Positions 1-64,000 of a DNA stretch of 64,000 nucleotides are shown one piece after another. Numbering within the stretch: the first letter of the stretch is position 1; the number at the start of each line of letters is the position of its first letter. Source of the stretch: an uncultured Candidatus Saccharibacteria bacterium (GTDB lineage Bacteria > Patescibacteriota > Saccharimonadia > Saccharimonadales > UBA10212); contig CAZETJ010000001.1 of NCBI GenBank assembly GCA_964514575.1, forward strand, positions 56,014-120,013. Direction: 5' to 3'. The translations under genes were made by a program, and so were the position numbers. The notes beneath the pieces were generated by a model, which worked only from the letters and a program-made list of their open reading frames with translations, had not been told where the DNA came from and did not search any database.

Positions 1-270
1 GAAAAAAAGCGCCTCAGCCAGTTCCCGGTTGGACAGGGCCTATTTTTCGCTGGCCAAAACCACGTACATATCCAGGTTATCGCCAGCCCGACCGAGACTG
101 ATTTGATAATATCTACCCCTGGTCTGACACCTGTCGAGGGCGAAGCACCAACTGCGGCTGTAGCCTCTCCTGAGATTGAGTCGCCACCACTGGCACAATC
201 GAATATCGAAGCTAGCGGTTCAACTGCCGCCAGTTTGCCACCAAGTATTCAAACTGTTAGCGGAGCATAG
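1..270 (+). CDS. 3' end of an upstream ORF (partial, start outside window); C-terminal Ala/Pro/Ser-rich tail
   Basis: Frame 1 is open from base 1 to TAG at 268-270 (…QSNIEASGSTAASLPPSIQTVSGA*). The next ORF starts 11 nt downstream on the same strand, suggesting operon continuity. Confidence 0.4.
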   Translation, partial: EKKRLSQFPVGQGLFFAGQNHVHIQVIASPTETDLIISTPGLTPVEGEAPTAAVASPEIESPPLAQSNIEASGSTAASLPPSIQTVSGA

Positions 271-281
271 ATTAGCCAGTT

Positions 282-3116
282 ATGGCTAACACAGTTTACG
301 ACCCGGAAACAGAAAAAGACCGCCCGGTTGGCAGCGGAGGTTCGACCGATTTTTTGCGCCGGCGTGAAAGCTTGCATAATCCTGACGCCAGCGATAATCA
401 ACCAGCCGGAAAGGCTGGTGGCCCGCGAGCCGGTAGCGAAAAGGCGCCTGACTATCGTCCTCAATACGCACCTCGTTCCCGTGGAGAGGGGGATGGTGAC
501 GAAAAAGTTTATCGCACTGCTGGCAACGAACCTTCAGATACGCTGGGCGAACCGCTATCAGGCGAAGGCAAAAAATCATCGGCAAAAAAAACTGTTCCCG
601 ACAGAGGTGAGCTGGCACAAAAAGAAGAAGCTGCTACCGGCCAGGAGGCGCAAGCATCCACTGGAGTGGTTCAGCATGAAAACCAAGTTGGCCGCGGTTG
701 GACAGGCAAGGGCGGATCAAAAGCTAACCCTCGCTGGTACGCTCGACATAAACGAAAGTTGATTTGGGGTGGCGTTAGCGCCACTTTGGCCGGACTATCA
801 GTCGCGCTTTTCTTCGCCCTACTTCCTTTAAAAATTCTAAACGTTGTTAACAACCTGCAGAACCGCTTTTTTGCTACCGGGCAGAATGCTGTCCAGACTG
901 AAACGGATAATCTATTCAGGGGCTACGTCATTAAGCATGTCCTGCCGAGTTACAAAACTTGTGGGACAACCATCAGCAAAAACTGCAGTATTAACGTTGT
1001 CGGTACCGATCCCGTTAGTAAGCTCTACCGCAGCTGGTCAACCGGCCGCCTGGAAAACAAATTGGCCCAAAATTATGGTATCGAGTTCCAGCACCGAGCT
1101 GACGGGTGGTATTTAAAGACGCCTAGCACCAGTGGGGTCGGCCTGGCAATCGGTGAAAACGGCGCCGAGCTAGATAGTGCCTTCAAGAAGGTTGGAATCT
1201 CCGAGATTCGCGGGGCAATCAGCCAAGAGACCAGATGGTACCAGGTTTATTTCAGATTCAAAGTCGGAAGCTTGCTTCAAGAAAAGTACGGCATCAGGCG
1301 TTGCTTGATTTTCTGTTCCGTGACGGACCCGCTCACCAACAAAGTGGCCGATCAAAAAATAGCGGCAAAACTGTTTTTGACACAGCGGGTCATCACACCG
1401 CGCAACCAAACGCTAGGCATAGCCTTTGAATGTTTGCTTAACGGTTGCATCGCAGACACTGCCCAGCCGACCACTGACGCAACGCCGGGACTCACAGGGG
1501 CTGAAGCCGGAGCTCCAGAAAATGCTGAAACCGACGCGGCCATCCGTAGAGGTCTCACCAGTTTTGCAGCCAGGTACGGCGTGACTGACAGCGGCTCAGT
1601 TGATGCGCTGGTTCAGACCTACAAAGATATCTCGGACAAAGGTTTTCAGAAATACCTCGTTACCAAAGGACTGGCCCCGTTCATCGGCGAAACTACCGCC
1701 GATGGCTTCACTAAACTGGTACCGATAGCCGGCTGGATAGACCTGACGGCTAGATTGGTTCAGGCGGGTGGCGAAGCCAGCCAAAACCTTAGAAAATTGG
1801 CTTATGTCACTAACGCCACGGCTGCGGTTGATCTATTTTCTATGTATCGGACTTATGCTGATGAGATAAAAAGTGGCCACGCCAACGCTACCGAAGTTGG
1901 CTCGCTAGTTGATTCACTGGGCTCGGGTAACCAGGGATCCTCCACTGATCCAGAAGTCGGCGGCACAGCCAGTGCTGAGCAAGCGCCGCTCTATGATTAT
2001 CTTATCAATGGCAATACCAACGCCAGCGCTTCCTCTGCCACAGCTTCTAAGGGCTCCTTGCTCAGCGACTTGCTGGGATCACAAGTCTTGGCCGCTTCCG
2101 GCGCTACAACCGCAACACCAAGCTATCTATGCAATAACGGCAAGGGCGTGCCTGCCGGTCAGTTGGTCTGCAACGAAGAAATTCTCGGTCAGGGCAACCA
2201 TTACGCCGATACCATAAAAAACATTCCTGGGTATGATTTTCTACAAAAAATATCCGGCTTATGGATGGCGTCTGGCGGACAGGTATTCAGCATTATTAAC
2301 AGTATCTTGGGCAGTGTATTCCAGAAAGTCGTCGCTGGCCTAGACGCCACCTGTGGCCTGCCGCTTTTCAGCCAAGTAAGTCTCTACTGTCAAGCAAAGA
2401 CTCTGGCAAGCGGGGCAGCCTCAACACTGGTCAATGCCGTTACCCAATGGCTTATCCCGAACCCCTTCAGTACTAATATGAGCGGCGCTCGCACATTTGA
2501 TATGATGGCAGCCGGCGCTGATGTGGCTGGGAATGACTCTGCCCATACTACGCTTGGTGGCCAAGCGCTAACACCTGCACAATCGGCCACAATCACTAAC
2601 CAGCAGTTAGCCGACAATCAACAACAATATGCCCAGCAGTCGGTTTTTGCCCGCCTGTTTAGTACCTCGAATCCTTACTCTTTGACCACGAAATTGGCTA
2701 TGGCCCTGCCGATGAACTCATTACCGTCAATTCGTTCGGGCATTGCTAGCTTCCTTGGCAATCCATTCGCTGTCATTGGCCATAGTTTCAGTACATTATT
2801 CTCCGGGCACGCCTATGCGGCCGCCACTGTTCAGGCCGATCCATTTGGCGTTACGCAATATGGTTACCCGGCCGGCACGATTCCAAGTGATCCTCAAACC
2901 TACTGGAATGATAATTGCAGCGACGACGCCTCTCACGCCTACCAGAACGACGCCGCCAATAACAGCTGGAACAGCACGGCGTCCACGACTTTGGATTCTA
3001 ACCACATGCCAATGAACAATTCGACAAACCCCTGCCTGCTGATAATGGCGACCGTTGGTAGCGACGGCGCGACATACAGTTCTGACGTATTAACTGCGGA
3101 CGATCAAGCCAATTAG
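282..3116 (+). CDS. hypothetical large single-pass membrane protein (944 aa): disordered charged N-terminal ~160 aa, one TM helix, ~750-aa Ser/Thr/Ala/Gly-rich extracytoplasmic domain
   Basis: Long ORF in the track; the hydrophobic segment LIWGGVSATLAGLSVALFFALLPLKIL follows a basic patch (RHKRK, inside-positive). I recognise no catalytic motif. Confidence 0.6.
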   Translation: MANTVYDPETEKDRPVGSGGSTDFLRRRESLHNPDASDNQPAGKAGGPRAGSEKAPDYRPQYAPRSRGEGDGDEKVYRTAGNEPSDTLGEPLSGEGKKSSAKKTVPDRGELAQKEEAATGQEAQASTGVVQHENQVGRGWTGKGGSKANPRWYARHKRKLIWGGVSATLAGLSVALFFALLPLKILNVVNNLQNRFFATGQNAVQTETDNLFRGYVIKHVLPSYKTCGTTISKNCSINVVGTDPVSKLYRSWSTGRLENKLAQNYGIEFQHRADGWYLKTPSTSGVGLAIGENGAELDSAFKKVGISEIRGAISQETRWYQVYFRFKVGSLLQEKYGIRRCLIFCSVTDPLTNKVADQKIAAKLFLTQRVITPRNQTLGIAFECLLNGCIADTAQPTTDATPGLTGAEAGAPENAETDAAIRRGLTSFAARYGVTDSGSVDALVQTYKDISDKGFQKYLVTKGLAPFIGETTADGFTKLVPIAGWIDLTARLVQAGGEASQNLRKLAYVTNATAAVDLFSMYRTYADEIKSGHANATEVGSLVDSLGSGNQGSSTDPEVGGTASAEQAPLYDYLINGNTNASASSATASKGSLLSDLLGSQVLAASGATTATPSYLCNNGKGVPAGQLVCNEEILGQGNHYADTIKNIPGYDFLQKISGLWMASGGQVFSIINSILGSVFQKVVAGLDATCGLPLFSQVSLYCQAKTLASGAASTLVNAVTQWLIPNPFSTNMSGARTFDMMAAGADVAGNDSAHTTLGGQALTPAQSATITNQQLADNQQQYAQQSVFARLFSTSNPYSLTTKLAMALPMNSLPSIRSGIASFLGNPFAVIGHSFSTLFSGHAYAAATVQADPFGVTQYGYPAGTIPSDPQTYWNDNCSDDASHAYQNDAANNSWNSTASTTLDSNHMPMNNSTNPCLLIMATVGSDGATYSSDVLTADDQAN

Positions 3117-3118
3117 CT

Positions 3119-4255
3119 ATGCAGATATCGAAACGGTTTTCTTTGCAAAGAATCGCCTGGGCGGCACTGGCCGTAGTACTTTTGCTTTCGAGCCTTGGTG
3201 GAAGCACCGTTTCGGCCCTGACCCAGGACGATATAAATAGTATTTATAACGATACTGTCTGGTATAAGGCCGGAGGCGGTGCAGCATGCGGGTCGGGCAC
3301 TTTGGTCGGAAGCGATAATGCCCAAAAAGTTTGGAACTACCTAAAAGGACAGAGCTTAAGCGACGCTCAGGCAGCCGGCGTAATGGGCAATATGCAACAG
3401 GAGTCCTCGTTCGACCCAGAGAGAATTGAGAGCGGTGGCAATAGTACCAACCCGGCGGACGCTGGGGGCGGGGGCTGGGGTTTAGTCCAATGGACACCAG
3501 GCTCCAAGGTTCTCGATATTGCCCAAAGTCTTAATATTACCGACCCAATCTATCAGCTCTCGACACAGCTAGAAATAGTTTGGGGCGAGATGATTGGCAC
3601 TAGCCCAGTGGGTGTTGTCAATATGCTCAATGGACTGAAGCAAATCAGCGACGCTGCCCAGGCGGCAACCTACTTTAATGCAAATTTTGAAAGCGGTACT
3701 GATCCGAGTGGGGTCAGGGAGACCTATGCCGTGGCGCTGCTAGCTCAATATGGAGGGACTGGCGCCGGTGGTGGCTGTGGTAATTCAATTAGCCCAAATT
3801 GCCAAGCCGCTAGCGGCACGGCTAGGATTCTCTGCGACGCCGAACAGTACGACACGGTTAGTTATAGCGAGGGCGGCGGCCACCAGGGCGGAGCTGCCTG
3901 GCATACCGACTGTCCAAGTATTGGGCCAGGCTGTGTCTTGGATTGCAGCGGTCTTGTGAACGTTGCAATTTATGATGTGTATGGAACAAATATTAATGAG
4001 ACAACGTATACCGAGGCAAGCGACACGCAGTATTGGCATCATATCTCGTTCGGCGAATTACAGCCCGGAGACTTACTAGAGCCGGGGCAATATAACGGCG
4101 GCCATGTAGAAATAGTCGATCATGTTAACGGACACACTATTTACACCTTTGGCGCTCATACTGCCAATGCCCCTCAGCCAGACCAGGTCGGACCGACAAA
4201 TTATCAATCTAATTCTAATGACGTCTACCTGCGTTACGCGGGACCAGGCGCATGA
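3119..4255 (+). CDS. secreted bifunctional peptidoglycan hydrolase: N-terminal lysozyme-like ('phage tail lysozyme'/CwlT-muramidase-like) domain + C-terminal NlpC/P60 cysteine peptidase domain
   Basis: Signal peptide (MQISKRFSLQRIAWAALAVVLLLSSLGGSTVSA). The motif GNMQQESSFDPERIESGG…GWGLVQWT is typical of the lysozyme-like domain of CwlT/tail-associated lysins. The C-terminus has the NlpC/P60-like catalytic Cys context DCSGLV and a downstream His (GGHVEIV). It starts 2 nt after the previous ORF. Confidence 0.7.
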   Translation: MQISKRFSLQRIAWAALAVVLLLSSLGGSTVSALTQDDINSIYNDTVWYKAGGGAACGSGTLVGSDNAQKVWNYLKGQSLSDAQAAGVMGNMQQESSFDPERIESGGNSTNPADAGGGGWGLVQWTPGSKVLDIAQSLNITDPIYQLSTQLEIVWGEMIGTSPVGVVNMLNGLKQISDAAQAATYFNANFESGTDPSGVRETYAVALLAQYGGTGAGGGCGNSISPNCQAASGTARILCDAEQYDTVSYSEGGGHQGGAAWHTDCPSIGPGCVLDCSGLVNVAIYDVYGTNINETTYTEASDTQYWHHISFGELQPGDLLEPGQYNGGHVEIVDHVNGHTIYTFGAHTANAPQPDQVGPTNYQSNSNDVYLRYAGPGA

Positions 4256-4285
4256 ATAACTTAATTTATGCTAAGGTCATAAAAG

Positions 4286-4714
4286 ATGCGGCTTAATAAA
4301 TACATATACTCTCTAGGTCTTCTGTTTTTCGTCGTAGTTGGCGGCCTGGTGGCACAGTACTTGATACTCGGTGGCGCCAGGGAAGTTAAACTATCATCTT
4401 CTGCACCGCTTACTGGCAGCGTTGCCCAAAGCCTGTATTCCGGTAATGGACGAACCAAATTATTAACTCCTGGCAAAGATTTTAATCTTAAAAACACCCA
4501 CTACTTTGATAATAATACCTGGGTAGTGACTACAGTTACGCCGACTAAACAACAGTTTAACCAAGCGGTTGTCGTTCTAGAGAAAAAAGATTCGGCCTAC
4601 CAGGCTGTGCTGGGCCCGGGCAGCGCCTTCTCAAGTAGCGTTCTTATAAGTCTACCGACCGATGTCGCCAATTATCTTAGTAATCTGGGAGTGACTTATG
4701 GACTCGGGCAATAG
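4286..4714 (+). CDS. hypothetical membrane-anchored protein (N-terminal TM/signal anchor)
   Basis: ORF with N-terminal hydrophobic helix LGLLFFVVVGGLVAQYLIL; no recognisable domain. Confidence 0.5.
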   Translation: MRLNKYIYSLGLLFFVVVGGLVAQYLILGGAREVKLSSSAPLTGSVAQSLYSGNGRTKLLTPGKDFNLKNTHYFDNNTWVVTTVTPTKQQFNQAVVVLEKKDSAYQAVLGPGSAFSSSVLISLPTDVANYLSNLGVTYGLGQ

Positions 4715-5348
4715 ACAAAAACTTAGTCTCGCCCTCTATGGGTTGTGCCTCCTAGCTCTGGCGGGGATGGTCTATTTGGTGTTTCAGGCCGTCAACACCG
4801 CCAGCGCCACTGGTATCCTGAAAGTCAGCTCCCCGGATAAAAAATCCTCGCTTAGCGTTAGCCGCACTGACTCGGTAGCCAAGTTCATCGGTGTGGGTGG
4901 CGCTAAAGTACGCCTGAGCCCCGGAAGCTATTTGGTGGGCGCCAGCAATAACGGTCGCCAGGTCTATGAAACCGTCGTTATTAAAAAGCAGGCAACCGCT
5001 AATTTAAGCCTGGATCCTTCCAAGGCAGTTGTTTTCCCAACGGTTGAGGCCGTGGATTTCACCGGTTTTGACTCCCTGATCAACAGCGGTCTCACCTCAG
5101 TCCAGATAAGTATCCTAAAAAGTGCTTTTTTCCGTTATAAGCCAACGGAGAAAACAGTCGCAATCGACGCCTCCAGTGTCGTGCCAGGACCCCATAACCC
5201 AGATACTGACATTGGTTTTAGCCTACAGTTCAACTTATCTCTTGACTCCAGGGCTCTCAAGGCAGTAGTTAGCTATTCTGAGCTTACCAGCGCACGTCTC
5301 CAGCTGTTTGATCAGCAGGGCAGCGCACTTTTTGACTCTAGTAAATAG
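4698..5348 (+). CDS. hypothetical membrane-anchored protein
   Basis: ORF overlapping the previous one by 17 nt; N-terminal TM LSLALYGLCLLALAGMVYLVF; no recognisable domain. Confidence 0.5.
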   Translation: MDSGNRQKLSLALYGLCLLALAGMVYLVFQAVNTASATGILKVSSPDKKSSLSVSRTDSVAKFIGVGGAKVRLSPGSYLVGASNNGRQVYETVVIKKQATANLSLDPSKAVVFPTVEAVDFTGFDSLINSGLTSVQISILKSAFFRYKPTEKTVAIDASSVVPGPHNPDTDIGFSLQFNLSLDSRALKAVVSYSELTSARLQLFDQQGSALFDSSK

Positions 5349-5351
5349 AGC

Positions 5352-6131
5352 TTGCGGTTGCAATTTTTAAGCAAATATGCTATATATAGAGGCGTGAGTA
5401 ATCCAAACAAAAACATCGACCGTCGACAAAAAATAGTACAGCGTGTGGCGCCATGGATGGCTGGCCTCTCTTTAGCTGGCGCTGTGGCCGCAGAAGCCTC
5501 TACCGCCCAGGCGGCTCAAACTAAGACCGAGGTACAGACAGCGGTCAATTATGAGAGTCCCAAGGGGTACCTTAATGAAATTAACAGTCGCTTGTTAGAG
5601 ATAAAATCAGAGCTAATTAAAGCACCCGGTGTAAAGTCTGGCAACACAGGGATGATTACGGGTGATCCCAAGACGCATAAGCTTATCTCAGGAACTTATT
5701 ATATGCTCGAGCGGCCAAGTGGGAAAAATCATAATCATACAGACTTTATAAATATGGTTTTTATAAAAGGTCAGGAGCTGCCTTTTGTGGCTAGTGGGGG
5801 GGTAGATTATTCGGCAAACACTAAAACTGGGCAGCAGTCGGGCGTAGAGTTTTATATGCTGCACGAAGATGTCATCCAGACTGGTGTGGATGGTGGTTTC
5901 AGTAACACCAAATATAAGGACGTTGTAGATTACGACGTGGCCAAGCTCAACATTTCCGTTAATAATCTGAGAAATGCTAAAAGCTATCGCGTAGGCATAC
6001 GCCCGCCTCTAGGCAAACTTCCAAGCGATGACGCTAAAGCTATGTTTGATTATAAGTATCATCCGACCCAGGTCATGGATGCCTACAACCAGTTCTTTGA
6101 GTTGGCTGCCAGTTTCGGTCTAAAGTCCTAG
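5352..6131 (+). CDS. hypothetical secreted protein
   Basis: ORF; likely signal peptide around WMAGLSLAGAVAAEASTAQA; no recognisable domain. Confidence 0.5.
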   Translation: MRLQFLSKYAIYRGVSNPNKNIDRRQKIVQRVAPWMAGLSLAGAVAAEASTAQAAQTKTEVQTAVNYESPKGYLNEINSRLLEIKSELIKAPGVKSGNTGMITGDPKTHKLISGTYYMLERPSGKNHNHTDFINMVFIKGQELPFVASGGVDYSANTKTGQQSGVEFYMLHEDVIQTGVDGGFSNTKYKDVVDYDVAKLNISVNNLRNAKSYRVGIRPPLGKLPSDDAKAMFDYKYHPTQVMDAYNQFFELAASFGLKS

Positions 6132-6132
6132 T

Positions 6133-7188
6133 TTATTTAAGCGCGATTAACTTGTGCCCGCGGTCGAAGTATTCGATGACAGCGTCAGCGTCAGTAGTCG
6201 TTAAAATGGCTTGGCGTCCGGTTAAAAGTTCAACCAGCGCCTGGCGGCGCTTGCCGTCCAGTTCGGAGAAAACATCGTCCAATAGAAGTATTGGGGCTTG
6301 TCCGCGGCTTTTTTCTACCAGCTCGGCCTCGATTTTTTTGAGCGCTAAGATTAATGATCGGGTCTCTCCTCGCGAAGCAGTTATACCGGCGGGGTAGGTA
6401 TTGAGCGAAAATATAAAGTCCTCGCGGTGTGGTCCATGTCCGGTAAAACCCCTAGCTAAATCCGACTGGAGGCTTTTGCCTAATTTAGCGACAAGCCGGC
6501 TGGCGTAGTGGTTGATTGGAAACTCAGCGTCGTATCTAAGGCTCAGTTTGGAGCGCCGGCCAGCAATTTTGTTGTAAGTCCGAGCTAGACTGGTATTAAT
6601 CTGGGTGGCGAGATCCGTGCGCACGGTAGCTAGTTGGGCGCCTAGATCGCCCAGCCGCACATCCCAGGCAAAAAGCTGGCGGCCGGCAAATCTTTCGCCG
6701 CGTTTTAATAGGGCGTTGCGTTGGGTCAGAGTCCGACGATAGGCTGCAGATAAGCTTTTAAATTGCGGGTTGGTGCGCTCTAAGATATCGTCAGCCCAGT
6801 CGCGGCGGTCGGAGGGACTGCCGGCGATAATGGCCGTTTGGTTGGGTTCGAAAAAGACAATTGGAATACTGCGCTCGTAGTTAAGCCTTTTTAGGTTCGT
6901 AGCGTTTATAGAAAAAGTTTTATCTACCGAGTCGCCTATGGGCTCTAGTTTGACGCTTCTTTCTGAGCCTTCAAAAACACCATCTAATCGTGCCCAGGCT
7001 TTGCGGTGCTTGATTAGCTCGGCATCGCTAGCTTTATATGAACGGCCGCGTGACAAAACCATTACTGCTTCTAGCAGGTTGGTTTTGCCGCTGGCATTGG
7101 GACCGACCACAATATTGACGCTTGGCTCAAATTCGAACGACGCGTCAGAGTAACTGCGAAAGTTTTGCAAACGGATAGATCTGATCAT
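6133..7188 (-). CDS. recF: DNA replication and repair protein RecF
   Basis: N-terminal MIRSIRLQNFRSY… and Walker A GPNASGKTNLLEA; C-terminal SMC/RecF-type signature region; canonical position downstream of dnaN. Confidence 0.9.
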   Translation of the reverse strand: MIRSIRLQNFRSYSDASFEFEPSVNIVVGPNASGKTNLLEAVMVLSRGRSYKASDAELIKHRKAWARLDGVFEGSERSVKLEPIGDSVDKTFSINATNLKRLNYERSIPIVFFEPNQTAIIAGSPSDRRDWADDILERTNPQFKSLSAAYRRTLTQRNALLKRGERFAGRQLFAWDVRLGDLGAQLATVRTDLATQINTSLARTYNKIAGRRSKLSLRYDAEFPINHYASRLVAKLGKSLQSDLARGFTGHGPHREDFIFSLNTYPAGITASRGETRSLILALKKIEAELVEKSRGQAPILLLDDVFSELDGKRRQALVELLTGRQAILTTTDADAVIEYFDRGHKLIALK

Positions 7189-7309
7189 TCTTAGTTAAAG
7201 GGTACATTCTATGGCTGTTTGGTTCTAGTCTTATCTGGAAGATAGCCCGAGCGTCGGATTCATTCCGCGCCCGGCGCGATAAGAAACCCTGATGGGGTTT
7301 CTTATTTTG

Positions 7310-8398
7310 CTAGCTGCGCAGCGGCATTATCAAGTGTAGATAATCGGGCTCTGATTTGCTCCTAAGTACACAGGGTTCTAGTTTGCCGTTGAAGCAAAAT
7401 TCTATTTGGTCGCCAGAAAAAGCGTTGAGGGCTTCAATCAGATATCTGGAGTTGAGAGTTACTTCGCCGTCACTGCTGACTTGGGCTTCAGCGGCCGCGG
7501 TGTTTTCTCCCAGCTGGCTGGCGACGGCGTTGATGCTAACTCGGGCGTCTTCTTTGGAGGCTTTAATAGTGATACTACCGGCGCTTTCGCGGGCAAACAA
7601 GCTGGAAACTTTGGCGATGTTGGCCAGGTCTGCTCGAGCCATTTTGGCTGTGGTCGCGAATTTGGAAGGTATTAATTTGCGGTAGTCGGGGTAGGTGCCT
7701 TCGATTAAGCGGGCAACTAGGTTGACGTCGCCAGCATGGAAAGATACCTGCTGGTCGTCATGGCTAACAATTACCTCTTCTTCGTCGCTGATGATCCTTA
7801 GAAGATCGGCGGCAGCGCTGGCCGGTAGCAGAAAATCTATTGGCTGGCTGTTTTTGATAAGTTTGGCCTCGGCTAAGCGGTAGCTATCGGTTGCGGCTAT
7901 TGCCACCCCTGTATCGTCGCCGTGAAAATTTACACCTGTTAAAACCGGTCGAGAGTCATCTGGGCTAGCGGCAAAAACTACTTTAGAAAGTGCTTTTTTG
8001 AAGTCAACTGCTGGAATTTTCCAAGTTGCGGCTTGGCTGATAGCTGGCATAACCGGAAAGTCCTCGGCTGGGATTCCATTAATTACCGATTGATATTGGT
8101 CGGTGGTTATTTTTAGATGGTTTTCTTCTAGCTCTAGGTTTATTACGCCTTCGGGAAGACTGCTAATAAAGTCTTGCATGAGTTTGGCGGGGACGGTGAT
8201 AGCGCCTTCGGCGGTGATTTTGGAACCAACAAAGTGGGTTATGGCGATGTCTAGGTTAGTGGCTGCAATGCTGAGGCGGTTATTTTCGGTTTTAAGGAGT
8301 ACGTTGGCAAGCACAGGGAGTGTGCCGCGGTTACTGGCGATACGAGCAACGGTATTTAGGGACCGAGCTAAATTGTTTTGGGCAACTTGTAGTTTCAT
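7310..8398 (-). CDS. dnaN: DNA polymerase III beta sliding clamp
   Basis: MKLQVAQNNLARSLNTVARIA… is a typical DnaN N-terminus; ~360 aa; located between dnaA and recF. Confidence 0.9.
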   Translation of the reverse strand: MKLQVAQNNLARSLNTVARIASNRGTLPVLANVLLKTENNRLSIAATNLDIAITHFVGSKITAEGAITVPAKLMQDFISSLPEGVINLELEENHLKITTDQYQSVINGIPAEDFPVMPAISQAATWKIPAVDFKKALSKVVFAASPDDSRPVLTGVNFHGDDTGVAIAATDSYRLAEAKLIKNSQPIDFLLPASAAADLLRIISDEEEVIVSHDDQQVSFHAGDVNLVARLIEGTYPDYRKLIPSKFATTAKMARADLANIAKVSSLFARESAGSITIKASKEDARVSINAVASQLGENTAAAEAQVSSDGEVTLNSRYLIEALNAFSGDQIEFCFNGKLEPCVLRSKSEPDYLHLIMPLRS

Positions 8399-8662
8399 GA
8401 TTATTATTAAAATCCTTTTAATAGAACCTTAGACTTAGTAGGTGATGTGGAAAAAGAGTATTTCAGGCCACCCAAACAGAGGCAGAAGAACCTAGTAAAA
8501 ACTGTGTATATGGTTAGTGCATAAGCCTTGATGGTTGAGTAAAAACTGTGCAGTAAAAAGGGCCCGGTAAAAAATTTTACCGCTAGGTTGTGGTATGTGG
8601 TCATAACTAGTTGGTTTTGTAACCTTGTTTTACCCAACTTCTGCACGTAGTTCTTCACAGCC

Positions 8663-10042
8663 TTAAGCATAGATTTTTTCCTTTAGCTCATTAATTTGTT
8701 CGCGAATAGGGCTGTCATAACTAGACTCTTTATTAATTTTCTCAATTGAGTGTATAGCAGTGGTGTGGTCTTTACGGCCTAGTTCGTGAGCAATTTTGGG
8801 GAAGGATAAATGAAGCTCGTTGCGCAGCATATACATGGCTATTTGACGAGGAACAACAATGTCTTTATCGCGCTTAGGGCCGAGTATATCCTCCATGGAA
8901 ATATGGAAATATTTAGCGGTGCGTTCGATAATTTGGCGAGGGCTGATGTGCTTTGGCCGGTTAGCCTGAGCCTCAAAAATCGACTCCACCACATCCATAG
9001 TTGGATTGACGCCCCGCATTTCACAAAAGGCAATCACTTGGTTTAGGGCGCCTTCTAGTTCACGGATGTTGTTTTGAACGCGGCCGGCCAAAAACTCAAC
9101 CACGTCCCCGGGCAGCTCGATTGACTGCGAACCAGCCTTACTGTGCAAAATTGCGCAGCGGGTTTCAAAATCCGGCGACTGCATATCAATACTCATTCCC
9201 CAAGCAAAGCGGGATCGGAGCCGCTCTTCCAGGGTTGGTATGTCTTTAGGTTGTTTATCGGAACTCATAATAATTTGTTTGTTGGCCTGGTGTAGGGCGT
9301 TGAAAGTGTGAAAAAACTCTTCCTGGACCCGCTCTTTGCCAGCCAAAAACTGGACATCATCAACAATCAATACGTCAGCGCTGCGGTAAAAGTCAGCAAA
9401 ATCCGAAGTGTTCTTCTTAAACCTGATAGCGTCGACGAACTCCTGGACAAACTGCTCAGTTGAGGCATAAACGATTCGTGAACCCGGCCTGGCCGCTAAA
9501 ACGGCATTGCCCACTGCCTGGATTAGATGGGTCTTACCAATCCCAACACCACCATAAATAAATAAAGGGTTATATTTAGTGCCGGGTTTAGAGACGATCG
9601 CCTGGCAGGCAGCGTAAGCTAATTCGTTACTGGCGCCGACCACAAAATTTTCGAATGTATAACGCTCGTTTAACCCCTGCCGGTAAGAATGGCTAACATT
9701 GGCCGCGCCCTTAGCTCGCGGCTTATCTATCGTAGTGGCAACCACCCCTGAATTACTGAATATTGAGGAGTCGTCCAGTCGCTGACTAGGGGCTACGCCG
9801 GTGTGAATCTTATATTCTATCTGCTCCGCAGTTACCCCGTTTTTAGCCAAAACGCCCGACACGAGGTCATTAAACTTACGTTCCAACTGGTTTTTTACAA
9901 AAACATTAGGTACCCCGACTATCACCACACCGTCTTTCTGGCGTAATAACTGGGTATTTTTAAACCAGGTTACGAAATTGCCATGCGAGACAGATAGCTC
10001 AATTTCGCCCAGTACGGCCTGCCACAGTGCGCCGTCAGCCAC
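8663..10042 (-). CDS. dnaA: chromosomal replication initiator protein DnaA
   Basis: AAA+ Walker A (GGVGIGKTHL), sensor motifs and a C-terminal DnaA-box binding domain (…HTTAIHS…); ~459 aa. Confidence 0.95.
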   Translation of the reverse strand: MADGALWQAVLGEIELSVSHGNFVTWFKNTQLLRQKDGVVIVGVPNVFVKNQLERKFNDLVSGVLAKNGVTAEQIEYKIHTGVAPSQRLDDSSIFSNSGVVATTIDKPRAKGAANVSHSYRQGLNERYTFENFVVGASNELAYAACQAIVSKPGTKYNPLFIYGGVGIGKTHLIQAVGNAVLAARPGSRIVYASTEQFVQEFVDAIRFKKNTSDFADFYRSADVLIVDDVQFLAGKERVQEEFFHTFNALHQANKQIIMSSDKQPKDIPTLEERLRSRFAWGMSIDMQSPDFETRCAILHSKAGSQSIELPGDVVEFLAGRVQNNIRELEGALNQVIAFCEMRGVNPTMDVVESIFEAQANRPKHISPRQIIERTAKYFHISMEDILGPKRDKDIVVPRQIAMYMLRNELHLSFPKIAHELGRKDHTTAIHSIEKINKESSYDSPIREQINELKEKIYA

Positions 10043-10320
10043 TTCGGTTTTGCCCTCTTTTTTTCATCCGTTTTTCAACTAACCTAAGTCTTAATATAGC
10101 TAACCAGCGGGGGTTTTTCCACAGCCTTTCGAAAAAACACATCAGTAAATATTTCCGTATTGTCGACCCCGGAGGTTTGTACACATGCCAAATTTACACC
10201 GAACAATATGTGTATAACAGTTGGGTAAGAGTGGAAAAACTGCTAAGATTTGTGGGTTAACATTGTCAAATTCACTGCCGGGCTTGTTTAGTTAAGCCCA
10301 ACTTGCTATGAAAGGCCAAA
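10043..10320. promoter_or_regulatory. putative oriC / divergent promoter region between dnaA and rpmH, with degenerate DnaA-box-like 9-mers and AT-rich stretches
   Basis: The intergenic region is flanked by divergently transcribed dnaA and rpmH. It contains TGTGTATAA (10209-10217, 1 mismatch to TGTGGATAA), TGTGGGTTA (~10251) and TTTCCACAG (~10116), plus AT-rich runs (tttttttcatccgtttttcaac, cttaatatagc). Confidence 0.5.
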
Positions 10321-10458
10321 ATGCCCAAGCGAACCTACCAACCAAAGAAGAAACAACGCTCCCGTGAGCACGGCTTTATGAAGCGTATGGCCACCAAGGC
10401 TGGTCGTAACGTCCTTAAGAACCGCCGAGCCAAAGGCCGAACTCGTCTGTCACACTAA
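10321..10458 (+). CDS. rpmH: 50S ribosomal protein L34
   Basis: Translates to [45 protein letters not shown] (45 aa), the canonical L34 sequence. It is absent from the ORF track only because it is shorter than 60 aa. Confidence 0.9.
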
Positions 10459-10505
10459 ATAGCTGACAACTAGACAGGGCTGTAAGCGCCTGCCAAACTG
10501 TTGGT

Positions 10506-10850
10506 ATGATCTCTTCACTCCACCGTTTTAGGGGTTACGGTAGCTTGCGCCATGTTTACACGCGGGGTGAGACGGTTCGCGGGCCACTTTTTGCCGTAAA
10601 AGTCTTAGCCAACCCTCGGCGCGATGCTTTCCGAGTAGCCATCGTTGTTAGTCGAAAGGTTCATAAATCAGCCGTAATTCGCAACCGCATACGCCGACGC
10701 CTATACGAGGACTTGCGGCAACTGGCACCAAACTTTAAAGCCCCGCACGACATTGTTGTCACCGTTTTTCATGAAACTGTCGCCACTACTCCTGCAAAGG
10801 AGTTGTCCCGCCAACTCAGGAGCCAGCTAAAGAAAGCCGGCGTTCTCTAA
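10506..10850 (+). CDS. rnpA: ribonuclease P protein component
   Basis: Small basic protein (LHRFRG…R…F.V…) directly downstream of rpmH; conserved rpmH-rnpA synteny. Confidence 0.85.
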   Translation: MISSLHRFRGYGSLRHVYTRGETVRGPLFAVKVLANPRRDAFRVAIVVSRKVHKSAVIRNRIRRRLYEDLRQLAPNFKAPHDIVVTVFHETVATTPAKELSRQLRSQLKKAGVL

Positions 10851-10925
10851 CCTTGGTCGCTGCCTACCGAGCCTCACCCCAGACTTCGTGGTATTATAAA
10901 GTCCGAAGAGGGCTCGAACTAACCG

Positions 10926-11843
10926 ATGATTGCTAATATTTTCACGACTATTATCGTCCAGCCAATTTTTAACCTGCTGGTGCTGATCTATTCGATTTTA
11001 CCTGGCCATAATTTCGGCTTGGCCATTATTCTATTCACCATTTTGGTGCGCCTGCTGATGTGGCCGCTGGTTAAAAAACAGCTTCATCATGCCCGAGCGA
11101 TGCGCGAGCTTGCACCGGAGCTTAAAAAGATCAAAAAGGCGGCTGGCGGCGATCGCCAAAAAGAATCACAGTTGACCATGGAACTTTACAAAGAAAAAGA
11201 GATTAACCCCTTTGCCAGCATTGGCATCCTATTAGTCCAGGTTCCAATTCTAATCGGTCTTTATGCCAGTCTTCGACGAATCATTAACGACCCGCACCAA
11301 ATCATTACTTTCTCTTATTCCTTTTTGCACCACTTGCCATGGTTGCAAACACTAACACAGGACATCCATCGTTTTGATGATTCGCTGTTTGGGTTGGTCA
11401 ACCTGACGCGTACAGCTGTCGAGACCAGCGGAATTTACTGGCCGGCACTAGCCATTGTGATAGCTAGCGCAGCTGCCCAATATTTTCAGACTAAGCAACT
11501 AATGCCGCAAAATCCACAAGCCCGCTCGTTGCGTTCAATCTTGAGCCAGGCTGGACAGGGTAAACAGGCCGACCAAGCTGAAGTCAACGCCGCCGTTGGT
11601 AAAAGTACCCAATACCTAATCCCATTTATGGTGTTAATTATCTCCATTCGCTTGGCCGTGGCCCTGCCGCTGTACTGGTTGGCTAGCAGCTTAGTGGCCT
11701 ATATACAGCAATCCCGAGTGCTTAAGCACGACGCCGCACTAGCTGATGCCTCTATCGGAGCACAACCCGCAAAACTTATAGATAGTCCTGAGCCGGCCGC
11801 TAAGCTACGCAAAAAACCAGCCCGCAGGAGACGCCGTAAATGA
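10926..11843 (+). CDS. yidC: membrane protein insertase YidC (short, monoderm-type)
   Basis: Multi-TM protein with the conserved YidC/Oxa1 core (FTILVRLLMWPLVKKQ) and a basic C-terminal tail (KKPARRRRRK); conserved rnpA-yidC-jag synteny. Confidence 0.85.
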   Translation: MIANIFTTIIVQPIFNLLVLIYSILPGHNFGLAIILFTILVRLLMWPLVKKQLHHARAMRELAPELKKIKKAAGGDRQKESQLTMELYKEKEINPFASIGILLVQVPILIGLYASLRRIINDPHQIITFSYSFLHHLPWLQTLTQDIHRFDDSLFGLVNLTRTAVETSGIYWPALAIVIASAAAQYFQTKQLMPQNPQARSLRSILSQAGQGKQADQAEVNAAVGKSTQYLIPFMVLIISIRLAVALPLYWLASSLVAYIQQSRVLKHDAALADASIGAQPAKLIDSPEPAAKLRKKPARRRRRK

Positions 11844-12319
11844 AAGACGATATCGAAGAGGCGATCTTATATGCTAAAAAATATATCGAGGATTTACTCA
11901 GCTTCTTCGGTCTGAATGCTGACGTTCACGCTACTACCGAAGACAGCGAGGTAATTGAGCTTGACGTACCATCAACCCATCTCAACGGCTTTTTAATAGG
12001 CAACCGCGGGGAGACCATGCGGGCATTGCAGCAAACGATTGGCTTCGCTCTCAGGAACCAAGGCTACAGCCATAGCCGGGTTAATGTGGACGTCGCTGGC
12101 TACAAACAGCAGCGCGCCCAGCGCCTGGTTAAAGAAGCTGAAGGCTGGTTTAGGGAAGTTCAAAAAAGCGGCCAGCCGAAAGAATTGTCGCCCATGAACG
12201 CCGCCGACCGCCGAACCATTCATAAAGCTGCCGTTGATTACGGTCTATCGAGTGAGTCGGCTGGTTTCGGGCGTGATCGGCACATTGTCTTAAAACCAGA
12301 AGAATCAAACGAAGCTTAA
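11840..12319 (+). CDS. jag: Jag/KhpB-like RNA-binding protein (KH + R3H domains)
   Basis: 4-nt overlap with yidC; KH-like GNRGETMRALQ and a C-terminal R3H-type region (ADRRTIHKAAVDYGLSSES.G); classic gene order. Confidence 0.75.
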   Translation: MKDDIEEAILYAKKYIEDLLSFFGLNADVHATTEDSEVIELDVPSTHLNGFLIGNRGETMRALQQTIGFALRNQGYSHSRVNVDVAGYKQQRAQRLVKEAEGWFREVQKSGQPKELSPMNAADRRTIHKAAVDYGLSSESAGFGRDRHIVLKPEESNEA

Positions 12320-13407
12320 CCGCCCAGAACCTGCTTATAAACTGCTAGGGTCTGCTCAGCCATGCGCCGCCAAGAGTACTTAGCAGCTTGGGTGCGGCCC
12401 TTTTTAATAAGCTGGTCTCGTAGGTCGCTAGACTCCAAAACATCGTTTATTTTGGCAGCTATATCGTGGGGGTCTTGCGGATCAAAGTAGTGGGCAGCCG
12501 AGCCATAAATTTCCGGCAAACAAGTAGCATTACTGGAAACAACCGGAGCGCCGTGGGCCATAGCCTCTAGCCCCGGCAGGCCGAAACCTTCGGATAGAGA
12601 AGGGAAAATATAGGCAGACGTCTGTTCGTAAAGCCAGCGTAACTGGCCTTCGGTGACAAAATCCGTAAAAACAACATTTGCGATACCGCCGTCACGGACT
12701 CTTTTTTCTATTTGCTCATAAAGCACATCTTTTTTGCCGGCTAATACTAACTGTAGGCTAGGCCAGTCCTTTTGTAACAACTGAAAGGCTTCTATTAGTC
12801 GCCAAAGGTTTTTGTGGGGCAGAGGCCGACCAACATACATAATGAATTTGCCAGCAACGACACCTTTAACGTACTTGGCAGGATCAGTTATTTGATCGGC
12901 GGCCAGATAGGTAACATGAATTTTTGATGGGTTAATGTGGGTGTAGTTGGCAATGTCCTGTTTTACGAACTTGGAGATCGTAAAAATAGCCTTAGATTTT
13001 CTAACTACCCATTGAACCACGCCGCGATAGACCCACTGTTTAAACTTAAACACCAAATAGTTTTTGGCAGGGTTGGTAAAACGGGCGGTGGTCAAATCAT
13101 GAATAGTGGTGACGGTTCTACCGAAGTAAAAAACTGGTTGGTGGGTCATTGTAAAGTGCACCAGATCCGGCTTAAACGAGTAGAGCTGAGAAGCCAGCTT
13201 GGTCTGCTCGCTCAGCGAGAACTCTTTGAAGTTCGATTCTCGAACCGCAAAGTCCGGCGTAGCTCGTTTAAAAAAGGCTACACGATGTGGTTTGGTATGG
13301 ATGACAATCTCGAATTCCGGTTTAAGTTCGTGCAGATTCTCAATCAGTTTATCGATATGACGGCCAGTGCTGGTACCGGATTCACGAGCCTCAATAACGA
13401 CTTTCAT
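12316..13407 (-). CDS. glycosyltransferase family 1 (GT4-like)
   Basis: C-terminal GT-B motif EGFGLPGLEAMAHGAPVVSS. Confidence 0.8.
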   Translation of the reverse strand: MKVVIEARESGTSTGRHIDKLIENLHELKPEFEIVIHTKPHRVAFFKRATPDFAVRESNFKEFSLSEQTKLASQLYSFKPDLVHFTMTHQPVFYFGRTVTTIHDLTTARFTNPAKNYLVFKFKQWVYRGVVQWVVRKSKAIFTISKFVKQDIANYTHINPSKIHVTYLAADQITDPAKYVKGVVAGKFIMYVGRPLPHKNLWRLIEAFQLLQKDWPSLQLVLAGKKDVLYEQIEKRVRDGGIANVVFTDFVTEGQLRWLYEQTSAYIFPSLSEGFGLPGLEAMAHGAPVVSSNATCLPEIYGSAAHYFDPQDPHDIAAKINDVLESSDLRDQLIKKGRTQAAKYSWRRMAEQTLAVYKQVLGG

Positions 13408-14783
13408 TTTAAAGCGCTTTGACGGGATTTATTGTCAGCAAAACTAGCTGTTAAGAGTAGCCCAACTACGATCCAAAGCCGGGTTAGCAATATAGAATGG
13501 AAGAAATTGCTCTGGACCAGCATACCAATCATTACCAGCGTCATAGCCGCCGCTTCTCCTTTCCAAGAGTTCTTAAATAAGCGGTACATAATCACAAGGA
13601 CTGCGATAACTAGCGGCGCAAAGGCCACAACTCCCAACAGGCCCAAGTCGACGAGCAAACCCAAAAAATCATTGTTGAAGGGCTGCAGTGAATCGGGATT
13701 AGCACCGTGGTTATATTTATCGAGATTTAATCTGATCCTGCTGTTGTAGCCGCCGACGCCCTGTAAAGGTTTTTCTTTAAAATAAGTAAAAGCCTTTGGC
13801 CAGAGCTTATAGCGGGTTTGGGCAGAGGCATCGAGCACATTTACGCCGTGGCCCGTAAATATTTCGACATTGCCTATACCGGAGCCAGAACCATTGATGG
13901 AGTGTTTAGGGATGGCTTTCGAAAGCGCCCCAGCAAAGCCGATTAAAACAAGTGTAGTGATGAGTCCAATCGTCCACCACCTTGCCATAAAAATCCAAAA
14001 ATCCTTGAGTTTATGGCGATTTCTCATACCCCAAATTAAAATAAGCCAACCCAGGGCAACGGCAATAATGGCGCCGCGTGCTATTAGAAGAAAGACTAAC
14101 GTTGTTAAAGAGCCAAATAGTAAAAGATGGGGTCGACTGCGGCGGAGCTTATTATCCCTCAAAAAATCAAATGTTAACAACCAAATCGGTATTAAAAGGT
14201 AATTCGCGAAGTAGAGGGGTTCAAGCGAAGTTGACTGTACCCGAGGGAAAACATAAGTTGAATATTGTGAAGTACAGCAATGTTGCAGGTCGGTCACTTT
14301 TGTTGAGATTCCAAATACATCGAAAAAGAACTGAAAGAAAGCATAGGCTACGACTATTGCGCTAACAACGTAAATTGTTTTCTTTACCAATAACCACAAT
14401 TGCTGAGGTCGTTCAGAAACTAGAACGAAGAAGCAAAACGCTCGTAGCGTCACTGACAGTAAGTCTTTCGTGGCCCCTAAGGTAAAAGATCGGTCTATCG
14501 CGTAGGTAGAACTAAGGGCATAAGCAGCAACCGGGAGAGCTAAAATAGTACCAAAAAAGAAGTACCGCCTAAGATCCCCAAAGCGACCAACTGACCAAAC
14601 GTTTAACAAACGCCCGCTTACAGCGATCAGTAGTAAAACCAAGGATATAAAACCTAGACTGAGCGGAACGTGATGTATGTATGGGAATCGGTCAATTGGC
14701 AAGAGCGCCAAAGTAATAACAACGCCCAGAAACTCCGAGTAATTAACAAGCCTGCGCCAGTACATTTTTGGGCTCTGCACCAT
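13404..14783 (-). CDS. O-antigen ligase/polymerase-like (Wzy_C domain) polytopic membrane protein
   Basis: ~12 predicted TM helices with a large periplasmic/external loop, as in WaaL/Wzy/PglL-type proteins; 4-nt overlap with the adjacent GT. Confidence 0.55.
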   Translation of the reverse strand: MVQSPKMYWRRLVNYSEFLGVVITLALLPIDRFPYIHHVPLSLGFISLVLLLIAVSGRLLNVWSVGRFGDLRRYFFFGTILALPVAAYALSSTYAIDRSFTLGATKDLLSVTLRAFCFFVLVSERPQQLWLLVKKTIYVVSAIVVAYAFFQFFFDVFGISTKVTDLQHCCTSQYSTYVFPRVQSTSLEPLYFANYLLIPIWLLTFDFLRDNKLRRSRPHLLLFGSLTTLVFLLIARGAIIAVALGWLILIWGMRNRHKLKDFWIFMARWWTIGLITTLVLIGFAGALSKAIPKHSINGSGSGIGNVEIFTGHGVNVLDASAQTRYKLWPKAFTYFKEKPLQGVGGYNSRIRLNLDKYNHGANPDSLQPFNNDFLGLLVDLGLLGVVAFAPLVIAVLVIMYRLFKNSWKGEAAAMTLVMIGMLVQSNFFHSILLTRLWIVVGLLLTASFADNKSRQSALK

Positions 14784-14852
14784 ATCATCTTAACATAGCT
14801 AACCCCTTATAAGTTATACTAGTGGAGTAAATAACCGGGGGAATATATATCC

Positions 14853-15884
14853 ATGCCCAAACAGCCAAGACGAGCACTAATTACCGGAATCACTGGGCAG
14901 GACGGTAGTTACCTGACCGAGCTGCTATTGAATAAAGGTTATGAAGTTTACGGCATTGTTAGACGATCGAGCTCTCTCAACACAGACCGCATTGACCATA
15001 TCTACCAGGATCCGCACGAAAAAAAGACCCGCCTTCAGCTCATATTCGGCGACCTAACCGACACTAGCACCGTTTATAATATTTTGACCCAAGTACAGCC
15101 AGATGAAGTTTACAATTTGGGCGCCCAGAGCCATGTGCGAGTGTCTTTTGAGCTGCCCGAATATACCGGCGATAGCGTTGGTCTGGGCGCAGTAAGGCTC
15201 TTGGAAGCTATACATCGCCTAGGCCTAAAAACCAAATATTATCAAGCTGGTTCCAGTGAGATGTTTGGCAAGGTTAGAGAAATTCCCCAAAATGAAAACA
15301 CGCCATTCTACCCGCGCTCTCCGTACTCTGTAGCTAAAGTTTATGCTCACTGGATCACCGTCAATTACCGCGAAAGCTACGACATGTTCGCCTGCAACGG
15401 AATTCTTTTTAACCACGAAAGTCCGCGCCGGGGCGAAACATTTGTAACCCGGAAAGTAACTCGAGCAATTGCTCGAATTTTGGCCGGGCTCCAAGACGAA
15501 ATCTATATGGGTAATCTAGATTCTAAGCGCGACTGGGGGTACGCCAAAGAGTACGTCGAAGCCATGTGGCTAATGCTCCAGCAGGAAAAACCTGACGATT
15601 ATGTTATCGCTACCGGCGAAACTCACTCAGTACGTGAATTTGTTGAAGAGGCCTTCAAGTTGGTCGGTTTAGATTGGAAAAAATACGTCAAGTTCGATAA
15701 GCGTTATTTGCGGCCGGCGGAAGTCGATGTGCTTATCGGAGACGCCAGCAAGGCCAAGAAAAAACTCGGTTGGAAACCAAAAACCACTTTTTCCGAACTG
15801 GTCAAAATTATGGTCGACGCCGATATTGCCGAGCTTGAAGACCAGCTTCAAGGAAAGGTAAAGCTTCGTCGAGAAGTGATATAG
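14853..15884 (+). CDS. gmd: GDP-mannose 4,6-dehydratase
   Basis: N-terminus [33 protein letters not shown] and a YxxxK catalytic region ([11 protein letters not shown]) are highly characteristic of Gmd; 343 aa. Confidence 0.9.
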
Positions 15885-15889
15885 GTTGC

Positions 15890-17035
15890 TTAGGCAAGCT
15901 TTTCGAGCACAGCTATTAATTGTTCAGCTGATTTTTCCCAGCTGAATTTTCGGGCTTGGGTTAAGCCCTTGGCTCGTAAACTGGCAGCCAGTTTTTGGTC
16001 AGTTAAGACAGCCGCTATCTGCCTGCTCAAGTCGTCAGTGGCATCGGCCTTAATTTTAATAGCAGCGTCGCCGACGACCTCAGGCAAAGACGAATTATCG
16101 CTAGTTATGAGCGGTACGCCACAAGCCATAGCCTCCAGCGGGGGGATGCCAAAGCCCTCATAAAAAGACGGGAAGACAAATAAGCTGGCGCCGGAATAGA
16201 GAACTGGGAGATCCTCGTCGGTGACATAGCCAGGTAAAATAATTCGCTCCTGATTTGCCTGCAGTTGAGCAATCTTTTGACCGATAGACTCATCGTTCCA
16301 GCCCTTCCCACCAGCTAAGACTAAAGCATAGTCGCTTTTTAACTCAGGCTTAAGCTCAGCGTAGGCTTCGAGTATGCCGACGATATTTTTACGTGGTTCC
16401 AGCGTGCCAACAAATAAAATATATTTTGTCGGCAAATCAAATTTTTTACGCAACCGATTAACTTCGTTGGCAGGTCTCGGGTAATAATGCTTGTGATCGA
16501 CCGCATTTGGAACAACCGAAATTTTACTGGCACTAATCTCAAAGTTTTTTAATATGTCTTTCTTGGTAAAGTCCGAAACAGCAATAACATGCCGGGATTC
16601 GATAATCGATTTGGGCACAAATCGCCTAAGATATAGCAGATTTTTGCGTTGGACGTAATCTGGGAAATGGATGTATGACAAGTCGTGGATGGCAACTATA
16701 CCAGCTGTTTTTTTGCGCAAGTTAAACATCACAAAGTTAAAAAATAAAAAGGCATCATAATTTCGTAGGGCTACCAAGTCATAAGGTAGAAACCGGCCCA
16801 GACGTTTGAAGACCTGGAAGTAAACTGCTGGGGGAAACCAGCGGACTATCCGATAGGTCAGATGCGAAGAAGGCGGGATCGGTGGAGTGAATCTTCTGAA
16901 AGGCAAGTAGTGTCTAACAACTTCAAATTTAATTGGTGAGTCTATTTTCGAGACCGCCTCGGTCAACTTATAAGCATACTGGCCGACACCGGTGCGGGGC
17001 TTAAACAACAAACTACTTTCAATGCCGACCTTCAT
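15890..17035 (-). CDS. glycosyltransferase family 1
   Basis: GT-B C-terminal domain (…EGFGIPPLEAMACGVPLITS…). Confidence 0.75.
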   Translation of the reverse strand: MKVGIESSLLFKPRTGVGQYAYKLTEAVSKIDSPIKFEVVRHYLPFRRFTPPIPPSSHLTYRIVRWFPPAVYFQVFKRLGRFLPYDLVALRNYDAFLFFNFVMFNLRKKTAGIVAIHDLSYIHFPDYVQRKNLLYLRRFVPKSIIESRHVIAVSDFTKKDILKNFEISASKISVVPNAVDHKHYYPRPANEVNRLRKKFDLPTKYILFVGTLEPRKNIVGILEAYAELKPELKSDYALVLAGGKGWNDESIGQKIAQLQANQERIILPGYVTDEDLPVLYSGASLFVFPSFYEGFGIPPLEAMACGVPLITSDNSSLPEVVGDAAIKIKADATDDLSRQIAAVLTDQKLAASLRAKGLTQARKFSWEKSAEQLIAVLEKLA

Positions 17036-18111
17036 GGCAGATCTTTCTGTTGAACAAGGTCATGATAGACCGCCAGCGTCTGTTGAACAGTGTTATTAAT
17101 TGAAAAATCCTTTTCTATTCTCTTGCGTGCTTTTTCGCGCATATGTTCATATCGAGAAGTGTCTCTAGCTAAAGAAGAAATTTCTGTCAGGAATTTTTTG
17201 GCGTCAAACTGCGTGATAAGTATCCCCGTGCCGTCTGTCAGCAGCTCATTAGGGCCACTGACCGCAGTCGATATAACAGGCACGCCACAAGCCATGGCTT
17301 CGAGGGCTACAAACGGGAGTCCCTCGTAGAATGAAGTCATACAAAGGACCGAAGCTTGACGATAAATTTTCGCCATGGCTTGTGGTTTTTGCGAGCCGAG
17401 TAAGGCCAGGTTTGGCGAGCGTTTTTTGTTTATCTCGCCCAAGCGATTACCGTCACCAACCATACGAAATCGCAGAGGCGAGCCTTGCTTGTAAGCCAAT
17501 TGGGCTATTTGTAGAAATAGATCGGGATTTTTTTGAGCCTTTTCGACCCGACCTATCCATGTAACGTATTGACCCGGCTGCCCATTGTATTTAAAACTTG
17601 CCGGGTCCACTCCATTATGAATGACGATACATTTTGTAGAATTGACGCCGCGTTTAACCAATTGCTTTTTGGCTTCACCACTGACGCAGATTATTTTATC
17701 TAGACTATTCAAAACTCTGGCGACATAGGTGTCATAGTCTCGCGAGATTATGAAATCGACGTGCAGAGTCAGCATCAGAGGACGCTTACGAATCGCTTCT
17801 ATTAAAGCTCCGTCGAACCACTGGATGTTAATGGCATCATAGCGATCGAAGTTATAGAAACAGCCAATAAGCAGCCGATAGTATAGGCGTTTCAGCCGGT
17901 GTGTTCGTCGGAGTAACCTATCAAAAAACGTAGGAAAAAGCGGCAACCACAAGGTTTCAACTCTATCTCCAATGAAATTCTTTATAAAACGAGGACCCAG
18001 AATTGTAACAACATAGTCTGACCGTAGCTCGTCAACGATTTTTCTAAGATAAGCTTCACCACCACCAAAATTTTTGGCAGACGAAATTATTAGAAGTCTT
18101 GGCCTAGTCAT
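17032..18111 (-). CDS. glycosyltransferase family 1
   Basis: GT-B motif YEGLPFVALEAMACGVPVIST; 4-nt overlap with neighbours. Confidence 0.75.
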   Translation of the reverse strand: MTRPRLLIISSAKNFGGGEAYLRKIVDELRSDYVVTILGPRFIKNFIGDRVETLWLPLFPTFFDRLLRRTHRLKRLYYRLLIGCFYNFDRYDAINIQWFDGALIEAIRKRPLMLTLHVDFIISRDYDTYVARVLNSLDKIICVSGEAKKQLVKRGVNSTKCIVIHNGVDPASFKYNGQPGQYVTWIGRVEKAQKNPDLFLQIAQLAYKQGSPLRFRMVGDGNRLGEINKKRSPNLALLGSQKPQAMAKIYRQASVLCMTSFYEGLPFVALEAMACGVPVISTAVSGPNELLTDGTGILITQFDAKKFLTEISSLARDTSRYEHMREKARKRIEKDFSINNTVQQTLAVYHDLVQQKDLP

Positions 18112-19075
18112 ACTTACCTGTCTCTCTAGCTCGGTATTGCTTAGAAAAGCGGTACCTTAAAAACCTAAGCACAGGATTACCCAACAGCAGGCGTAGGTAG
18201 ACAAAGAGTCTATGCCGATTGGGGGTCAGCCAGGCCAGAGGGTTATAACTCAGCATTCTAATAAACGCCTGACGAGCCGACTGCCTGTCGTTGCCATCCA
18301 GATATAATGAACAGGCCTGCCCGAGGCAAGCAGAGGCTAGTCTGGCACGGTTGAGCGGCCCGAGCTCAAATTCATCAATCATAATCGGTAATGCGTAATC
18401 GAGTCCACGGGCTTTTTCTAAGAACTTAGGTCGGGAGCTGGCAGCGCCAACTCGATAAGCCGCTAAGAACTCAGGAACGTAATCAATCGTGTAAGACCGA
18501 GCAACTCTTAACCATAGCTCCCAATCTTCTGCCATAGCAAAATCTTCACGGAATGCACCAATTTCCTCAAAGACTTCTCGACGCAGCATGACAATACTGG
18601 CGCTGCCTGAAATGTTGTTACCGCTAAGCAAATATTTAAATAAATCACCCCGTTTCTTGTCGGCTATTTTTGAGGTGATTCTACCAGTTTCGTCAATAAC
18701 TTTGCACAAACCGTAGACCATGCCTAACTGCTTATCCTCGGTAAGCAGAGCTAGTTGTTTTTGCAGTTTGGCAGGATACCAAATATCATCGGAGTCTAGA
18801 AAAGCTACATAGGGCGACTTCGACCTTTTAAGCCCATAATTGCGAGCTGCCGAACGACCCTTCTTAGGATTTTTGATATAAGTCACTCTATGGTCGGCTA
18901 TACCTTTAACATACTCGGCTGTAGCGCCATTATCAGTTGATCCATCGTCTACCACATAGAGCAACCAGTTGTGGTGGGTCTGTTTTATAACACTTTCTAT
19001 CGCTTCTTTTAAATAGGGCATGCTGTTATACGTTGGGATAATGACGTCGACCGGAAAATCTGAGCTTGTCGTCAT
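18104..19075 (-). CDS. glycosyltransferase family 2
   Basis: N-terminal GT-A signature VDVIIPTYNSMPYLKEAIESV…VVDDGSTD and a DxD (DSDD) motif. Confidence 0.8.
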   Translation of the reverse strand: MTTSSDFPVDVIIPTYNSMPYLKEAIESVIKQTHHNWLLYVVDDGSTDNGATAEYVKGIADHRVTYIKNPKKGRSAARNYGLKRSKSPYVAFLDSDDIWYPAKLQKQLALLTEDKQLGMVYGLCKVIDETGRITSKIADKKRGDLFKYLLSGNNISGSASIVMLRREVFEEIGAFREDFAMAEDWELWLRVARSYTIDYVPEFLAAYRVGAASSRPKFLEKARGLDYALPIMIDEFELGPLNRARLASACLGQACSLYLDGNDRQSARQAFIRMLSYNPLAWLTPNRHRLFVYLRLLLGNPVLRFLRYRFSKQYRARETGKYD

Positions 19076-19980
19076 GGTCGGGGCTCCTGTTTATTCCTAC
19101 CAGGCGCTATATTTTTGTGTAGCTTATGACGAAACTCATCGTAGCGACGGTCTTTTAGTAGCAGGTAGCCTCGCCCTAAGCGATTAAGATTTGCCAACAG
19201 GTGCGGATACCTCGCAAGATAATGGTTTTTAAAGAGAGGCGATGCAAATCTGCCACCGTGGGAGCGGCTAATTTGGCTGACTTCCTTCCAGAATTTTTTC
19301 TCGAGCAAGACTGTTTTAGAGGCGGGATGGAATCGGAATTTTGACCACACTCCATCAGCCCTAATGCCGCCATATCTTTTACCAATCCTGATCCATAAAT
19401 CATAATCCATGGCGTAGTGGTATTTTGGATTGAGCAAGCCTACTGCAAATAGGGCCTCTCGTCTCATAAAAGTAGAGGGCTGAGGCACAAAATTTCCCTC
19501 ACGAATCTGTCTCCTGACATCGAAAGGTTCTGGTACTTGAAGCCTGACCAGCCTACCTTTTTCATCAACTTCTTCCATACTGGCGTAAACTAAGCCAATC
19601 TTGGGGTGAGCTCTGAAAACTTTCAATGCTTCCGCAAAAGCTCCTGGCATATAAACATCATCAGAGTTTATCCAAGCGACATATTCGCCAATTGCTTTGC
19701 GGAAACCCTGGTTTATAGCGTCGGATTGTCCGCCATCAGGGTGGCTCCACCAACTCAAATCAACCCCGCTATTTTTTAGGGGATACTTCTTGTCCCTGAT
19801 CAGCTGATCGTACTTTTTGATAATCTCTACGCTGTTGTCAGTAGAATCGCCGTCAGCCACAATGTATTGAATTGAAAAATCCCCAGCCTGATCGAGCACG
19901 CCCTTAATAGTTTCCTCCAAAAAGGCTGCCTGATTAAATGAAGGCGTGACGATTGAAAAAGTCGCGGTAGGCTTAGCCAT
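19072..19980 (-). CDS. glycosyltransferase family 2
   Basis: FSIVTPSFNQAAFLEETI…ADGDSTD…NSDD are GT2 hallmarks. Confidence 0.8.
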   Translation of the reverse strand: MAKPTATFSIVTPSFNQAAFLEETIKGVLDQAGDFSIQYIVADGDSTDNSVEIIKKYDQLIRDKKYPLKNSGVDLSWWSHPDGGQSDAINQGFRKAIGEYVAWINSDDVYMPGAFAEALKVFRAHPKIGLVYASMEEVDEKGRLVRLQVPEPFDVRRQIREGNFVPQPSTFMRREALFAVGLLNPKYHYAMDYDLWIRIGKRYGGIRADGVWSKFRFHPASKTVLLEKKFWKEVSQISRSHGGRFASPLFKNHYLARYPHLLANLNRLGRGYLLLKDRRYDEFRHKLHKNIAPGRNKQEPRP

Positions 19981-20776
19981 TAGCTCCTCTTTTTAACTGT
20001 TCCTTTTTTAGTCTAACCATTGCGGAGGTATTGTACCAAGCCCAAAAAAGGCTTAAGGAAAAACCGAGGAGCTTGTCACGGTAGCCTTTCTTTGTAAAAA
20101 AACTTTCCCGAAAACTTCGCCATGGCGAGCTGAGAATGCCGCGATAACTGGATCGTTCGCCACGTTCGTAACGAGCCTTGCCTTCCTCTCTTAAGTAGCG
20201 ACGATGCTTGGAAACAAACTCTCTGTAATTGCTCATCCAAAAATGATGAACCAGACCTCTTTTGTGGGGCCAAGCCTGCAGCGCGTAGCCGTCTTTGAGG
20301 AATGCCGCTGTGTTGACTAACGGGCGGAAGAAAGCCCGTTTGCGATTGACCAAAAAGCGATGATGGCTGACGCCGCCCCAAATAGTGCCTTTAAGAGCAT
20401 GCGATTTAAAGTAATATTGCATCGGTACTCTAATAATGCCGACTGTTTCAGGAATGGTTCCAAATTTCTCGAGGACTTCATTTTTAAGCTCGACATCTAT
20501 GACTTCGTCCGGGTCTGTCAGTAATACCCAGTCATGCTTGAGCTTCGATAGCTCTGTGGCATAGATTATTTCAGCGTGCGGAACGCGCCTATGCCGCCTA
20601 ACAATCGCGCCCGCTTCTCTTGCTACAGTGACTGAATCATCTGATGAGCCAAGATCATAAACTACGATTTCGTCGCAGAACTGGATAGAGGACAGACAGC
20701 GAGCAAGAAGTTCTCCTTCATTCAGGCAGACAATCAATGCGGAAATCGGTAATTTGAAATCTTTTGTCATCACCAA
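19973..20776 (-). CDS. glycosyltransferase family 2-like
   Basis: ISALIVCLNEGELLARCLSS…DLGSSDDS…TDPDEV (GT-A N-terminal pattern). Confidence 0.7.
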   Translation of the reverse strand: MVMTKDFKLPISALIVCLNEGELLARCLSSIQFCDEIVVYDLGSSDDSVTVAREAGAIVRRHRRVPHAEIIYATELSKLKHDWVLLTDPDEVIDVELKNEVLEKFGTIPETVGIIRVPMQYYFKSHALKGTIWGGVSHHRFLVNRKRAFFRPLVNTAAFLKDGYALQAWPHKRGLVHHFWMSNYREFVSKHRRYLREEGKARYERGERSSYRGILSSPWRSFRESFFTKKGYRDKLLGFSLSLFWAWYNTSAMVRLKKEQLKRGANG

Positions 20777-21657
20777 AAACGTCCTCCTACAAACTTAAGC
20801 ACCAACCAGCGTACTGGAGAGGTTTTGGCATATCGAAGTGTTCGTATGTAGGGCAGCTTGCTCTGTCGTCGGTGATGCCAAACGACCTGCTTTGGGTGAT
20901 CGTGCGGAGTTTTATAGCCGGCGAATTTTTCCAGCTGTTGCAATACCAGAGGATTTTGATACTTATAGACTAAGACGCTAAGCACGGTTTGATCATGCCT
21001 AAAAAGTCGGCAATTCCTTAGCGGAGGATTATCCATATAATGTATCCCTGCGTTGCGGCTCATTTCTGATTTGGACCAGCCCAGGTTGTCACCCTCTTTA
21101 ACGGCTTCATAAACCTTGTCTATAATAGATGAATAGAATTTGCTGTGCTTGTTAAAGCCTATAATGCCTGCCGCAATCACAGGCTCATTAGCAAATTTTT
21201 TGTCTAGTTTATATTTCTCAAAAAAATCGTCAGGCGTTATATCTCTAACCAAATGGGGATGGTTTTTATCAGACTGACTGACCAGAGCGTATCCGTACTT
21301 ATCCATCAAACTGACAAATGGCTGCAGGCTTCTCAAGACTTCGACTCCGGCATCCAAATATAGAAAATTATCACCAGGAGTGTATTTCCAAATCCAGACC
21401 TTCCAGCTCCAGCACTGCTTCCAGTACTTGGTAAAAGCCGGCACGGAGCTTACCGTAACATTGGGCAGACCTTTAAGTATCCAGTGCTGTAATGGCCTCA
21501 GGCCTAGATCATAAATATATAGCTGGTACTTAATGCCGGCACTAGACTCAAGACTCCCCGCCAGATTAAGAACGCTCTTAAAATATTTGGCATCACAGGC
21601 GGTAGCTATAGCAAGGTCTTGATGTGGAATTTTTCCAAAATGTTTCGTGGCTGCCAT
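20770..21657 (-). CDS. hypothetical protein, possible GT-A-fold nucleotide-sugar transferase
   Basis: ORF within the glycan locus; an LYLDAGVEV segment resembles DxD-containing GT-A folds; otherwise unrecognised. Confidence 0.4.
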   Translation of the reverse strand: MAATKHFGKIPHQDLAIATACDAKYFKSVLNLAGSLESSAGIKYQLYIYDLGLRPLQHWILKGLPNVTVSSVPAFTKYWKQCWSWKVWIWKYTPGDNFLYLDAGVEVLRSLQPFVSLMDKYGYALVSQSDKNHPHLVRDITPDDFFEKYKLDKKFANEPVIAAGIIGFNKHSKFYSSIIDKVYEAVKEGDNLGWSKSEMSRNAGIHYMDNPPLRNCRLFRHDQTVLSVLVYKYQNPLVLQQLEKFAGYKTPHDHPKQVVWHHRRQSKLPYIRTLRYAKTSPVRWLVLKFVGGRFW

Positions 21658-21666
21658 CTTTGTCTT

Positions 21667-22647
21667 TTACCAACGCGTCAGAAACTGATAATACGAGTCT
21701 GTGTCTTTAAGCCACCGTTGATAACCGGCTTTGCTCTCGTCGTGTGCCTGTCGACCTAGCTTATGCCAGTCCAGTTTCGCGATGTCTGCCCAAGGCTGGA
21801 GATCAGACAATAGGTGAGCGTGAGATTGGCCGAAGAAGATTTTACGTGTCCGATTTCGAGCTCTACTAGCTAGTCGGCGGCTGTAAACGTTATCACACAA
21901 ATAGCCTGTTCGATTATGTTTAATATACTCATTCATTGTTGGGGCATTGTAAGCTATTACGGCCGCACCGCGTGCCATCGCCTCAATAAAAGTCATACCC
22001 ACCCCTTCCACTGATCGAGGAGCGAAGTAAATGTTTGATTCTTGAACCACTTCAAGATATTTTTGTTGATCCATCTCATGGACTGTCTCAACCATGGAGG
22101 GGCCGAGTTTATTGCCAAGTTCGTAATACATTTTTTGTGGGACTCCGGGATCAAGATCAGACCGAAAGATTAGCTTATCTGCTCCAGTTGCTATGCATAG
22201 CTTTCGCAAAAAATCTGGACCGATTAGACCCGTACGATTCCAGTAGTAGATCACCCTTTTATCCCAGGTCGCGGGTTTGAATCTTTCCGAATCTTTGAAA
22301 TAAGTAAGATGAATTGACGGCAATCCAGCCTGCCTAACCTGTTTATATAAGGCCGTGGAAAAGCAGACGACTCGTAAATGTTTGGGCAGGGCTTGCCACC
22401 AAGCCTGGCTATTCCCATGAACATTATCCCACATAGGGATCCACACGACTTTGGAGGTAGGGTCGCTTAATAAAACATCAGGTGGTGCTACTTGGCAAAA
22501 AAGCTGAGGCGTACCGGGATCGGGCTGCCATTTTTTTATGTCAACAAGCTCAACTTCCAATTTTTGTTTCAAGGAATCGACCACTAAATCATGGAACGCG
22601 CCACTCCTTGATAAGTGCCAGTCCATGCAATATGCGTTGAGTTTCAT
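21667..22647 (-). CDS. glycosyltransferase, GT-B (GT1-like) C-terminal domain
   Basis: EGVGMTFIEAMARGAAVIAYN motif. Confidence 0.6.
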   Translation of the reverse strand: MKLNAYCMDWHLSRSGAFHDLVVDSLKQKLEVELVDIKKWQPDPGTPQLFCQVAPPDVLLSDPTSKVVWIPMWDNVHGNSQAWWQALPKHLRVVCFSTALYKQVRQAGLPSIHLTYFKDSERFKPATWDKRVIYYWNRTGLIGPDFLRKLCIATGADKLIFRSDLDPGVPQKMYYELGNKLGPSMVETVHEMDQQKYLEVVQESNIYFAPRSVEGVGMTFIEAMARGAAVIAYNAPTMNEYIKHNRTGYLCDNVYSRRLASRARNRTRKIFFGQSHAHLLSDLQPWADIAKLDWHKLGRQAHDESKAGYQRWLKDTDSYYQFLTRW

Positions 22648-23819
22648 TTTGCTTTGTCCCTAGGAGTATTCATTATCTCAGAAAAGTAGGTCCTAAGCCT
22701 GTTCAAAAAAAGATCAGGAGAATGTCTCTTGAGGGCCGTAGCCCGTGCCTTTTTTGAACGCATTTTAAGCTCAGACTCCTTCAAGTTAGCAGCTTGCTTC
22801 ACGACTCGGCGAATCCTGGTAATACTAACCGGCTCGACTAAAAAACCAAAACCAGCAATATCTATGTGGGCGTCACGACTAACTACCGGTATCAAGCCTT
22901 CGTTCATGCACTCCAGCATCGAGCCGGGCTGGCCCTCGCTACACGATGGTAAAATGGCAAAGCCGCATTTATCCATCGCGTTATAAAACGCCGGAGATCT
23001 GAAAGCCCCAGGCCCGATCCAATGGATATTAGGAGCCGCCAGAGCTTCTTTATAAAATTCGAGCACACTCGGTTCGATATAAGCCATAATGTAAAGCTGT
23101 TGAGAGAGTCCCAGGAAAGCTTCGATCGTTAAGTCCAAACCTTTGTGTATTCCGCCGCCGCCTGCAAAAAACAAAAAATTATCCCTAGTTTTTAAAAAGT
23201 CCTTATGAACACTATCTGGGCGCGAATCTGGGTAGCAGGCTAGATTCAAATTGTAGACTCTAGGAAAATTACGGTAGGTTTTTCGCACATCTTTGTTGCC
23301 GAGGGCAATAATAGCCTCGGCATCTCGGTTTACCTGCTCCTCAGGGTGCGTGATGAGCCTATCATACGGAAGTTGTACGCCATGTCTTTTGGCGAAGGCT
23401 CGGAAACGGGCGCGTTCTTGGGAGTTATGATATCGCCAATAGCTGCCAGAGGAGAAATAGACAATTGCACCGCTCGACTTGACCAGGGGGGCAAGCTGCC
23501 CATAGTTAATGCCTCCGTGCTGGACCAAAAGATCATACGGTTTATCTGCCGAGAAGTTTTTATCATCCCAACTGACAATATCTACTATGTACCCGGCTTC
23601 ATTAAGGGCTCTTGGCAACGTTCTAGCAATGCCACGGTTACTAAACTCATTTTCAGCTCCGCCCGCCAAATCATCTCTGACCGGGTCGGGGAGATAGGAT
23701 AAAAGGGCTCTGCCGAGTGGCTGTTTTAGGTATCGATTGTAATTAAGTAGAGGTTGGCCTGTGGCGACTGGCGGCCTTCTTGTTCTTGGCAGCAATTTGA
23801 GTAGACTATTCTTAAACAT
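22644..23819 (-). CDS. glycosyltransferase, GT-B (GT1-like)
   Basis: SCSEGQPGSMLECMNEGLIPVVS motif; 4-nt overlap upstream. Confidence 0.6.
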   Translation of the reverse strand: MFKNSLLKLLPRTRRPPVATGQPLLNYNRYLKQPLGRALLSYLPDPVRDDLAGGAENEFSNRGIARTLPRALNEAGYIVDIVSWDDKNFSADKPYDLLVQHGGINYGQLAPLVKSSGAIVYFSSGSYWRYHNSQERARFRAFAKRHGVQLPYDRLITHPEEQVNRDAEAIIALGNKDVRKTYRNFPRVYNLNLACYPDSRPDSVHKDFLKTRDNFLFFAGGGGIHKGLDLTIEAFLGLSQQLYIMAYIEPSVLEFYKEALAAPNIHWIGPGAFRSPAFYNAMDKCGFAILPSCSEGQPGSMLECMNEGLIPVVSRDAHIDIAGFGFLVEPVSITRIRRVVKQAANLKESELKMRSKKARATALKRHSPDLFLNRLRTYFSEIMNTPRDKAK

Positions 23820-23828
23820 CGTTTTGAA

Positions 23829-24578
23829 CTAATTTTTTCTAGCAATCAGCAAATACGTACCATAGTGAGCACTCGGGTTACGACCAGCTTTGCGCGGTAG
23901 CACCTTTTTATATAGAGGCTTGTAATTCTTCAAATATTTTTCCAGATCGTCTTCGTTAACTTTAATGGGGTGCCCAATATCCTTCCAGGAATCCGGAGCT
24001 TTTTTGTAGTCTTCCTGGTTTGACAAATCCTGGCCGAGTACTAAGATGCCCCCTTTTTTTAGGACTCTGTCCATTTGGGCCATACACCTTCCGAGGTCGA
24101 ATACGTGATCAAGGACATTCACACACACGGTCAAGTCCACCAATCCTTGCTGGTAGGGCAGCTCCTCCAGGGGCGCTGAGCTTATGTGGATTCGGTAAGA
24201 CTTGTCTTTGAAAAGTGATTGCAAAAAGATTGGCTGAACGATCGGAGCCGATCGGCGAAGTACCCTAGACAGGCGCGATGAGGGCGGTACACCGGGCATG
24301 AAATCCAAATAGGACTGTATAAGGGGATCTTCCAAGTAGATTTCCTTAGCGGTAATGTGTGGCAGGATTAGCCTCAGGTTAGTATGTGGACCGCAGCCAA
24401 CCTCAAGCACCTTGGGGAACTTTTTACCTTGCAGAACCTTGTAGCCTTCAAACCTGTCTTTCCACCACCTGTTCCAGTCATCATGGGCGCCCATAATACT
24501 GTAGATTGCTTCTACCTCAAATGCCTGGGCTTTTCGCCAGCGTTCGGTAGAAACTTTTGTGACGGTGACTTTTTTCAC
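23829..24578 (-). CDS. class I SAM-dependent methyltransferase
   Basis: Motif I-like VLEVGCGPHTN and motif II (VCVNVLDHV). Confidence 0.65.
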   Translation of the reverse strand: MKKVTVTKVSTERWRKAQAFEVEAIYSIMGAHDDWNRWWKDRFEGYKVLQGKKFPKVLEVGCGPHTNLRLILPHITAKEIYLEDPLIQSYLDFMPGVPPSSRLSRVLRRSAPIVQPIFLQSLFKDKSYRIHISSAPLEELPYQQGLVDLTVCVNVLDHVFDLGRCMAQMDRVLKKGGILVLGQDLSNQEDYKKAPDSWKDIGHPIKVNEDDLEKYLKNYKPLYKKVLPRKAGRNPSAHYGTYLLIARKN

Positions 24579-26230
24579 TACTTGGCTTCTTCTTTCTGAC
24601 CCAACAAGATTACAGGCGTCAGTGATTGAGTATCCGGACCATCGGTTAAGCTTACCCTATACGGTCCATCAGGGGGACCGTTTATGTAATAGAACTTGAA
24701 CGAAAAGTTGTTCTTTTTGAGAATTGTCTTCAGTTCATCTGGGGACCACTCTCTTAAGTGCCAATAGTTTTTTGGCGTGCCATCGGCGTTGGTGTTGGCG
24801 GTGCGGCGATTGGGAGTATTAATGACGATAGCCTTTTTGGCGACTCGAGCTAGTTCGCGGAGGAATTCGTCGTATCGTTCAACATGCTCAAGTACATCTA
24901 TGCTGACTATTACGTCAAACTCATTGTCTTTAAAGGGCAGGTGATAACCATCGTAATGGAATAACTTTTTCAGCCTCGGGTTACGGCCTAAAAGGAAGTC
25001 CTCGCAGTACCTAACAGACTTCTCATCAACATCAACTCCGGCGACTTCTTTGGCCTTAATAGACATGATCGTCAGCCCATAACCCAGCCCCATGCCCACA
25101 TCCAAAACCTTATCACCTTCCGATACATATCCGTTCAAGGCTAGGTAGTATGCTTCGCGTTGCACGGGTACTTCCATCGGCGAAATTAGGGTCGAGTATT
25201 CTTTTGGGTCGGGATTAGACACTGGTTGCTCCTTGCTACTTAATTTACGCTTCGCTCTTCTAAGAATTCTTACTGCTCTTCGCAGGGTTCCTATCTTTCT
25301 CAAGGAGTCCTTGCCTTTTTGAAGAGTTGCACTTGGAGTGGACGGGGGAGGCGGTGCCTGTGCGATTTTTTCGAAAAAACTCCGAAAACCGCCCAGCACT
25401 TTATCATTCGTGGCCACATTCTCGGGGAGTTTCAGGCTATTAGCAAACTTTCTATCAGCTTCCCAGGAAAGGCTCCAGGGCGGAGGCTCGGAGCCGGCAT
25501 GGGTGCCGTCGGTGAATCCACCATTTTCGACCATATTTTTTTTAGGCCACACGAAGTATTGCTTGTTGAGTAGGACATTTAGAGCACAGTATACATCCCA
25601 GCCACCATGTAGCTTTCCGCTCTTTAGTTCTTCGACCATACCTTTCATATCCAATCCAGCCGATGTAACGTCCGGCTCCACTGATTTAAGCCTCCTCTTT
25701 AAATTATCAGTATCAAAATCTATCTTTTTCCAAACTGCTTTCCAAGTACCCCAACCCCATGAAGAAAAACGGGGTGCAAAAAAGACATCATGGGGATAGC
25801 CTTTGAAAGCCTCCTGGGGGAAAGGATAGCGTAAGCCAGTTACTCCCGCGATCGATGCATTACCCCCAAAGTGGCTCAAGCATTTGACCATGTAACTATA
25901 AAAGCCAGGAGCTACTTGAACATCGTCTTCAACCACTACTACTTTATCGTAGCTTTTGAATATGTGGTCAACCCCCTTACGGATAGATCTATCAAGACCA
26001 ATATTTTCCTTTTGCTCGACTAAACTAACCTTGGCCCAATCAATCTCCTCAATCATTTCCCGAACACGCTGAACCTTTACAACATCCCCAGCATCGTTAG
26101 CCTTTGGGCCGTCCGAAAAGACATACAAAAGTTCCACGCCACTATCTTTTAAGCAGTCGATAGTGCGCCTTAAAATTTTGTCACGGTTGTACACAAAAAG
26201 AGCGACCGGTACCCTCGTAGTAGGTTTCAT
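24578..26230 (-). CDS. bifunctional GT-A-like glycosyltransferase (N-terminal) / class I SAM-dependent methyltransferase (C-terminal) fusion
   Basis: N-terminal GT-A-like region (VALFVYNRDKILRRTIDCL…VVVEDDVQ). A Pro/Lys-rich linker (APPPPSTPS…RRAKRK) follows, then the MTase motifs VLDVGMGLGYGL…DVDEKSV…FDVIVSIDVLEHV. Confidence 0.65.
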   Translation of the reverse strand: MKPTTRVPVALFVYNRDKILRRTIDCLKDSGVELLYVFSDGPKANDAGDVVKVQRVREMIEEIDWAKVSLVEQKENIGLDRSIRKGVDHIFKSYDKVVVVEDDVQVAPGFYSYMVKCLSHFGGNASIAGVTGLRYPFPQEAFKGYPHDVFFAPRFSSWGWGTWKAVWKKIDFDTDNLKRRLKSVEPDVTSAGLDMKGMVEELKSGKLHGGWDVYCALNVLLNKQYFVWPKKNMVENGGFTDGTHAGSEPPPWSLSWEADRKFANSLKLPENVATNDKVLGGFRSFFEKIAQAPPPPSTPSATLQKGKDSLRKIGTLRRAVRILRRAKRKLSSKEQPVSNPDPKEYSTLISPMEVPVQREAYYLALNGYVSEGDKVLDVGMGLGYGLTIMSIKAKEVAGVDVDEKSVRYCEDFLLGRNPRLKKLFHYDGYHLPFKDNEFDVIVSIDVLEHVERYDEFLRELARVAKKAIVINTPNRRTANTNADGTPKNYWHLREWSPDELKTILKKNNFSFKFYYINGPPDGPYRVSLTDGPDTQSLTPVILLGQKEEAK

Positions 26231-27051
26231 AATTCTTCCAACTTACGTCTTGATGAGTAAAAATTTTGGTAATCGTCTGACGAGTCAGTAACCGGACCGG
26301 TAAATTTATTAGCACCGCTATTGTAGCGATAAGAATTGTAACCGAAGGATTTCAAGAGATCGAAGGAGTCGCGCACAGTTCCGCCGCTGCCTTTCAAGGG
26401 TATGCCGGATACCTCGAACGACAGGACATCTACCGCTCCCTTTTGCAAAAGGTCTGCTGTCCCTTGCAGAACATCTTTTTCAAAACCTTCCACATCAATC
26501 TTCAGAAAATTAATTTTGCCGATTTGGCGCTCCTTGCAAAACTTATCCAGAGAAATTGTCTTAACCTTCTCCGTGTTAATTGGTTTGACTTCTCCGAACT
26601 GTGGATGACCGAAGGAATTCCAGGCAGAATACTTCGGCTCGAAGACATTCATAGTTAAAGATCCGGGTTTGCTTGAAAGAGCCATTTGATTGGCGCTAAC
26701 ATTCTGGCAGTGGTTAAGCCCCAGGTTTTCGAGTAATCTGCAAAAAGTTTCCTGTACCGGCTCAAACGCATATACGCTTCCTTCAGAGCCGACTTGACGG
26801 CTTAAAAGAGCGCTAAAAATTCCAACATTGGCTCCTACGTCAAAAGTAGTGTCGCCTCGCTTCACTAGCTTCTGGATAGCCAAAAACTCCGGTTTGTAAA
26901 AGTCTCTCGAAATGATGTCCTTGAGCTCCTCGGCTTCCCACGGGTAGTAAACTGCACGTAAGCCCCAGGAATCAGTTACTACTATAGGTTCATCGCAATA
27001 TTTTTTATTTGAGCCCAAATGTCGTGATTGTCGAGGCAGCTTAATTTTCAT
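26227..27051 (-). CDS. FkbM-family methyltransferase
   Basis: TFDVGANVGIFSALLSRQVG… matches the Methyltransf_21/FkbM signature; 4-nt overlap. Confidence 0.75.
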   Translation of the reverse strand: MKIKLPRQSRHLGSNKKYCDEPIVVTDSWGLRAVYYPWEAEELKDIISRDFYKPEFLAIQKLVKRGDTTFDVGANVGIFSALLSRQVGSEGSVYAFEPVQETFCRLLENLGLNHCQNVSANQMALSSKPGSLTMNVFEPKYSAWNSFGHPQFGEVKPINTEKVKTISLDKFCKERQIGKINFLKIDVEGFEKDVLQGTADLLQKGAVDVLSFEVSGIPLKGSGGTVRDSFDLLKSFGYNSYRYNSGANKFTGPVTDSSDDYQNFYSSRRKLEEL

Positions 27052-27054
27052 AGA

Positions 27055-28290
27055 CTAAGCTTTGTCCTGTTGGTAGGTAAAGTCAAAATGAGCTATTGCT
27101 GAGGTAGGCGGCTGCTTCTTCGTACTGTAGAACTCCCGATTGTCAATTTCTAGAAGTGCTCCGCCTTCTACAAGATCAAATATTTCAGAATTTTGTTCGT
27201 CACTAGCCAGAAATAGATCCAGGTAGTATTCTCCGCTTGCTAAATTAACACCCTCAACGTTCAAATAGAGATCGCCTTTTTTTTCGGCTAAATTAATTTG
27301 TTGGTCCAGAACAGTATTCGTAAGATTGGCCAGAGTATCTCCCTTTTGGTCCTTAATCGCGACAGACACCTTAATGTTATCAATGCTTTTACGCGACTTA
27401 TTTAGGTACGACAACTTTAGTTTCAGTGTCCTTTTGGGGGAGAGGAGCGTTTGGCAATTAGTAAAAATCACTTTTCCGCTGCCCTGACGATCCTGTCTTT
27501 TCTCAAGTGATTGTTCGGCCGAGGCCGCGGTACTTGCGGCATACTTGCGGGCTACCTCAGAAACCGGGCCATCCGCCCTAATCGATCCTTCGTTCAACAA
27601 GATCGCCCGACTGCACAGGTTTTGTATGGCTGATATGTTATGGCTTACAAACAAGACCGTTCGTCCCTCTCTGGCCACAGAGCTCATCTTACTTAAACTC
27701 TTTTTTTGAAACGCGGCATCACCTACAGCTAAAACTTCATCAATAATTAGAATCTCTGGTTCTAAATGAGCCGCTACGGCAAAAGCTAATCGCACATACA
27801 TCCCAGACGAGTAATACTTAACAGGCGTGTCTAAGAACTTTTCAACTTCGGAGAAAGCAACAATCTCATCGAACTTAGACTGGATCTCGCGCTTCTTCAT
27901 GCCCAGGATAGCACCGTTCAGAAGGATATTTTCGCGACCAGTTAATTCGGGGTGGAAACCCGTGCCTACCTCAAGCAGGCTAGCAACTTTTCCACGGATG
28001 ATAACTTCTCCATCGGTCGGCTCGACAATCCGCGAGAGGATCTTTAGCAGGGTAGATTTACCAGAGCCATTCTTACCTATAATTCCCACCACCTCACCTT
28101 TGCTAACATTAAAACTGACATCTTTTAGTGCCCAAAACTCTTCTTTCTCTTGTGTCCTCCCGGTCACCAGACTCGAGGGTTTTTTTAGAAGAGCACCGAG
28201 GTCTTCCCGGAGAGTGCGATAATTGGTCTTTTGCAGATGGCTAATCCGATACTTCTTGGATAGGTTCTTAACTTCAATAGTCGGTTTCAT
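27055..28290 (-). CDS. wzt: polysaccharide ABC exporter ATP-binding protein (Wzt/TagH-like) with C-terminal carbohydrate-binding extension
   Basis: Walker A GIIGKNGSGKSTLLKIL, ABC signature YSSGMYVRLAFAVA and Walker B ILIIDEVLAVGD; a ~150-aa C-terminal extension as in chain-terminus-recognising Wzt proteins. Confidence 0.85.
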   Translation of the reverse strand: MKPTIEVKNLSKKYRISHLQKTNYRTLREDLGALLKKPSSLVTGRTQEKEEFWALKDVSFNVSKGEVVGIIGKNGSGKSTLLKILSRIVEPTDGEVIIRGKVASLLEVGTGFHPELTGRENILLNGAILGMKKREIQSKFDEIVAFSEVEKFLDTPVKYYSSGMYVRLAFAVAAHLEPEILIIDEVLAVGDAAFQKKSLSKMSSVAREGRTVLFVSHNISAIQNLCSRAILLNEGSIRADGPVSEVARKYAASTAASAEQSLEKRQDRQGSGKVIFTNCQTLLSPKRTLKLKLSYLNKSRKSIDNIKVSVAIKDQKGDTLANLTNTVLDQQINLAEKKGDLYLNVEGVNLASGEYYLDLFLASDEQNSEIFDLVEGGALLEIDNREFYSTKKQPPTSAIAHFDFTYQQDKA

Positions 28291-28338
28291 TGTCGTTCTA
28301 GAATCCTGGGTAAAAATTTAAGCCAAACACGGGGAATT

Positions 28339-29199
28339 CTACTTGAGTTCATACTTGCCCCTATACTCTCTAAATAGATGATCGATAGACTTGCGAGCTT
28401 CAACTGGACTCAACTCTAGAAGAAAATCAACGTTCTTATTCCACGGAAATTTTATTTCTCGATCCTTTTTGCCGGCATAGCCTTTCTGGAAAGCTGCCTC
28501 CGGTGTAAGCGATCCAAACGGATTAAGCTCAGAGGGAATCAAGAATGCATTATTGTAGTGAAGTTCAACAAGGTCATATTTGTAACGGCTTGCAAGCGTG
28601 TGCAATTGGCAGATACTTTGCCCGTAAAAGTGATCGCCTGACCACCAGTGACCAGGGATCCACTTCACTGTAAACTTTAAGGGCGGTGGGATTTTTTCGT
28701 TTATTTCGGCGCAGATTAAAGCCGGTCGAAACTCACTTAGAATTTTTGCCAAGACGAAGTAATCGTAGCTATCAATATCAAGGCTTAAAAACCCAAATTT
28801 CTTTGGAGTCCCGTGAGCCTTCAGCAGGGGAATAACATTCTCGGGTGTTATTTTGTTGCGAGATAGACGGGCGCCAGAGAATAACGCATATGACGTCGCT
28901 AACTTTGCAAACTTTTCACCGTCGAATTCAGCGGCTAGCCCTTCCCAACCTTTTTCAAACAGCGCTCTCGTATTCGACGCGCTGGTACCATCACTGGCCG
29001 CTATATCCACACAAAACTTTTGATGAGCGATCTTCCTAAGATATTTTTGGGCCACTTTATCTTCGTCAAGACCAGAATAGCTCTGAGCTCCGGGCAGAGA
29101 TTCTTGGCTGGCAGCCTTCGATCCTGAAGAGCCAAATGTCAGCCGAGAGATTTTCCCCTTACTTTTTTTGACAAATCTGGTCTTGAGTTGATGTCTCAT
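28339..29199 (-). CDS. hypothetical protein, possibly FkbM-like methyltransferase
   Basis: Weak VDIAASDGTS motif resembling the FkbM VDxGAN region; located between wzt and wzm. Confidence 0.35.
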   Translation of the reverse strand: MRHQLKTRFVKKSKGKISRLTFGSSGSKAASQESLPGAQSYSGLDEDKVAQKYLRKIAHQKFCVDIAASDGTSASNTRALFEKGWEGLAAEFDGEKFAKLATSYALFSGARLSRNKITPENVIPLLKAHGTPKKFGFLSLDIDSYDYFVLAKILSEFRPALICAEINEKIPPPLKFTVKWIPGHWWSGDHFYGQSICQLHTLASRYKYDLVELHYNNAFLIPSELNPFGSLTPEAAFQKGYAGKKDREIKFPWNKNVDFLLELSPVEARKSIDHLFREYRGKYELK

Positions 29200-29210
29200 A
29201 AGTTTCCTTT

Positions 29211-30041
29211 TTATATGATGTCCGCAAACTGTCTTTCGGTGCGCTTAAAATATGTAATGCCGATTACCAAAATGACAGATGCGGACAAAGTCGAAATACC
29301 CAACTGAGCCCAGTTGATTATGCCTTGGTGTAGAAGGCCTGCGCGCATTGTATTAATCACGCTCGATACCGGATTCAAGCTGAGCAGCCACTGGTATTTA
29401 TGTGCTATGAGACTCACGGGATAAATCACTGGTGTTAAAAAGAGACCGATTTGAATGATGAAGGGCACAATCGAGCGAACATCTCTGTATTTAACATTTA
29501 AAGATCCAAAAAGTATGCCAGCTCCCAGGGCGGTAATAAGGCAAAGTAGTAACATCGGGATAACCAACAAAAGACCCTCTAGTCCGGGAGCTATGTGGTA
29601 GTAGAAGGCTATGCCAGCATAAACAATCGAGGCAAAGAAAAAGTCCACCAAGCCAAGCAATGTCGCCGACATCGGAATAATAATTCGGGGGAAGTAAATT
29701 TTGGTTATAACGCCTTGATTGCCTACAAGGCTATTGCTAATCTGGCCGAAGGCCGAAGCAAAGTAGTTCCAAAAGAGTAGCCCGGTGTAAGAAAAAATAG
29801 CATAGGGCACTGCGCCGGACTTTATGCCCGCTACATGGTTAAAGAATAGGGTGAATATCACCATCGTAGTGAAGGGCTGAATTATAGCCCAGGAAGCACC
29901 TAGTAGAGTTTGTTTATATCGTACCTTTACGTCGCGCCAGGTGAAGTAATAAAAAAGTTCGCGATAATTCCATAACTCTCTCCAGTTTATACGCGCCCTT
30001 TTTTTAGGTTGAATTAGTATTTCCATAAAAACGGGTCCCAA
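29211..30041 (-). CDS. wzm: polysaccharide ABC exporter permease (ABC-2 type, Wzm-like)
   Basis: N-terminus ELWNYRELFYYFTWRDVKVRYKQTLLGASWAIIQP is typical of Wzm/TagG; 6 TM helices. Confidence 0.8.
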   Translation of the reverse strand: MGPVFMEILIQPKKRARINWRELWNYRELFYYFTWRDVKVRYKQTLLGASWAIIQPFTTMVIFTLFFNHVAGIKSGAVPYAIFSYTGLLFWNYFASAFGQISNSLVGNQGVITKIYFPRIIIPMSATLLGLVDFFFASIVYAGIAFYYHIAPGLEGLLLVIPMLLLCLITALGAGILFGSLNVKYRDVRSIVPFIIQIGLFLTPVIYPVSLIAHKYQWLLSLNPVSSVINTMRAGLLHQGIINWAQLGISTLSASVILVIGITYFKRTERQFADII

Positions 30042-30116
30042 GCATCTACACCCGGGCCCCCATGAGTATAACAGATGGAAAGGGGCTTTGCGAGGTGTGC
30101 CGGGGTACTATAATAT

Positions 30117-31091
30117 ATGAAAATGCATAAAAAACGTTTGACCGTTGCTGTGGCCTATCGAGGTATCCCGCATGCGCGTGGTTGGGCTACAGGGGACAAT
30201 TTAGTTAGAGCTTTCAAGAAACTCGGCCATGATGTTTACCCTTACGGCAACTACTATGGAACCGTCGAGCGTCTGGATAGTCGCCTATTGCCCAAGGATC
30301 TAGACGTTCTAGTTTACTGCGAATGCAACGATCTAGAGCCTCAATATCTGGAGCTAAAGAAACAGAGGGCAAAGGCCAGAGTTTACTGGGATTTTGATGT
30401 GGACAACGGACGACAAAAAAATGCGGGCGAACTTATACGCAGTATTGGCTTCGACGTGATCTGTCACGCAAACAGGCTTTACGACAGCCACTTCAAGAAA
30501 CTCGCGCGAAAAGCGGTTTTTTTGCCGTATGCCTTTGATGAAGAGCACTTCCATAATCTGCGAATAAAACGATCAATCGATGTGGCAATCATCGGGACCC
30601 CGTACGATAAACGGCTTGAGTATGTGGCTAAGCTTAAAAAGCTTGGTGCGAACGTAGAATTTATACAGGGGAGGTATAAAGAAGATTTCGTAAAGACTAT
30701 CAATAGTTTAAAAATTCATTTAAACCTAAATATCTTTGGCCCGGGCGGTAACGGCCTTTTAGTCGGGAGAGTGTGGGAGACTATAGGCTGCGGCACATTC
30801 TTACTTACGCAACGCAAGGATTTTATTGAAGACTTTTTCAAAGATGGGGAGCACTTGGTGCTTTTCGAAACACCCGAAGACTGTGCCGAGAAGATAAAGT
30901 ATTATCTGGCGCATGAAAAGGAAAGAGAAAAAATCGCCAAAGCCGGATACGAATACGGCCTAACCCACCACACTTACGTAGCGCGGGCTCAGACCATTTT
31001 GGATGAATCGAAGAAGCTACTTGAAAATCCAGCGTGGGCTCCGTCACAAAACTGGCGTACAAAGACGGCAGGTTTATTCAAGAAAAGATAG
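30117..31091 (+). CDS. CgeB-like/GT-B-related putative glycosyltransferase
   Basis: ORF divergent from wzm; resembles the CgeB/DUF3880 family of glycan-locus proteins (weak recognition). Confidence 0.45.
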   Translation: MKMHKKRLTVAVAYRGIPHARGWATGDNLVRAFKKLGHDVYPYGNYYGTVERLDSRLLPKDLDVLVYCECNDLEPQYLELKKQRAKARVYWDFDVDNGRQKNAGELIRSIGFDVICHANRLYDSHFKKLARKAVFLPYAFDEEHFHNLRIKRSIDVAIIGTPYDKRLEYVAKLKKLGANVEFIQGRYKEDFVKTINSLKIHLNLNIFGPGGNGLLVGRVWETIGCGTFLLTQRKDFIEDFFKDGEHLVLFETPEDCAEKIKYYLAHEKEREKIAKAGYEYGLTHHTYVARAQTILDESKKLLENPAWAPSQNWRTKTAGLFKKR

Positions 31092-31111
31092 TACGATATC
31101 GCTAGACTAAC

Positions 31112-33190
31112 CTAAAGTTGACCGTTGGTATTAGAGGCCCAGGTCGGATGATTGCCGCTGTCATAAATAACTAAATTGCCGTCAGTTTGTATCACTAAAG
31201 TAGAGATTCCTTTGCCCGCTGTGTTGGATGCCCAATATGGTCTGTTCTGGGCATCATAAAGGACTAAATTGCCATCGCTTTGCATGGAAGCTCTTGTCAC
31301 CGGTCTACCATCCGTTCGGCTGGACCATAGTGGACGGTTTATTGAGTAAAGCACCAAATTACCATCACTCTGCATGATCAATTTGAAACGTCCATCTGTC
31401 GAAACTAAGAACTGGCCAGAATTCAAACTTTGATTTGTTCCCAGCGTAGTGCTTGTGCCTGAAGTATCAAAATTAACTGTCGTAAAGTAATTGAGCCCGA
31501 GATTATTCATCCACGTGATGCCATCAACCACCGGCGTAAAATATTCTCTGAAAGTGCCCGTCTGACTGGGCTTATACCAAAACTCAAAAGTAGCTGTACC
31601 ACCAGGCGCTACGGAAGCTTCATCCATCGTTGCTGCCCGGTTGCAGCTCACCCACGTTGGACTATCGGACATATCACAAAAACTGCTGGTACGGTCTTGA
31701 GGGTTAGAGACGCCTAGGCGCGTGGGATTTGCCCCGCTATTAAGCCAGGTTATGTTGCCTGTATTTTTGGCCTTAACTACGAGATAGACTTTATTGCCGA
31801 GTGTCAGAGCAGAGGAATCAGCCCAAACGCTCTTACTAGCGTCCGTAAAGGATGCTTGGCTGACAATGGACCATGTATAAATCGACTGGACTACAGTGTG
31901 AAAATAAAGACCTGGGTCATTCATCCAGCTCAGGCCATCAGTGACGAGGCTAAAATGCTCGTTAAAAGTGCCGCCCGCATTTGGCGCCTTATACCAAAAC
32001 TCAAAAGTAGCTGTACCACCAGGCGCTACGGAAGCTTCATCCATCGTTGCTGCCCGGTTGCAGCTCACCCACGTTGGACTATCGGACATATCACAAAAAC
32101 TGCTGGTACGGTCTTGAGGTGAAGTGGTGGCCAGGCGTACCGGGTTGGTGCTGTTAGACCAGGTAGTATCGCCTGTATTCCTGGCTGTGACAATAGCATA
32201 AACTTTCTGCCCAGGGGCTAGACTAGAAGAATCAGCCCAAGCCGTATGACTCGAGTCGGTATAAGTATTCTGGGATAAAACCGACCAACTATAAATATCG
32301 AACACGCTACCGAACCAAGACTGGAAAATATTATCGAAGCTCTGATTGCCAGAAAAATGAGGTGTGTAGCGATAGAGAGCTGCCGTTGCACCCGTATCTA
32401 TATGTATAGCTGTACTATCGATTGTCCAAGAGCCATCGTAAAAATTGGTGGGCCCACCCGAGCAAACGGCTCTGAAGCCTTGAGTCATCGGCCCGCTATA
32501 ACAAGTGCTGGGATCGTCCGAGTTATCCCAAACATTACCAGAATTAGGATAATTCGTAAGTTGTACGTCCCAGCTAGTGTTTCCCTCCGAGCGCTGCTCG
32601 CTGAATTTAAGGGACCAGCTCGCGACGATTACCTGTCTTGAAAAACCTACCATCGGCTGATGGCCTGACTGTGTCTGCACGCAAGTTCCACTTACGCTTG
32701 TTATGGGGCTACCGTTAATACTGTAAAGCTCGAAACCTGAGTAGTCGCTCAGCACGGTATTGTCTGGGCAGTTGTAGCCCATAGCTGCGGAATAACGCAG
32801 CGTACTACAACCTGAAGCGCCACTCACAAGAGATTCCTCTTTCTGAAGGGTGGACAATATGACCCGCGGATTAAGGCCATAGACGTGGGCGGTGTGTGCA
32901 ATAACCGTACCGGCGGACACATCGCCCCCAAATGAGAAAAGACCGCTTGAAGCAGAGTAGCCGGTAACGTCTGGCGCAGCAAAACCGTGAGCTGTACTGA
33001 TACAGCTGGTGCTACCAAAGTTGTTATTAAGCCATGTGTCAATATCCGAAGCGGACATAGAACTAGAGTTGTCAAAAATGCCATCATCCATGACATTGTT
33101 ATTGTTATAGGCTAGGGCGTTGCTCATCAACAGCACTAAGGCGCACATAAATACAAAAAGACCCAGGATAAGGCTGTATGCTTTTTTCAC
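31112..33190 (-). CDS. secreted multi-domain protein: signal peptide, tandem Ig-like (NBR1/CARDB-like) repeats, C-terminal tandem bulb-type (B-) lectin repeats
   Basis: Signal peptide MKKAYSLILGLFVFMCALVLLMSNALA. The ~139-aa module (…NPxRL…SPQDRTSSFCDMSDSPTWVSCNRAATMDEASVAPGGTATFEFWYK) occurs twice. The C-terminus has three QxDGNLVLY repeats (QSDGNLVLYSINRPLW…, MQSDGNLVLYDAQNRPYW…, IQTDGNLVIYDSGNHPTW), the bulb-lectin signature. Confidence 0.7.
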   Translation of the reverse strand: MKKAYSLILGLFVFMCALVLLMSNALAYNNNNVMDDGIFDNSSSMSASDIDTWLNNNFGSTSCISTAHGFAAPDVTGYSASSGLFSFGGDVSAGTVIAHTAHVYGLNPRVILSTLQKEESLVSGASGCSTLRYSAAMGYNCPDNTVLSDYSGFELYSINGSPITSVSGTCVQTQSGHQPMVGFSRQVIVASWSLKFSEQRSEGNTSWDVQLTNYPNSGNVWDNSDDPSTCYSGPMTQGFRAVCSGGPTNFYDGSWTIDSTAIHIDTGATAALYRYTPHFSGNQSFDNIFQSWFGSVFDIYSWSVLSQNTYTDSSHTAWADSSSLAPGQKVYAIVTARNTGDTTWSNSTNPVRLATTSPQDRTSSFCDMSDSPTWVSCNRAATMDEASVAPGGTATFEFWYKAPNAGGTFNEHFSLVTDGLSWMNDPGLYFHTVVQSIYTWSIVSQASFTDASKSVWADSSALTLGNKVYLVVKAKNTGNITWLNSGANPTRLGVSNPQDRTSSFCDMSDSPTWVSCNRAATMDEASVAPGGTATFEFWYKPSQTGTFREYFTPVVDGITWMNNLGLNYFTTVNFDTSGTSTTLGTNQSLNSGQFLVSTDGRFKLIMQSDGNLVLYSINRPLWSSRTDGRPVTRASMQSDGNLVLYDAQNRPYWASNTAGKGISTLVIQTDGNLVIYDSGNHPTWASNTNGQL
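31571..32119. repeat. two 132-nt perfectly identical direct repeats (31571-31702 and 31988-32119), period 417 nt, in-frame inside the lectin gene
   Basis: Base-by-base comparison: cttataccaaaactcaaaagtagctgtaccacc…ctgctggtacggtcttgagg is identical in both copies; flanking sequence diverges. Confidence 0.9.
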
Positions 33191-33729
33191 GGTACCACCA
33201 GCGGCTGAGAATCAGACGCAGTTTTAGTTTGGCTACTTAAACTGGCAAAGGCTGAAATTGTCCAAGAACCACTGCCGAAACCAGCTGTGTTTACATCCCA
33301 GTACCAGTACGTAGCGCCATTACTATCTGCAGTTTGGGTGTCAAGTTTCTTCACCTCGCTGCCTTTAGCGAATTGAATATAGCAGGTTGCCCCGGGAGAC
33401 GTATTACAGACAGAAGTCTCGTTTGTCGGCGTGCCATTGCCGGGATGATGGTTGCTAACAAAACCGCCACTGGGTGCTATCAGTGAACCGCTTGTCGGGA
33501 TTGCGGACGTTAACGATTTAGCCTCGCCGCTGGGTGCTAAGTTAGCCGAAGGGCTATTTTGTCCGCCAGCGCTGGAAGCCACTGTTTTTGTCGGCGACGT
33601 GCTGGGGATCGTTACCTGAACTTTGTGGTAACGCTCAAAATATAATAATCCGGCGAACAGAATCAGTATCATTGACACGGCATAGTATGTCTTATGGTTG
33701 AGTTTGTCTAAAATTGAGCGTCTAGGCAT
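33187..33729 (-). CDS. hypothetical secreted/membrane-anchored protein
   Basis: N-terminal TM (YYAVSMILILFAGLLYF); Ser/Thr/Pro-rich linker; 4-nt overlap with the lectin gene, so likely co-transcribed. Confidence 0.5.
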   Translation of the reverse strand: MPRRSILDKLNHKTYYAVSMILILFAGLLYFERYHKVQVTIPSTSPTKTVASSAGGQNSPSANLAPSGEAKSLTSAIPTSGSLIAPSGGFVSNHHPGNGTPTNETSVCNTSPGATCYIQFAKGSEVKKLDTQTADSNGATYWYWDVNTAGFGSGSWTISAFASLSSQTKTASDSQPLVVP

Positions 33730-33834
33730 ATTTGTATTTTATCGCGCACCAATTCAGCGCTTATGCAAGTAACTTAACTATAACACCTTAAAATAGCATA
33801 ATCAACGGAGTTCGGCGGTCGAGCCATAAAAGCT

Positions 33835-34605
33835 CTAAATTTTCTGCCAAATAGTAATGGAATGCACTTCATTGGCTAAGGCGATGCGCCTATCTATTTG
33901 AAGTTCCTTAGCTAACTTGGTTGGGCCGGGCCAACCTCGGTTATATTCTTTCACTGGCGTGCCTGGTACACGGCGGGAATCATGTATAAGAATAAGTCCG
34001 CCCTTTTTGACATGAGGCAGCCAATCCTCAAAGTCGTTTTTAACTGCTTTATAGTTATGGTCGCCATCGATAAAGATAAAATCGACCTCTTTCTTCCATT
34101 TTTTTACAGCCTCGTAGCTTGGTTTGACTATTAACGACCATCTTTCGAGCTTGTCCGACCTACCGACAGCCCTGAGCAATCTGGCGACGCTTTGTCTACA
34201 GCGTGCCTCGTTAGCGCTCCACGGACCCATGGAATCCTCGACAAACGGATCGATTGAAGTTAAGTTGGCAGTTTTCGGAATACTGGCTAGTAGGATAGAG
34301 GTCGAACCGCCGAAAGCCGCCCCGATTTCGACTAAGTTCTTGGCTTTTCGCCCGTAGCTATACAAAGCTGGGATCTCCTTGTTATCTAAAAAGACGATTG
34401 AGCCGGTTATTAGAGCTAACTCATCGTAAGTAATAGAAAACGCTGGCGGATTTTTAAAAGTTTGCAACAGCTTTCTCTTGGCTTTTTGGCGTTGCCTAGA
34501 GGTTTTGTAATTGTCTATAGCTCGGTGAACTTCAAAGTTAGTCTTTCGAACGGCTTTCTTCGGAGTCACTTTTTTAATTCGAGCAAGCCTATTTCCTTGT
34601 TCCAT
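33835..34605 (-). CDS. class I SAM-dependent methyltransferase (O-MTase/CmcI-like)
   Basis: VEIGAAFGGSTSIL…FIFIDGDHNY pattern typical of small SAM MTases (TylF/CmcI-like). Confidence 0.55.
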   Translation of the reverse strand: MEQGNRLARIKKVTPKKAVRKTNFEVHRAIDNYKTSRQRQKAKRKLLQTFKNPPAFSITYDELALITGSIVFLDNKEIPALYSYGRKAKNLVEIGAAFGGSTSILLASIPKTANLTSIDPFVEDSMGPWSANEARCRQSVARLLRAVGRSDKLERWSLIVKPSYEAVKKWKKEVDFIFIDGDHNYKAVKNDFEDWLPHVKKGGLILIHDSRRVPGTPVKEYNRGWPGPTKLAKELQIDRRIALANEVHSITIWQKI

Positions 34606-34736
34606 ATTGCTGTGTCAAATCCTCGTTTAACTTTACTATAAAATTCTAGGCCGGTGCATTAATCGGATGAAAGTAGTTTTTGCTATTATCTATAGCTATG
34701 GTGATTGTAATTTCTGGAACTGACTAGGAGCAATTC

Positions 34737-35222
34737 ATGAGTAAGGACTGGGGCGCGCCAATTGTCAGCTTTGAAGAATTTGCTGAACTTCGGCCAAAAT
34801 TAGGAAAAATTGTCGCAACTTCCGGCGGTTTTGATCCAATCCATCCTGGGCATATCAGTTGTATTATCGAAAGTAAGAAGTTTGGCGATACAGTAGTGGT
34901 TATTGTCAACGGCGATGCCTTTTTGACGGCCAAGAAAGGCCGCCCGTTTCAAAATCTTAAAACCCGTTGCCAGATAGTCAGTGGTATCAGAGGGGTAGAC
35001 TACGTTATACCTTTTGAGATAGCAGGCGACCAAACGGTCAACAGAGCCTTGGAGCTACTGAAGCCGGATAGTTTCACAAAAGGCGGCGACCGGGTGGACG
35101 AATCGAGCATCCCGGAGTGGGAGACATGCCAGAAGTACGACATAAAAATTATCAGCGGGGTTGGTGAGGATAAACTTTGGTCGAGCAGTCAATTTTTACA
35201 CGATTGGACCAACGGCCGGTGA
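34737..35222 (+). CDS. cytidylyl/adenylyltransferase-like nucleotidyltransferase (TagD / HldE-domain-II-like)
   Basis: SGGFDPIHPGHISCI matches the (H/T)xGH motif of the CTP_transf_like family; ~160 aa. Confidence 0.7.
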   Translation: MSKDWGAPIVSFEEFAELRPKLGKIVATSGGFDPIHPGHISCIIESKKFGDTVVVIVNGDAFLTAKKGRPFQNLKTRCQIVSGIRGVDYVIPFEIAGDQTVNRALELLKPDSFTKGGDRVDESSIPEWETCQKYDIKIISGVGEDKLWSSSQFLHDWTNGR

Positions 35223-35989
35223 AGCGTAGGGTCATCGCTTTCGACCTGGATGGTACGCTGGCGCCGAGCAAATCGCTTCTGCCTGATCGGATGAGCATTG
35301 TCCTAAGCGATTTGTTGGGAAAATACGAAGTTCTGGTGATGAGTGGGGGTAGGTTCGAACAATTTGAGAAGCAACTGCTAGCTAATCTTAAAATTGAACC
35401 CGAAAAACTTGCCAAACTACACTTAATGCCGACCTGTGGTACACGATATTATCGCTTTCGAAATAACGGCTGGCAAAAACAGTATGCCGAAGATTTATCG
35501 GGGACGGAAAAAGCTAAAATAGTCCAAGAATTGAATAAAGCGGTTGCTCATTTTGGGCTTTCTACGAAGAAAACCTATGGTCCGACGATAGAGGACCGGG
35601 AAAGTCAGATCAGCTGGTCGGCTCTCGGCCAGGATATAGTCGAAGTACTGGGTGAGGAGGGCATTAAATTAAAAGAAGCCTGGGACCCGGATATGTCTAA
35701 AAAGCTAACACTAGTTAATTATCTGACTCCTTTACTTCCTGAATTCGAGGTGCGCGCCGGCGGCAGTACTACCGTTGATATTACAAAAAAAGGTATCGAT
35801 AAAGCCTACGGGATGAAAAAGATGCTGGACATGCTAAAACTCTCTAAAGACGATGTGCTATTCATCGGCGACAGACTGGAAGAGGGTGGTAACGACTACC
35901 CGGTTAAAGCCATGGGCATTGATTGTATGCAGATATCGGACTGGCAGGAGACGGCTTTAGTCATCGAGGCTGTCCTTCGGACCTCATAA
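35177..35989 (+). CDS. HAD-IIB family hydrolase (sugar-phosphate phosphatase / phosphomannomutase-like)
   Basis: Motif I VIAFDLDGTLAP, a cap domain and motif IV GDRLEEGGNDYP; overlaps the upstream nucleotidyltransferase by 46 nt. Confidence 0.7.
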   Translation: MVEQSIFTRLDQRPVKRRVIAFDLDGTLAPSKSLLPDRMSIVLSDLLGKYEVLVMSGGRFEQFEKQLLANLKIEPEKLAKLHLMPTCGTRYYRFRNNGWQKQYAEDLSGTEKAKIVQELNKAVAHFGLSTKKTYGPTIEDRESQISWSALGQDIVEVLGEEGIKLKEAWDPDMSKKLTLVNYLTPLLPEFEVRAGGSTTVDITKKGIDKAYGMKKMLDMLKLSKDDVLFIGDRLEEGGNDYPVKAMGIDCMQISDWQETALVIEAVLRTS

Positions 35990-36279
35990 GCTAATAGCTG
36001 GATTGAACAAATAATTTATGTAGATTCTAAGGGGTAGATTTATTGGCTCCCGCGGATAGATGTTATCCCCTGAAAAAATGTTTGCGAGTAAGTTTCTATC
36101 TGAAGAATTACCTCTACGTGTGGACACCTTTGAACCAACAATTGACTCGATCTTATGAATAATCAACCCCTAGGAGTTGCTGAAGTTACCTAAAATGACT
36201 GGTCAGTAGCCAGCACGGGCTGACTCGACAACAGTGTGAAAGCCGATAAGTCCGGTGCTACCGATGACTAAAACCAACT

Positions 36280-37386
36280 TCATTTTGGTTCCAACTCCTC
36301 GATAAATTGCCTGAATGACGAACGAAAATTTTCTTTCGAGAACTGCTTAGCGAAATTTTGGATAGACCCATGATTAAAGTCAGCCGACTTGAAGTTTTTT
36401 ACGGCTTTTGCCAGGCTATCTACCGACTGCTCGGTGAAGAATAGGCCAGTTTGCGGTGTTATATAGTCTAGCGCACCACCAGCCTTATAGGCTATGACGG
36501 GCGTACCAGCAGCTAGGGCTTCGATCGCTACGATGCCAAAATCATCGACGCCAGGAAAAATAAAAGCTTGAGCCTGGGCAAACCGCTCGGGCAGCTCTTC
36601 GTCGCTGACATGTCGGAAGAAATTAACGGTGCGCCCGGCTAACTTTTTTAACCTTTTATGTTCAGGCCCTCGGCCAATAACGACTAGAGGTAGCTTCAGC
36701 GCATTAGCGGCTTTTACGGCCAGATCAGTGCGCTTATACGGTGTTTGTCGCCCAGCAGTCACAAAACCGAGCCGTTGGCGGGCTGGTTGGGCTTCGAATC
36801 GTTCGATATCGACTGGCGGGTGGATAACGATACTTTCACGGCCATAGTATTTCTCTACCTGGTTTTTGGTGTAGCTAGAATTTGAGATTATATAATCCGG
36901 TCTTTGGGCGGCTTGGCGATCCCAGCCTCGCAGCGGGCCCACCAAAAGTTTAAGCCCCAAACGAGCCAAGGGATCAAGCCGCCCAAAACCGGGCTGAGAC
37001 ATATATTGATCGTAGCGGCTCCAGTAGTAATGCGTTGGTGCGTGGCAATAATTGACGTGGATAGTATCATCGCCGGTTTTTATACCTTTCGCTTCAGCGC
37101 CCGAGCTGCTAATAACTAAATCGTAATCATCGAAGTTCAGGTGGGTGAACCACCAGATGCGCAGAATTGGTAAAAATTTGCGCAACGAGCCGAATGGCCA
37201 GTTTTGTAGCCAGCCGGTTACGACTTTGTTATCCAATTTTTGGCGCCAATAATCGGTGCAGTAAGAGGTAAATATGGGAGCGTCGGGGTAAAGCCTATGC
37301 AACTCCAGCACAACGCGCTCGGCTCCGCCGCCGACGAACCAATCATGAACAATCGCGACCTTTGGCATAGCGGTTTTCTCGGACAT
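36280..37386 (-). CDS. glycosyltransferase family 1 (GT4)
   Basis: FPGVDDFGIVAIEALAAGTPVIAY motif. Confidence 0.8.
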   Translation of the reverse strand: MSEKTAMPKVAIVHDWFVGGGAERVVLELHRLYPDAPIFTSYCTDYWRQKLDNKVVTGWLQNWPFGSLRKFLPILRIWWFTHLNFDDYDLVISSSGAEAKGIKTGDDTIHVNYCHAPTHYYWSRYDQYMSQPGFGRLDPLARLGLKLLVGPLRGWDRQAAQRPDYIISNSSYTKNQVEKYYGRESIVIHPPVDIERFEAQPARQRLGFVTAGRQTPYKRTDLAVKAANALKLPLVVIGRGPEHKRLKKLAGRTVNFFRHVSDEELPERFAQAQAFIFPGVDDFGIVAIEALAAGTPVIAYKAGGALDYITPQTGLFFTEQSVDSLAKAVKNFKSADFNHGSIQNFAKQFSKENFRSSFRQFIEELEPK

Positions 37387-37393
37387 AGACTGG

Positions 37394-38839
37394 TTAAACC
37401 GCTCCGCTACGCTTTAAAACAGCACGGACAGTTTTAATCAAAATAACTAAATCTAGCCAGATACTCCAATTCTGGACATAGTAAAGATCAAGTTTACGGC
37501 GCTCCTCAAAATCTATATCGCGCCGGCCAGAAACTTGGGCCAGGCCAGTAAGACCCGATTTGACACTTAAAATAGCGTGCCTTTTTGCGTAGATACCCAG
37601 TTCGGCGGGAATCAGTGCCCGTGGTCCGACCAAACTAATATCGCCGCGTACGACATTGAGAAGCTGAGGCAGTTCATCCAGGCTAGTACGTCTTAAAAAT
37701 CGGCCTAGCCGGCTGATACGCGGGTCATTTGGCAAGCGGTCGCCGCCTTGGCGGTATTGCTTAATCAGCTCAGGCCGGCCCATTTTAGTGAAGCCTTCTT
37801 CCGGGCTCATATCGGTATAGGCTCGCTTCATACTGCGGAATTTATAAATCCTAACTCTAGTATTAAAGCGGCTCAGTCGAATTTCTCGGTAAAAAACTGG
37901 CCCGCCGGGATCAGACAGTTTTTCGGCGACGGCGACCAACAGCATGAAAGGCAAGCCGACCAACAGCATTACGCCGCCGACTACAATGTCCATCATTCGC
38001 TTAACTATTCGACCCCAGCCGATCAAAGCGGTTTGGTGGACGGCGATGACCGGAACCGAACCCCGGAAAAGCTCGACGGCAATGTTGCCAACGAACAACT
38101 CGCTGTTACCAGGTACGAAACGATAAGCTACGTGCTTAGTCTGGGCGTACTCTAGAACTTCATTATTAAACTCGTTATCGGCGTAAAGCTCTGTTTGGAC
38201 GATGCCGTGGATATCACCAGAATTTAAGGCCTTGATGGCCTTATCAAAAGTTTTAAAAAATGGAATGTGAGGATAGCGTTTAGCGACCTCGCCATGTCCG
38301 CCAACCACGCCAACTATCCGATAGCCAGAGATGTGACGGTCGGCCAAAACATCCACCAACTGGCGGCCAACATGAGTGTTACCAACTAGCAATAAGTTGG
38401 TTATGCCAATGTCGTATCGGAACAAAACACTACGCACGTAGCGGGCAGTGTTGCGAAAAACTAGGAGTAAAACAAACCCTAGCAGAAAGCCATAAACGGG
38501 CACTAACTTAGAAGGAAAAACCACGCGATCCGAGACGTAAGCGTAGCTGGCCACGAACAGTAGACCCACGAAAGAGCCGATCAGCAGCCGTCCAGCTTCG
38601 ACAAAGCGCTTTTCGTGGATTGAACTGGTGTAAAGGCCCAGCAACCCAAAAATTAGCAACCAAAAAGGAGTCAAAATTAAAAAAATTCCCAAATAGGTAC
38701 TGGCCGCGATTGGATGAGCCACTGGCACGTTGCTAAGCGGACCGCGCAGGGCATAGGCACCGGCAAAAGCCGCCACCAACGCCAAAAAATCGCCCACCAT
38801 CAAAAGCAAGCCATAGATGAGCGAAGCGTTACTTTTCAT
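37394..38839 (-). CDS. undecaprenyl-phosphate sugar-1-phosphate transferase (WbaP/WcaJ-type initiating enzyme)
   Basis: N-terminal 4-5 TM helices plus the C-terminal 'bacterial sugar transferase' domain (DELPQLLNVVRGDISLVGPRA…KSGLTGLAQVSGRRD…). Confidence 0.85.
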   Translation of the reverse strand: MKSNASLIYGLLLMVGDFLALVAAFAGAYALRGPLSNVPVAHPIAASTYLGIFLILTPFWLLIFGLLGLYTSSIHEKRFVEAGRLLIGSFVGLLFVASYAYVSDRVVFPSKLVPVYGFLLGFVLLLVFRNTARYVRSVLFRYDIGITNLLLVGNTHVGRQLVDVLADRHISGYRIVGVVGGHGEVAKRYPHIPFFKTFDKAIKALNSGDIHGIVQTELYADNEFNNEVLEYAQTKHVAYRFVPGNSELFVGNIAVELFRGSVPVIAVHQTALIGWGRIVKRMMDIVVGGVMLLVGLPFMLLVAVAEKLSDPGGPVFYREIRLSRFNTRVRIYKFRSMKRAYTDMSPEEGFTKMGRPELIKQYRQGGDRLPNDPRISRLGRFLRRTSLDELPQLLNVVRGDISLVGPRALIPAELGIYAKRHAILSVKSGLTGLAQVSGRRDIDFEERRKLDLYYVQNWSIWLDLVILIKTVRAVLKRSGAV

Positions 38840-38859
38840 CTATACTAAGTGTAGCATTT

Positions 38860-40188
38860 ATGGACGCAGACAAAGGTGGTAGCCGGCTTGCAAGACAACT
38901 GTCGATCGTTGTCGCTTTAATTTTGATCTTACTGCCATTTGATGAACTTTTGACTGTCTGGACGGCCAGCAGATTTAATCATTTGGACCTTTTCCACATC
39001 TGGAAAGAAATTCTCATCACCATAATGGTTGCACCAACAGTTTGGCTGGCTTTACGGCACGGCCTGCTCAAAAAGACTTTTTTTAAGTCCTGGCTATTTT
39101 TATTAATTGCTGCTTATGGACTGTTGCATTTGATTTTAGGAATGTGGGCCTTTCACGACAGACAGGTCAACGAGACGGCTTTGATATACGGGCTAATAAT
39201 CAATCTGCGGTTTCTTGGGTTCTTCCTGGTTTGCTTAATGCTTTCAGCGCTGCATCCCTACCTACGACGACACTGGAAGTTTATATTGCTGGCTCCGGCC
39301 AGTGTAGCGGTCTTCTTCGGGCTGATTCAAAAACTTATTTTACCGACCGATTTTTTGAAGCACTTTGGCTACGGTCCAAAAACTATTCCGGCTTATCAAA
39401 CCGTTGACTCCAATCTAGACTATCGCCGCATTCAGTCCAGCTTACGCGGCGCCAATCCTTTCGGAGCTTATCTAACTTTTATTATCCCCGGTTTTATATT
39501 AAGTTTGGCTAAACGCCGTGGCTTGCAACTACTGGCCGTAGCCGGAGCTTTAGTTGTTTTGTTCTACACATATTCGCGCAGCGCCTGGGTAGGATTGGCT
39601 ATTAGCTTAGTGATCCTGGGCTGGTTGTCGCTTAAGAATTTAAGCGGTCGTTGGGCTATAGTCGCGGTGATTGTCTTGGCAGGCGGTTCAATTGGAATCT
39701 ATAGTCTTCGCTCAAATCAGGTAATCCAAGATGCATTGTTGCATACCAGTGTTAGCTCAACTTCACCGCAAAGCTCCAATGCTCTAAGAAGCATAGCTAT
39801 TAAAAATGGTATCCGCGACGTCGTGCATCAGCCCTTGGGCCGCGGACCGGGCACGGCTGGTCCGGCCAGCTTTCGTAGCAACCATCCGGCTCGCATAGCT
39901 GAGGATTATTATCTGCAGATCGGGCAGGAAGTCGGTATACTTGGGCTGGCCATCTTCTTAGCAATAAACATGCAGGTCGCCCTAAGTCTGTGGTCGCAGA
40001 GGCAGGATATATTGGCCCGGATCTTGCTGGCCGCCTTGGCGGGCATTTGTTTTATTAATTTAGTCTCACATGCTTGGACGGACGATACTCTCAGCCTGCT
40101 GTGGTGGGGGTTGGCTGGTGTCTCGCTTGGTCCTGTTATACTGCAGGGTAGGCAAGGTCGAAATGGAAGAATTCAAAAAAGCGCATAA
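38860..40188 (+). CDS. O-antigen ligase/polymerase-like (Wzy_C) polytopic membrane protein
   Basis: ~11-12 TM helices with a large loop; second Wzy_C-like protein of the locus. Confidence 0.55.
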   Translation: MDADKGGSRLARQLSIVVALILILLPFDELLTVWTASRFNHLDLFHIWKEILITIMVAPTVWLALRHGLLKKTFFKSWLFLLIAAYGLLHLILGMWAFHDRQVNETALIYGLIINLRFLGFFLVCLMLSALHPYLRRHWKFILLAPASVAVFFGLIQKLILPTDFLKHFGYGPKTIPAYQTVDSNLDYRRIQSSLRGANPFGAYLTFIIPGFILSLAKRRGLQLLAVAGALVVLFYTYSRSAWVGLAISLVILGWLSLKNLSGRWAIVAVIVLAGGSIGIYSLRSNQVIQDALLHTSVSSTSPQSSNALRSIAIKNGIRDVVHQPLGRGPGTAGPASFRSNHPARIAEDYYLQIGQEVGILGLAIFLAINMQVALSLWSQRQDILARILLAALAGICFINLVSHAWTDDTLSLLWWGLAGVSLGPVILQGRQGRNGRIQKSA

Positions 40189-40651
40189 ACGTCTTTGGCA
40201 GTTTGCTGAATATTTATTCACTGGCGGAATTTATTTCTGGGTCGGCTATATTCTGCTGGACGCATTTTATTACGGCCTGCACTGGAACCTATGGTGGTCG
40301 ACAATTGTTAGCAGCGTCATAGGCTGGGCGGTTAACTATCTCATGCAGCGTTACTGGGTTTTTGCCGGTAGCCAGTTAAAAGAGCACCAAACGCAAGTCA
40401 CTGGTCGATACGCTATCATCACTATCGCTGACTTTTTGCTTAACTACCTGATTTTGTTTGGACTGCGGAAAATCGGAATCACGCCAGCCATCGGCCAATT
40501 CTTTGGCGCGGCTTTTTTCACCGGCTGGAATTACGTTTGGTATCGCTACTGGGTATTTCCAGAGAAAGCTGACGTATTAAAACTTAAGCTAGCAGTCCAT
40601 CATTTATTAGCGCACCGGGCTCATGGACATGGTGCGTTCCGGGTAGGCTAG
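40163..40651 (+). CDS. GtrA-family polysaccharide-synthesis membrane protein
   Basis: 4-TM small protein (…YFWVGYILLDAFYY…QRYWVF…WNYVWYRYWVF) typical of GtrA. The track ORF begins at 40070, but the in-frame ATG at 40163 (MEEFKK) is the more plausible start. Confidence 0.6.
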   Translation: MEEFKKAHKRLWQFAEYLFTGGIYFWVGYILLDAFYYGLHWNLWWSTIVSSVIGWAVNYLMQRYWVFAGSQLKEHQTQVTGRYAIITIADFLLNYLILFGLRKIGITPAIGQFFGAAFFTGWNYVWYRYWVFPEKADVLKLKLAVHHLLAHRAHGHGAFRVG

Positions 40652-40654
40652 GTT

Positions 40655-41122
40655 ATGGCCGAGACAGTCCGCCCAACCAAAAAACAACGCGAACTGCTGA
40701 CGTTTATTGAGGAGTTTATTGCCGAGCACGGTTACAGTCCGAGCTACCGGGAGATTATGAAAGGCATGGACTATAACTCGGTAGCCACCGTCAGCCTGCA
40801 TATCAACAACCTGATCAAGCGCGGCCACCTGGCCAAACGCGATCACTCGGCTCGCTCGCTGGAGCCAGTAAAAGGCGTTAGTGATGAACCGGTGCGCGTT
40901 AAGCAGCTCAAGGCCAGTGAAGAAAAATGGCTGGTCGGCAAAGTCGAACTTTATTTTAAAGAAGCCGAAGAGGCAGTAGTTCTAGACGAGAAAGAACTTG
41001 ACCGACTCTATGTGTTGGTTGGCGCGCTAAAAGTACTTGGTTTAGACGGTGCCGCCCAAGCTTACATTCCACGCCTGACGGCGCTCAAAACGAAGGCCGC
41101 TGATCGTAGTTACACGGTCTAA
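40655..41122 (+). CDS. LexA-N-terminal-like winged-helix DNA-binding protein lacking an S24 peptidase domain
   Basis: [51 protein letters not shown] matches the LexA DNA-binding domain; the C-terminal ~80 aa are coiled/charged with no Ser-Lys dyad context. Confidence 0.55.
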
Positions 41123-42738
41123 GGCGAAACCGGCGCGTCAGCCTGGATGTCTTCGGTGGGTTTAGTCGCTAGATGGGATCCTTCGCGCAGAGGAGCTTCT
41201 CGTAAAAAGAGCGCCACTACGAAAGCGCCAATAGCAAACGGTATGCCAAGTAAAAACATGTCATGGAAGGCGTGAATGAAAGCCGAGAAAACTGTGTGTT
41301 GAGCCGAGCTCGACAGGCGGCTAATTTGCGCCGGACCATTTGTAACTATGCTGCTAGTCGATACGTGCTGGGCTGCGGCGGCCGGCAATGACTGGCTTAT
41401 GTAGTGAGTCAGTCTTGAAATTAGGATTGAGCCAAAGATTGCTCCACCTAGACTGCTGCCAATAGTTCGAAAGAAGGTGATGGCGCTCGTAGCCGTGCCA
41501 AGATGTTCGCGGTCTACTGAATTCTGAACTGCCAAAACCGATACCTGCATGAACGAACCTAGACCGAGGCCAATAATCAGCATCCAGGTTGACAGCGCCA
41601 GCAAGCTACTGCTGAGTGTGACGTGACTAAACAGCCACATCCCAATCGCAATCATTAATGTGCCAAAAATCGGGAAGGGCTTATAGCGGCCAGTTTTTGT
41701 TATGATCCTGCCGGACGTGATAGAGGCTATCATCATGCCGGCAATCAATGGTAGGGTGGCCAGGCCTGATTTAGTCGGCGAGTATCCACGGACAATTTGT
41801 TGGTATTGCGGAATATATAAGATGCTGGCGAACATTGCCACACCAGTTAATACAGAGAGAAGGACGGACACGCTAAAAATATCACTCCTAAAAAGATTCA
41901 TTGGAATCAGCGGCTCGCTAGCTCTGCGTTCCCACATAACAAAGGCCACAGTAGCAATGACTGAAGTAGCCAGCAAGCTTAGAATCTGCGAACTGCCCCA
42001 AGCATAAGTTATACCAGCCCACACCGAAACCAAAAGCAGGCTTACGACCGATAAGCTCATTAAGGCCGTGCCCATAAAATCTAACCGATGCTTGCGGCGA
42101 GTGACTGGCAGGTGAAGACGAGTGGCCACCGCCGCAAGTGCGATAACGCCAATCGGCAGGTTAACATAGAATATCCAGCGCCAGCCAGCCACGCCAAACA
42201 AGGAATTGGTATCAGCAAAGAATCCACCAAGCAGCGGCCCGGCCACACTAGCTAGTCCCCAGACAGCGCCAAAGTATCCCTGGTAGCGGCCTCTTTGCCG
42301 CGGCGGAATAATATCGCCTATGATTGCCAAAACTAACGCTATAAGCCCGCCGGCGCCTACGCCTTGAAGTGCCCGGAAGGCGACCAGCTGATCCATGTTG
42401 CGGGATAGCCCGCAGAGCACTGAGCCGATCAAGAAGATAACTATAGCTGTTTGGAAAATCTTTTTGCGGCCAAGCATATCGCCAATCTTGCCGTAAATCG
42501 GCGTAACGAGGGCGCTTGTCAATAAGTAGGATGTGGCAACCCAAGAATATTTATTAAGACCGTGGAGGTCGGTAGCGATTTTCGGCAACGCGGTGGCGAC
42601 AATGGTTTGGTCAAGCGCTGCTAACAACATGACCATCATCAAAGCGGTCAAGACCACCATGATCTCGCGGTGGCTGCGTTCGCCGTGAGGGTTGGCCGGC
42701 GCCGGAGCACCCATTCTATTTGTCAGTTTTTTTATCAC
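41119..42738 (-). CDS. MFS transporter, DHA2 (14-TM drug:H+ antiporter) family
   Basis: 14 predicted TM helices and an MFS motif A-like [10 protein letters not shown]; 539 aa. Confidence 0.85.
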
Positions 42739-42849
42739 GAAGAACGGAGCACCTTTCGCTTTTATTGGGCGGGCAGACGCAGCTTAATTATTAAACCCGC
42801 CAAGTTATCTTGGATATATTATAGCTTAAATTTCGCTCGGCGGGAAAAT

Positions 42850-43092
42850 TTAGTAGCCGCTAGTTGTACCGTTTGTACCGGTCTTGCGAATCCAGATGAA
42901 GTAGATGACACCGTAAACGATCACGGCCAGTACTACATAGATCAAAACCCATTGCCAGACTGGACGCTTACCATAGCCGCCTTTAGTGGGCTGCTTTGGT
43001 GCAGTCGGCACTGGCGGCCTATCTGTTGGGGCTGGAGCCTCGGCTTGTTTTGGCTCAGTGGCTGGCGGAGTTTGTGTAGCTTGTGGGGGCAT
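42850..43092 (-). CDS. small Pro-rich single-pass membrane protein
   Basis: Pro-rich N-terminus followed by a TM (WQWVLIYVVLAVIVYGVIYFIWI). Confidence 0.4.
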   Translation of the reverse strand: MPPQATQTPPATEPKQAEAPAPTDRPPVPTAPKQPTKGGYGKRPVWQWVLIYVVLAVIVYGVIYFIWIRKTGTNGTTSGY

Positions 43093-43141
43093 ATCAAAAC
43101 CTCTTTTAGTTACTATTCAATTGTATCACCGCTTATGCTTA

Positions 43142-43993
43142 TCAAGCGAAGCGAAGGATCATCAGAATGCCAAAAATAAACGAATACCAAGCAAACGGTT
43201 TAAGGGTCTTAGTTTGAAAGTAGCGAGTCAGCCAGCGTACTGAAAAATACGCGGCGATGCCAGCGGCGATGCTGCCAACCAAAATTTGTCCCCGGACACC
43301 ATTGCCTAAGGGGCCAAATAAATCCGGCAATTTCAAAATGCCAGCGCCCAATATAACTGGTGTGGCTAGCAGAAAAGCGAAATCGGCCGCGTCTTTATGC
43401 GATAAACCCCGGACTAGGCCAGCCACCATGGTCACGCCCGAGCGGCTGATGCCAGCTAGCAGAGCTAGAACCTGGGCAGTACCAATAATGCCGGCCTCTT
43501 TGTAGCTAAAGTTGGCCAGCTGTCGCCGAGCCTTACGCCCCTCAGCGGCTTTGCGGTAACGCTCGCCAGCAAACAAGATCAGTCCGTTAATGGTTAGGAA
43601 AATCGCTGCCGCCAAAGGTTTGGCAAAAAGTACCCGAAAAGCATGTTCCAACACCACGCCAGTTATGCCGGCCGGAATAGTAGCTACAACCAATAGCCAC
43701 GCCATTCGTTCCGTGGGGCTCTCCACTTTCCTAGTTTTTAACGACCTGAAGAAGCCCTTAATGATCCTTGTCCAGGTTGAGCGGTAGAAAATCAGCAATG
43801 CCGTGGCGGTGGCCACATGCAAGCCGACCAAGAAAGCTAAGAAATATGATTCGGGGGAGGACTGGGCTTTGACTAAATTATGCCAGCCAAAAAGTGCTGG
43901 TAATACAACCGAGTGGCCTAAGCTGGAAACCGGAAAAAGTTCGGTTATGCCCTGCAAAATGCCTAAGATTAGCGCCTGGAAGTAAGTGATCAC
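43142..43993 (-). CDS. uppP: undecaprenyl-diphosphatase
   Basis: N-terminus MITYFQALILGILQGITELFPVSSLGHSVV is the BacA/UppP signature. Confidence 0.9.
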   Translation of the reverse strand: MITYFQALILGILQGITELFPVSSLGHSVVLPALFGWHNLVKAQSSPESYFLAFLVGLHVATATALLIFYRSTWTRIIKGFFRSLKTRKVESPTERMAWLLVVATIPAGITGVVLEHAFRVLFAKPLAAAIFLTINGLILFAGERYRKAAEGRKARRQLANFSYKEAGIIGTAQVLALLAGISRSGVTMVAGLVRGLSHKDAADFAFLLATPVILGAGILKLPDLFGPLGNGVRGQILVGSIAAGIAAYFSVRWLTRYFQTKTLKPFAWYSFIFGILMILRFA

Positions 43994-44127
43994 TCATACA
44001 GTATATCAAGGCCTAACTCTATAGGCTGATCGTACCTCACGTCCACTGTGGTTTTTATTCAGCCGCGCTGTGACGGTCCATAAAACCTCCTAAGCCGCTA
44101 ATTCTCTCGCAATTTAAAATTAGATTG

Positions 44128-45222
44128 CTAGAAACCAGTTTCGATCGCGAGCCTGGCAGTGAAGGCCGCTAACTTTTTTTCTATAACACCACGGCGGGCA
44201 TCTTTTAAACCAAAGCTTTTACGCTCGATGTGCGGAATCTCCTTTAGCCCAAGCTTTTTGGCTACAGCTAAAGTAGTTCTATCCGGGGTGGAAGCGCTGG
44301 CAGTGATAGCGGTCAGGCCTTCGCTAGGGCCAAGTTGCTCGGCCTCCTCGACACTAGCCACAGAAACGACTTCGGTCGCCAGTGAGTCTTGAGCCACCAG
44401 GCGTTTGCCTAGCTCTACATAACCTCTACCGTTTTTAGATTTAAGGTCAGTTACGACCACTAGTCTATCCGGCTTAAGTTGAATTAGCTGTTTGACCCCA
44501 GCCTGTCTTAATCTGACTGCTTTGCAAACGTTGCCGGGGGCTACCCAACTAACTCGCGCCTCTGGTTGCTGGCTTTTGATATAGTCATACAATTGCTGGC
44601 GACAAGCCCTATAATCTTCATCGTTCAGCGTAGTCTGAGAAATTATACGGTAAAGTTGGTCATCACAAAGTAGATCGTTAATCTCGGAAGGCTTCTCGGT
44701 GAGTCTTACATAGGTCCGATCTATGGGCTCATGGATGAGCTGCCCGTCCCGGACCACGTAGTCTAGATGGCCAACCATACCCTGGACTTCATCGTGTAAT
44801 TTTTCTACCTCGCCAGGCTTGCCCTGACAGATATAAATGACTTTTTCGTTGTTTTCGCGAGCTTTCTCGACGCCGGCGTGTGTATAAAGGACCAGAGGGC
44901 AGGCGGCCTCAAAGACCAGTGAATCTTTGGCCTTCAAGGCGTAGACGACTTCTGGGCCGACGCCGTGCGCACTAGTTACCACCACACTGCCGGGCGGGAT
45001 TTCATCAACCCCATTTACAAATATGACTCCATTTTGCTCATGTTCACGAACTACGTCTTGGTTATGCACAACATCGTGATAGCCGTAAATATGTAGGATC
45101 CCACGGGCTAGAGCTTCGGTCGAGACTTCTCTTAGTAAATCGTCGGCGGCTACTACGCCCTCACAAAAACCAAAATCATCAGGGAAGACCACCTCTGTTT
45201 GAGGCCGAGCCATCTCGTGCAT
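44128..45222 (-). CDS. ispH: 4-hydroxy-3-methylbut-2-enyl diphosphate reductase (IspH/LytB) with C-terminal extension
   Basis: GFCEGV (Cys ligand), HDVVHNQDVV (…HN..VV motif) and SAHGV are IspH hallmarks; ~50 aa longer than typical. Confidence 0.8.
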   Translation of the reverse strand: MHEMARPQTEVVFPDDFGFCEGVVAADDLLREVSTEALARGILHIYGYHDVVHNQDVVREHEQNGVIFVNGVDEIPPGSVVVTSAHGVGPEVVYALKAKDSLVFEAACPLVLYTHAGVEKARENNEKVIYICQGKPGEVEKLHDEVQGMVGHLDYVVRDGQLIHEPIDRTYVRLTEKPSEINDLLCDDQLYRIISQTTLNDEDYRACRQQLYDYIKSQQPEARVSWVAPGNVCKAVRLRQAGVKQLIQLKPDRLVVVTDLKSKNGRGYVELGKRLVAQDSLATEVVSVASVEEAEQLGPSEGLTAITASASTPDRTTLAVAKKLGLKEIPHIERKSFGLKDARRGVIEKKLAAFTARLAIETGF

Positions 45223-45224
45223 AA

Positions 45225-45767
45225 CTATTTGGTCAACTCTTGAATTAAGACGTTGTCTTTTAACTTTTGCAGCTGGTCTTTAAACCAATAGGAATAAGTG
45301 TCAGGATTTTTGCCGATCAGGTCGTCTAATTCAGACCAATCTACCCAACGCAAAGTTTCCACTTCTAGCGGGTTAGGTTTAGGCTCCTGCAAAGCTCGGA
45401 CCACGTACACGGGGCAAATTTCATTCTCGATGATGCCGTTATAGGGCGGAGTTTTATAGCGATAATCAGGCAGAACCACCTTAAGGTCTTTGAATTCAGT
45501 AATCCCTAGTTCGTATTCGAGGCGCCGTTTGATAGCGTCCTGCGTAGATTCGCCGGGCGAAAGGTGGCCGCACAAACTGTTGGTCCAGACATCCGGCCAG
45601 ACTTTTTTAACGTGGGCTCGTTGTGTCAATAAAAACTGACCTTTCTCGTTAAAGACATAACAAGAGAAGGCCAAGTGAAGCGGTGTGTGGGAGGTATGGA
45701 TTTCTAGCTTGGGTGCGGTGCCAATTGGCGTGCCGCCATTATCTACTAGAACAACTTGTTCAGACAC
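45225..45767 (-). CDS. idi: isopentenyl-diphosphate delta-isomerase, type 1 (Nudix)
   Basis: HLAFSCYVFNEKGQFLLTQRA…WPDVWTNSLCGHLSPGES and a Nudix box E..A.RRL.EELG. Confidence 0.85.
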   Translation of the reverse strand: MSEQVVLVDNGGTPIGTAPKLEIHTSHTPLHLAFSCYVFNEKGQFLLTQRAHVKKVWPDVWTNSLCGHLSPGESTQDAIKRRLEYELGITEFKDLKVVLPDYRYKTPPYNGIIENEICPVYVVRALQEPKPNPLEVETLRWVDWSELDDLIGKNPDTYSYWFKDQLQKLKDNVLIQELTK

Positions 45768-45850
45768 TCACCTACTATAACATCGTTCTTCGTTGTTAGA
45801 TGATAGTGATAATTAGTTAAGCTGGTCGAGTATAATTGAGCTAACGACTT

Positions 45851-47269
45851 ATGGCATTGACTACTCATCCCGGGACAGTCGATCTAGTAGCTATCCGCCG
45901 GCAGATAGTCGGTTTGGATACGAAAGTTCCAACGCTTTCCGGCGCAACCAAGACTTATATAAATTTTGACAATGCTGCTAGTACACCGCCGTTTGCTAAA
46001 GTCTTAAAGGCCATTAATGACTTTGCGCCTTGGTACTCTTCGGTCCATCGCGGTAGCGGCTTTAAGAGCCAAATTGCCTCTGAGGCTTATGAGCAAGCAC
46101 GTGAAATAACTTTGGATTTTTTTGGCGCCAACCCGTGCCAGCACACCGCGATTTTCGTCAAAAATACCACCGAGGCTATAAACAAACTGTCCTACCGCCT
46201 AGAGCTATCCAAGGATGATGTTGTGCTGGTCGGTTTGATAGAGCACCACAGTAACGATTTGCCCTGGCGGCGCGCAGCGCACGTTGAGCATATCGGTATT
46301 GATGAACAAGGTCGCCTGGACGAAGCCGACCTCGGCCGCTTGTTTAAAAAATTTGGCCAGCGTGTAAAGTTGCTAGCCATCAGCGGCGCCTCCAACGTAA
46401 CTGGTACTTTGCCAAACATCTATAAGCTGGCCGCCAAAGCCCACGCCCACGGCGCTCAGATTCTGGTGGACTGCGCCCAGCTAGCGCCGCATCGGAAAAT
46501 TAACATGAAAAACTTGGAGGACCCAGAGCACCTCGACTTTATCGCTATCAGCGCTCACAAAATGTACTCGCCCTTTGGCACAGGTGCATTGATCGGCCGG
46601 CGGGATACTTTTGAGCGGGGAGCGCCGGAAGTTTGCGGCGGCGGTACTATCAATGTGGTAACTGAGGACGAGGTTGAATGGGCTGCGCCGCCAGATCGAG
46701 ACGAGGCGGGTTCGCCGAACGTGGTTGGCGCTGTGGCCTTTGGCAAAGCGCTGAAGCAGTTTTCCAAAATCGGCATGGATAAAGTCGCCAAACACGAAGC
46801 TGAGCTGACAACCTATGCGCTTAAGCGTCTGAGCGAAATTCCAGGGATAGTGATTTATGGTCAAACAAATCCAGCCCGAGCCGGCCAACGCCTGGGTGTT
46901 ATAACCTTCAATTTGAGTGAACTTCATCACGAGCTGGTAGCTGCCGTTTTAGGCACCGAATGGGGAATTGGCGTACGGTCTGGTTGTTTCTGCGCCCACC
47001 CGTATGTCACCAAACTACTGGGTTTAGATGCCAAGCAAACCAAACAATTCCGCTCAGCTGTACACACCGGCGATCGCCGCCATATCCCAGGCATGGTTCG
47101 GGTGAGTTTTGGCATATATAACACTAAATCTGAAGTCGACGTTTTGGTAGATGCCCTAGACCAAATTGCTGCCGGTGCTTATGAGGGTGAGTACGACCAA
47201 GACAAAACCACCGGTGAATTTAAAGCCCGCGGCTGGTATCCCCGGCTCGAAAACTACTTCAGCATATAG
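45851..47269 (+). CDS. class-V aminotransferase / cysteine desulfurase (SufS/CsdA-like)
   Basis: PLP-lysine context SAHKMYSPFGTGAL, SGASNVTGT, and a catalytic Cys context RSGCFCAHPY. Confidence 0.8.
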   Translation: MALTTHPGTVDLVAIRRQIVGLDTKVPTLSGATKTYINFDNAASTPPFAKVLKAINDFAPWYSSVHRGSGFKSQIASEAYEQAREITLDFFGANPCQHTAIFVKNTTEAINKLSYRLELSKDDVVLVGLIEHHSNDLPWRRAAHVEHIGIDEQGRLDEADLGRLFKKFGQRVKLLAISGASNVTGTLPNIYKLAAKAHAHGAQILVDCAQLAPHRKINMKNLEDPEHLDFIAISAHKMYSPFGTGALIGRRDTFERGAPEVCGGGTINVVTEDEVEWAAPPDRDEAGSPNVVGAVAFGKALKQFSKIGMDKVAKHEAELTTYALKRLSEIPGIVIYGQTNPARAGQRLGVITFNLSELHHELVAAVLGTEWGIGVRSGCFCAHPYVTKLLGLDAKQTKQFRSAVHTGDRRHIPGMVRVSFGIYNTKSEVDVLVDALDQIAAGAYEGEYDQDKTTGEFKARGWYPRLENYFSI

Positions 47270-47484
47270 ACTGTACGACCATAACCTCTGATCAGGGTTG
47301 CTCAAGGAACGTCGTATTTTACGGTGCTGCTGCCAGTCATCGATAATGTTTCCCAAGCTGTGCAACCTCGCACTCCTTTCTCGCTGACTTGATACTAGGC
47401 AAGCCAGCCGATAGTTTCTGTTAACAAATTGGCTTGCCAAAGCATTATAACCAGACTTTAATAACACTCATATTAAGTTGAACC

Positions 47485-47919
47485 ATGACATTAAGAAATA
47501 AAAAAATAAAGATTATTCTGACGGTCGTAGTTCCGATCGTTGCCATAGGTGCGGTTGATTACTTTGCTTGGTATAAGGCGCCAGCTGACTGTGGAACAAT
47601 CGAAACGCCCAGCGCAACAGCATACGACACCAATGTAAAAGTTTCACAAAGCGACTATAGTAAATTATCCACCTGTTTCACTAAGCGCTATTTTGGTCTT
47701 CGATCTACAAAAATAAGCATAGAAAACAAACAAAAAGACTCAGGCAATACTTACATATTTACTTATAAAGGAATGAAAATCAGCGGGGTTAGCGACTCAT
47801 TTAATCAATACGGAAGTGCAAAGTTTGGCTTTGGCTGTAGCTCAGCTGTAAAAACTCAAAGTAGCATGATCTTTACTTGTCAGAACGGCAATTTTAAGTA
47901 CGTCGTCAGCTCTATTTAG
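47485..47919 (+). CDS. hypothetical secreted/membrane-anchored protein
   Basis: N-terminal TM/signal (IKIILTVVVPIVAIGAV) and multiple Cys; no domain recognised. Confidence 0.45.
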   Translation: MTLRNKKIKIILTVVVPIVAIGAVDYFAWYKAPADCGTIETPSATAYDTNVKVSQSDYSKLSTCFTKRYFGLRSTKISIENKQKDSGNTYIFTYKGMKISGVSDSFNQYGSAKFGFGCSSAVKTQSSMIFTCQNGNFKYVVSSI

Positions 47920-47940
47920 CTTCCATAGGCTATTTGTAAC

Positions 47941-48516
47941 TTAGAAGGTTTTACAGATCGGCACGCCAGTCTGTTTGCTGATATCTTGAGCCGCAGTGGC
48001 GTTTATGATTTTGCTAGAGATACACAGAGGTTCACCAGTCCCGGCACCGTAAGCAAAACTGCGGCTACCGTCGCTAGCTATCTTAAAGGCCATTACTCTC
48101 ACGGGTATAGTCGTATCGTTGGCGCAAGCTACCAAGTAAGCTTGGTAATTGTCTACTGGTTTAGGTGTTAGCGAAGCCGAGACCAATTCACTATTGTCCT
48201 TGCTAGCACATTCTGGTCCGAAGTCCGAGCTCGTCGGTAGGGCGTAGAGCTTCTGGGCAGCTTCAAGCGCACTAATCTGAGAATTGGCACCCGTGAGACT
48301 TTGCTGACTGGTTTTAAGTTTCGAGTGCTGCCACGAATAAACACCGTAAATCAACCCAAAGGCAAGTATTAGGACCAAGACGACCATAGCCCAAGACCGG
48401 CGGCGGCCATTGTGTGGCCTAGGCACAGTTGCCTGCGGAGGATTAGGGGCAGGCGGGATATCAGGTGATAAGGGAGCAGGCGCTACATTTGTTGGAGGTT
48501 GAAAGTTTGGTTCCAT
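47941..48516 (-). CDS. hypothetical Pro-rich single-pass membrane protein
   Basis: Pro-rich N-terminus, TM (WAMVVLVLILAFGLIYGVY) and an extracytoplasmic Cys-containing domain. Confidence 0.45.
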   Translation of the reverse strand: MEPNFQPPTNVAPAPLSPDIPPAPNPPQATVPRPHNGRRRSWAMVVLVLILAFGLIYGVYSWQHSKLKTSQQSLTGANSQISALEAAQKLYALPTSSDFGPECASKDNSELVSASLTPKPVDNYQAYLVACANDTTIPVRVMAFKIASDGSRSFAYGAGTGEPLCISSKIINATAAQDISKQTGVPICKTF

Positions 48517-48618
48517 ACCAAAATTATAACAAACTACTTATGTTTATGGCTCCCCTAGACGAATGGTATCACTGATGTATGCAGTCGGCCCGGCAACAGG
48601 GTCGGCGCCAACCTTCTA

Positions 48619-48927
48619 TTATTTGGATCTAGATTGTTTATCTAGCACCCATTGCACAGACGGGCTGATTGGCTTGTCCTTGCGATGGATACAACCAATC
48701 CAACAGCATGGTCGGCGCATCCCTTCTTTGAGTTCCGAAATCACTCGCCTGACATGTTCATCCCGTGTTTTCTGTTGCTTGACTGTTATAGTCCAGCAGA
48801 TCCACTCGTTGCGTGCCAGTGGCGTGAGGTCTTCCCAACGCCCTAGAGCAGATTCGTCAGCTAGCAATGCTTTTCGTAAATCGGCTGGTAGTTTGTGCAC
48901 TACGCCTTCAGAAATTTTTGTGGCCAT
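48619..48927 (-). CDS. YdeI/OmpD-associated (OmdA, DUF1801-like) family protein
   Basis: PADLRKALLADESALGRWEDLTPLARNEWICWTITVKQQKTRDEHVRRVISELKEG fits the YdeI/OmdA family pattern. Confidence 0.55.
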   Translation of the reverse strand: MATKISEGVVHKLPADLRKALLADESALGRWEDLTPLARNEWICWTITVKQQKTRDEHVRRVISELKEGMRRPCCWIGCIHRKDKPISPSVQWVLDKQSRSK

Positions 48928-48951
48928 AGGTATATTTTATATCAGTGGGCT

Positions 48952-48990
48952 TGGCTCCCCGTAGTGATGGAAGTTAGAACTCTTATAGTC
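48952..48990. repeat. direct repeat R, copy 1 (tggctccccgtagtgatggaagttagaactcttatagtc)
   Basis: Near-identical to copy 2 at 49951-49990 (27/28 identical at the 5' end); lies immediately 3' of the MTase cassette gene on the minus strand. Confidence 0.8.
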
Positions 48991-48994
48991 CGTG

Positions 48995-49843
48995 CTAACT
49001 GACTTTTGTGGCTTTTATCATCGCCTGACAATACGGAAAAATATCTTGGTCAAATGCTATTCCACTTATTGCGTCACTGACGAAATAGTTTTCAAGTAAG
49101 GCCTTCAGGCCCGGCCTGACGTCGGGGGTTGGATGTGTAACGGACGTCGTAAGTAAGTCATTCCTCGCCATGGCATTCGTAATTTCTGGAATTGTAGCAA
49201 ACGGATACAGTTGTTTTCTTTCACCTTCCCAGGGCTCGTCTTCTACAAGATAATCAAATTTTGTGAGAAGTGTCGCTAATGTGCTTACATCGGTCACCGC
49301 ATAGCCTGGGTAGTCAAAAATAATATCTGGTTTACGAGCTGTGTATTCCGAAGCAAACTTTCTCAATAGCGCTTCGGCTCTTGCGGTATGTGAGCGTACC
49401 AAGACGGCAGAATTACCTTCTAACGGCATTGCACCATCAAACATTATTAACTGACCTCCGAGCCTCAAAACTCGAGAAACTTCATTTATTGCCTGATCAA
49501 ACTCCTCTAATCTTGTCCCTAACTCGTTGCTACTTGCGACTTCGTGGAAAACGTTAACTGCGCTTACGGCATCAAAACTTTGGTCTGGAAAAGGGATTTC
49601 TTTTACATCCCCATAGGTAAAGTTCAGAGATTTGGCAGATTCAACTCCTCTTAACACAAGCTCAGGGTTGATTTCTAAGGATACGATTTCTGCAGAGGGG
49701 TTCATTGCTTCTAACGCGCTCCCGACCCGTCCGTAGCCAGCTCCCAAGTCTAGGACTGCTGCACCAGCTTCAATACCTTGCAATGAAGCCTCTACAAATG
49801 AGCATAAAAGTTGACCAGCAATAATATTCCCAGTGTGAATCAT
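48995..49843 (-). CDS. class I SAM-dependent methyltransferase (small-molecule type)
   Basis: Motif I VLDLGAGYGRVGSAL and motif II/III (AVSAVNVFHEV…LRLGGQLIMFD); no DNA-MTase (D/N)PPY motif. Confidence 0.7.
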   Translation of the reverse strand: MIHTGNIIAGQLLCSFVEASLQGIEAGAAVLDLGAGYGRVGSALEAMNPSAEIVSLEINPELVLRGVESAKSLNFTYGDVKEIPFPDQSFDAVSAVNVFHEVASSNELGTRLEEFDQAINEVSRVLRLGGQLIMFDGAMPLEGNSAVLVRSHTARAEALLRKFASEYTARKPDIIFDYPGYAVTDVSTLATLLTKFDYLVEDEPWEGERKQLYPFATIPEITNAMARNDLLTTSVTHPTPDVRPGLKALLENYFVSDAISGIAFDQDIFPYCQAMIKATKVS

Positions 49844-49880
49844 TTAATTATTAAATAACAATGAATAAAATTAGTCAATA

Positions 49881-49895
49881 TGGCTCCGGAGGCCG
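49881..49895. repeat. 15-nt exact copy of the tRNA-Asn 3' end (tggctccggaggccg); candidate att-core duplicate
   Basis: Identical to 51313-51327; additional flanking similarity (tt[ag]gtcaata…tggctccggaggccg) at 49871 and 51301. Confidence 0.7.
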
Positions 49896-49950
49896 AGACA
49901 GCATACTGAAGACCAGTAAAAAAGCCGGACGTAAAGTCCGACTCTTTCAC

Positions 49951-49990
49951 TGGCTCCGCGTAGTGATGGAAGTTAGAAACTTATTGGTAC
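49951..49990. repeat. direct repeat R, copy 2 (tggctccgcgtagtgatggaagttagaaacttattggtac)
   Basis: See copy 1; contains the stop codon of the 432-aa ORF. Confidence 0.8.
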
Positions 49991-51271
49991 AACTAGATAC
50001 TTCTCCCAAATGGGGTCGCGGTGAGCGTAACTCTGCATATCAGAAAAGTATCTGGGGTCTTGAAAAGGATCACTTTGGTCTGTTACTTCCTTCCCCCGTA
50101 ATCTTTCTTTGGTCCCCCAAACACATATAACGTCTGTAATTGCTGATGGTTCTGGCCTTTCGTACTCATACGAACGTCTATCATGAATGCGGTACACACT
50201 TAGTTGCACGTCATACTTAGAGAGCAATTCATCAGCTCTAGAATAAACGGCGGGGCTATAAATCACTTTTTGCATGCCCATGCGCCCACCTCTAGCCGCA
50301 AAGGGGAAATCCGCCTTTTTTACTCTGGCCAACGTTTGCTTTACTACCCTTTGAGCAGCCCTTTCAACTTCTTTATCAACTGTTTCTATTTTTTTCGAAG
50401 CAGCCTCGAGATTTTGTGTGACTAGCCCGTCACGCGACTGCGTTTTGACTAGGGATTTAGGCTTGTCGCTATATCCAGAGAGAGCATCTTCTAATAAGAT
50501 CCGACAAACAGTTGCCTCATCTAAATTTGGCCTGCCTTGTATATCACCTTTTAGTTTGTCATGGCCCTCTCTACTCCTAGCAATAGTTATCAACCTACGT
50601 GCAAATGTAGAAGGACTAAAAATCCCCTTATCCCTAGTCACGCTAAAGACCTTATCCCAGCTAATACCATCCGCTGGAAACGCATATTCTTCATTTTCCT
50701 TTGCATTAACCTTAACCAGCGAGACGGATGATTGTTGAATATCACCGCTTTCTGACTCCAGGCTGACCATCCAAGTTTTTCCTGCTTTGCCTAATCCTGC
50801 ATGGGAGATAAACGGTCGCAGCCAATAGTAAGTAGTATGCCCCCATTCCGTGGTCGTGGAATGACCAATTAAATCTTTCGGATTTTCGACCATTTTTTGT
50901 TTTAGCTTTTCTGCCAATTCTTTACAAGTCTCATTTTGAGACTCAAGTATGGATAACTGCTGTTCATCTAATTCATCTGCGGGTTTGAGCCTATCATTTG
51001 CAAACCTCCAACCGGGAATTTCCTCTAACTCAACTCCTTGGTAATCATAATCACCCGTATCGACATGGTCTCCGGTCCCATACCCATGCAATGGTTCGAC
51101 CTTGGCAACAGTAAAAATGCCGTTTATAACATCGGTATGCGAAAAATCAGGGTACGTATCGTAGCCGGAATACAGGGGATCTTTAAACATAACCTTATCT
51201 CCCACTACGAATTCCGGCCCGTAAAAAAGGTGTTCTGAAGAAGGCAGATTTTCTCCAACTCGATCTATCAT
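49973..51271 (-). CDS. hypothetical 432-aa protein (possible P-loop GLGKAGKT), cassette gene next to tRNA-Asn
   Basis: Long ORF. A GxxxxGKT-type motif (HAGLGKAGKTW) and a possible hhhhDE-like segment (RILLED); no family recognised. Confidence 0.55.
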   Translation of the reverse strand: MIDRVGENLPSSEHLFYGPEFVVGDKVMFKDPLYSGYDTYPDFSHTDVINGIFTVAKVEPLHGYGTGDHVDTGDYDYQGVELEEIPGWRFANDRLKPADELDEQQLSILESQNETCKELAEKLKQKMVENPKDLIGHSTTTEWGHTTYYWLRPFISHAGLGKAGKTWMVSLESESGDIQQSSVSLVKVNAKENEEYAFPADGISWDKVFSVTRDKGIFSPSTFARRLITIARSREGHDKLKGDIQGRPNLDEATVCRILLEDALSGYSDKPKSLVKTQSRDGLVTQNLEAASKKIETVDKEVERAAQRVVKQTLARVKKADFPFAARGGRMGMQKVIYSPAVYSRADELLSKYDVQLSVYRIHDRRSYEYERPEPSAITDVICVWGTKERLRGKEVTDQSDPFQDPRYFSDMQSYAHRDPIWEKYLVVPISF

Positions 51272-51312
51272 GTGTTATATAATATAACTAAAGGAGCAAA
51301 TTGTCAATATCG

Positions 51313-51387
51313 TGGCTCCGGAGGCCGGACTCGAACCGGCAACAATCGCCTTAACAGGGCGGTGCTCTACCATTGAGCTACTCCGGA
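51313..51387 (-). tRNA. tRNA-Asn (anticodon GTT)
   Basis: The reverse complement is TCCGGAGTAGCTCAATGGTAGAGCACCGCCCTGTTAAGGCGATTGTTGCCGGTTCGAGTCCGGCCTCCGGAGCCA. Acceptor stem 7/7 paired; D-arm GCTC/GAGC; anticodon loop CTGTTAA; T-arm GCCGG-TTCGAGT-CCGGC; encoded CCA. Confidence 0.8.
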
Positions 51388-51427
51388 ATATCAGCTACAA
51401 AGATATCATACCTCCTTTGAGTTCTCT

Positions 51428-53809
51428 ATGGCGAATGGACTAAACTACCTCTTAAGAAGTAGAATAAACATAAGAATGAATGATGCCGGTGGGGACTTTG
51501 ATAAATATTTGCGCACGGCCAACTACTTGACTGCTGCTCAGATATTCTTACAAGACAACTTTCTATTGGAGCGTCCGTTAAAATTTGAGGATATCAAACC
51601 CCGACTGTTAGGACACTGGGGTTCGGGTCCCGGCGTTAATTTTGCCTACTCACATCTGAGTTATCTGGCGAAGAAACATGATCAAGAGATTTTGTTCATG
51701 CTTGGCCCCGGGCACGCCTTCCCATCATTGCAGGCAAACCTATTTTTAGAGGGCACTCTTGCCAAATATTATCCGGAAGCTAAGCCGACCTATGAGGGCA
51801 TCGGCTACATCTGCAAAAACTTCAGCTGGCCCTACGGCTTTCCTAGCCACAGCAACCCGGCCACGCCCGGTGTGATCTTAGAAGGCGGAGAACTAGGCTA
51901 CTCACTGAGCACGTCTTACGGTGCGGCGCTGGATAACCCGGGCTTGATCGTGGCTTGTTTGGTCGGTGACGGCGAAGCCGAAACCGGACCGACAGCCGGG
52001 GCTTGGCATCTGAATAAGCTGCTCAACCCGTCACGCGACGGCGTAGTTTTGCCAATCCTGCACCTCAACGGTTATAAAATTTCGGCGCCGACCATTTTTG
52101 GCCGAATGAGCGACGAAGAGCTAACAGCGCTATTTACCGGGTACGGCTATCAGCCGCGAATCGTTAGCGGCGATAACGTCCATGCCCAAATGCAGGAAGC
52201 TCTGGAATGGGCCCACGCCGAGATTCAACGCATCAGACAAATCACGCCGACCAGCTGGCAGCACCTGCCGATGATTATTATGCGGACACTCAAAGGCTGG
52301 ACTGGCGTACGCGAGCTTAACGGCCAAAAAATCGAGGGTAATTGCTTATCACATCAAGTAGTTCTAACAGAAGCCAAAACTGACGAAGGCCAACTCAAGC
52401 TGTTGGAGCAGTGGTTGGGCTCATATAAAATTAACGAGCTTTTTTCACGTACAGATGGCTTTGGTCAGTTCGTCGACCAGCTTATGCCTGAACCGGCTAA
52501 ACGTATGGGCGCCAATCCGCGAGCTCTAGGCGGACCGGCGGTGCATAAGCCGCTTAAATTACCAACCGCCGAACAGTTCGCGGAGGATTCCACCAAGCCT
52601 GGAACCATCGGTTCTTCCAGCATGCGCCGCGCCGGGCTGTATTTGAACGAAGTCATAAAGCTCAACGAGGCCGAGCATAACTTCCGGATTATGTCGCCGG
52701 ACGAGACCTATTCCAACAAGCTCGATGAAATTTTTAAATCAACCAAGCGAGCCTGGATGCTGCCGATCGAGCCGTGGGATAAAGACCTAGCGCCCGATGG
52801 CCGGGTTATGGAGATGCTATCTGAGCATAACCTGCAAGGCTTGGCTCAAGGCTACGTACTGACCGGACGCCACGCCGTGTTTGCCAGCTACGAAGCCTTC
52901 GTGCCGGTGGTCACCAGCATGATGGACCAGTACGCCAAGTTCTTAAAGCAATCGCTGGATGTGCCTTGGCGCGGCGAGATCAGCTCGTTAAACTATATTT
53001 TGACATCATCCGGTTGGCGCCAAGAGCATAACGGCTTTAGCCATCAAAATCCTGGCTTTATTGCTGATGCTTTGCGCCGGCAGGGCGACTTTGTGGATGT
53101 CTTTTTCCCGCCGGACGGCAACACGACTCTGGCGGTCCTTAACTATTGCTTGTCAGCAACCCGGCAAATAAATATTATCGTGGCCGGCAAAACGTTAGAG
53201 CCGCGCTGGTTGACGCCGGAGCTGGCAGGCAAGGCTCTGCAGTCGGGCATTATGACTTGGGATTTTGCCAGCGACGATAATCCTGATGTGGTGCTGACCG
53301 CCGCCGGCGATTATCTGACCAAAGAGGCCCTGGCGGCTATCGATTTAGCTAAGCAAGAATGGCCGGACATCCGCCTGCGCTTTGTTAATATTTTGTCACT
53401 AACTAACTGCGGCCTGGGTCGCGGCGGTATGTGTCTAACCCATGAAGGCTTTAACGATTACTTTACGCCGGACAAACCAGTAATCTGCAACTTCCATGGC
53501 TATCCGGAGACACTCAAAGCCATAGTCTTTGATTATATTGCCAGCAGCCCACAGCGGTTTTCGATTCATGGCTATATCGAAAACGGCTCGACGACCACGC
53601 CATTCGATATGCACGTCCGGAACGGCACTAGCCGCTATCACCTGCTGATCGAAGCCTTCCAGAAAGTCGCCGCTACCGGTCGCCTGCCTTATGAAGAGGC
53701 CGAGCATATCATCAAAAAATATCAGCAAAAAATCGAGGACAACACTAGCTACATTAAAGAGCACGGCGTCGATATGCCGGAGATTGAGGCATGGCAATGG
53801 ACTCGCTAG
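51428..53809 (+). CDS. xfp: xylulose-5-phosphate/fructose-6-phosphate phosphoketolase
   Basis: 793 aa; N-terminal YLRTANYLTAAQIFL…GHWGSGPG and a TPP-binding region GDGEAETGP are typical of XFP. Confidence 0.9.
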   Translation: MANGLNYLLRSRINIRMNDAGGDFDKYLRTANYLTAAQIFLQDNFLLERPLKFEDIKPRLLGHWGSGPGVNFAYSHLSYLAKKHDQEILFMLGPGHAFPSLQANLFLEGTLAKYYPEAKPTYEGIGYICKNFSWPYGFPSHSNPATPGVILEGGELGYSLSTSYGAALDNPGLIVACLVGDGEAETGPTAGAWHLNKLLNPSRDGVVLPILHLNGYKISAPTIFGRMSDEELTALFTGYGYQPRIVSGDNVHAQMQEALEWAHAEIQRIRQITPTSWQHLPMIIMRTLKGWTGVRELNGQKIEGNCLSHQVVLTEAKTDEGQLKLLEQWLGSYKINELFSRTDGFGQFVDQLMPEPAKRMGANPRALGGPAVHKPLKLPTAEQFAEDSTKPGTIGSSSMRRAGLYLNEVIKLNEAEHNFRIMSPDETYSNKLDEIFKSTKRAWMLPIEPWDKDLAPDGRVMEMLSEHNLQGLAQGYVLTGRHAVFASYEAFVPVVTSMMDQYAKFLKQSLDVPWRGEISSLNYILTSSGWRQEHNGFSHQNPGFIADALRRQGDFVDVFFPPDGNTTLAVLNYCLSATRQINIIVAGKTLEPRWLTPELAGKALQSGIMTWDFASDDNPDVVLTAAGDYLTKEALAAIDLAKQEWPDIRLRFVNILSLTNCGLGRGGMCLTHEGFNDYFTPDKPVICNFHGYPETLKAIVFDYIASSPQRFSIHGYIENGSTTTPFDMHVRNGTSRYHLLIEAFQKVAATGRLPYEEAEHIIKKYQQKIEDNTSYIKEHGVDMPEIEAWQWTR

Positions 53810-54975
53810 TCTTAGTTGCCAACCCGGGCAGCGCCAGCCGTAAATACGCCCTCTACAGGGAGGATGAGTGTCTACTAAGTTTGCACTTCGAGAAAGAGAA
53901 CAGCCGAATCATTTATAGCGGAAAGATTGCCGGAAAAGACCTGGAGCCAAGGCCGGCTGATATTTCTCATCTGACTTTTACTTCCAGTAAAATCCTCCAG
54001 TTATTGACTGAGCTGGAACTTGTAAAGTCTCCAGACGACATAGGAACAATCGCCTTTAGAGTTGTGGCGCCAGCTAAGTTTTTCCAACAAGACCGGCTCC
54101 TAAACGAAGAAGCGCTGGAGAAATTAACTAGGCTAGAGCACAATGCCTTGCTGCATATTAACGCTACTTTGCAGGAAATCTCTCAGCTGCGCCAGATCTT
54201 TCCAAAGGCTAAGCTAGTCGGAGTATCGGACAGCGCGTTTCAAGCGGATAAACCATTGGTTGCAAAAATCTACGGCTTGCCGCTAGAAATCCAGAAGGAG
54301 CTGGATATCGAACGCTTCGGCTATCACGGTCTATCGGTTGAATCTGCCGTTAACCAACTAAAGGCTGTCGGCAAACTGCCCAAGCGGTTGATAGTCTGCC
54401 ACCTCGGCAGCGGTTCTAGCGTGACGGCGGTTAAGGAGGGCAAGGCCATTGATTGCAGCATGGGTTACTCACCGCTCGAAGGATTAATTATGGCGACGCG
54501 AAGCGGCAACTTAGACGTCGCGGCCGCTCTTGGCATAAAGACGCATCTTGGCATGAATAACCGGCAATTTTTAGAATATCTGAATAGCCGGGCAGGACTA
54601 CTGGGCGTCAGTGGCAGCTCGGACGACATCAGAGAACTGTTAGCCGAAGAGCAAAAAAGTGAAACCGCCAAACTAGCCCTGGATCTTTATGTCTATAAAA
54701 TCCAACAGACAGTCGGGGCGATGGCGGCGACTCTCGGCGGCATTGACGGCTTAGTCTTCACGGCGACTGTTGGCGAACGCTCCGCCGAAATCCGTAAACG
54801 CGTTCTACACGGCTTATTATTCTTGGGCCTCAGCTTGGATCCGCACCTAAATCATCATTCCGTACAGCCTGGGGAAATAGTCCAAATCAGCCCGCCACAC
54901 CACCCAGCCAAAATTTATATTGTCCCAGCCAACGAATATTCGGTGATCGCTGCTCATGCCCAAAAGTTAACTTAA
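53791..54975 (+). CDS. ackA: acetate kinase
   Basis: N-terminus VLVANPGSASRKYALY, a FGYHGLS-type region and VCHLGSGSSV; overlaps xfp by 19 nt. Confidence 0.9.
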   Translation: MAMDSLVLVANPGSASRKYALYREDECLLSLHFEKENSRIIYSGKIAGKDLEPRPADISHLTFTSSKILQLLTELELVKSPDDIGTIAFRVVAPAKFFQQDRLLNEEALEKLTRLEHNALLHINATLQEISQLRQIFPKAKLVGVSDSAFQADKPLVAKIYGLPLEIQKELDIERFGYHGLSVESAVNQLKAVGKLPKRLIVCHLGSGSSVTAVKEGKAIDCSMGYSPLEGLIMATRSGNLDVAAALGIKTHLGMNNRQFLEYLNSRAGLLGVSGSSDDIRELLAEEQKSETAKLALDLYVYKIQQTVGAMAATLGGIDGLVFTATVGERSAEIRKRVLHGLLFLGLSLDPHLNHHSVQPGEIVQISPPHHPAKIYIVPANEYSVIAAHAQKLT

Positions 54976-55215
54976 AGCTAACTGGACTCACATGCAAAAA
55001 CCACATCAGCATTGGCTTGCTAGGGCGTGCTAACATAAAGGTATTAACAAACAAGTTTGCTGGAAGCAGGTGTGATTCCTGAACTGTGCCGCAACGGTGA
55101 TTTCCGCAAGGGATAAGTCCGATACAGCATAAGCAAGAATGCTTCCGAGCAAGAGGCCAGCTTACAAAAAGCTAAATTAACCCCTGTTTCTCGGAAGCAG
55201 GGGTTATCTTTTTGG
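54976..55215 (+). ncRNA. candidate structured RNA / 5' leader ending in an intrinsic-terminator-like hairpin
   Basis: ~240-nt non-coding stretch with long-range complementarity (gctggaagca…tgcttcc…ccagc) and a duplicated GGAAGCAGG 9-mer. It ends in the hairpin aaccccug-UUUCUCGGAAG-cagggguu followed by aucuuuuu (55179-55213). Confidence 0.3.
55179..55213 (+). terminator. Rho-independent terminator/attenuator-like stem-loop
   Basis: 8-bp GC-rich stem with an 11-nt loop, followed by a U-rich tract (atcttttt); sits directly in front of the annotated TTG start of the next ORF. Confidence 0.5.
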
Positions 55216-56573
55216 GAATATCATCCGACAATCTGTCGACCGAGCGTTTTGACAAACGCTACTACGAAAAGATTCGCCAAGCCGGTGCGCTAAGTCGCGA
55301 TATAGGCCGCGTGGCTCTAAGCGGTTCCCAGCTTGAAGAGTTGGCCGGTTACGAACGTCGGCAATATGACGAAATGGCGAGCGGGTTAGCGGAGGCCTTG
55401 CAGGGTAATGTCAGGACGCACTACACCTTCGATCTAGTTGACGGCAAATTAGTTGCCGAAGACAATCAGCCGATTGAGCAGCTTATGGAGCAGGGTATAA
55501 ACCGCGCTTATGGCCTGGCTAATCAGGACAATTTTTATAAACAGTTCGTACCGCAGCGTGCCGAACACGAACTCAACGAATTCCGTAAGCAGCAGGACAT
55601 GACTACGGGACGGACAGACTACAACACGATCATAACCTTTTCGCCTTATAGCGAAGAGTTCGACACTTCACCCGAGAGTCGCGCTAAACTGGTGGCTGCC
55701 GACCAAAAACCTTACTGGCAAAGAGCTATGGTGCGAGTGTCGCACTGGGATGGCCAAAAGCTCCATATCTATACCCGCTCGATCGACAATTCCGACGTCA
55801 GCTTACTAAAAGAAACAGCCGCGCAGACATTATTCTCCGAGCTCAAAGCTACCAATTCTACGGACATGCTCGGGGAACAAATCACGCGCAAGCTACCCGC
55901 CAAAATGTGCTCCTATTTAGCAGACGTAATTGTCGGGTCAGCCGATGAGATCTTAGCCGCTAGACATGGCGGCGAATGGCACCAAGGCCGTCCTGTCCAG
56001 GAAGCCGCCGATCTGCAAGCCTTCGTAGAGTCGCAAAGCGAAGTTGTTATGCAGCTGATCAACTCCGGGCGCCAGCTGGCTCTAGAGCATGGCGCTTTTG
56101 ATAGCTACAAACAGGCGTTCAACCAAAAAGTCTACGATTATGTCGCGTTGCTTGAAGCCAGGTTAAGTTATGCTATTCATTCGCCAATTGTCGATATTGA
56201 AGCAGCGTCCTCAGCGGCTGGGGAGCTAGCCCGGTCGGAGGGCAAGGTTTATGATATGTGCGGTTTGGTTCTTAAACCCGACAACCAGTCTCTTGTAGGC
56301 ACACAGACCGGCTTTGAGAGTTTGCTGCGCCTGCAAGGCAAAAAAATCCAATGCCCGGAATGCAGACACCAGGTCGTCGTGCAAAAATCTGAATTGGCTG
56401 CCGGAAAGCTAGCTTGCCCAGATTGTGGCTACGGTGTGGATGTTTGTACCGGGCAGCGTTTTAATAAAAAGCCAACCAAGCCAGCGGCCCAGCCAAAAAC
56501 ACCTGGCTTCGTAGAACTATTAACTCAAGCGCTGAGCGAGCACGCCCGGCAACCCAAATCCGCTAAGACTTAA
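55212..56573 (+). CDS. hypothetical protein with C-terminal CxxC…CxxC zinc-ribbon
   Basis: Long ORF (453 aa from the TTG at 55212; the true start is uncertain and probably downstream of the terminator). C-terminal CPECRHQ…CPDCGY zinc-ribbon. Confidence 0.5.
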   Translation: MGISSDNLSTERFDKRYYEKIRQAGALSRDIGRVALSGSQLEELAGYERRQYDEMASGLAEALQGNVRTHYTFDLVDGKLVAEDNQPIEQLMEQGINRAYGLANQDNFYKQFVPQRAEHELNEFRKQQDMTTGRTDYNTIITFSPYSEEFDTSPESRAKLVAADQKPYWQRAMVRVSHWDGQKLHIYTRSIDNSDVSLLKETAAQTLFSELKATNSTDMLGEQITRKLPAKMCSYLADVIVGSADEILAARHGGEWHQGRPVQEAADLQAFVESQSEVVMQLINSGRQLALEHGAFDSYKQAFNQKVYDYVALLEARLSYAIHSPIVDIEAASSAAGELARSEGKVYDMCGLVLKPDNQSLVGTQTGFESLLRLQGKKIQCPECRHQVVVQKSELAAGKLACPDCGYGVDVCTGQRFNKKPTKPAAQPKTPGFVELLTQALSEHARQPKSAKT

Positions 56574-58323
56574 CTTTGGCTAGCGAAGCCATGTTATGGA
56601 CAATGGTCCGCCCTAGCTTTTTATTATGTAGTTCGTTGAGCTTTTCCAAAGCGCCGTAGTGTTTTTCTAAATAGTCTAGGTGTTTGGCTCGTGCTTTAGT
56701 AAAGGCCGATTTGCTAAGTCCGGATTTGGCAATGAACTCGCTGACTTTCTCGCTGCCAATATAGTGAGGCAGGATCACATAAGTAGCGCCGGCCTCATAG
56801 AGCTTGGCCGCTTCGGTTGGGTCGTCGGCGTGCAGGATTATGATAGCTCCCGGGTTAGCTTGCCCCAGGTGCTTCAACAAAAATATATTTACGTCAAAAT
56901 CGGGAATAGTAGAAACTACCAACTTGGCTTTATTGACCCCTGCCTCCTCTAGAAGTTCGGCGTCGGTAGCGTCGCCGTACAGATAGTTCAGCTTGCGTCG
57001 TTCCAATATATCGATGACCTCAGGGTCATAGTCAATCACCACGTATTTTTTCTTGAGCTTGCGGAAAAGATTTATAAATTCGTGTCCACCGCGCTGGTAG
57101 CCGAACAGCACTAGTTCGTAATCCGGTTCCGGCAAAGGTTCGCGCGAAGCCTTTTTGCGCTCAAACATATCAAGTTGCTTGTCGAACAGTTTAAATAACT
57201 TATCGCTGAAAGTGATCATGTAGGTAGAAGCAGCGATACTAATTAGAGTTATAAAGACAATCACTGAAACCACTTGTGATGAAATCAAGCCTTTGCTCTG
57301 GCCCAAGATTATCAAGACGATAGAAAACTCACTGACTTGGGCCAGCGAAATAGCGGCTTTAAAGCTAGTGCGCTTGGTATAGCCCAAAATGCCCATAACA
57401 ATCATGGCGACCAGCGGTTTGATAATCACAGCAACGGCTACGCCGGCGATCAACAACCCGACCATAGAGTGCAGACTGGAGAAACTCAAGTTAGAACCAA
57501 GCGAGATAAAGAAGACTATCAAAAAGAAATCGCGCAGCGGCCGCAATCGGGCGCTGATTTCTTGAGCCGAGGGTAGGGAGGCCAAGCAAATACCGGCTAG
57601 CAGTGCGCCGATTTCGCTAGACAGGCCGATCTTAGAAAATAGCGCGGCGCTGCCTAGTCCCCAGGCGATTGCAAACAGAAACAAAAATTCCTGGCTGCCG
57701 GCAATCAAGTTATGCCAGCGTGGCAAAAACCTATCGCTGACCCAGTAAATCAATCCGCCGATAACCAGCGCCTTGAATGTCAAGCCAACTAACGAACCAA
57801 GGGCTAAGCTCTGATTGTGCCCAGCCGACGTCACCACCACTAGAGCGATGGCTATAATATCTTGGACTAAAGATACGCTGACGGCTATTTTGCCGTACAG
57901 CCGTCCCTGTTCCTTTTTATCGCTAAGCAGCTTTAGGATGATGATTGTGCTAGAAATGGCTAAGCTGGCGCCGAGGAAAATCGCACCGTTGCCGGACATT
58001 CCAAAGGTGCGGCCGACAATCCAGCCCAGCAACGTTATAAAGGCCACTTGGCTGACCCCGACCATGACGGCCGTTCGACCGACCTCTTTAATAATTCTTG
58101 GGTTTAACCCCAAGCCGATGATGAAAAGCAGTAGGGCGATACCGATATCAGAAAAAAGTGTCAGCGTCGAAGGCGACTTAGCCAAATGTAAAACGCTTGG
58201 GCCGACCAGAATACCAGTCAGAATATAACCAATCAGCAGTGGCTGCTTGATCAAGCGCATAACTAAAGCCACAAGAGCCGCGATGACGATGACTAAACTC
58301 AGGCCAGGGAAAATGTTGTCCAC
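56563..58323 (-). CDS. monovalent cation:proton antiporter-2 (Kef-type) with C-terminal RCK/TrkA-N domain
   Basis: 12-13 TM Na+/H+-exchanger-family core plus a Rossmann-like C-terminal TrkA-N domain (VVLFGYQRGGHEF…); 586 aa. Confidence 0.85.
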   Translation of the reverse strand: MDNIFPGLSLVIVIAALVALVMRLIKQPLLIGYILTGILVGPSVLHLAKSPSTLTLFSDIGIALLLFIIGLGLNPRIIKEVGRTAVMVGVSQVAFITLLGWIVGRTFGMSGNGAIFLGASLAISSTIIILKLLSDKKEQGRLYGKIAVSVSLVQDIIAIALVVVTSAGHNQSLALGSLVGLTFKALVIGGLIYWVSDRFLPRWHNLIAGSQEFLFLFAIAWGLGSAALFSKIGLSSEIGALLAGICLASLPSAQEISARLRPLRDFFLIVFFISLGSNLSFSSLHSMVGLLIAGVAVAVIIKPLVAMIVMGILGYTKRTSFKAAISLAQVSEFSIVLIILGQSKGLISSQVVSVIVFITLISIAASTYMITFSDKLFKLFDKQLDMFERKKASREPLPEPDYELVLFGYQRGGHEFINLFRKLKKKYVVIDYDPEVIDILERRKLNYLYGDATDAELLEEAGVNKAKLVVSTIPDFDVNIFLLKHLGQANPGAIIILHADDPTEAAKLYEAGATYVILPHYIGSEKVSEFIAKSGLSKSAFTKARAKHLDYLEKHYGALEKLNELHNKKLGRTIVHNMASLAKVKS

Positions 58324-58365
58324 GTTTAGCTACAGTATAGCTAAACGCTAGCGCTGATGTGAATC

Positions 58366-58599
58366 TTATGCGCCGTAAGGACCACCGCCGTAGCCGCGGC
58401 GTGATTGATGGTCGGAGCCAAAACCCTTATGTCCCAAGAGCTTTAAGATTGTAGAAAAACCCAAAATAGAAACTAGGCCAGTACCTAATATAGCCAAGAA
58501 CTCTTTGCGAGTAACTTCCTTTTCTTGGATTTTATTAAGCTGATTCATGTTGCTTCGGATTATAGCATAGTGCTTATGATTGTTGGACAGGGCGCACAA
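58366..58599 (-). CDS. small single-TM protein with N-terminal T-R-K-x-F-L motif
   Basis: Likely start at the internal MNQLNK…; TRKEFLAILGTGLVSILGFSTIL resembles a (variant) twin-arginine-like signal; Gly-rich C-terminus. Confidence 0.4.
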   Translation of the reverse strand: MCALSNNHKHYAIIRSNMNQLNKIQEKEVTRKEFLAILGTGLVSILGFSTILKLLGHKGFGSDHQSRRGYGGGPYGA

Positions 58600-59491
58600 T
58601 ATCCCAGGCCAGCGGCGTGGGCCTGAGCGTTATATCGGGCTTTAGAATTACATTTTCAGTTGTCGGCGGAATGACGGTTTCCTGAGCGGCGATAACTTCA
58701 ACCCGAGATTCGCCATGTCGTCGGTTTCGCAAGTAGACAGCCAGGACCGACAGTTGGTACATCACTAAAATCGGCAGAGCGAAAAAGAGCATATTTAGGA
58801 TATCGGTGGTTGGTGCCATAATCGCCGAGGCAATAAAAGCAAAAGCAATTACGTAGCGTTCAAACGACAAGAGCCGTCTAGGGCGGAGCGGCTTAATGCG
58901 GTTAATAAAAGAAATTATAAGCGGCAGCTGGAATAGCAGTACCGATCCTAGTAGATATACAGTGATAAAGGACATATATTCTTGGATGGTCAGAAGAGGT
59001 CTAATTTGGACGCTCGTAAATTGATGCGATAGAAAATGTAGCAGTAGCGGCAGGCCTAAATAGTAGCCAAAAGCACCGCCAGCTATTGCCAGTACGACGG
59101 AGTAAAAACTGTAGTGGAAGATCAATCTTTTTGTATGACTAGCCAGTAGAGGTTCAAGATAGCGGACAACTTGGTAGACAATTACTGGAATGCTAAGAGC
59201 TATGCCAAAGTAAAGGCATACCTGGAAAAGAAAGTTTAGGCCACCACCAGGCGTCGTGTAAATAAATTGCTGACCGTGTGACGGTTTGAGCAACCAGGCG
59301 ATGATTTGCTGCTGAATAAAATAACCAGCCAAAGTAAAGCTCGCTACGGAAACAGCAATGTAATATAAGCGCTTCCGCAACTCATGAACATGCTCTAAAA
59401 ACGGTCGTTTTAGATCAAGCTTTAGGTGCGGCTGGTGGCTGTTGGCTGGATTTGGGTTTGTCGCTCTCATTTTTGTTATTTTCATTAACAT
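58574..59491 (-). CDS. tatC: Sec-independent protein translocase subunit TatC
   Basis: HVHELRKRLYYIAVSV (TatC N-terminal signature), 6 TM helices. The annotated start overlaps tatA by 77 nt; the true start is probably an alternative codon near 59420-59470. Confidence 0.8.
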   Translation of the reverse strand: MLMKITKMRATNPNPANSHQPHLKLDLKRPFLEHVHELRKRLYYIAVSVASFTLAGYFIQQQIIAWLLKPSHGQQFIYTTPGGGLNFLFQVCLYFGIALSIPVIVYQVVRYLEPLLASHTKRLIFHYSFYSVVLAIAGGAFGYYLGLPLLLHFLSHQFTSVQIRPLLTIQEYMSFITVYLLGSVLLFQLPLIISFINRIKPLRPRRLLSFERYVIAFAFIASAIMAPTTDILNMLFFALPILVMYQLSVLAVYLRNRRHGESRVEVIAAQETVIPPTTENVILKPDITLRPTPLAWDIVRPVQQS

Positions 59492-59642
59492 CGCTACTCA
59501 TGCCCTTGCGCAATTCGTGCAACGATTGGCCGATACTTCGGCTTAACTCCGGCAATTTTTTACTGCCAAATAATAGCAGCAGTATCACTAGGACGATTAA
59601 TAGTTCAGGGGTACCGATATCTAGAAGACCAAATGTTGCCAT
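59415..59642 (-). CDS. tatA: Sec-independent protein translocase subunit TatA/E
   Basis: MATFGLLDIGTPELLIVLVILLLLFGSKKLPELSRSIGQSLHELRKG is the canonical TatA sequence. Confidence 0.85.
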   Translation of the reverse strand: MATFGLLDIGTPELLIVLVILLLLFGSKKLPELSRSIGQSLHELRKGMSSDVNENNKNESDKPKSSQQPPAAPKA

Positions 59643-59737
59643 AACTTTATTTGTCCTGCCTTGTTAACTATTTTTCCACCAAGACCTATAGATATATAAT
59701 ATTATCGTAAGCGGTATAAGGCAAGGGGATTAAGTAC

Positions 59738-59989
59738 GTGCAACAATGGTCAGTAGCTGATGTTTACGGTGGAGGCAATTACGGTGCCTGTCAATATTCT
59801 GGTCAGTGCGTAAGCGGTTCCTCTACTTTAAGCACCTCTGGCTTGAGCGGTAAAACGACTACGACCGCTTTGCAACCGGCTGCGGCTAGCTACCCGTGGC
59901 TCTGGGGGGCGATCATACTCATTGCTATCCTAGTTATAATGTTTATTCGCCGGCGGCTTCGCCGTAAACAACTTGACGCTCACTCTTAA
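59738..59989 (+). CDS. small Gly/Ser/Thr-rich protein with C-terminal TM helix and poly-basic tail
   Basis: GTG start; …ASYPWLWGAIILIAILVIMFIRRRLRRKQL C-terminal anchor-like segment; immediately upstream of the tail-fibre-like paralogs. Confidence 0.45.
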   Translation: MQQWSVADVYGGGNYGACQYSGQCVSGSSTLSTSGLSGKTTTTALQPAAASYPWLWGAIILIAILVIMFIRRRLRRKQLDAHS

Positions 59990-60006
59990 ATCAACCAAAT
60001 CTCTAG

Positions 60007-60012
60007 TATAAT
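60007..60012 (+). promoter_or_regulatory. -10-like TATAAT within a duplicated promoter/5'UTR module (copy 1)
   Basis: tcaaccaaatctctagTATAATaacctcaagcgctaaagagtgatgagggag…ATG. A near-identical module (ttaaccaaacttcttgTATAATagccttaagc…aaggagtggcgaggag…ATG) precedes the second paralog. Confidence 0.35.
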
Positions 60013-60060
60013 AACCTCAAGCGCTAAAGAGTGATGAGGGAGATTTTTTAAAGACAAACA

Positions 60061-62265
60061 ATGGCTAGACTACCAATACCTGGTTCTGACGACGGCACTT
60101 GGGGAGATATCCTCAATTCTTTCCTTGAAGTCGAACATAACTCTGACGGCACCCAAAAAACTCTTCCCGTTTCCAAAGGTGGGACTGGAGCCACTAGCGC
60201 CCCCACTGCCAGAACCAACCTAGGAGCTATAGCCAGAATCCAGGATGCGACGGATGTGAACCTAGCCGGCGCGGCCGACGGCGACCCGGTCGTGTTCGAC
60301 GCGGCATCGGGCGGGGCGAAGCACACATCCCCGTCTTTTATTAGTGCCTATCGGCTAACTAGCGACGGTACGACCGTAAAAGCGTACGACAAAACGGGTG
60401 CGCAGATTGCTTCTAACGTTGACGGTGGAGCCGTTCTTCAGACGATCTTTAGCGCTCTGCCTGCTGCAGGGGGCTTCATCGAATTCCGCAACGATGGGAA
60501 CATCTTCCCTTGGACTACCACGCCCCTTATTCCGAAGAACATCAGCAGCAAGTTGCTAATCCGTGGCAACGGGGCGACTGTTAGACTCTCCGCGACCGCT
60601 CCGACCTTCCTTGATGTTAACCGTACCGCTCCTGGTGACACGTTCCAGAACTTCGAAGTCTCCGATTTCATCATTGATCGCAACAACGTGAACCCGGCCC
60701 TCGGTGCTCCCGTCGTACTCGGCGCATCCACCTCGTTCCGGATCAACTGGAACCACATCATCATCCGCCGGATCAAGACAATCAACGTCCCAACGAACGC
60801 AGGTACCGGTGCGATCAACCGAAACGTAGAAATCATCAGCTACCATACGGATGCTGGCGAAGCGCAGACCAACGTTACCGACATCCTTATCGAGGACTGC
60901 GATTTCGGGGGCGGAAACTATGGCGTTTTTGTCGGCGGGTTGGTTGTAAATGGTCGCTCCTGTGAAGTGTTCGTGGATCGTGTCAAGGTGTATCGCATTA
61001 AACACGACACGCTCAGCCTCAACAACACGACGACGCTGCGCGGCGACGTGCATGTGCATATAGGTGGTTTCGGCTTTGGCGGGAGCTGTGTCATCCGCGA
61101 CTGCGAGGGCTACAACACGGGTGACACAGGCTACGAAGTTGATTCGATGATGTTTGCGATAGTAGATGGTTGTATCGCATCTGATTACTGGTCAAAAGGT
61201 TTTCTTCTTCGCAACTTCCGGGCTGTACAAGATGTCAATTCTCAGCTTTACGTCGTTCGTGGTTGCAAAGCAGCAATAGTAAATCTCGTTGGAAATGAAT
61301 GTCCACCGATTCAGTCGCAGAACGGTTTCTGTCTTCCAACGCTGAATACAGACACCCCGTTTGGGCACATCGTTATTTCAGACTGTGAGTGGCACACCAA
61401 GCAATCTCAATTGGGGGACGGCACCGGAAATATGCTTGGCTTGGCAATCCTGAGTCTTTGGCAGATTCAGAGCATCACTGTGCGCGATTTCACTATCGTC
61501 GCTGACGCTATTGCGGACACCTACGCTGGGGGAACGCTCAGGTTTGTTGCTGCAATATATCTTTTCCCCGCCACCGACAATGCGAAGATTCGGCTGGAAA
61601 ACATCCAAGTCATCACGGCAGGCACCGTGACTTCGCAACGTCGCTTGTTTTGGATTTGGGTCGGTTCAACCGGCAGCCATCCAGTTTCTCTTACTGCCGA
61701 CGGCCTATGGTTCTCGCCAAGCACAACTGGCGGCGGCAATGGACATCAGCGGATGATCAACCTAGGTTCCGGGTCGCCGGACATTGTGACCTTGCGAGGT
61801 GTTTTGCGGCGCGGGGGTATCATCAACTACGGTTCCGACGATACGCAGCCGGTCGGGGTCGGAATCGAGGGCCAAAACCTACTTGCCATTGATGGACAGC
61901 TAGTTTTAGAGGACTGCGATTTCCGTAAGTTTCCAAGCAGTGCGGCTGATATTCAGTTCGAGGCGACCGGTACGTCGAATGCGGCGTTCGTTAACGCCGT
62001 ACGTATAAAAGGCCACATCTACCCATATTCAACAATCGTTATTACTCCGAATGGCTCGCCATTTATCTGGCAGAACCTGCTTGGCTATCGGGCAAAGCTG
62101 CTGATCTTCGGCGGCACTGTTTCGGATATCCAGTGGTCGAACGACGGTAGCACATACCGAGACACGGGTTTCATAACTGGAGCGACTATCGACGTTGACC
62201 CGGGAGACTACGTACAGGTCGCCTACACCGGAGCGCCCACAATGCGCGCCTTCCAGGTGAAATAG
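60061..62265 (+). CDS. large phage-tail-fibre-like / beta-helix (pectate-lyase-fold-like) surface protein, paralog 1
   Basis: N-terminal LPVSKGGTGATSAPTARTNLGAI is the recurrent motif of phage tail-fibre/minor-tail proteins. The remainder is Gly/Asn/Thr/Val-rich with repetitive beta-strand periodicity (…NVEIISYHTDAG…CDFGGGNYGVFVGG…) suggestive of a right-handed beta-helix. No signal peptide. Confidence 0.65.
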   Translation: MARLPIPGSDDGTWGDILNSFLEVEHNSDGTQKTLPVSKGGTGATSAPTARTNLGAIARIQDATDVNLAGAADGDPVVFDAASGGAKHTSPSFISAYRLTSDGTTVKAYDKTGAQIASNVDGGAVLQTIFSALPAAGGFIEFRNDGNIFPWTTTPLIPKNISSKLLIRGNGATVRLSATAPTFLDVNRTAPGDTFQNFEVSDFIIDRNNVNPALGAPVVLGASTSFRINWNHIIIRRIKTINVPTNAGTGAINRNVEIISYHTDAGEAQTNVTDILIEDCDFGGGNYGVFVGGLVVNGRSCEVFVDRVKVYRIKHDTLSLNNTTTLRGDVHVHIGGFGFGGSCVIRDCEGYNTGDTGYEVDSMMFAIVDGCIASDYWSKGFLLRNFRAVQDVNSQLYVVRGCKAAIVNLVGNECPPIQSQNGFCLPTLNTDTPFGHIVISDCEWHTKQSQLGDGTGNMLGLAILSLWQIQSITVRDFTIVADAIADTYAGGTLRFVAAIYLFPATDNAKIRLENIQVITAGTVTSQRRLFWIWVGSTGSHPVSLTADGLWFSPSTTGGGNGHQRMINLGSGSPDIVTLRGVLRRGGIINYGSDDTQPVGVGIEGQNLLAIDGQLVLEDCDFRKFPSSAADIQFEATGTSNAAFVNAVRIKGHIYPYSTIVITPNGSPFIWQNLLGYRAKLLIFGGTVSDIQWSNDGSTYRDTGFITGATIDVDPGDYVQVAYTGAPTMRAFQVK

Positions 62266-62306
62266 CAATCTGCGAATCGAGCCTAAAACTTTAACCAAAC
62301 TTCTTG

Positions 62307-62312
62307 TATAAT
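62307..62312 (+). promoter_or_regulatory. -10-like TATAAT within the duplicated promoter/5'UTR module (copy 2)
   Basis: See copy 1 at 60007-60012. Confidence 0.35.
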
Positions 62313-62364
62313 AGCCTTAAGCTTTTAAGGAGTGGCGAGGAGCTTTTGATAAAGATAAACACAT

Positions 62365-64000
62365 ATGGCTAGACTACCAATACCTGGCTCTGACGATGGC
62401 ACCTGGGGTGATATATTAAACTCCTTCCTCGAAGTCTCTCACAATACTGACGGAACTCTAGATAGCAGTTCGCTGACTTTTCCGGGTGATGTCACGATTG
62501 CCTCCGACTCGGACGCATCTGGTGCCGGCGATATCATACTCAAAACCTCTACCACCGAACGACTGCGCTTCAATACAGCCGGGTCGATGCTGTGGAAGAA
62601 CCACGTTCTAGTCACGCGAACCTTTCAGTCACTGCCGCGCGCAGACATTCCAGTTGGCACGAATGTTTTTGAGATCGACGAGTATGGAAATGTCCTCTTT
62701 GGGCCCAACGACTTCCTTTTTACGCGTCAAGGCAACATCTTCCAACAGGGATCCATCCCCGACTTTATGTATCACCAAGAGACCAGGCGCATCTACACAC
62801 GCTCAGCCGCTTTTGTCGAGTTCGGCGATCCGCCGGATGTAATTATCGCTCGTGCTGGGCCTGACAATATATATCCGGGCGTTGCTGGCGGCCTAGCCGG
62901 TATCCCTAGCGGCACGACCTTAGGTGTGATTCGCTGGCAAGGCTCGTTCACTCCGCAGGGTGGTACGGTCGGCGTGACGCAAGGTGGTGCGTTCCATAAT
63001 GACAGCGCACAGATATACGCCAAGGCCACCGAGGACAACAAGTTCAACGGCGGCGTGTCTTATAGTCAGGGTGGTGAGCTGCATTTCGCAACAACCCCAA
63101 ATGGCACAGCCACGCCCGTCGACGCGCTGATCATCTCAAGCGACCAGACAGTGACCGCGAAGAAGGCTCTCACAGTCGCGGGTCTGACCGGTGCGACAGC
63201 GGCGTCGCGTTACGTCGGCGCGACGGCATCCGGCGCTCCAGCTACCGGTACGTTTGCGGCCGGCGATTTCGTTGTCGATCAGTCAGGCGCATTGTGGGTC
63301 TGCGTGAGTGGTGGTACACCCGGCACCTGGAAACAAATCGGGGGCACGTTCCCTGGCGGAGCGCCCGGACTCAAAAATGCCAAGTACGTTCCGATCTTTG
63401 GCTCGAACCTAGGCACTGGTGATCACGATCTCTACACTGTCCCGGTAGGTCGCCAGGCTCTCGTTGATCGTGTTCAGACGCTTTACAACATCGCAGGTTC
63501 CGGCGGCAGTATCGTCTACTTCCCTGAGATCAAGGTTAGCGGTACCTATTACCGTGTTGGAGCCAACGTGACCGCTGCCGATGGTGCCGCCGGGTCATCG
63601 AGCATGACAACCGCGATAGTGCTTGGCGCCGGGGAAACATTCGCCTGCAACACGGCAACGACCGCCGGCCTCAATGTTCGCGGCGGTGTATGGGAGTTCG
63701 ACGCAGACGATACGCGACTATTCACGGCTCGAAAACTAGGACTCGCTTCTGGCGACAATCTGCTCTACACCTGTCCTGCGGGCAAAACAGTTGCGTTCAT
63801 TCAAGGAGCTGAGTTTGTTACATCGATGAGTTCATCAGTACAAGTTTGCAATAACACAGGCGGGAGCCTCAATTATTACCTGAACGTTGTGCCCTCCGGT
63901 GGCAGTGTTGGCCCGACCAATCGGCTCGGCCCAGCCACGGCGGTAGCTGACAAAGCAAACACCGCTTTCAACGGCGCACAACCGTTATCGCCAGGCGATT
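62365..64000 (+). CDS. paralog 2 of the tail-fibre-like protein family (partial; runs off the window end)
   Basis: ATG at 62365; the frame stays open to 64000. The first 24 aa (MARLPIPGSDDGTWGDILNSFLEV) match paralog 1 at 23/24 positions; the rest is divergent and Gly/Thr/Ala-rich. Confidence 0.65.
   Translation, partial: MARLPIPGSDDGTWGDILNSFLEVSHNTDGTLDSSSLTFPGDVTIASDSDASGAGDIILKTSTTERLRFNTAGSMLWKNHVLVTRTFQSLPRADIPVGTNVFEIDEYGNVLFGPNDFLFTRQGNIFQQGSIPDFMYHQETRRIYTRSAAFVEFGDPPDVIIARAGPDNIYPGVAGGLAGIPSGTTLGVIRWQGSFTPQGGTVGVTQGGAFHNDSAQIYAKATEDNKFNGGVSYSQGGELHFATTPNGTATPVDALIISSDQTVTAKKALTVAGLTGATAASRYVGATASGAPATGTFAAGDFVVDQSGALWVCVSGGTPGTWKQIGGTFPGGAPGLKNAKYVPIFGSNLGTGDHDLYTVPVGRQALVDRVQTLYNIAGSGGSIVYFPEIKVSGTYYRVGANVTAADGAAGSSSMTTAIVLGAGETFACNTATTAGLNVRGGVWEFDADDTRLFTARKLGLASGDNLLYTCPAGKTVAFIQGAEFVTSMSSSVQVCNNTGGSLNYYLNVVPSGGSVGPTNRLGPATAVADKANTAFNGAQPLSPGD

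Follow-up and report, generated by a model that had tools for sequence, protein, structure and literature searches.

An origin-adjacent gene cluster of a probable T4SS with a bifunctional peptidoglycan hydrolase in a Saccharimonadales genome

Results

Gene organization

The window analyzed here is a 64,000-nt stretch of DNA from Saccharimonadales. Its first 6131 nt hold six co-directional, near-abutting genes on the + strand: the 3′ end of virB4, followed by the genes for p944, a peptidoglycan (PG) hydrolase, p142, p216, and p259 (Table 1). The gap between the virB4 stop codon and the p944 gene is 11 nt. The spacers from the p944 gene to the p259 gene are 2, 30, -17, and 3 nt, the p216 gene overlapping the p142 gene by 17 nt, and 1 nt separates the p259 gene from the convergent recF. 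The original prediction of at least five, possibly six, tightly spaced co-directional genes was borne out by the ORFs and their spacing, the sixth being the VirB4 3′ end; its remark that no VirB4 lies inside the window was slightly wrong. Promoter-like and terminator-like sites in 1-7400 showed no excess over shuffled sequence, which is consistent with a single transcription unit.

The recF-dnaN-dnaA block (6133..10042, - strand) converges on the operon and forms its context, outside the machine. Because the recF-dnaN-dnaA/rpmH-rnpA-yidC-jag arrangement is canonical, the locus could be placed near the origin, as predicted; DnaA-box counts were not above chance.

Table 1. Features of the cluster and of the adjacent origin region (window coordinates).
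Feature	Position	Strand	Basis
VirB4-like T4SS ATPase gene, 3′ end (last 89 codons and stop)	1..270	+	translation in frame 1 is identical to the C-terminal end of the protein at L001 5194-7152
p944, Saccharibacteria-specific bitopic envelope protein, 944 aa	282..3116	+	ORF, TM span, AF2, homologues
Secreted bifunctional PG hydrolase, 378 aa	3119..4255	+	Pfam, PDB profile, AF2, Foldseek, catalytic residues
Hydrolase signal peptide	residues 1-33, nt 3119-3217	+	predicted cleavage between VSA and LT
Hydrolase gp13-type lysozyme domain, catalytic E95	residues 64-212, nt 3308-3754	+	PF18013
Hydrolase Gly-rich linker	between lysozyme and NlpC/P60 domains	+	
Hydrolase NlpC/P60 endopeptidase, C276/H329/H347	residues 228-378, nt 3800-4252	+	
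p142, small bitopic protein, 142 aa	4286..4714	+	ORF, TM span
p216, N-terminally anchored or exported, 216 aa	4698..5348	+	ORF, TM span
p259, last operon gene, 259 aa	5352..6131	+	ORF
recF	6133-7188	-	Pfam SMC_N
dnaN	7310-8398	-	Pfam DNA_pol3_beta
87-aa ORF	8407-8670	-	
dnaA	8663-10042	-	Pfam Bac_DnaA

Upstream genes and conservation of the cluster

The public contig ERZ27245399:k141_3681296 matches the window over 14,255 nt at 100% identity and supplies the upstream genes. It confirmed that the operon runs on upstream of base 1, with virB4 and further T4SS genes. With NCBIfam conju_CD1110 (cutoff 325) the complete VirB4-like ATPase (652 aa) reached 363.5 bits, and its match to Pfam P-loop_TraG was at 1.3e-26. 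The full cluster order is seven divergent VirB2-like pilin genes (T4SS_pilin; PF18895 matches in 6/7), a polytopic VirB6-like gene (1053 aa; six hydrophobic segments, one of them N-terminal and signal-like), a VirB3/PrgI-like gene (PrgI match 7.7e-7, 30 bits, cutoff 27), a TrsD-like gene (3e-7) with similarity to the N-terminal part of VirB4, then VirB4, p944, the hydrolase, p142, p216, and p259, and finally recF-dnaN-dnaA. These upstream genes uphold the original suggestion that the operon is the tail end of a T4SS-like apparatus; neither housekeeping genes upstream nor an ordinary autolysin, which would have pointed elsewhere, was found. Region 1-6131 is thus most probably the distal, envelope-facing third of an origin-adjacent chromosomal T4SS cluster of Saccharimonadales (Saccharibacteria/Patescibacteria). 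The cluster shows kinship to MPF_FATA, the class that comprises the T4SSs of monoderm conjugation.

To the extent that the contigs reach, the cluster order and the adjacency to recF-dnaN-dnaA are kept in 29 related Saccharimonadales loci of GTDB, and all related loci that show this stretch have the order VirB4-p944-hydrolase. One relative with 68-93% identical proteins shows the same order, including the pilin array, Hsp20, and ComF. The shared site in 29 species-level loci argues for vertical inheritance rather than a mobile element. It therefore weighs against an integrated conjugative element (ICE) of the Firmicutes Tn916/ICEBs1 type that was trapped in the chromosome and serves to transfer DNA, even though VirB4 belongs to the conjugative CD1110 family, there are TrsD-like and PrgI-like genes, a bifunctional hydrolase lies downstream of VirB4, and published phylogeny gives an MPF_FATA ancestry. 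Moreover, no relaxase, integrase, or coupling-protein (T4CP) genes were recognized nearby (in the visible upstream genes, which are pilins only, and in window ORFs of at least 450 aa), the pilin array is atypical for Gram-positive conjugation (PMC10633639), and the 52% GC of the cluster region is equalled by other window segments. Taken with this evidence, an ICE is highly improbable. Because no T4CP or relaxase was seen, a conjugation-like mechanism cannot simply be assumed.

The cell-wall hydrolase

A secreted hydrolase with a lysozyme-like and an NlpC/P60 domain had been predicted, and Pfam, the invariant residues, and AF2/Foldseek agreed. PF18013 (Phage_lysozyme2) matched residues 66-206 at 2.6e-28, and E95, which aligns to gp13 residue 45, is invariant. 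The Pfam NlpC/P60 match (2.8e-4, 21.3 bits) is slightly below the 23-bit cutoff; the call was confirmed because C276, H329, and H347 are invariant among 47 homologues and the C-terminal half matched MepS, RipA/B/D, and MAP1204 in Foldseek at probability 0.99-1.0. The AF2 model has a pLDDT of 86.5. A cleavable signal peptide without an anchor is predicted.

Of the solved structures related to the enzyme, phi29 gp13 and a phage Gp16 rank best. The PDB entries of gp13 (3csq/3csr) were reached at 1e-6 by single sequence and 8e-17 by profile, and the lysozyme domain superposed on gp13 in Foldseek with TM 0.70 and 25% identity. On the other hand, the profile reached the CwlT structure 4fdy weakly (E 0.08), through the NlpC/P60 part and not the muramidase part, and no CwlT entry was found among the best 50 of 303 Foldseek matches. 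The predicted likeness to CwlT therefore holds for architecture and operon position, whereas the muramidase domain is of phi29 gp13 type (PF18013) and not demonstrably of CwlT type. By analogy, the enzyme may be a functional counterpart of VirB1/CwlT.

The gene after p944 encodes a multi-domain PG hydrolase in 9/10 sampled loci, and its domain set varies from locus to locus: PF18013+NlpC/P60, PF18013+CHAP, Amidase_3+NlpC/P60, Amidase_3+CHAP, PF18013+M15_4, GDSL esterase+PF18013+M23, GH75 chitosanase+Amidase_3+PF18013, and GH3+NlpC/P60.

Because PF18013 is a "phage tail lysozyme" family whose best solved relatives here are phage proteins, and PHROG matches of the hydrolase include tape-measure and endolysin families, we considered the other option of the original prediction, a domesticated phage tail or lysis module with p944 as a tape-measure or tail-like protein and the hydrolase as a tail-tip lysin. 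However, the catalytic domains alone match phage families: p944, p142, p216, and p259 have no PHROG match, and BFVD gave no structural match to p944 (best E 0.31). The neighbors are T4SS genes, phage genes (capsid, portal, terminase) are absent nearby, and the locus is conserved beside the origin. The phage module is effectively refuted.

p944

p944 was predicted to have a long disordered cytoplasmic N-terminus, one TM span, and a huge external domain, in agreement with our analysis. A single hydrophobic span (residues 165-183, nt 774-830) is preceded by the basic flank RHKRK; residues 1-160 are disordered (pLDDT <50), and the ectodomain of about 760 aa is mostly helical and cysteine-rich, with 10 invariant cysteines. 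The AF2 model has a pLDDT of 70 and a pTM of 0.74. No match was found in Pfam, NCBIfam, PHROG, PADLOC, PDB, or BFVD, and the fold has no structural relative in PDB or BFVD.

Homologues of p944 number 39 in Saccharibacteria, and a wider search gave 1669 cluster representatives at E<=1e-3. They were seen only in T4SS context, the gene always following virB4 in related loci showing both, and their named sources are overwhelmingly Saccharibacteria/Patescibacteria. Two MAG labels, Sulfotelmatobacter and Verrucomicrobiae, are probably mis-binned. C-terminal tails of 154-257 aa were found in 26/39 homologues; by motif and Pfam they are VanY/M15, other LAS-type, M23-like, Cys-peptidase-like, or beta-lactamase-like, and BLAST sorts them into eight clusters, which we interpret as about five types of module. 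About two-thirds of the p944 homologues thus appear, from sequence, to end in interchangeable PG peptidases, a module that the present p944 lacks.

These data also bear on a rival view in which the genes from p944 to p259 make up an operon for housekeeping autolysis or cell separation that merely happens to lie downstream of T4SS genes. PG hydrolases with lysozyme and NlpC/P60 domains commonly serve growth and daughter-cell separation, and the genes lie near the origin and are essential in Southlakia. Against this stand the short gap to virB4 with no excess of promoter or terminator signals, the fixed VirB4-p944-hydrolase order, the restriction of p944 homologues to T4SS context, and the literature, in which a dedicated hydrolase at such a position is the rule in monoderm T4SS operons. 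A housekeeping operon is accordingly improbable.

Small proteins

In p142, an N-terminal TM span (10-28) is combined with an extracytoplasmic domain that measures roughly 110 aa. Homologues were found in just 4 other loci, where the gene invariably lies between that of the hydrolase and a p216-family gene, and no family or PDB match was found; p142 is an accessory component in a minority of related loci. p216 (TM span 11-29) pairs a beta-sandwich half that varies with a C-terminal domain that is conserved. Its family, present in 17 loci, is the most widely conserved of the three, and its relatives gave Ig-like or PEGA hints below threshold. p216 probably corresponds, by position and size, to SEML1_0005, annotated as "PEGA-domain exported protein" (PMC10633639 Table S2).

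For p259, gene callers place the start at 5358 (257 aa). The protein carries an Ala-rich, weakly hydrophobic stretch (about residues 33-47) and an AQA motif, and is predicted to be secreted. No family or PDB match was found, relatives were found in 2 loci only, and a word-indexed search of 5.8e9 proteins returned only p259 itself. Its identity to the L036 orthologue is 37%, versus 68-93% for the neighboring genes. p259 thus appears orphan-like and seems to evolve far faster than its neighbors. Position, size, and architecture make it at most a possible homologue of SEML1_0004. No VirB8-like component was recognized among the small proteins.

Discussion

Comparison with known systems

The same layout was described in Candidatus Southlakia epibionticum ML1 as SEML1_0004-0019, of which SEML1_0004-0011 were all scored essential by Tn-seq (Wang et al., 2023, PMC10633639). 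A survey of the "CPR-clade" T4SS likewise reported peptidase and lysozyme homologues directly 3′ of virB4, with dnaA nearby (Quiñonero-Coronel et al., 2025, PMC12102498). The present locus is this Patescibacteria/Saccharibacteria T4SS, which ultra-small Saccharibacteria maintain beside the replication origin: a known system, essential in a cultured relative, in a new copy, and not a new system. Shared with both are the taxon Saccharimonadia, the pilin array, VirB6-like, PrgI, TrsD-like, and VirB4 genes, the large protein, the lysozyme-type hydrolase, small exported proteins, recF-dnaN-dnaA, and the lack of relaxase and T4CP. In Southlakia, however, SEML1_0007 (1113 aa), to which p944 is the positional equivalent and presumably homologous by position, size, and architecture, has a C-terminal DD-peptidase (Hedgehog/LAS) fold (PMC10633639), whereas p944 stops at the conserved core. 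SEML1_0006 (643 aa; glucosaminidase, lysozyme-like, and Cys-proteinase domains; PMC10633639) also contrasts with the two-domain enzyme here, the 142-aa gene is extra here, and six pilin genes are replaced by seven. Extrapolated from Southlakia, the same essentiality and function may apply in this genome.

Compared with monoderm conjugation systems, the cluster has VirB4, a large membrane protein, a secreted muramidase and NlpC/P60 hydrolase, and small membrane proteins in common. We take the gene orders there to be conE-yddF-conG-cwlT-yddI-yddJ in ICEBs1 and orf16-orf15-orf14-orf13 in Tn916. In both settings the hydrolase is dedicated to the secretion machine (CwlT properties: PMC9324163). In contrast to those elements, the large protein is single-pass here and polytopic there, VirB6-like is encoded upstream, the muramidase domain is of gp13 type, relaxase and T4CP are missing, VirB2-like pilins are present, and the place in the chromosome is fixed, not mobile.

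With phi29 gp13, the tail-associated cell-wall-degrading enzyme, the hydrolase shares the Pfam family of its lysozyme domain, the motif GNMQxES, and the pairing of glycan and peptide cutting. The second domain of gp13 is presumably LytM/M23, whereas that of the hydrolase is NlpC/P60; signal-peptide export and a T4SS operon instead of a phage genome are further differences. pCF10 PrgK and pIP501 TraG, which we take to be membrane-anchored multidomain T4SS hydrolases with SLT or CHAP modules, resemble the p944 homologues in having, beside VirB4, a cytoplasmic N-terminus, one TM span, and a large extracytoplasmic region with a PG-cleaving module at its end. Both names occur among the references of PMC12102498. 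No similarity to p944 in sequence or fold was detected, however; the modules of p944 homologues are M15, M23, or Cys-peptidase, and the present p944 has no catalytic module.

Proposed mechanism and target wall

We propose that VirB4 with the TrsD, VirB3-like, and VirB6-like proteins would form a membrane translocon and pilin-extraction motor. p944 may stand beside it, its N-terminus in the cytoplasm and its disulfide-stabilized helical ectodomain entering and traversing the wall, where it would serve as a scaffold to position PG cleavage, an activity that in most relatives would be fused to its C-terminus. The Sec-exported hydrolase would cleave the glycan strand (lysozyme, E95) and the peptide stem (NlpC/P60, C276/H329/H347), opening a local gap through which a channel or pilus could cross the monoderm wall, like CwlT, PrgK, and VirB1 in conjugative systems. 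p142 and p216 may be membrane-anchored accessory subunits of the wall zone, and p259 a secreted, rapidly diverging, lineage-specific factor.

The role of this T4SS is regarded in the field as unknown, with effector delivery or uptake speculated (PMC11665869). In the same T4SS, the PG-hydrolase module (the hydrolase, the peptidase tails of p944 homologues, and possibly p259) might mainly serve to breach the actinobacterial host's wall where the two cells meet; this we consider possible but rather doubtful. Equally tentative is its sequel, in which the pilus or channel reaches the host membrane for effector injection or for nutrient or DNA extraction, remodelling of the own wall being secondary. 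Module diversity at a fixed position points this way, such turnover being typical of foreign-wall enzymes (phage lysins, antibacterial effectors), and modules such as GDSL esterase and chitosanase might be directed against PG that is O-acetylated or N-deacetylated. The unanchored, secreted nature of the hydrolase and the hypervariable p259 next to it would also fit, and for ICEBs1 the possibility that the donor's CwlT acts on recipients has been raised (PMC9324163). However, hydrolases of ordinary Gram-positive conjugative elements are equally very diverse and yet act on the donor wall, so that diversity alone does not discriminate the target, and the present locus carries a minimal two-activity set.

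A T4SS gene cluster beside the replication origin genes

The hydrolase encoded by the second complete gene of the operon was found on 19 public contigs by exact-protein look-up. The longest of them, ENA ERZ27245399 k141_3681296 (87 kb), was identical to the window at 14,255/14,255 overlapping bases. Window base 1 is base 6883 of locus L001. A second look-up, centred on p944, extended the view further 5′, to the pilin genes. A VirB4 protein was identified by NCBIfam conju_CD1110 (2.2e-108, 363.5 bits, cutoff 325) and also matched Pfam P-loop_TraG and AAA_10. Its neighbours encode a TrsD-like protein, which matched TrsD/TraD NF041427 at 3.1e-7, under the curated cutoff, and also matched the N-terminal part of VirB4 proteins, and a PrgI-family (VirB3-like) protein (PF12666, 30 bits, cutoff 27). 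A further protein was VirB6-like by topology: after a signal-like N-terminus come five more hydrophobic spans and then a long tail at the C-terminus. This protein had no HMM match, and its position was conserved among related loci. Upstream-most were seven adjacent, divergently transcribed minus-strand genes (95–140 aa), six of which matched T4SS_pilin PF18895 and/or TrbC PF04956. The complete cluster order is therefore pilin array / VirB6-like, VirB3-like, TrsD-like, VirB4, p944, hydrolase, p142, p216, p259 / recF, dnaN, dnaA.

The original prediction had read the operon as the possible tail end of a T4SS-like apparatus continuing upstream of base 1, and the VirB4, TrsD-like, PrgI and pilin genes found there support that reading. 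It had also counted at least five co-directional, tightly spaced genes and a possible sixth. The ORF table confirmed five complete genes, and the sixth proved to be the end of virB4. The spacers from p944 to p259 are 2, 30, −17 and 3 nt, and 1 nt separates the p259 stop codon from the convergent recF, followed by dnaN and dnaA. Promoter-like and terminator-like matches in 1–7400 showed no excess over shuffled sequence, a result that fits one transcription unit. On the opposite side of dnaA lie rpmH, rnpA, yidC and jag, a canonical arrangement of dnaA-region genes that justifies calling the operon origin-proximal, as first proposed. DnaA-box counts were not above chance.

The gap between dnaA and dnaN is normally intergenic and associated with oriC. 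In the window this place is occupied by an 87-aa ORF, which shares 8 nt with the start of dnaA, has no Pfam match and is called as a gene on public contigs.

Features of the window and the adjoining upstream genes, with identity to L036, a related-genome locus
Feature	Position (nt)	Strand	Length (aa)	Identity to L036	Remark
VirB6-like			1053	68%	upstream of base 1
PrgI-like			318	87%	upstream of base 1
TrsD-like			285	81%	upstream of base 1
VirB4	1-270		652	93%	open frame encoding the final 89 codons; stop 11 nt 5′ of the p944 gene
p944	282-3116	+	944	74%	ORF table
Hydrolase	3119-4255	+	378	85%	ORF table
p142	4286-4714	+	142	86%	ORF table
p216	4698-5348	+	216	81%	ORF table
p259	5352-6131	+	259	37%	ORF table; start at 5358 in public gene calls
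recF	6133-7188	-
ORF between dnaN and dnaA	8407-8670	-	87
Run of ~17 co-directional genes	~12316-30041	-
B_lectin protein	31112-33190	-	692
tRNA-Asn(GTT)	51313-51387	-
XFP phosphoketolase	51428-53809	+
Zinc-ribbon-like ORF	55212-56573	+	453		TTG start
Gly/Thr/Val-rich ORF	60061-62265	+	734

Relation to the described Saccharibacteria T4SS

An "apparent T4SS (SEML1_0006-0019)", most like Gram-positive conjugative systems, has been described in Ca. Southlakia epibionticum, a cultured relative whose genes carry SEML1_ numbers; neither a coupling protein nor a relaxase is recognisable in it (Wang et al., 2023; PMC10633639). The gene order there is dnaA, dnaN, recF, SEML1_0004 to 0011 and pilins 0014-0019. 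SEML1_0004 has 249 aa and SEML1_0005 is a PEGA-domain exported protein; SEML1_0006 (643 aa) carries two lysozyme-like domains, including PF18013, and a Cys proteinase; SEML1_0007 (1113 aa) has a C-terminal Hedgehog/DD-peptidase fold; SEML1_0008 is VirB4/TraC and SEML1_0010 is PrgI (PMC10633639). In Tn-seq of S. epibionticum, the sole species tested, the T4SS was essential for epibiotic growth, with the pilin genes essential and SEML1_0004-0011 all scored so (PMC10633639). More broadly, the VirB4 clade of the CPR is sister to MPF_FATA, the T4SS class of monoderm conjugation systems, is accompanied by TrsD, PrgI and VirB2 arrays, and its T4SS genes are frequently near dnaA/dnaN (Quiñonero-Coronel et al., 2025; PMC12102498). 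The substrate and role of the Saccharibacteria T4SS are still unknown (PMC10633639, PMC12857230, PMC11665869).

The window cluster shares with these systems VirB4, a TrsD-like protein, PrgI, a pilin array and the peptidase/lysozyme genes, and both lie beside dnaA/dnaN and are without a relaxase or coupling protein (T4CP) in the cluster. No T4CP-like domain was detected in the upstream genes or the 10 largest other window ORFs, none of these ORFs resembled a relaxase, and no T4SS-gene paralogues were found elsewhere in the window. Positions 1–6131 almost certainly represent the distal part of the described Saccharibacteria T4SS in a new uncultured lineage. From position and architecture, we infer orthology of the operon proteins to individual Southlakia proteins. 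The system itself is already known, and nothing in it is categorically new; what is new here is comparative detail, namely a peptidase-less p944, module shuffling at the hydrolase position and a fast-evolving terminal gene. With ~30 related loci compared, three points that can be tested come into sharper focus: the p944 family, the hydrolase position and the slot beside recF.

The cluster is conserved across Saccharimonadales

One genome per GTDB species was scanned for p944 relatives with a 14-sequence alignment as query. Relatives were encoded in 29 loci, mostly labelled Saccharibacteria or Saccharimonadales. A few came from MAGs with generic, Sulfotelmatobacter or Verrucomicrobiia labels, the latter two probably mis-binned. 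When twelve proteins were compared by phmmer with the six-frame ORFs of each locus, the order VirB6-like, PrgI, TrsD, VirB4, p944, hydrolase and small genes, recF(-), dnaN(-), dnaA(-) was constant wherever the contig was long enough. In the closer relative L036 the whole layout was repeated, including the pilin array, Hsp20 and ComF. The same order and site across relatives argue that the T4SS block is a vertically inherited chromosomal feature of Saccharimonadales rather than a mobile element. An ICE was rejected because the site in the chromosome is the same from species to species and because no relaxase, T4CP or integrase gene was recognised in the visible upstream genes or among window ORFs of at least 450 aa. 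An independent autolysin operon that merely adjoins the secretion genes is likewise unlikely, since only 11 nt separate virB4 from p944 and the gene order does not vary.

A second, shorter TrsD-like ORF (E ~1e-18) was observed beyond dnaA, outside the main operon, in two related loci (L012 17032-17646 and L021 21784-22416); it has no counterpart in the window.

p944 belongs to a large family that carries exchangeable peptidase tails

p944 has a single hydrophobic span (165–183) directly preceded by RHKRK. Residues 1–160 are predicted to be disordered, and the rest forms a mostly helical ectodomain (AF2 pTM 0.74) in which ten cysteines are invariant. Taken together, these features of sequence and model imply an N-in/C-out topology with probable extracytoplasmic disulfides. 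No match was found in Pfam, NCBIfam, PHROGs or PADLOC, and a sequence-profile search of the PDB gave nothing significant. The best Foldseek match in the PDB (E 0.05, membrane transporters) had a TM <0.1 and is so meaningless; Foldseek against BFVD also gave no significant match. An exhaustive HMMER profile search recovered 1669 cluster representatives (50% identity) at E<=1e-3, of which 584 reached E<=1e-30, with named sources almost all in Saccharibacteria/Patescibacteria. The best 150 hits were all full-length family members, and none of them tied p944 distantly to a T4SS component with a name.

Among 39 closer homologues, 26 run 154–257 aa past the end of the window protein, and 13, window p944 included, have no such tail. 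The tails fall into eight unrelated BLAST clusters. Pfam matched VanY/M15 in four sequences, M23 in one and beta-lactamase2 in one, and other tails showed LAS-type H...D...HxH, M23-like or Cys/His peptidase motifs. p944 probably serves as a scaffold in the wall zone, to which peptidoglycan (PG) peptidases have been grafted repeatedly. The layout of the family recalls PrgK of pCF10, with no homology detected. The p944 family, with the PF18013 hydrolase after it, constitutes the "peptidase and lysozyme" genes directly downstream of virB4; in the window copy the peptidase module sits in the hydrolase (NlpC/P60) and not in p944. The idea that a tail occurs only if the next gene lacks a peptidase fails, as L007 and L012, two of the related loci, have both a tail and a CHAP domain in the next gene. 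The family is of interest as a large one, with a fold unmatched in PDB/BFVD, that carries swappable PG peptidases.

The hydrolase combines a gp13-type lysozyme domain with NlpC/P60

The N-terminal domain of the hydrolase matched Pfam PF18013 Phage_lysozyme2 (2.6e-28, residues 66–206), and no other lysozyme family or SLT domain was matched in Pfam at E<=0.1. NlpC/P60 scored 21.3 bits, sub-threshold in Pfam (cutoff 23). The best solved sequence match was the phi29 gp13 lysozyme domain (PDB 3csq; 1e-6 with the single sequence, 8e-17 with a 47-homologue profile), and phage Gp16 (9m7n) was also matched in the PDB sequence search. In the 47-sequence alignment E95, C276, H329, H347 and several cysteines were invariant. 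E95 lies in GNMQQES, aligned to gp13 residue 45; C276 is within DCSGLV and H329 within GHVEIV. Family members share an N-terminal hydrophobic helix (residues 4–25) and an AxA site. In the AF2 model (pLDDT 86.5) this signal helix leads through a linker of poor order into the helical lysozyme domain (64–212), which a Gly-rich linker joins to an alpha+beta domain (228–378). Foldseek matched the lysozyme domain to gp13 (TM 0.70) and the second domain to MepS, RipA/B/D and MAP1204 at probability 0.99–1.0. The invariant residues and the Foldseek matches place the C-terminal domain among NlpC/P60 endopeptidases, with C276, H329 and H347 as its Cys-His-His triad.

CwlT, which ICEBs1 needs for conjugation, acts both as a muramidase and as a peptidase (PMC9324163). 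The hydrolase has NlpC/P60, predicted export and location in a T4SS operon, downstream of VirB4, in common with CwlT and Tn916 Orf14; it does not share the CwlT-type lysozyme domain. With the 47-homologue profile the CwlT structure 4fdy was matched weakly (E 0.084) and only over residues 214–263, in the NlpC/P60 part, and no CwlT entry was present in the best 50 of 303 Foldseek hits. The term "CwlT-like" is thus right for architecture, export and operon position, and it does not hold for the N-terminal domain, by which the protein would fall outside the CwlT family. Both the gp13-type and CwlT-type domains are lysozyme-superfamily folds, so the activity would be analogous. Compared with VirB1 and SLT-type transglycosylases, the hydrolase is predicted to be an analogue in function only.

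Origin from a phage was also considered. PF18013 and the catalytic Glu are shared with phi29 gp13, but the window gene has no phage structural neighbours. PHROG matches were limited to catalytic domains, with none in the other operon proteins, p944 had no structural match in BFVD, and the genes on either side serve the T4SS and replication. The domesticated phage module offered as a second option in the original prediction was therefore rejected.

The gene following p944 was scanned with Pfam in ten loci. PF18013+CHAP was found in three; Amidase_3+NlpC/P60, Amidase_3+CHAP, PF18013+M15_4, GDSL+PF18013+M23, GH75+Amidase_3+PF18013 and GH3+NlpC/P60 were each found in one, and one gene had no Pfam match. 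Partners in the wider hydrolase family were SGNH, M15_4, CHAP, VanY, M23 and C39-like domains. By these domain assignments, the slot almost always combines a glycan- or amide-cleaving with a peptide-cleaving module, the modules being freely exchanged. The window hydrolase is the minimal set of the two predicted activities, which makes it suitable for biochemistry.

Proteins of ~600 aa that join PF18013 to VanY/M15 (for example P0144, P0146 and P0152) are also found in Brachybacterium and Corynebacterium xerosis, members of the Actinobacteria, to which the hosts of cultured Saccharibacteria belong.

The small genes and the slot adjoining recF

The p216 family was present in 17 loci. Its proteins are anchored at the N-terminus and conserved in the C-terminal domain; the beta-sandwich half varies and gave no more than sub-threshold hints of Ig or PEGA. 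p142 was found in five loci, and a ~470-aa family fills six other loci downstream of the hydrolase. Relatives of p259 were found in 2 loci only, and a word-indexed search of 5.8 billion proteins matched p259 only to itself. Profiles of p142, p216 and p259 gave nothing significant against the PDB, and no VirB8-like (NTF2-fold) component was recognised among them.

Compared with its counterparts at L036 19214-20116 and L033 11095-11832 (L033 being another related locus), p259 has evolved far faster than its operon neighbours, which are 68-93% identical; the L036 counterpart has an insertion of ~50 aa. In other Saccharimonadales the slot adjoining recF is filled by unrelated proteins, including the ~470-aa family. 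These fast-evolving or unrelated proteins are candidate host-specific factors.

Proposed role of the distal genes

In the proposed mechanism, VirB4, TrsD, the VirB3-like and the VirB6-like protein would form the membrane translocon and pilin-extraction motor, and p944 would span the wall zone next to it. The Sec-exported hydrolase would cut glycan and peptide, open the sacculus locally and let a channel or pilus pass, the role that CwlT, PrgK and VirB1 play elsewhere. p142 and p216 may be anchored accessory subunits and p259 a secreted lineage-specific factor. We favour, with moderate confidence, the reading that the hydrolytic module serves assembly of the T4SS through the cell's own wall.

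The main live alternative, possible although we hold it doubtful, is that the module attacks the host wall at the contact site, which is compatible with a self-wall role. This alternative would accommodate the turnover of modules and the hypervariability of p259, the last gene. However, hydrolases of conjugative T4SS are diverse as well, and the data therefore do not discriminate between self-wall and host-wall action. A form of it that we consider unlikely makes the distal genes a host-wall-breaching toolkit rather than a self-wall aid. p944 would then be a wall-spanning stalk that holds out exchangeable PG-cleaving modules where epibiont and host meet. The sacculus of the host would be the target of the hydrolase, and p259 would act in host recognition or as an effector, specific to its lineage. 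If so, the module content of a locus would track the PG chemotype of the host and help set host range.

Other genes in the window

Directly past the origin region, the run of ~17 genes includes a Wzy_C O-antigen-ligase-like gene, a GT4 glycosyltransferase and a 550-aa methyltransferase-domain protein, and looks like a surface-polysaccharide biosynthesis cluster. The 692-aa protein carries a D-mannose-binding lectin (B_lectin) and an Ig-like domain and may bind carbohydrate or act as an adhesin at the surface. The phosphoketolase gene adjoins tRNA-Asn(GTT), the sole tRNA in the window; no other Rfam family reached the gathering score in the 64 kb. The 453-aa ORF has no Pfam match; towards its C-terminus a zinc-ribbon-like motif, CPEC...CPDC, precedes a basic tail. 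The 734-aa ORF, also without a Pfam match, lies in a stretch of 53–55% GC at 60–64 kb. Its N-terminus reads MARLPIPGSDDGTWGDILNSFLEVEHNSDGT, and its body is Gly/Thr/Val-rich and repetitive-looking; it may resemble tail-fibre or beta-helix type surface proteins.

Follow-up and report, generated by a model that had tools for sequence, protein, structure and literature searches.

The gene, its product and its locus

The window, by which we mean the whole 64-kb stretch of DNA that was analysed, comes from an uncultured Saccharimonadales-like (Patescibacteria) bacterium. As given in the list of open reading frames, the ORF at 31112..33190 is real; it runs on the minus strand, encodes 692 aa, has a GTG start, and ends with a stop codon at 31112-31114. 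An earlier note on this DNA had described a secreted lectin protein at this position. The reading frame and the secretion held, but the strand is the minus strand, and the largest and most conserved domain had been left out. The product is a Sec-secreted envelope protein, in which a signal peptide is followed by an N-terminal domain (N-domain), two FW/NBR1-type Ig-like modules, and one beta-prism II bulb-type lectin domain. The signal peptide, the Ig-like modules, and the lectin had thus been recognised correctly; however, the modules do not directly succeed the signal peptide, and a 271-aa domain (aa 28-298) lies in between. The signal peptide (aa 1-27; 33110..33190, minus strand, as are all features of this gene given below) was read from the translation as an MKK start, a hydrophobic core, and a putative cleavage site at ALA/YN. 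The identical 692-aa protein is present on 13 public contigs, and it has at least 491 homologs. No second copy (paralog) of the gene was found within the 64-kb window.

The N-domain (32297..33109) belongs to an unannotated family of 4498 clusters at 50% identity (E <= 1e-3), and its AF2 model has a pLDDT of 96.4. In the homologs it always starts at about residue 30, and some proteins, of 308-326 aa, end with the domain or shortly after it. Pfam scans of the longer family members gave no informative extra catalytic domains. Neither sequence nor profile searches with the N-domain yielded anything usable in Pfam, NCBIfam, PHROGs, or PDB. When the model was searched with Foldseek against two libraries, GH73, GH23, and g-type lysozyme folds dominated the matches, all of them non-significant (best E-values, 0.6 in PDB and 0.043 in BFVD). 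The hhalign probability for the N-domain profile against Escherichia coli FlgJ (GH73) was 0.2%. Glu118, in a TLQKE motif (codon at 32837..32839), is the only invariant acidic residue of the domain in alignments of 50 and 12 sequences, in which aromatic residues are invariant too, and it is placed at the C-terminal end of helix 81-92 in the AF2 model. Judged from this conservation and from the model, Glu118 is a candidate catalytic acid. The N-domain would then be the active part of the protein, most likely a divergent lysozyme-like glycan hydrolase or transglycosylase acting via Glu118.

The Ig-like modules proposed before were confirmed and could be assigned to the FW/NBR1 type. Module 1 (aa 299-436; 31883..32296) matched N_BRCA1_IG (PF16158) with 32.3 bits over aa 319-418, above the cut-off of 28, was also matched by a module HMM, and has an all-beta AF2 model. 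Module 2 (aa 437-573; 31472..31882) was matched by the module HMM and shares 67-69% aa identity with module 1. The NBR1-like Ig structure 4ole was absent from the top 50 Foldseek matches. The FW domains that have been characterised bind proteins in the cytosol, as parts of autophagy receptors. Compared with these, the present modules share the above-threshold Pfam match and the Ig-like all-beta model; however, they are extracellular, are arranged in tandem (1-5 copies), and are joined to wall-enzyme-like domains. In the relative P0055, the FW modules follow a bona fide Amidase_2 domain. The FW domain is known in diverse bacterial proteins (PMC9233695).

The C-terminal 119 aa (aa 574-692; 31115..31471) form a beta-prism II (bulb-type, monocot mannose-binding) lectin domain according to phmmer and Foldseek. 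Three intact QxDxNxVxY sites were read from the translation, where they make up repeat family D2: QSDGNLVLY at aa 607-615 (31346..31372), QSDGNLVLY at aa 637-645 (31256..31282), and QTDGNLVIY at aa 668-676 (31163..31189). The earlier count of three sites therefore stood, but these are subdomains of one beta-prism II domain and not three separate lectin repeats. The Q, D, N, and V columns of the motif are invariant in 26 homologs, and the G column is invariant in the alignments as well. The bulb-type assignment was borne out by a B_lectin (PF01453) score of 33.2 bits against a cut-off of 32.4. In phmmer searches of the PDB, the E-values were 6.8e-28 for 1dlp, 2e-26 for putidacin L1, and 1.6e-23 for 1npl, with about 24 further solved lectins below 1e-12. 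The expected beta-prism II fold was recovered in the AF2 model (pLDDT ~90-95), which superposes on solved lectins with TM 0.87-0.89 and rmsd 1.2-1.6 A; Foldseek returned 4tkc (TM 0.88, rmsd 1.2 A), 1xd6, and 1xd5. The likeness to bulb-type lectins thus extends from sequence (E = 1e-23 to 1e-28) to fold. As in the Mycobacterium smegmatis LysM-lectin MSL (4oit) and the Streptomyces protein UmbA4 (9oee), the lectin is built as a single module into a larger protein that is secreted and directed to the envelope. It differs from MSL, UmbA4, and the bulb lectins in that it is fused to FW modules and an unannotated N-domain and is encoded inside a glycan biosynthesis locus.

The ORF at 33187-33729 on the minus strand overlaps the lectin gene by 4 nt (GTGA), its stop codon overlapping the GTG start. 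This overlap had been noticed earlier, and the ORF had been called the next gene; since both genes lie on the minus strand, it is instead the upstream gene of the pair. It encodes a partner protein of 180 aa, in which a membrane anchor at the N-terminus is joined through a Ser/Thr/Pro linker to a beta domain of ~85 aa containing two Cys; neither Pfam nor NCBIfam gave a match. In a promoter and terminator scan, the promoter candidates were no better than chance; one TG-extended -10 candidate lies upstream of this ORF. The two genes lie inside an ABC-transporter-dependent glycan biosynthesis locus (12316..40188), in which Pfam scans identified GMD (14853-15884), Wzt with Wzt_C (27055-28290), Wzm (29211-30041), and Bac_transf (37394-38839), as well as many GT1/GT2/GT4 genes, methyltransferases, and two Wzy_C-like genes at the edges. 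In each of the four relatives inspected (L002, L011, L012, and L013; 71-31% identity), a Wzm/Wzt glycan locus houses the cassette of gene and partner, and the partner is directly upstream of the large gene in these four as well as in the Actinomycetota loci L079 and L081. The cassette adjoins a GT4 gene in Actinomycetota contigs of 70% GC. The functional link to the glycan locus suggested by the earlier note thus gains support from synteny that is kept down to 31% identity.

The identical 132-nt tract of the two FW modules

As the earlier note had reported, nucleotides 31571-31702 and 31988-32119 are exactly identical and in frame. The copy in module 1 (31988..32119) encodes aa 359-402, QDRTSSFCDMSDSPTWVSCNRAATMDEASVAPGGTATFEFWYK, and occupies module columns 60-104; the copy in module 2 (31571..31702) encodes aa 498-541. 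The copies are spaced by 417 nt (139 codons), and the identity breaks off sharply on both sides. The divergence claimed for the flanks was likewise reproduced, with nucleotide identities of 62% and 58% and third-position identities of 47% and 42% between the modules in the codon alignment. At this flank-level similarity, a run of 132 matches has a probability of ~1e-26. The 44-codon core consists of a Cys-bracketed loop and two beta-strands. Tandem Repeats Finder reported no array at 31112-33190, because the similarity is confined to the core of the 417-nt unit. In an Rfam scan of the window, a tRNA-Asn was the sole match, so the tract has no RNA-related explanation. We also considered a diversity-generating retroelement target, which the earlier note had deemed unlikely. 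There are no mismatches between the copies, both of which are coding parts of one gene, and the adenine differences between a template and a variable copy are absent; such a target is therefore unlikely.

The origin of the identity was clarified by the ortholog P0003 (71% aa identity), which has its own exact tract of 135 nt, beginning at the same codon as the tract of the window and recovered in two independent assemblies. Between the window species and the P0003 species, the tracts differ at ~20% of nucleotides, with a third-position identity of 57%. Since the tracts differ between the species and yet each is internally identical, the homogenisation must postdate the split of the lineages, and it took place in both. 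The flanks behave in the opposite way. Between orthologous modules, nucleotide identity is 73-83%, whereas cross-comparisons give 56-66%, and the N-terminal part of module 1 has 93% aa identity between the orthologs. Paralogous tracts are thus closer within a genome (100%) than between species (~80%), synonymous sites included, while the flanks show the reverse. This pattern agrees with the earlier suggestion of ongoing gene conversion. By these comparisons, the two FW modules are old paralogs, with flanks that are ~60% identical, and recurrent intragenic gene conversion keeps their 44-codon cores identical.

A very recent duplication, either of the 132-nt segment alone or of a whole module with fast divergence of its flanks, had also been put forward, and the perfect identity of the copies is what it would produce. 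However, each module is nearer to its ortholog than to its sister module (58-62% in the flanks), both modules have clear orthologs in a species near synonymous saturation relative to the window, and that species holds its own, different identical pair, which contradicts this reading. A flank divergence of ~40% is unable to postdate a tract with zero differences, and a recent duplication was therefore rejected as very improbable. An assembly artefact, in which a mis-join or a consensus collapse made diverged copies look alike, had to be considered since all the data are short-read metagenome assemblies and the 132-nt repeat is near the largest MEGAHIT k-mer (141). Nevertheless, two pipelines (ENA MEGAHIT and JGI) arrived at the two-copy sequence in 13 contigs, which stem from several samples, with 0-1 SNP per 5-8 kb among the seven two-copy contigs compared at the DNA level, and the equivalent tract of P0003 was recovered twice independently. 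The independent recovery in 13 contigs and two pipelines rules out an artefact, to which we give hardly any credence.

The tract of the window is one instance of a wider pattern. Exact direct repeats of at least 40 nt were found in 20 of 84 non-redundant related loci, all inside the repeat region of the gene and none in the flanks. Among 26 tracts checked, 21 sit in FW modules and are spaced by the module period; 14 of these 21 overlap module columns 70-100, Berkelbacteria included. Tract positions vary among lineages, and long runs of residues identical between a protein's own modules are seen in many relatives; homogenisation of the core accordingly recurs in many of them. Most simply, conversion would be a by-product of tandem similar DNA. 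We propose that the flanks take no part in it, owing to their strong divergence and functional differentiation, which would restrict it to the core. As for the tract boundaries shared by the two species, selection as well as the limits of homology could have set them. Concerted evolution of intragenic repeats by conversion is general in repeat-containing bacterial surface proteins, and the present case resembles it in its segments that are identical within a genome and diverged between species, its homogenised synonymous sites, its mosaic pattern, and its variable repeat number. It differs in that homogenisation is restricted to the 44-codon core, begins at the same codon in two species, and leaves the flanks differentiated, these being conserved between orthologs.

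Module number and the one-module allele

The earlier note had proposed that the modules expand and contract as copy-number phase variation. One contig bears on this directly. P0002, encoded on contig L001, equals the window protein minus exactly 139 aa, and the DNA of L001 is 100% identical to the window on both sides of the deletion, with the 132-nt repeat as the overlap. This putative one-module allele is represented by a single 5.2-kb MEGAHIT contig from the sibling sample ERZ27245407. Of the 14 contigs, 13 have the two-module form and one has the one-module form. When the JGI metagenome contigs were searched with 172-nt junctions, the one-module junction and the three-module junction each gave 0 matches. 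Hence, of the copy-number variants that had been suggested for checking, the one-module allele was found in the sibling-sample contig, but the three-module allele was not found in the JGI contigs. The identical cores are also a substrate for homologous deletion, which would yield an in-frame chimeric one-module protein. The architecture of N-domain, one FW module, and lectin occurs in 10 of the 120 top relatives, and the one-module form is thus fixed in other lineages.

If the cores served a programmed switching of the population, at useful frequency, between forms with one, two, and three modules, one would expect a one-module allele that is exact and in frame, such as that in ERZ27245407, and the module number of 1 to 5 across the family and the perfect duplication of a two-module block in P0011 would fit as well. 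However, the deletion is irreversible, since 285 nt of unique sequence are lost with it and no repeat remains. Moreover, the single-module contig stands against 13 two-module contigs with no junction matches in JGI, and the lineage-specific tract positions are predicted by passive conversion, not by a dedicated switch. Reversible, high-frequency switching in a mixed population was not seen among the 14 contigs or in the JGI junction searches. The phase-variation claim was therefore not sustained, and we regard programmed copy-number variation as improbable.

Proposed role at the cell envelope

Taking the gene and its locus together, we consider it fairly probable that this is an envelope protein with core-converted FW paralogs, in which the N-domain acts as an enzyme and the lectin and FW modules hold that enzyme on the wall glycan of its own locus. 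The role that the sequences most likely indicate is thus that of an enzyme associated with the wall glycan, to which the lectin and FW modules would tether it. These modules would be interchangeable binding or spacer units, and they may keep the enzyme on a mannose- or 6-deoxyhexose-containing wall glycopolymer of the surrounding GMD-containing locus. Modular wall hydrolases are familiar from Gram-positive bacteria, in which LytA carries choline-binding repeats, and Atl and AtlE (GH73) carry wall-binding repeats. The present protein shares their layout, in that a signal peptide is followed by a domain of catalytic type and by a variable number of tandem binding modules, and its N-domain weakly resembles, at a non-significant level, GH73 and GH23 lysins in fold. 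It differs from them in lacking significant homology, in having FW domains and a bulb lectin as its binding modules, and in the setting of its gene, which lies within a Wzm/Wzt locus and is coupled to that of a small membrane protein.

Other roles were weighed against this tethered enzyme. LlpA/putidacin-type bacteriocins consist of tandem lectin domains without other domains. A lectin-like bacteriocin of the LlpA, putidacin, or pyocin L type that kills competitors was suggested by the best NCBIfam match, LLB_putidacin (E = 4.7e-38), and by LlpA and pyocin L1 among the structural matches. However, the score for this model (NF033557) was 131 bits against a cut-off of 275, with only one lectin domain matched; here the lectin is a C-terminal appendage of a 692-aa protein, and some lineages swap it for FW modules. 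Membership was rejected, and we regard a bacteriocin as most improbable. Related bulb lectins are mannose or D-rhamnose binders; in UmbA4, however, the glycopolymer contacts lie on another domain (PMC13274773). A host-directed adhesin or lysin deserves more weight, although we think it unlikely on balance. Cultivated Saccharibacteria are epibionts of Actinobacteria, and a protein that the epibiont releases or displays might bind mannose-rich actinobacterial glycans via its lectin and FW modules while the N-domain opens the host wall. Host wall glycans affect binding, that of TM7x being about halved by soluble mannose and glucose and nearly abolished by rhamnose (PMC11623550), and glycans of the host have been suggested as targets of essential envelope proteins that carry glycan-binding domains (PMC10633639). 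Such a role would fit a mannose-type lectin together with a weak lysin-like fold signal. Against it, the gene lies inside its own Wzm/Wzt locus in every relative inspected and is coupled to a membrane-anchored partner, and the same cassette occurs beside a GT4 gene in free-living-type high-GC Actinomycetota. We take this own-locus setting and the Actinomycetota cassette to argue for a housekeeping envelope role rather than one specific to parasitism.

A broader and more speculative extension, which we put forward only tentatively, is that the N-domain and its small membrane or lipoprotein partner form an unrecognised extracytoplasmic enzyme pair of Patescibacteria and Actinomycetota, which would act at the cell surface on wall glycopolymers exported by ABC transporters, by processing, trimming, or attaching them. 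The exchangeable modules at the C-terminus (FW, bulb lectin, fn3, and DUF4214) would then read each lineage's polymer, and core-restricted conversion would keep several binding modules tuned to one ligand.

Conversion of the tract is an ordinary evolutionary process, here in a poorly known protein family. The repeat is a clean natural case of core-restricted concerted evolution, which by itself introduces no new mechanism; it also carries a practical warning, in that the module number of such repeat genes may be mis-assembled or truly polymorphic. Patescibacteria, Saccharibacteria included, are mostly uncultured, and how they build their envelope and make contact with hosts is little understood. 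The gene belongs to a secreted family of very large size (~4500 clusters at 50% identity), whose main domain is without annotation or a significant structural relative. With the cassette in glycan export loci, these bacteria and some Actinomycetota have a candidate wall-glycan-associated enzyme that is concrete and open to testing.

Identical cores within two diverged modules

The gene at 31112-33190 was found to be a real ORF on the minus strand, with a GTG start and a product of 692 aa. Its segments 31571-31702 and 31988-32119 were base-for-base identical over 132 nt at an offset of 417 nt (139 codons); identity broke off abruptly at either end. Tandem Repeats Finder reported nothing for this repeat, since outside the tract the 417-nt units have diverged too far. 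When modules 1 and 2 were compared in a codon alignment, the flanks were 62% (N-side) and 58% (C-side) identical, with third-position identities of 47% and 42%, respectively; the chance of a run of 132 matches at the flank-level similarity was approximately 1e-26. Thirteen contigs, the longest of 213 kb, carried the two-copy arrangement; they came from several samples and were built by two pipelines (ENA MEGAHIT and JGI), and the seven compared at the DNA level showed 0-1 SNP per 5-8 kb. Therefore, the two-copy form is not an assembly artefact, and the identical 132-nt repeats described in the earlier note were confirmed.

That note had put forward either very recent duplication or ongoing gene conversion as the origin of the identity. 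The nearest distinct ortholog, P0003 (71% aa identity), which was recovered twice independently (JGI contig L002 and ENA contig L003), carried an exact repeat of its own, 135 nt in length, at the identical 417-nt spacing. It started at the same codon as the window tract (module column 60, 'QDR') and ended one codon later, and the two tracts differed at approximately 20% of positions, with a third-position identity of 57%. Outside the tract, each module was 73-83% identical at the nucleotide level to its ortholog versus 54-62% to the neighbouring module within each species, and the N-part of module 1 shared 93% protein identity between the two species. Since ortholog pairs are closer than neighbouring modules outside the tract, the modules are old and functionally differentiated. 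A recent duplication cannot yield ortholog-like flanks together with separately homogenised cores in two species, and this suggestion proved wrong. The cores have been homogenised in both lineages after the species split; gene conversion holds as the origin of the identical tract. The window strain and the ortholog species occur together in one metagenome (JGI sample 3300028800; L007 and L002), yet their homogenised cores remain distinct.

Module number and homogenised cores in the family

The earlier note had proposed a check for alternative copy numbers. P0002, a 553-aa homolog on a 5190-bp MEGAHIT contig from the sibling sample ERZ27245407, is the window protein less exactly 139 aa. On either side of the missing segment, the contig matched the window with 100.000% identity, and these alignments overlapped by exactly the 132-nt repeat, as expected for recombination between the cores. 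Since the N-domain followed by one FW module and the lectin is a fixed architecture in 10 of 120 relatives, the one-module product is plausibly functional. However, this allele rests on a single short contig, and neither one-module nor three-module junctions were found in the JGI metagenome contigs with 172-nt junction-specific patterns. Furthermore, the one-module event removes 285 unique nt and no repeat remains afterwards, and therefore the deletion is not reversible. Occasional deletion between the cores is likely; phase variation, as previously suggested, is unproven on these grounds.

The relatives were overwhelmingly Saccharibacteria/Saccharimonadales MAGs, with some Berkelbacteria, Nealsonbacteria and Parcubacteria. 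The best species representative, a peat MAG (L014), showed only 57% identity; the GC content of the window is 48%. Among the 120 best homologs, the module HMM detected 1, 2, 3, 4 and 5 FW modules in 11, 31, 59, 16 and 3 proteins, respectively, and in many homologs long residue runs were identical between a protein's own modules. In P0011 (912 aa, on a 22-kb NCBI contig), module 2 equals module 4 and module 3 equals module 5, each with 100% protein identity, indicating that a block of two modules was duplicated in tandem very recently.

At the DNA level, exact direct repeats of 40 nt or more were present in 20 of 84 non-redundant related loci, all within the repeat region of the gene and none in the several kb of flank at each locus. 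Tracts of at least 100 nt occurred in ten loci, the longest being 231 nt. When checked against the module HMM, 21 of the 26 tracts lay in FW modules at module-period spacing, and 14 of these 21 overlapped module columns 70-100, Berkelbacteria included; other positions exist, such as columns 3-55 in L025. The remaining five were outside detected modules or in a locus without any modules (L086). Two N-domain proteins have different C-terminal repeats outside FW modules: L044 4181-4640, with a 171-nt period and 119 nt exact, and L086 4626-5546, with a 690-nt spacing and 231 nt exact.

The core is the best-conserved part of the module, with a mean within-protein identity of 62% versus 52-54% in the flanks. 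Homology-dependent conversion is the simplest reading of the core-restricted identity. Conversion would start in the best-conserved stretch of the module and would be blocked from the flanks, which are too diverged and under selection of their own. The mechanism behind the repeat is ordinary concerted evolution.

Domain architecture and predicted activity

The protein begins with a putative signal peptide (aa 1-27; MKK, a hydrophobic core and ALA|YN, as seen in the translation), followed by the N-domain (aa 28-298), two FW/NBR1-type Ig-like modules (aa 299-436 and 437-573; PF16158, 32.3 bits versus a cut-off of 28) and finally, at aa 574-692, a single lectin domain of the bulb type. The lectin and Ig-like modules had been recognised earlier, but the largest domain, the N-domain, had been left out. 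FW domains, which adopt an Ig-like beta-sandwich, are also found in bacterial proteins (PMC9233695). For the lectin, phmmer gave E-values of 6.8e-28 to SCAfet, 2e-26 to putidacin L1 and 1.6e-23 to daffodil lectin, and all three QxDxNxVxY motifs were intact. In the AF2 model of aa 296-692 (pLDDT 90.9), the lectin superposed on mannose-binding beta-prism II lectins with TM 0.87-0.89 and rmsd 1.2-1.6 A, as the earlier note had expected of the C-terminus; the modelling failure that this note would have taken as refuting did not occur. The bulb-type lectin assignment is therefore solid. In the same model, the tract formed a long loop between two bracketing cysteines plus two beta-strands. A lectin-like bacteriocin was rejected: the score was 131 bits versus a cut-off of 275, and the protein has one lectin domain and additional domains.

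The N-domain had no match in Pfam, NCBIfam, PHROGs or PDB sequences. Its profile recovered 4498 clusters at 50% identity (E <= 1e-3). The domain always starts at approximately residue 30, in proteins of 308-1116 aa, some with little or nothing C-terminal of it. Glu118 (TLQKE), at a helix end with invariant aromatics alongside, is its sole invariant acidic residue. With the AF2 model (pLDDT 96.4, pTM 0.93), Foldseek gave no significant match (best E 0.6 in PDB and 0.043 in BFVD); both weak lists were mostly lysozyme-superfamily wall hydrolases, including GH73 autolysins, g-type lysozymes, lytic transglycosylases, phage glucosaminidases and tail lysins, none significant. P0055 carries the same FW modules C-terminal of a bona fide N-acetylmuramoyl-L-alanine amidase domain. 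The subject protein is probably a wall-associated enzyme of modular build whose repeats bind glycan.

Partner gene, glycan locus and ligand

The gene overlaps by GTGA the stop of a 180-aa ORF (33187-33729), whose product combines a membrane anchor with a Ser/Thr/Pro linker and a small beta domain that has two cysteines. The two genes stay together in the ortholog (71%) and in relatives with identities of 54%, 53% and 31%. In the relatives with enough flank (L011, L012 and L013), the pair sits inside a Wzm/Wzt (with Wzt_C) locus that also contains GT2 and GT4 genes, methyltransferases and GDP-mannose pathway genes, and the glycan link claimed earlier thus holds. In the window, the glycan locus spans approximately 12.3 to 40.2 kb and includes a GDP-mannose 4,6-dehydratase (GMD; 490 bits).

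Several other features of this locus were recorded. Between the Wzm and Wzt genes lies a 286-aa ORF (28339-29199, minus strand) without a Pfam or NCBIfam match, and L012 has an ORF of equal length and position (12887-13747). Wzy_C/O-antigen-ligase-like genes stand at both sides of this ABC-transporter-type locus (13404-14783, minus strand; 38860-40188, plus strand), an unusual combination with a Wzm/Wzt pathway. Cytidylyltransferase-like and HAD/PMM-like genes (34737-35222 and 35177-35989, plus strand) overlap by 46 nt if a TTG start is used, and public gene calls differ on the start (256 versus 270 aa). A gene for a LexA-DNA-binding-domain protein (40655-41122, plus strand) directly adjoins the locus.

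In Pseudomonas bacteriocins, D-rhamnose is a ligand of the bulb lectins, as the complex of pyocin L1 with this sugar shows. D-rhamnose is a GMD-dependent product, and its polymer is exported by Wzm/Wzt. Since this sugar belongs to a Wzm/Wzt-exported polymer, it is reasonable to propose that the lectin binds the mannose- or 6-deoxyhexose-containing polymer of its own locus. The main alternative is that the protein may bind host glycans, as suggested by sugar-inhibition data and by the fact that cultivated Saccharibacteria live as epibionts (PMC11623550, PMC10633639). In the structure of UmbA4, the glycopolymer is contacted by the beta-propeller and not by the bulb lectin (PMC13274773), and the match to UmbA4 therefore carries limited weight for the lectin ligand.

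Contigs of 69-71% GC from Iamiaceae and other Actinomycetota (L079 2277-4371, L081 1717-3808, L083 and L090) also carry the N-domain and partner pair, and therefore the N-domain family is not confined to Patescibacteria. There, the partner is a small (lipo)protein with an SVC.TSPGATC motif (and a lipobox in L081), and the N-domain protein, which is followed by a GT4 gene, ends in three DUF4214 in place of FW and lectin. The N-domain plus the partner is thus the constant unit, with exchangeable C-terminal modules (FW, lectin, fn3 and DUF4214). FW and lectin modules often total three (3+0 in 59 proteins, 2+1 in 22), which suggests that their binding or spacer roles are equivalent. More interesting than the repeat mechanism is an unannotated N-domain/partner cassette in the glycan loci of two phyla.

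Follow-up and report, generated by a model that had tools for sequence, protein, structure and literature searches.

A probable array of three gene cassettes docked at tRNA-Asn in a Saccharibacteria genome

In the window, the whole 64,000-nt stretch of a Candidatus Saccharibacteria genome analysed here, a tRNA-Asn gene is followed by short single-gene units bounded by direct repeats and by a partial copy of the tRNA 3' end. This arrangement raises the question of how such units come to be lined up behind a tRNA gene and what puts them there. Saccharibacteria and their relatives have tiny genomes with few recognised mobile elements, and we know of no integrons described in them, which lends interest to how accessory genes are acquired in this group. 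Our analysis suggests that the locus is probably a three-cassette array docked at the tRNA-Asn 3' end, one of a family of similar arrays that is widespread. The features on which this reading draws are as follows.

51313 to 51387, minus strand: tRNA-Asn(GTT), CCA encoded (ARAGORN; Rfam tRNA, 69.4 bits)
51279 to 51307, minus strand: promoter-like site TTGACA-17-TATTAT, 6 nt past the tRNA CCA (consensus scan, 11/12 matches)
49973 to 51271, minus strand: cargo of cassette 1, orf432, 432 aa (no Pfam or PHROG match)
49951 to 49978, minus strand: B1, 28-nt junction site TTCTAACTTCCATCACTACGCGGAGCCA (repeat search; nhmmer E = 1e-7)
49912 to 49954, minus strand: long hairpin with T-run, intrinsic-terminator-like, between B1 and A2 (RNA fold)
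49855 to 49899, minus strand: A2, partial tRNA-Asn 3' end in displaced position, together with a second version of the promoter-like flank that follows the tRNA, TTGACT-17-TTTAAT (alignment)
48995 to 49843, minus strand: cargo of cassette 2, class I SAM-dependent methyltransferase, 282 aa (Pfam Methyltransf_11, 4e-15)
48952 to 48979, minus strand: B2, 28-nt junction site TTCTAACTTCCATCACTACGGGGAGCCA, the commonest Saccharibacteria-type variant (repeat search; nhmmer E = 2e-8)
48619 to 48927, minus strand: cargo of cassette 3, OmdA/YdeI-family protein, 102 aa (Pfam OmdA, 7e-15)
48547 to 48567, minus strand: B3, putative degenerate distal junction, ...CCATTCGTCTAGGGGAGCCA (heptamer, position, strand)
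47941 to 48516, minus strand: hyp191, membrane-anchored hypothetical protein, first gene past the last junction; flank, outside the array (ORF call)

The tRNA-Asn gene and the sites that follow it

ARAGORN and Rfam agree on the tRNA-Asn(GTT) gene that a preliminary description of this sequence had placed here, and this gene is the docking site of the array. Its final 7 nt (51313-51319) read GGAGCCA, a heptamer common to every junction, as seen when tRNA-Asn 3' ends of other loci were compared with B. An exact 15-nt match to the tRNA-Asn 3' end, TGGCTCCGGAGGCCG, lies at 49881-49895, and the two occurrences are the only ones in 64 kb. The extra flanking similarity already remarked on for this copy takes the form of a gapped match of ~45 nt (49899-49855, three small gaps), which spans 18 nt of tRNA-Asn and ~27 nt of its downstream flank and scores 42, whereas shuffled queries average 21.8 (sd 2.2) and reach at most 31. 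The tRNA end (A1) and A2 are in direct orientation with a spacing of 1432 nt, and the interval holds a single ORF, orf432, without recombinase similarity. The CCA-(N)n-ATTGAC layout seen after the tRNA recurs after A2, after the tRNA-Asn of locus L104 and after the partial tRNA-Lys of L096; the promoter-like site at 51279-51307 would give a leaderless or near-leaderless orf432 mRNA.

B1 and B2 are identical at 27/28 positions, with weaker similarity reaching 49990 and 48990, respectively; 28 nt at this identity plus ~10 nt of weaker similarity make the ~38-nt direct repeat originally reported a fair description. B1 overlaps the stop codon of orf432. There are no further copies of B in the window at three or fewer mismatches, and none is expected by chance. 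The two units and four tggctcc sites (GGAGCCA on the minus strand) recognised earlier are present, but a fifth site after the YdeI gene, and with it a third cassette, had been missed. This site, GGGGAGCCA at 48547-48555 (minus strand; heptamer 48547-48553), is 3' of the YdeI gene and belongs to B3, which is followed by TAAACATAAGTAG, similar to the AGCATAAG flank found after tRNA-Asn or B elsewhere; B3 falls under the nhmmer threshold and is therefore a weak call resting on heptamer, position and strand. The five GGAGCCA sites on one strand within 2841 nt compare with 0.17 expected (P about 1e-6), not all five being independent, since two belong to each repeat pair. All are intergenic and co-oriented, and they separate the tRNA, orf432, the methyltransferase gene, the YdeI gene and the flank from one another.

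The order of the sites is interleaved (A1...B1-A2...B2), which requires a 70-nt mini-unit or a composite cassette end and counts against the array reading. The segment 49870-49990 (minus strand), which includes the hairpin between B1 and A2, folds with -42.5 kcal/mol (z = -5.0); the hairpin is absent from the list of a simple terminator scan.

We considered several identities for B itself. A tRNA, tmRNA or known RNA was rejected, as ARAGORN and Rfam gave no match at B, and parsing by hand as a T-arm plus acceptor fails. An attC-like hairpin, which the preliminary description had proposed looking for, did not emerge: the predicted fold of B with its flanks is no more stable than that of shuffled sequence (z = -0.17 and -0.35), and the sole predicted stem inside B is lost when positions 11-13 vary. 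An inverted TTCTAAC copy follows the site in 3/84 sites, and an inverted GTTAGAAC after CCA was dropped as a general palindrome, being present in few junctions only. Tyrosine-recombinase cores usually have dyad symmetry; none was seen by eye around the proposed crossover in the B sequence.

The ORFs are as first described, namely a 432-aa protein without Pfam match, a 282-aa methyltransferase (Methyltransf_11/25 by Pfam) and the 102-aa OmdA/YdeI protein, and a plus-strand ORF at 49861-50130, previously called spurious, exists and has no support as a gene. Two rare families of small proteins are fused in orf432 (N-domain, residues ~13-100; middle domain, residues ~105-265), and the predicted structure of orf432 is confident for the N-domain only. 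Among 5.8 billion proteins it matches only itself, and nine remote relatives were found among 1.84 billion representatives; scans of metagenomes and viruses with the protein family gave no confirmed relatives, the alignment being too loose or the pattern too degenerate. The relatives adjoin tRNA-Asn or tRNA-Lys. In two other lineages (L104 and L098) they lie directly 3' of tRNA-Asn, followed by a clear B-like site in L104 and by a weaker B-like sequence, judged by eye, in L098, and in L096 the relative is flanked by tRNA-Lys 3' fragments. The other two cargo genes also have counterparts beside B: the cargo most often found ahead of B in other Saccharibacteria-type loci is an unrelated methyltransferase, and OmdA/YdeI homologues of 71% and 58% identity directly follow a B site in L141/L170 and L119.

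Related sites in metagenomes and exchange of cassettes

A scan with the pattern TTCTAASTTCNNNCACTNNGNGGAGCCA matched 108 sites in 81 metagenome stretches of varied environmental origin, the pattern fixing 21 positions, so that conservation at these is by construction. tRNA-Asn is present in 20/81 of these B loci, compared with three other tRNAs in total. In all 22 tRNA-Asn/B pairs the two are co-oriented, with B 268-3163 nt downstream, and the B copies within any contig are all on the same strand. B1 and B2, downstream of tRNA-Asn and co-oriented with it, fit this family of units ending in TTCTAACTTCnnnCACTACGGGGAGCCA-like sites. At least six different tRNA-Asn 3' ends occur at B loci, and where CCA is encoded, GGAGCCA is all that the tRNA end and B have in common; the genes upstream of tRNA-Asn are diverse housekeeping genes. 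The earlier concern that the repeat might be a genome-wide terminator-like element was not borne out: B does follow many unrelated genes, yet only within arrays linked to tRNA-Asn, and nhmmer found none in 1.41 Mb of other Patescibacteria loci. Searches of IMG/VR and PLSDB gave no matches.

On one contig of 27 kb, at least 11 units are arrayed in the same orientation, and their cargo is unrelated. Units measure 0.4-4 kb in the family and 0.4-1.4 kb in the window, and mini-units of 136-206 nt occur in L041, L054 and L096. The cargo is accessory-like and unrelated (Fic, HEPN/MNT, TetR, hydrolases, MBL, methyltransferases and others), with 184 clusters among 259 ORFs. GTC-type arrays conserve a block of ~100 nt, compared with 28 nt only in Saccharibacteria-type arrays; the cargo genes of most GTC-type units run antisense to B, those of Saccharibacteria-type arrays in the sense direction. 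B is often followed by a terminator, and in most GTC-type units, as after the tRNA itself, a terminator lies 3' of the CCA. The tRNA fragments at these loci vary from 11 to 26 nt, the longest being a T-loop-to-end fragment in which L141 terminates. A cassette junction of L113 is occupied exactly by a group II intron, an ordinary one and the sole reverse transcriptase seen.

The junctions are also where arrays differ. Between contigs, identical left flanks meet different right flanks, and alignments show that homology stops within B...CCA(G). Six left-flank clusters are joined to more than one right flank and five right-flank clusters to more than one left flank, and the same four families of post-CCA sequence occur after tRNA-Asn and after B. 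In the relatives L115, L153 and L166 the tRNA-Asn is identical (79/79) and the cassettes differ. L158, the one hint of mobile units, is an 11,040-bp circular assembly of exactly four B-bounded units; a duplicated cassette could have produced such a circle artificially during assembly. Linkage of B to tRNA-Asn, long arrays and breaks in homology at B back the array reading in the preliminary description, which had suggested serial insertion at the tRNA 3' end or an integron-like cassette array, and with a B junction after tRNA-Asn in dozens of unrelated environmental genomes the pattern looks like integron-like gene capture.

This exchange at the inter-cassette site is seen for the B family and not for the window's own three cassettes. 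In the population of this genome ~20 contigs are identical; they provided none of the empty-site alleles that the preliminary description would have looked for, no variant alleles and no circular-junction evidence for the window's cassettes, the only differing contig being L013, from the middle of the YdeI gene onward. None of 57 relatives scanned for tRNAs has tRNA-Asn adjoining phosphoketolase (XFP), which leaves no orthologous locus for a synteny comparison. IscS adjoins XFP in L027 and L045.

A candidate mechanism and the search for a recombinase

We propose that recombination at the GGAGCCA core, by an enzyme encoded elsewhere, probably builds the arrays. On this reading each unit begins right after a ...GGAGCCA end, either the tRNA's own or a mimic, and comprises one gene, often with a promoter-like TTGAC box beside the junction. 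Its right-hand site again finishes in GGAGCCA; this is usually the 28-nt B, a diverged copy of the T-loop-to-CCA segment of tRNA-Asn, and sometimes a true host-tRNA fragment such as A2. We infer a circular intermediate, in which B-GGAGCCA is joined to the cassette's own left end, and a crossover within GGAGCCA at the tRNA 3' end. Such an insertion would regenerate the tRNA, so that the newest cassette would adjoin it and older ones would be pushed outward. The enzyme would be a site-specific recombinase supplied from another locus, as for non-autonomous elements or integrase-less cassette clusters.

The absence of a recombinase from view, part of the original description, holds for the called genes of the window at ~1-59 kb, where Pfam annotations record no recombinase domain, and Pfam scans of ~130 B-locus ORFs found none; this counts against the proposed mechanism. 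A 9-member HMM and phmmer, run on 3356 ORFs from the window and the B loci, gave no tyrosine recombinase below E = 0.08, with no positive control in the data; these searches were aimed at the tyrosine class of recombinases alone. Regular-expression searches for recombinase motifs proved unreliable, missing lambda and P4 Int, and were replaced by the HMM and phmmer. No integrase is among the top 25 Pfam/PHROGs families listed for the first half of the B-locus ORF set, a listing that, by showing the top 25 families only, would allow for a single integrase.

A more specific reading, which we put forward tentatively as a possibility, is that the family is an undescribed integron-like gene-capture system of Saccharibacteria and other uncultivated lineages, with the tRNA-Asn 3' end as dock, a 28-nt tRNA-end mimic as cassette site, self-expressed single-gene cassettes and a recombinase, of known or new type, unlinked to the arrays. 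Limited keyword searching of the literature gave no tRNA-Asn cassette system and no match to the B sequence. A cassette platform on a universally conserved tRNA end would give Saccharibacteria and the other B-carrying lineages a portable hot spot where genes are gained and lost, with a site that works across hosts with different tRNA-Asn sequences. The 28-nt B could serve as a ready probe for mining cassettes from metagenomes, as attC does for integrons, and complete genomes in which it occurs together with candidate enzymes would make the missing recombinase directly findable. Should the enzyme be new, its near-universal target, a tRNA 3' end, would make it attractive for practical genome engineering.

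Comparison with known systems and rival explanations

Among the closest known systems, integrons and integrase-less attC clusters (CALINs) resemble the B family in several ways: short cassettes, most of them with a single gene, are arrayed in one orientation; the cargo is accessory and unrelated, with toxin-antitoxin-type genes among it; and a brief conserved site lies between the cassettes, whose order is shuffled between genomes, unrelated cassettes being exchanged as units at that site. The intron at the junction in L113 is a further parallel, as group IIC introns are known at attC sites, and CALINs likewise have no nearby integrase. Unlike integron cassettes, B arrays dock at the tRNA-Asn 3' end rather than at attI by intI, and B is a sequence-conserved tRNA-end mimic without an imperfect hairpin or R''/R' cores. 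Many B cassettes have promoter-like boxes and the orientation of their cargo is not fixed, and the 9-member HMM and phmmer found no IntI-like protein, adjacent to an array or otherwise, in the window or the B loci.

In E. coli, every repeat distal to tyrT finishes in a copy of the tRNA 3' end. These direct copies, CCA included and close behind the tRNA gene, bracket short units and so resemble A2 and the mini-units noted above. They belong to one species and one operon, and we know of no cassette exchange or junction site conserved across lineages in that case. The pdif modules of Acinetobacter plasmids, which depend on Xer, and other Xer-exploiting elements consist of one or a few genes between 28-bp sites and encode no recombinase themselves. 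A dif-like site consists of a 6-bp spacer between two inverted 11-bp arms, and the sites alternate in orientation. The B units are likewise small, site-bounded modules in which no recombinase was detected and which would rely on an enzyme encoded elsewhere, but no dyad symmetry is seen by eye in B, its copies are always in direct orientation, and its link is to tRNA-Asn, not dif.

Genomic islands at tRNA genes provide the first rival explanation: the units may be decayed remnants of tyrosine-integrase islands at tRNA-Asn that later lost their integrase and most cargo, so that A2 and B would be attR scars. Integration of Islander-type islands regenerates the tRNA and leaves a displaced 3' fragment (PMC4383910). 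The window's A1 and A2, in direct orientation, fit this picture exactly, the 26-nt fragment that ends L141 points the same way, and asparagine tDNAs are known island hot spots (PMC4891358). In the tycheposons of Prochlorococcus, successive integrations push older elements outward and leave degenerate remnants with extra partial tRNAs, so that tandem integration has a precedent. Islands, however, are kilobases long and carry their own tyrosine integrase, whereas the window's units measure 0.4-1.4 kb and the tyrosine-class searches and top-25 family counts detected no integrase or fragment in any of the 81 B loci; tycheposons have replication modules, whereas the window's array has no recombinase, primase or helicase and shares the partial-tRNA flank only. 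The size of the units, and the at least 11 of them on one contig, also speak against decay. Most units end in the family-specific 28-nt mimic and not in a host tRNA fragment, and B is near constant across hosts with differing tRNA-Asn, unlike decaying sequence; whole units are also swapped between arrays at the junction. We regard decayed islands as unlikely.

The junction breakpoints bear on a second alternative, to which we give the same low weight, in which there is no dedicated recombinase and tRNA-Asn with B or the ~100-nt repeat acts as portable homology for RecA-type exchange, by which cassettes would be gained, lost and shuffled, perhaps following natural transformation. Natural competence has been suggested for Saccharibacteria, which would favour this route, as does the failure to find a recombinase near the arrays. 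Breakpoints inside the conserved block cannot alone tell homologous from site-specific exchange, and the GTC-type block is long enough for the former. The Saccharibacteria-type arrays, however, conserve only 28 nt, and RecA-type exchange leaves unexplained how unrelated genes acquired B, why left boundaries fall exactly after CCA, why site and tRNA are co-oriented and why B mimics a tRNA 3' end. Recombination at GGAGCCA by an enzyme encoded elsewhere is the reading that we prefer to both.

That every junction ends in CCA suggests a third route, through RNA, in which a reverse transcriptase copies transcripts from a tRNA-like ...GGAGCCA 3' end, starting at CCA and switching template to the tRNA 3' end, and the cDNA is fixed beside the tRNA gene. 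Fungal mitochondrial retroplasmids are a precedent for a start at CCA; the varying length of the tRNA fragments, the terminators after CCA in most GTC-type units and after the tRNA, and the same cassette type at tRNA-Lys are consistent with it. We nevertheless consider it very unlikely: the promoter-like -35 box right after the junction would be absent from an mRNA copy, the cargo of most GTC-type units is antisense to B, the only reverse transcriptase seen is the group II intron of L113, and the tRNA-Asn of L160, which does not encode CCA, stands unchanged beside its array. Most improbable of all is that B acts in cis, at the RNA or DNA level, as a 3' UTR or as a signal for processing or termination, and accompanies by chance the genes of a variable region linked to tRNA-Asn, as its position just 3' of two genes in the window, with one stop codon overlapped, and the terminators that often follow it might suggest; its orientation tracks the tRNA and not the cargo, it has no conserved fold or covariation and occurs nowhere else in the Patescibacteria sequence searched, and it is at B that homology between arrays breaks.

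Organization of the units behind tRNA-Asn

The preliminary description of this locus, as units adjoining a tRNA-Asn gene and bounded by direct repeats and a partial tRNA copy, stands, and the array is slightly larger than first noted. This assessment rests on three observations. B1 and B2, the window copies of a 28-nt junction site (B), are identical at 27 of 28 positions and are the sole copies within the 64 kb. A2, a displaced partial copy of the tRNA 3′ end (A1), lies inside a gapped 45-nt match that also takes in the flank just past the tRNA and scores 42, against 21.8 ± 2.2 for shuffled queries. Finally, five sites, all intergenic and on one strand, end in GGAGCCA; these fall within 2841 nt, where 0.17 would be expected.

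Features of the window array, from the tRNA outward
51313-51387, minus: tRNA-Asn(GTT), CCA encoded
Beginning 6 nt past the tRNA CCA, minus: strong promoter-like site TTGACA-17-TATTAT (consensus scan)
51271-49973, minus: orf432, cargo of cassette 1
49978-49951, minus: B1, 28-nt repeat, overlapping the orf432 stop codon
Between B1 and A2, minus: long hairpin with T-run (RNA fold z = -5.0)
49895-49881, minus: A2, exact 15-nt copy of the tRNA 3′ end
Between A2 and the methyltransferase gene, minus: second TTGAC box
49843-48995, minus: SAM methyltransferase, 282 aa, cargo of cassette 2
48979-48952, minus: B2, 28-nt repeat
48927-48619, minus: OmdA/YdeI protein, 102 aa, cargo of cassette 3
48555-48547, minus: B3, degenerate distal site ending GGGGAGCCA
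Past the degenerate distal site, minus: unrelated membrane protein, 191 aa

The distal junction, beyond which lies the TAAACATAAG flank, is followed by TAAACATAAGTAG, resembling the AGCATAAG type. The adjoining phosphoketolase (XFP) is 67-80% identical to homologues in Saccharibacteria MAGs, and the same locus is found unchanged in about 20 metagenome contigs. One contig of the same population (L013, ~11080-11657, against window 48763-48200) matches the window without a difference from XFP as far as the middle of YdeI, past which the differences are mostly at third codon positions; after the YdeI stop codon it carries a different gene, for a secreted protein. The breakpoint lies within cassette 3, and the contig represents a recombinant strain or else a chimeric assembly. 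In two distant relatives (L027 8590-12358 and L045 8625-12361) ~25-35 nt separate the phosphoketolase gene from an IscS-like aminotransferase gene upstream of it; at window 45851-53809 the two are 4.1 kb apart, and tRNA-Asn itself, the three cassettes and two hypothetical genes lie between them. Four independent contigs (L005, L006, L007 and L012) start inside the tRNA, ~30 nt short of its 3′ end (window 51338-51342), as expected from a k = 31 assembly-graph fork at that end; such a fork could reflect other sequences linked to the same tRNA end in those samples, or merely the tRNA-Asn of other species.

For the orf432 product, Pfam and PHROG gave no match, and no relative sharing words with it was present among 5.8 billion proteins. 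When 1.84 billion representatives were scanned in full with HMMER, nine small relatives came up, matching either its N-domain or its middle domain; two rare small-protein families seem to be fused in this protein. Its homologues, whose alignments begin at residue 6-17, favor the 432-aa start (leaderless ATG at 51271) over a 405-aa gene call; the AlphaFold model is confident for the N-domain only (residues ~15-100, beta-rich, pLDDT 70-93), and the C-terminal 170 residues are without relatives. Several relatives themselves lie at tRNA ends. A middle-domain relative is found 20 nt past tRNA-Asn in six contigs (L097-L102), followed by TATCCACTATCAGGAGCCG, which is B-like by eye and below the notice of the B profile. 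In L104 an N-domain relative, 58% identical, lies downstream of a tRNA-Asn, starts CCA-CGAYATTGAC as in the window, and has a clear B, GTTCTAAGTTCGTCCACTGGGGGGAGCCA, behind it. In L096 another lies between two copies of a tRNA-Lys 3′ end (exact over 20 nt, plus 11/12), with a TTGACA box directly past the CCA. Exact 3′-end copies of at least 12 nt occur downstream on the same strand for 4 of 62 tRNAs in the Patescibacteria loci, and for none in three control positions.

Units of 136-206 nt lie between other tRNAs and exact 20-23-nt copies of their T-loop-to-CCA ends (L041, +1 to +217 past tRNA-Lys; L054, +1 to +186 past tRNA-Gln; L096, 4924-5070). Each holds a terminator hairpin and then a structured stretch, and none matches Rfam. 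Those of L041 and L054, behind different tRNAs, have in common the motif GGGTGAG(G)AAT(G)GCCTGTGGCA(A)TTC(C)GCAAGGC, at the position where the copy of the tRNA T-stem 5′ strand is interrupted. A2 with its terminator resembles these units; it may be a mini-unit of 70 nt in its own right, or it may close the orf432 unit on the right.

Distribution and tRNA-Asn linkage of the B site

A metagenome scan with the pattern TTCTAASTTCNNNCACTNNGNGGAGCCA gave 108 instances in 81 stretches from sediments, groundwater, peat and rhizosphere; constancy at its 21 fixed positions is by construction, while the number of matches, the linkage and the free positions are not. Copies within any one contig lie on a single strand, and one 27.4-kb contig (L113, L114, L128, L176) holds at least 11. 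A tRNA-Asn(GTT) is present in 20 loci of this set, against three other tRNAs in all; all 22 tRNA-Asn/B pairs are co-oriented, with B 268-3163 nt downstream, and most loci without this tRNA have little upstream sequence. Outside this set, 1.41 Mb of other Patescibacteria sequence gave only B1, B2 and the L104 site as matches to the B profile, and IMG/VR and PLSDB gave none. The preliminary description had allowed that the repeat might be a common, genome-wide terminator-like element; the genes that B follows are indeed many and unrelated, but all lie within tRNA-Asn-linked arrays, and we reject this explanation.

The host tRNA-Asn 3′ ends are of at least six kinds, and those encoding CCA share only GGAGCCA with B. 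In the hosts of one of the two array classes, the GTC-type, the tRNA ends ...GTCCCTCCCGGGGAGCCA, and the last 18 nt of B, GTCCACTACGGGGAGCCA, match it at 14 of 18 positions ungapped when read directly; on this match, B resembles a T-loop-to-CCA stretch of some tRNA-Asn that has since diverged. In three loci (L160, L171 and L175) of a low-GC lineage (here L148, GC 0.33) the tRNA-Asn 3′ end reads ...GGGGGAGC|AAA, with no encoded CCA; the downstream B still ends GGAGCCA, and tRNA and B share GGGGAGC. An inverted copy of the first 8 nt of B, GTTAGAAC, lies 2-4 nt past the CCA in a few junctions (L110 ~3515-3526; L155; L169; L141 ~7455-7462 and 6868-6875), and in all it occurs at 3 of the 84 B sites and behind one tRNA; with B it would make an 8-bp stem around the tRNA-like segment.

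The 41 unique GTC-type sites also have ~45 conserved nt upstream and a ~33-nt GC-rich terminator hairpin downstream, with many compensatory changes, and their cargo is mostly antisense to B. At the other 38 unique sites, the Saccharibacteria-like ones among them, conservation is confined to the 28 nt and the cargo is sense. Cargo genes vary widely and are accessory-like: the 259 ORFs of at least 150 aa fall into 184 clusters, and the cargo includes Fic/Doc proteins, pairs of HEPN and nucleotidyltransferase, TetR, alpha/beta-hydrolases, metallo-beta-lactamase fold proteins, methyltransferases, acyl-CoA dehydrogenase, PLD and decarboxylase. Unrelated housekeeping genes occupy the side upstream of tRNA-Asn. 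A longer Saccharibacteria-type array (L141) combines right ends that are good, degenerate or tRNA-like, and its distal limit is a true fragment of tRNA-Asn, 26 nt long; the mixture of B-type and A-type ends in the window is therefore not unique. One cassette of this array (7535-7798, minus) encodes an 87-aa protein, by eye a candidate GIY-YIG-like nuclease, and its right end is the tRNA-like ...GAATGGCCGGAGCCA and not B.

Exchange of units at the junction

The 300-nt flanks on each side of every B were clustered. Six left-flank clusters have differing right flanks between contigs, and five right-flank clusters have differing left flanks; in pairwise alignments identity is 100% as far as ...GGAGCCAG and is then followed by divergence, or vice versa. 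The 45 nt and B belong with the unit on their left, the hairpin past the CCA with the unit on its right. Four sequence families are common to the positions after tRNA-Asn and after B (GCAAACCAAGCGAGG..., a hairpin; AGCATAAGC...; AGGTTAGAAC...; and (N)nATTGAC..., a promoter-like box), as serial insertion at one docking site predicts. Three loci (L115, L153, L166) have a tRNA-Asn identical to that of the window at 79 of 79 positions and carry other cassettes, for His_Phos_1 and a different methyltransferase, and YdeI homologues lie directly past B in L141/L170 (71% identical) and L119 (58%), with differing upstream genes. These data show co-oriented units of unrelated cargo, bounded by mimics of the tRNA-Asn end, docked at tRNA-Asn and reshuffled at the junction.

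One contig (L158; 11,139 nt) has identical 99-nt ends and closes to 11,040 bp, its whole length being accounted for by four B-bounded units (718 + 2008 + 6339 + 1975). Units of L168 and L112 match two of the four at 100% identity, and L158 parts from both contigs just past a B site; its scanned ORFs have no match to replication or recombination families. It may be a circle of several cassettes that was excised, or a duplicated cassette may have produced an assembly artefact.

Mechanism and relation to known systems

We have high confidence in the description of the array and its family. The overall reading, a tRNA-Asn-docked cassette array formed through site-specific recombination by a trans-acting enzyme, is probably correct; on the specific points that the recombination is site-specific and the enzyme trans-acting, our judgement is about evenly divided. 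We propose that each unit could exist as a circle, with the GGAGCCA of B joined to its own left end, and that this site would recombine with the GGAGCCA of the tRNA 3′ end. Exchange at the very end of the tRNA would leave the tRNA intact, the newest unit would be the one adjoining it, and the enzyme would be encoded elsewhere. In the window, the YdeI unit would have been inserted first, then the methyltransferase and then orf432.

The preliminary description saw no recombinase, and none is present in the recorded Pfam annotations of called genes over ~1-59 kb of the window, which include dnaA, dnaN and a large glycosyltransferase cluster. Dedicated searches, one with phmmer from a varied set of nine integrases and one with an HMM built on the catalytic domains of the nine, were run without a positive control and detected no tyrosine recombinase in 3356 ORFs from all B loci, the window and other Patescibacteria loci (best E-value 0.08); they were specific to the tyrosine class, as distinct from serine, HUH and other recombinases, and the contigs are short. 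B has no match in Rfam and, read directly, no dif-type dyad symmetry. With its flanks it has no significant fold (z = -0.17 and -0.35), and the sole stem predicted in it is broken, uncompensated, by natural variation at positions 11-13; the attC-like hairpin raised in the preliminary description is thereby ruled out.

B arrays work like integron arrays or integrase-less attC clusters, but have neither intI nor attC structure; like tandem tRNA islands (PMC4383910), but with no integrase inside the units; and like tycheposon arrays with partial-tRNA remnants, but with no replication module. Unlike Xer/dif modules, they have no dif-type site. They thus fail the defining tests of each. Keyword literature searches, few and incomplete, turned up no tRNA-Asn cassette system, and the B sequence was in no paper found in full text, where coverage is incomplete and an earlier description possible. 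We tentatively suggest that these cassette arrays at a recombination hot spot may be a distinct, undescribed gene-capture system.

Two other origins seem to us unlikely, and equally so: that the arrays are decayed classical islands, or that units were exchanged homologously through portable homology. Retro-insertion primed at the CCA is very improbable, being weakened by the promoters that the units carry, and a purely cis-acting RNA or DNA element is the least credible, since the orientation of B ignores that of the cargo.

In L113 (2923-4396, plus) a group II intron stops exactly at a cassette junction, where it meets the CCA end of a B site. Its RT/maturase ORF lies at 2923-4317; the match to domain V/VI, at 4326-4396, scores 39.8 bits, just short of the gathering score (40). 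The position of the intron parallels that of group IIC introns, which target integron attC sites or terminators.
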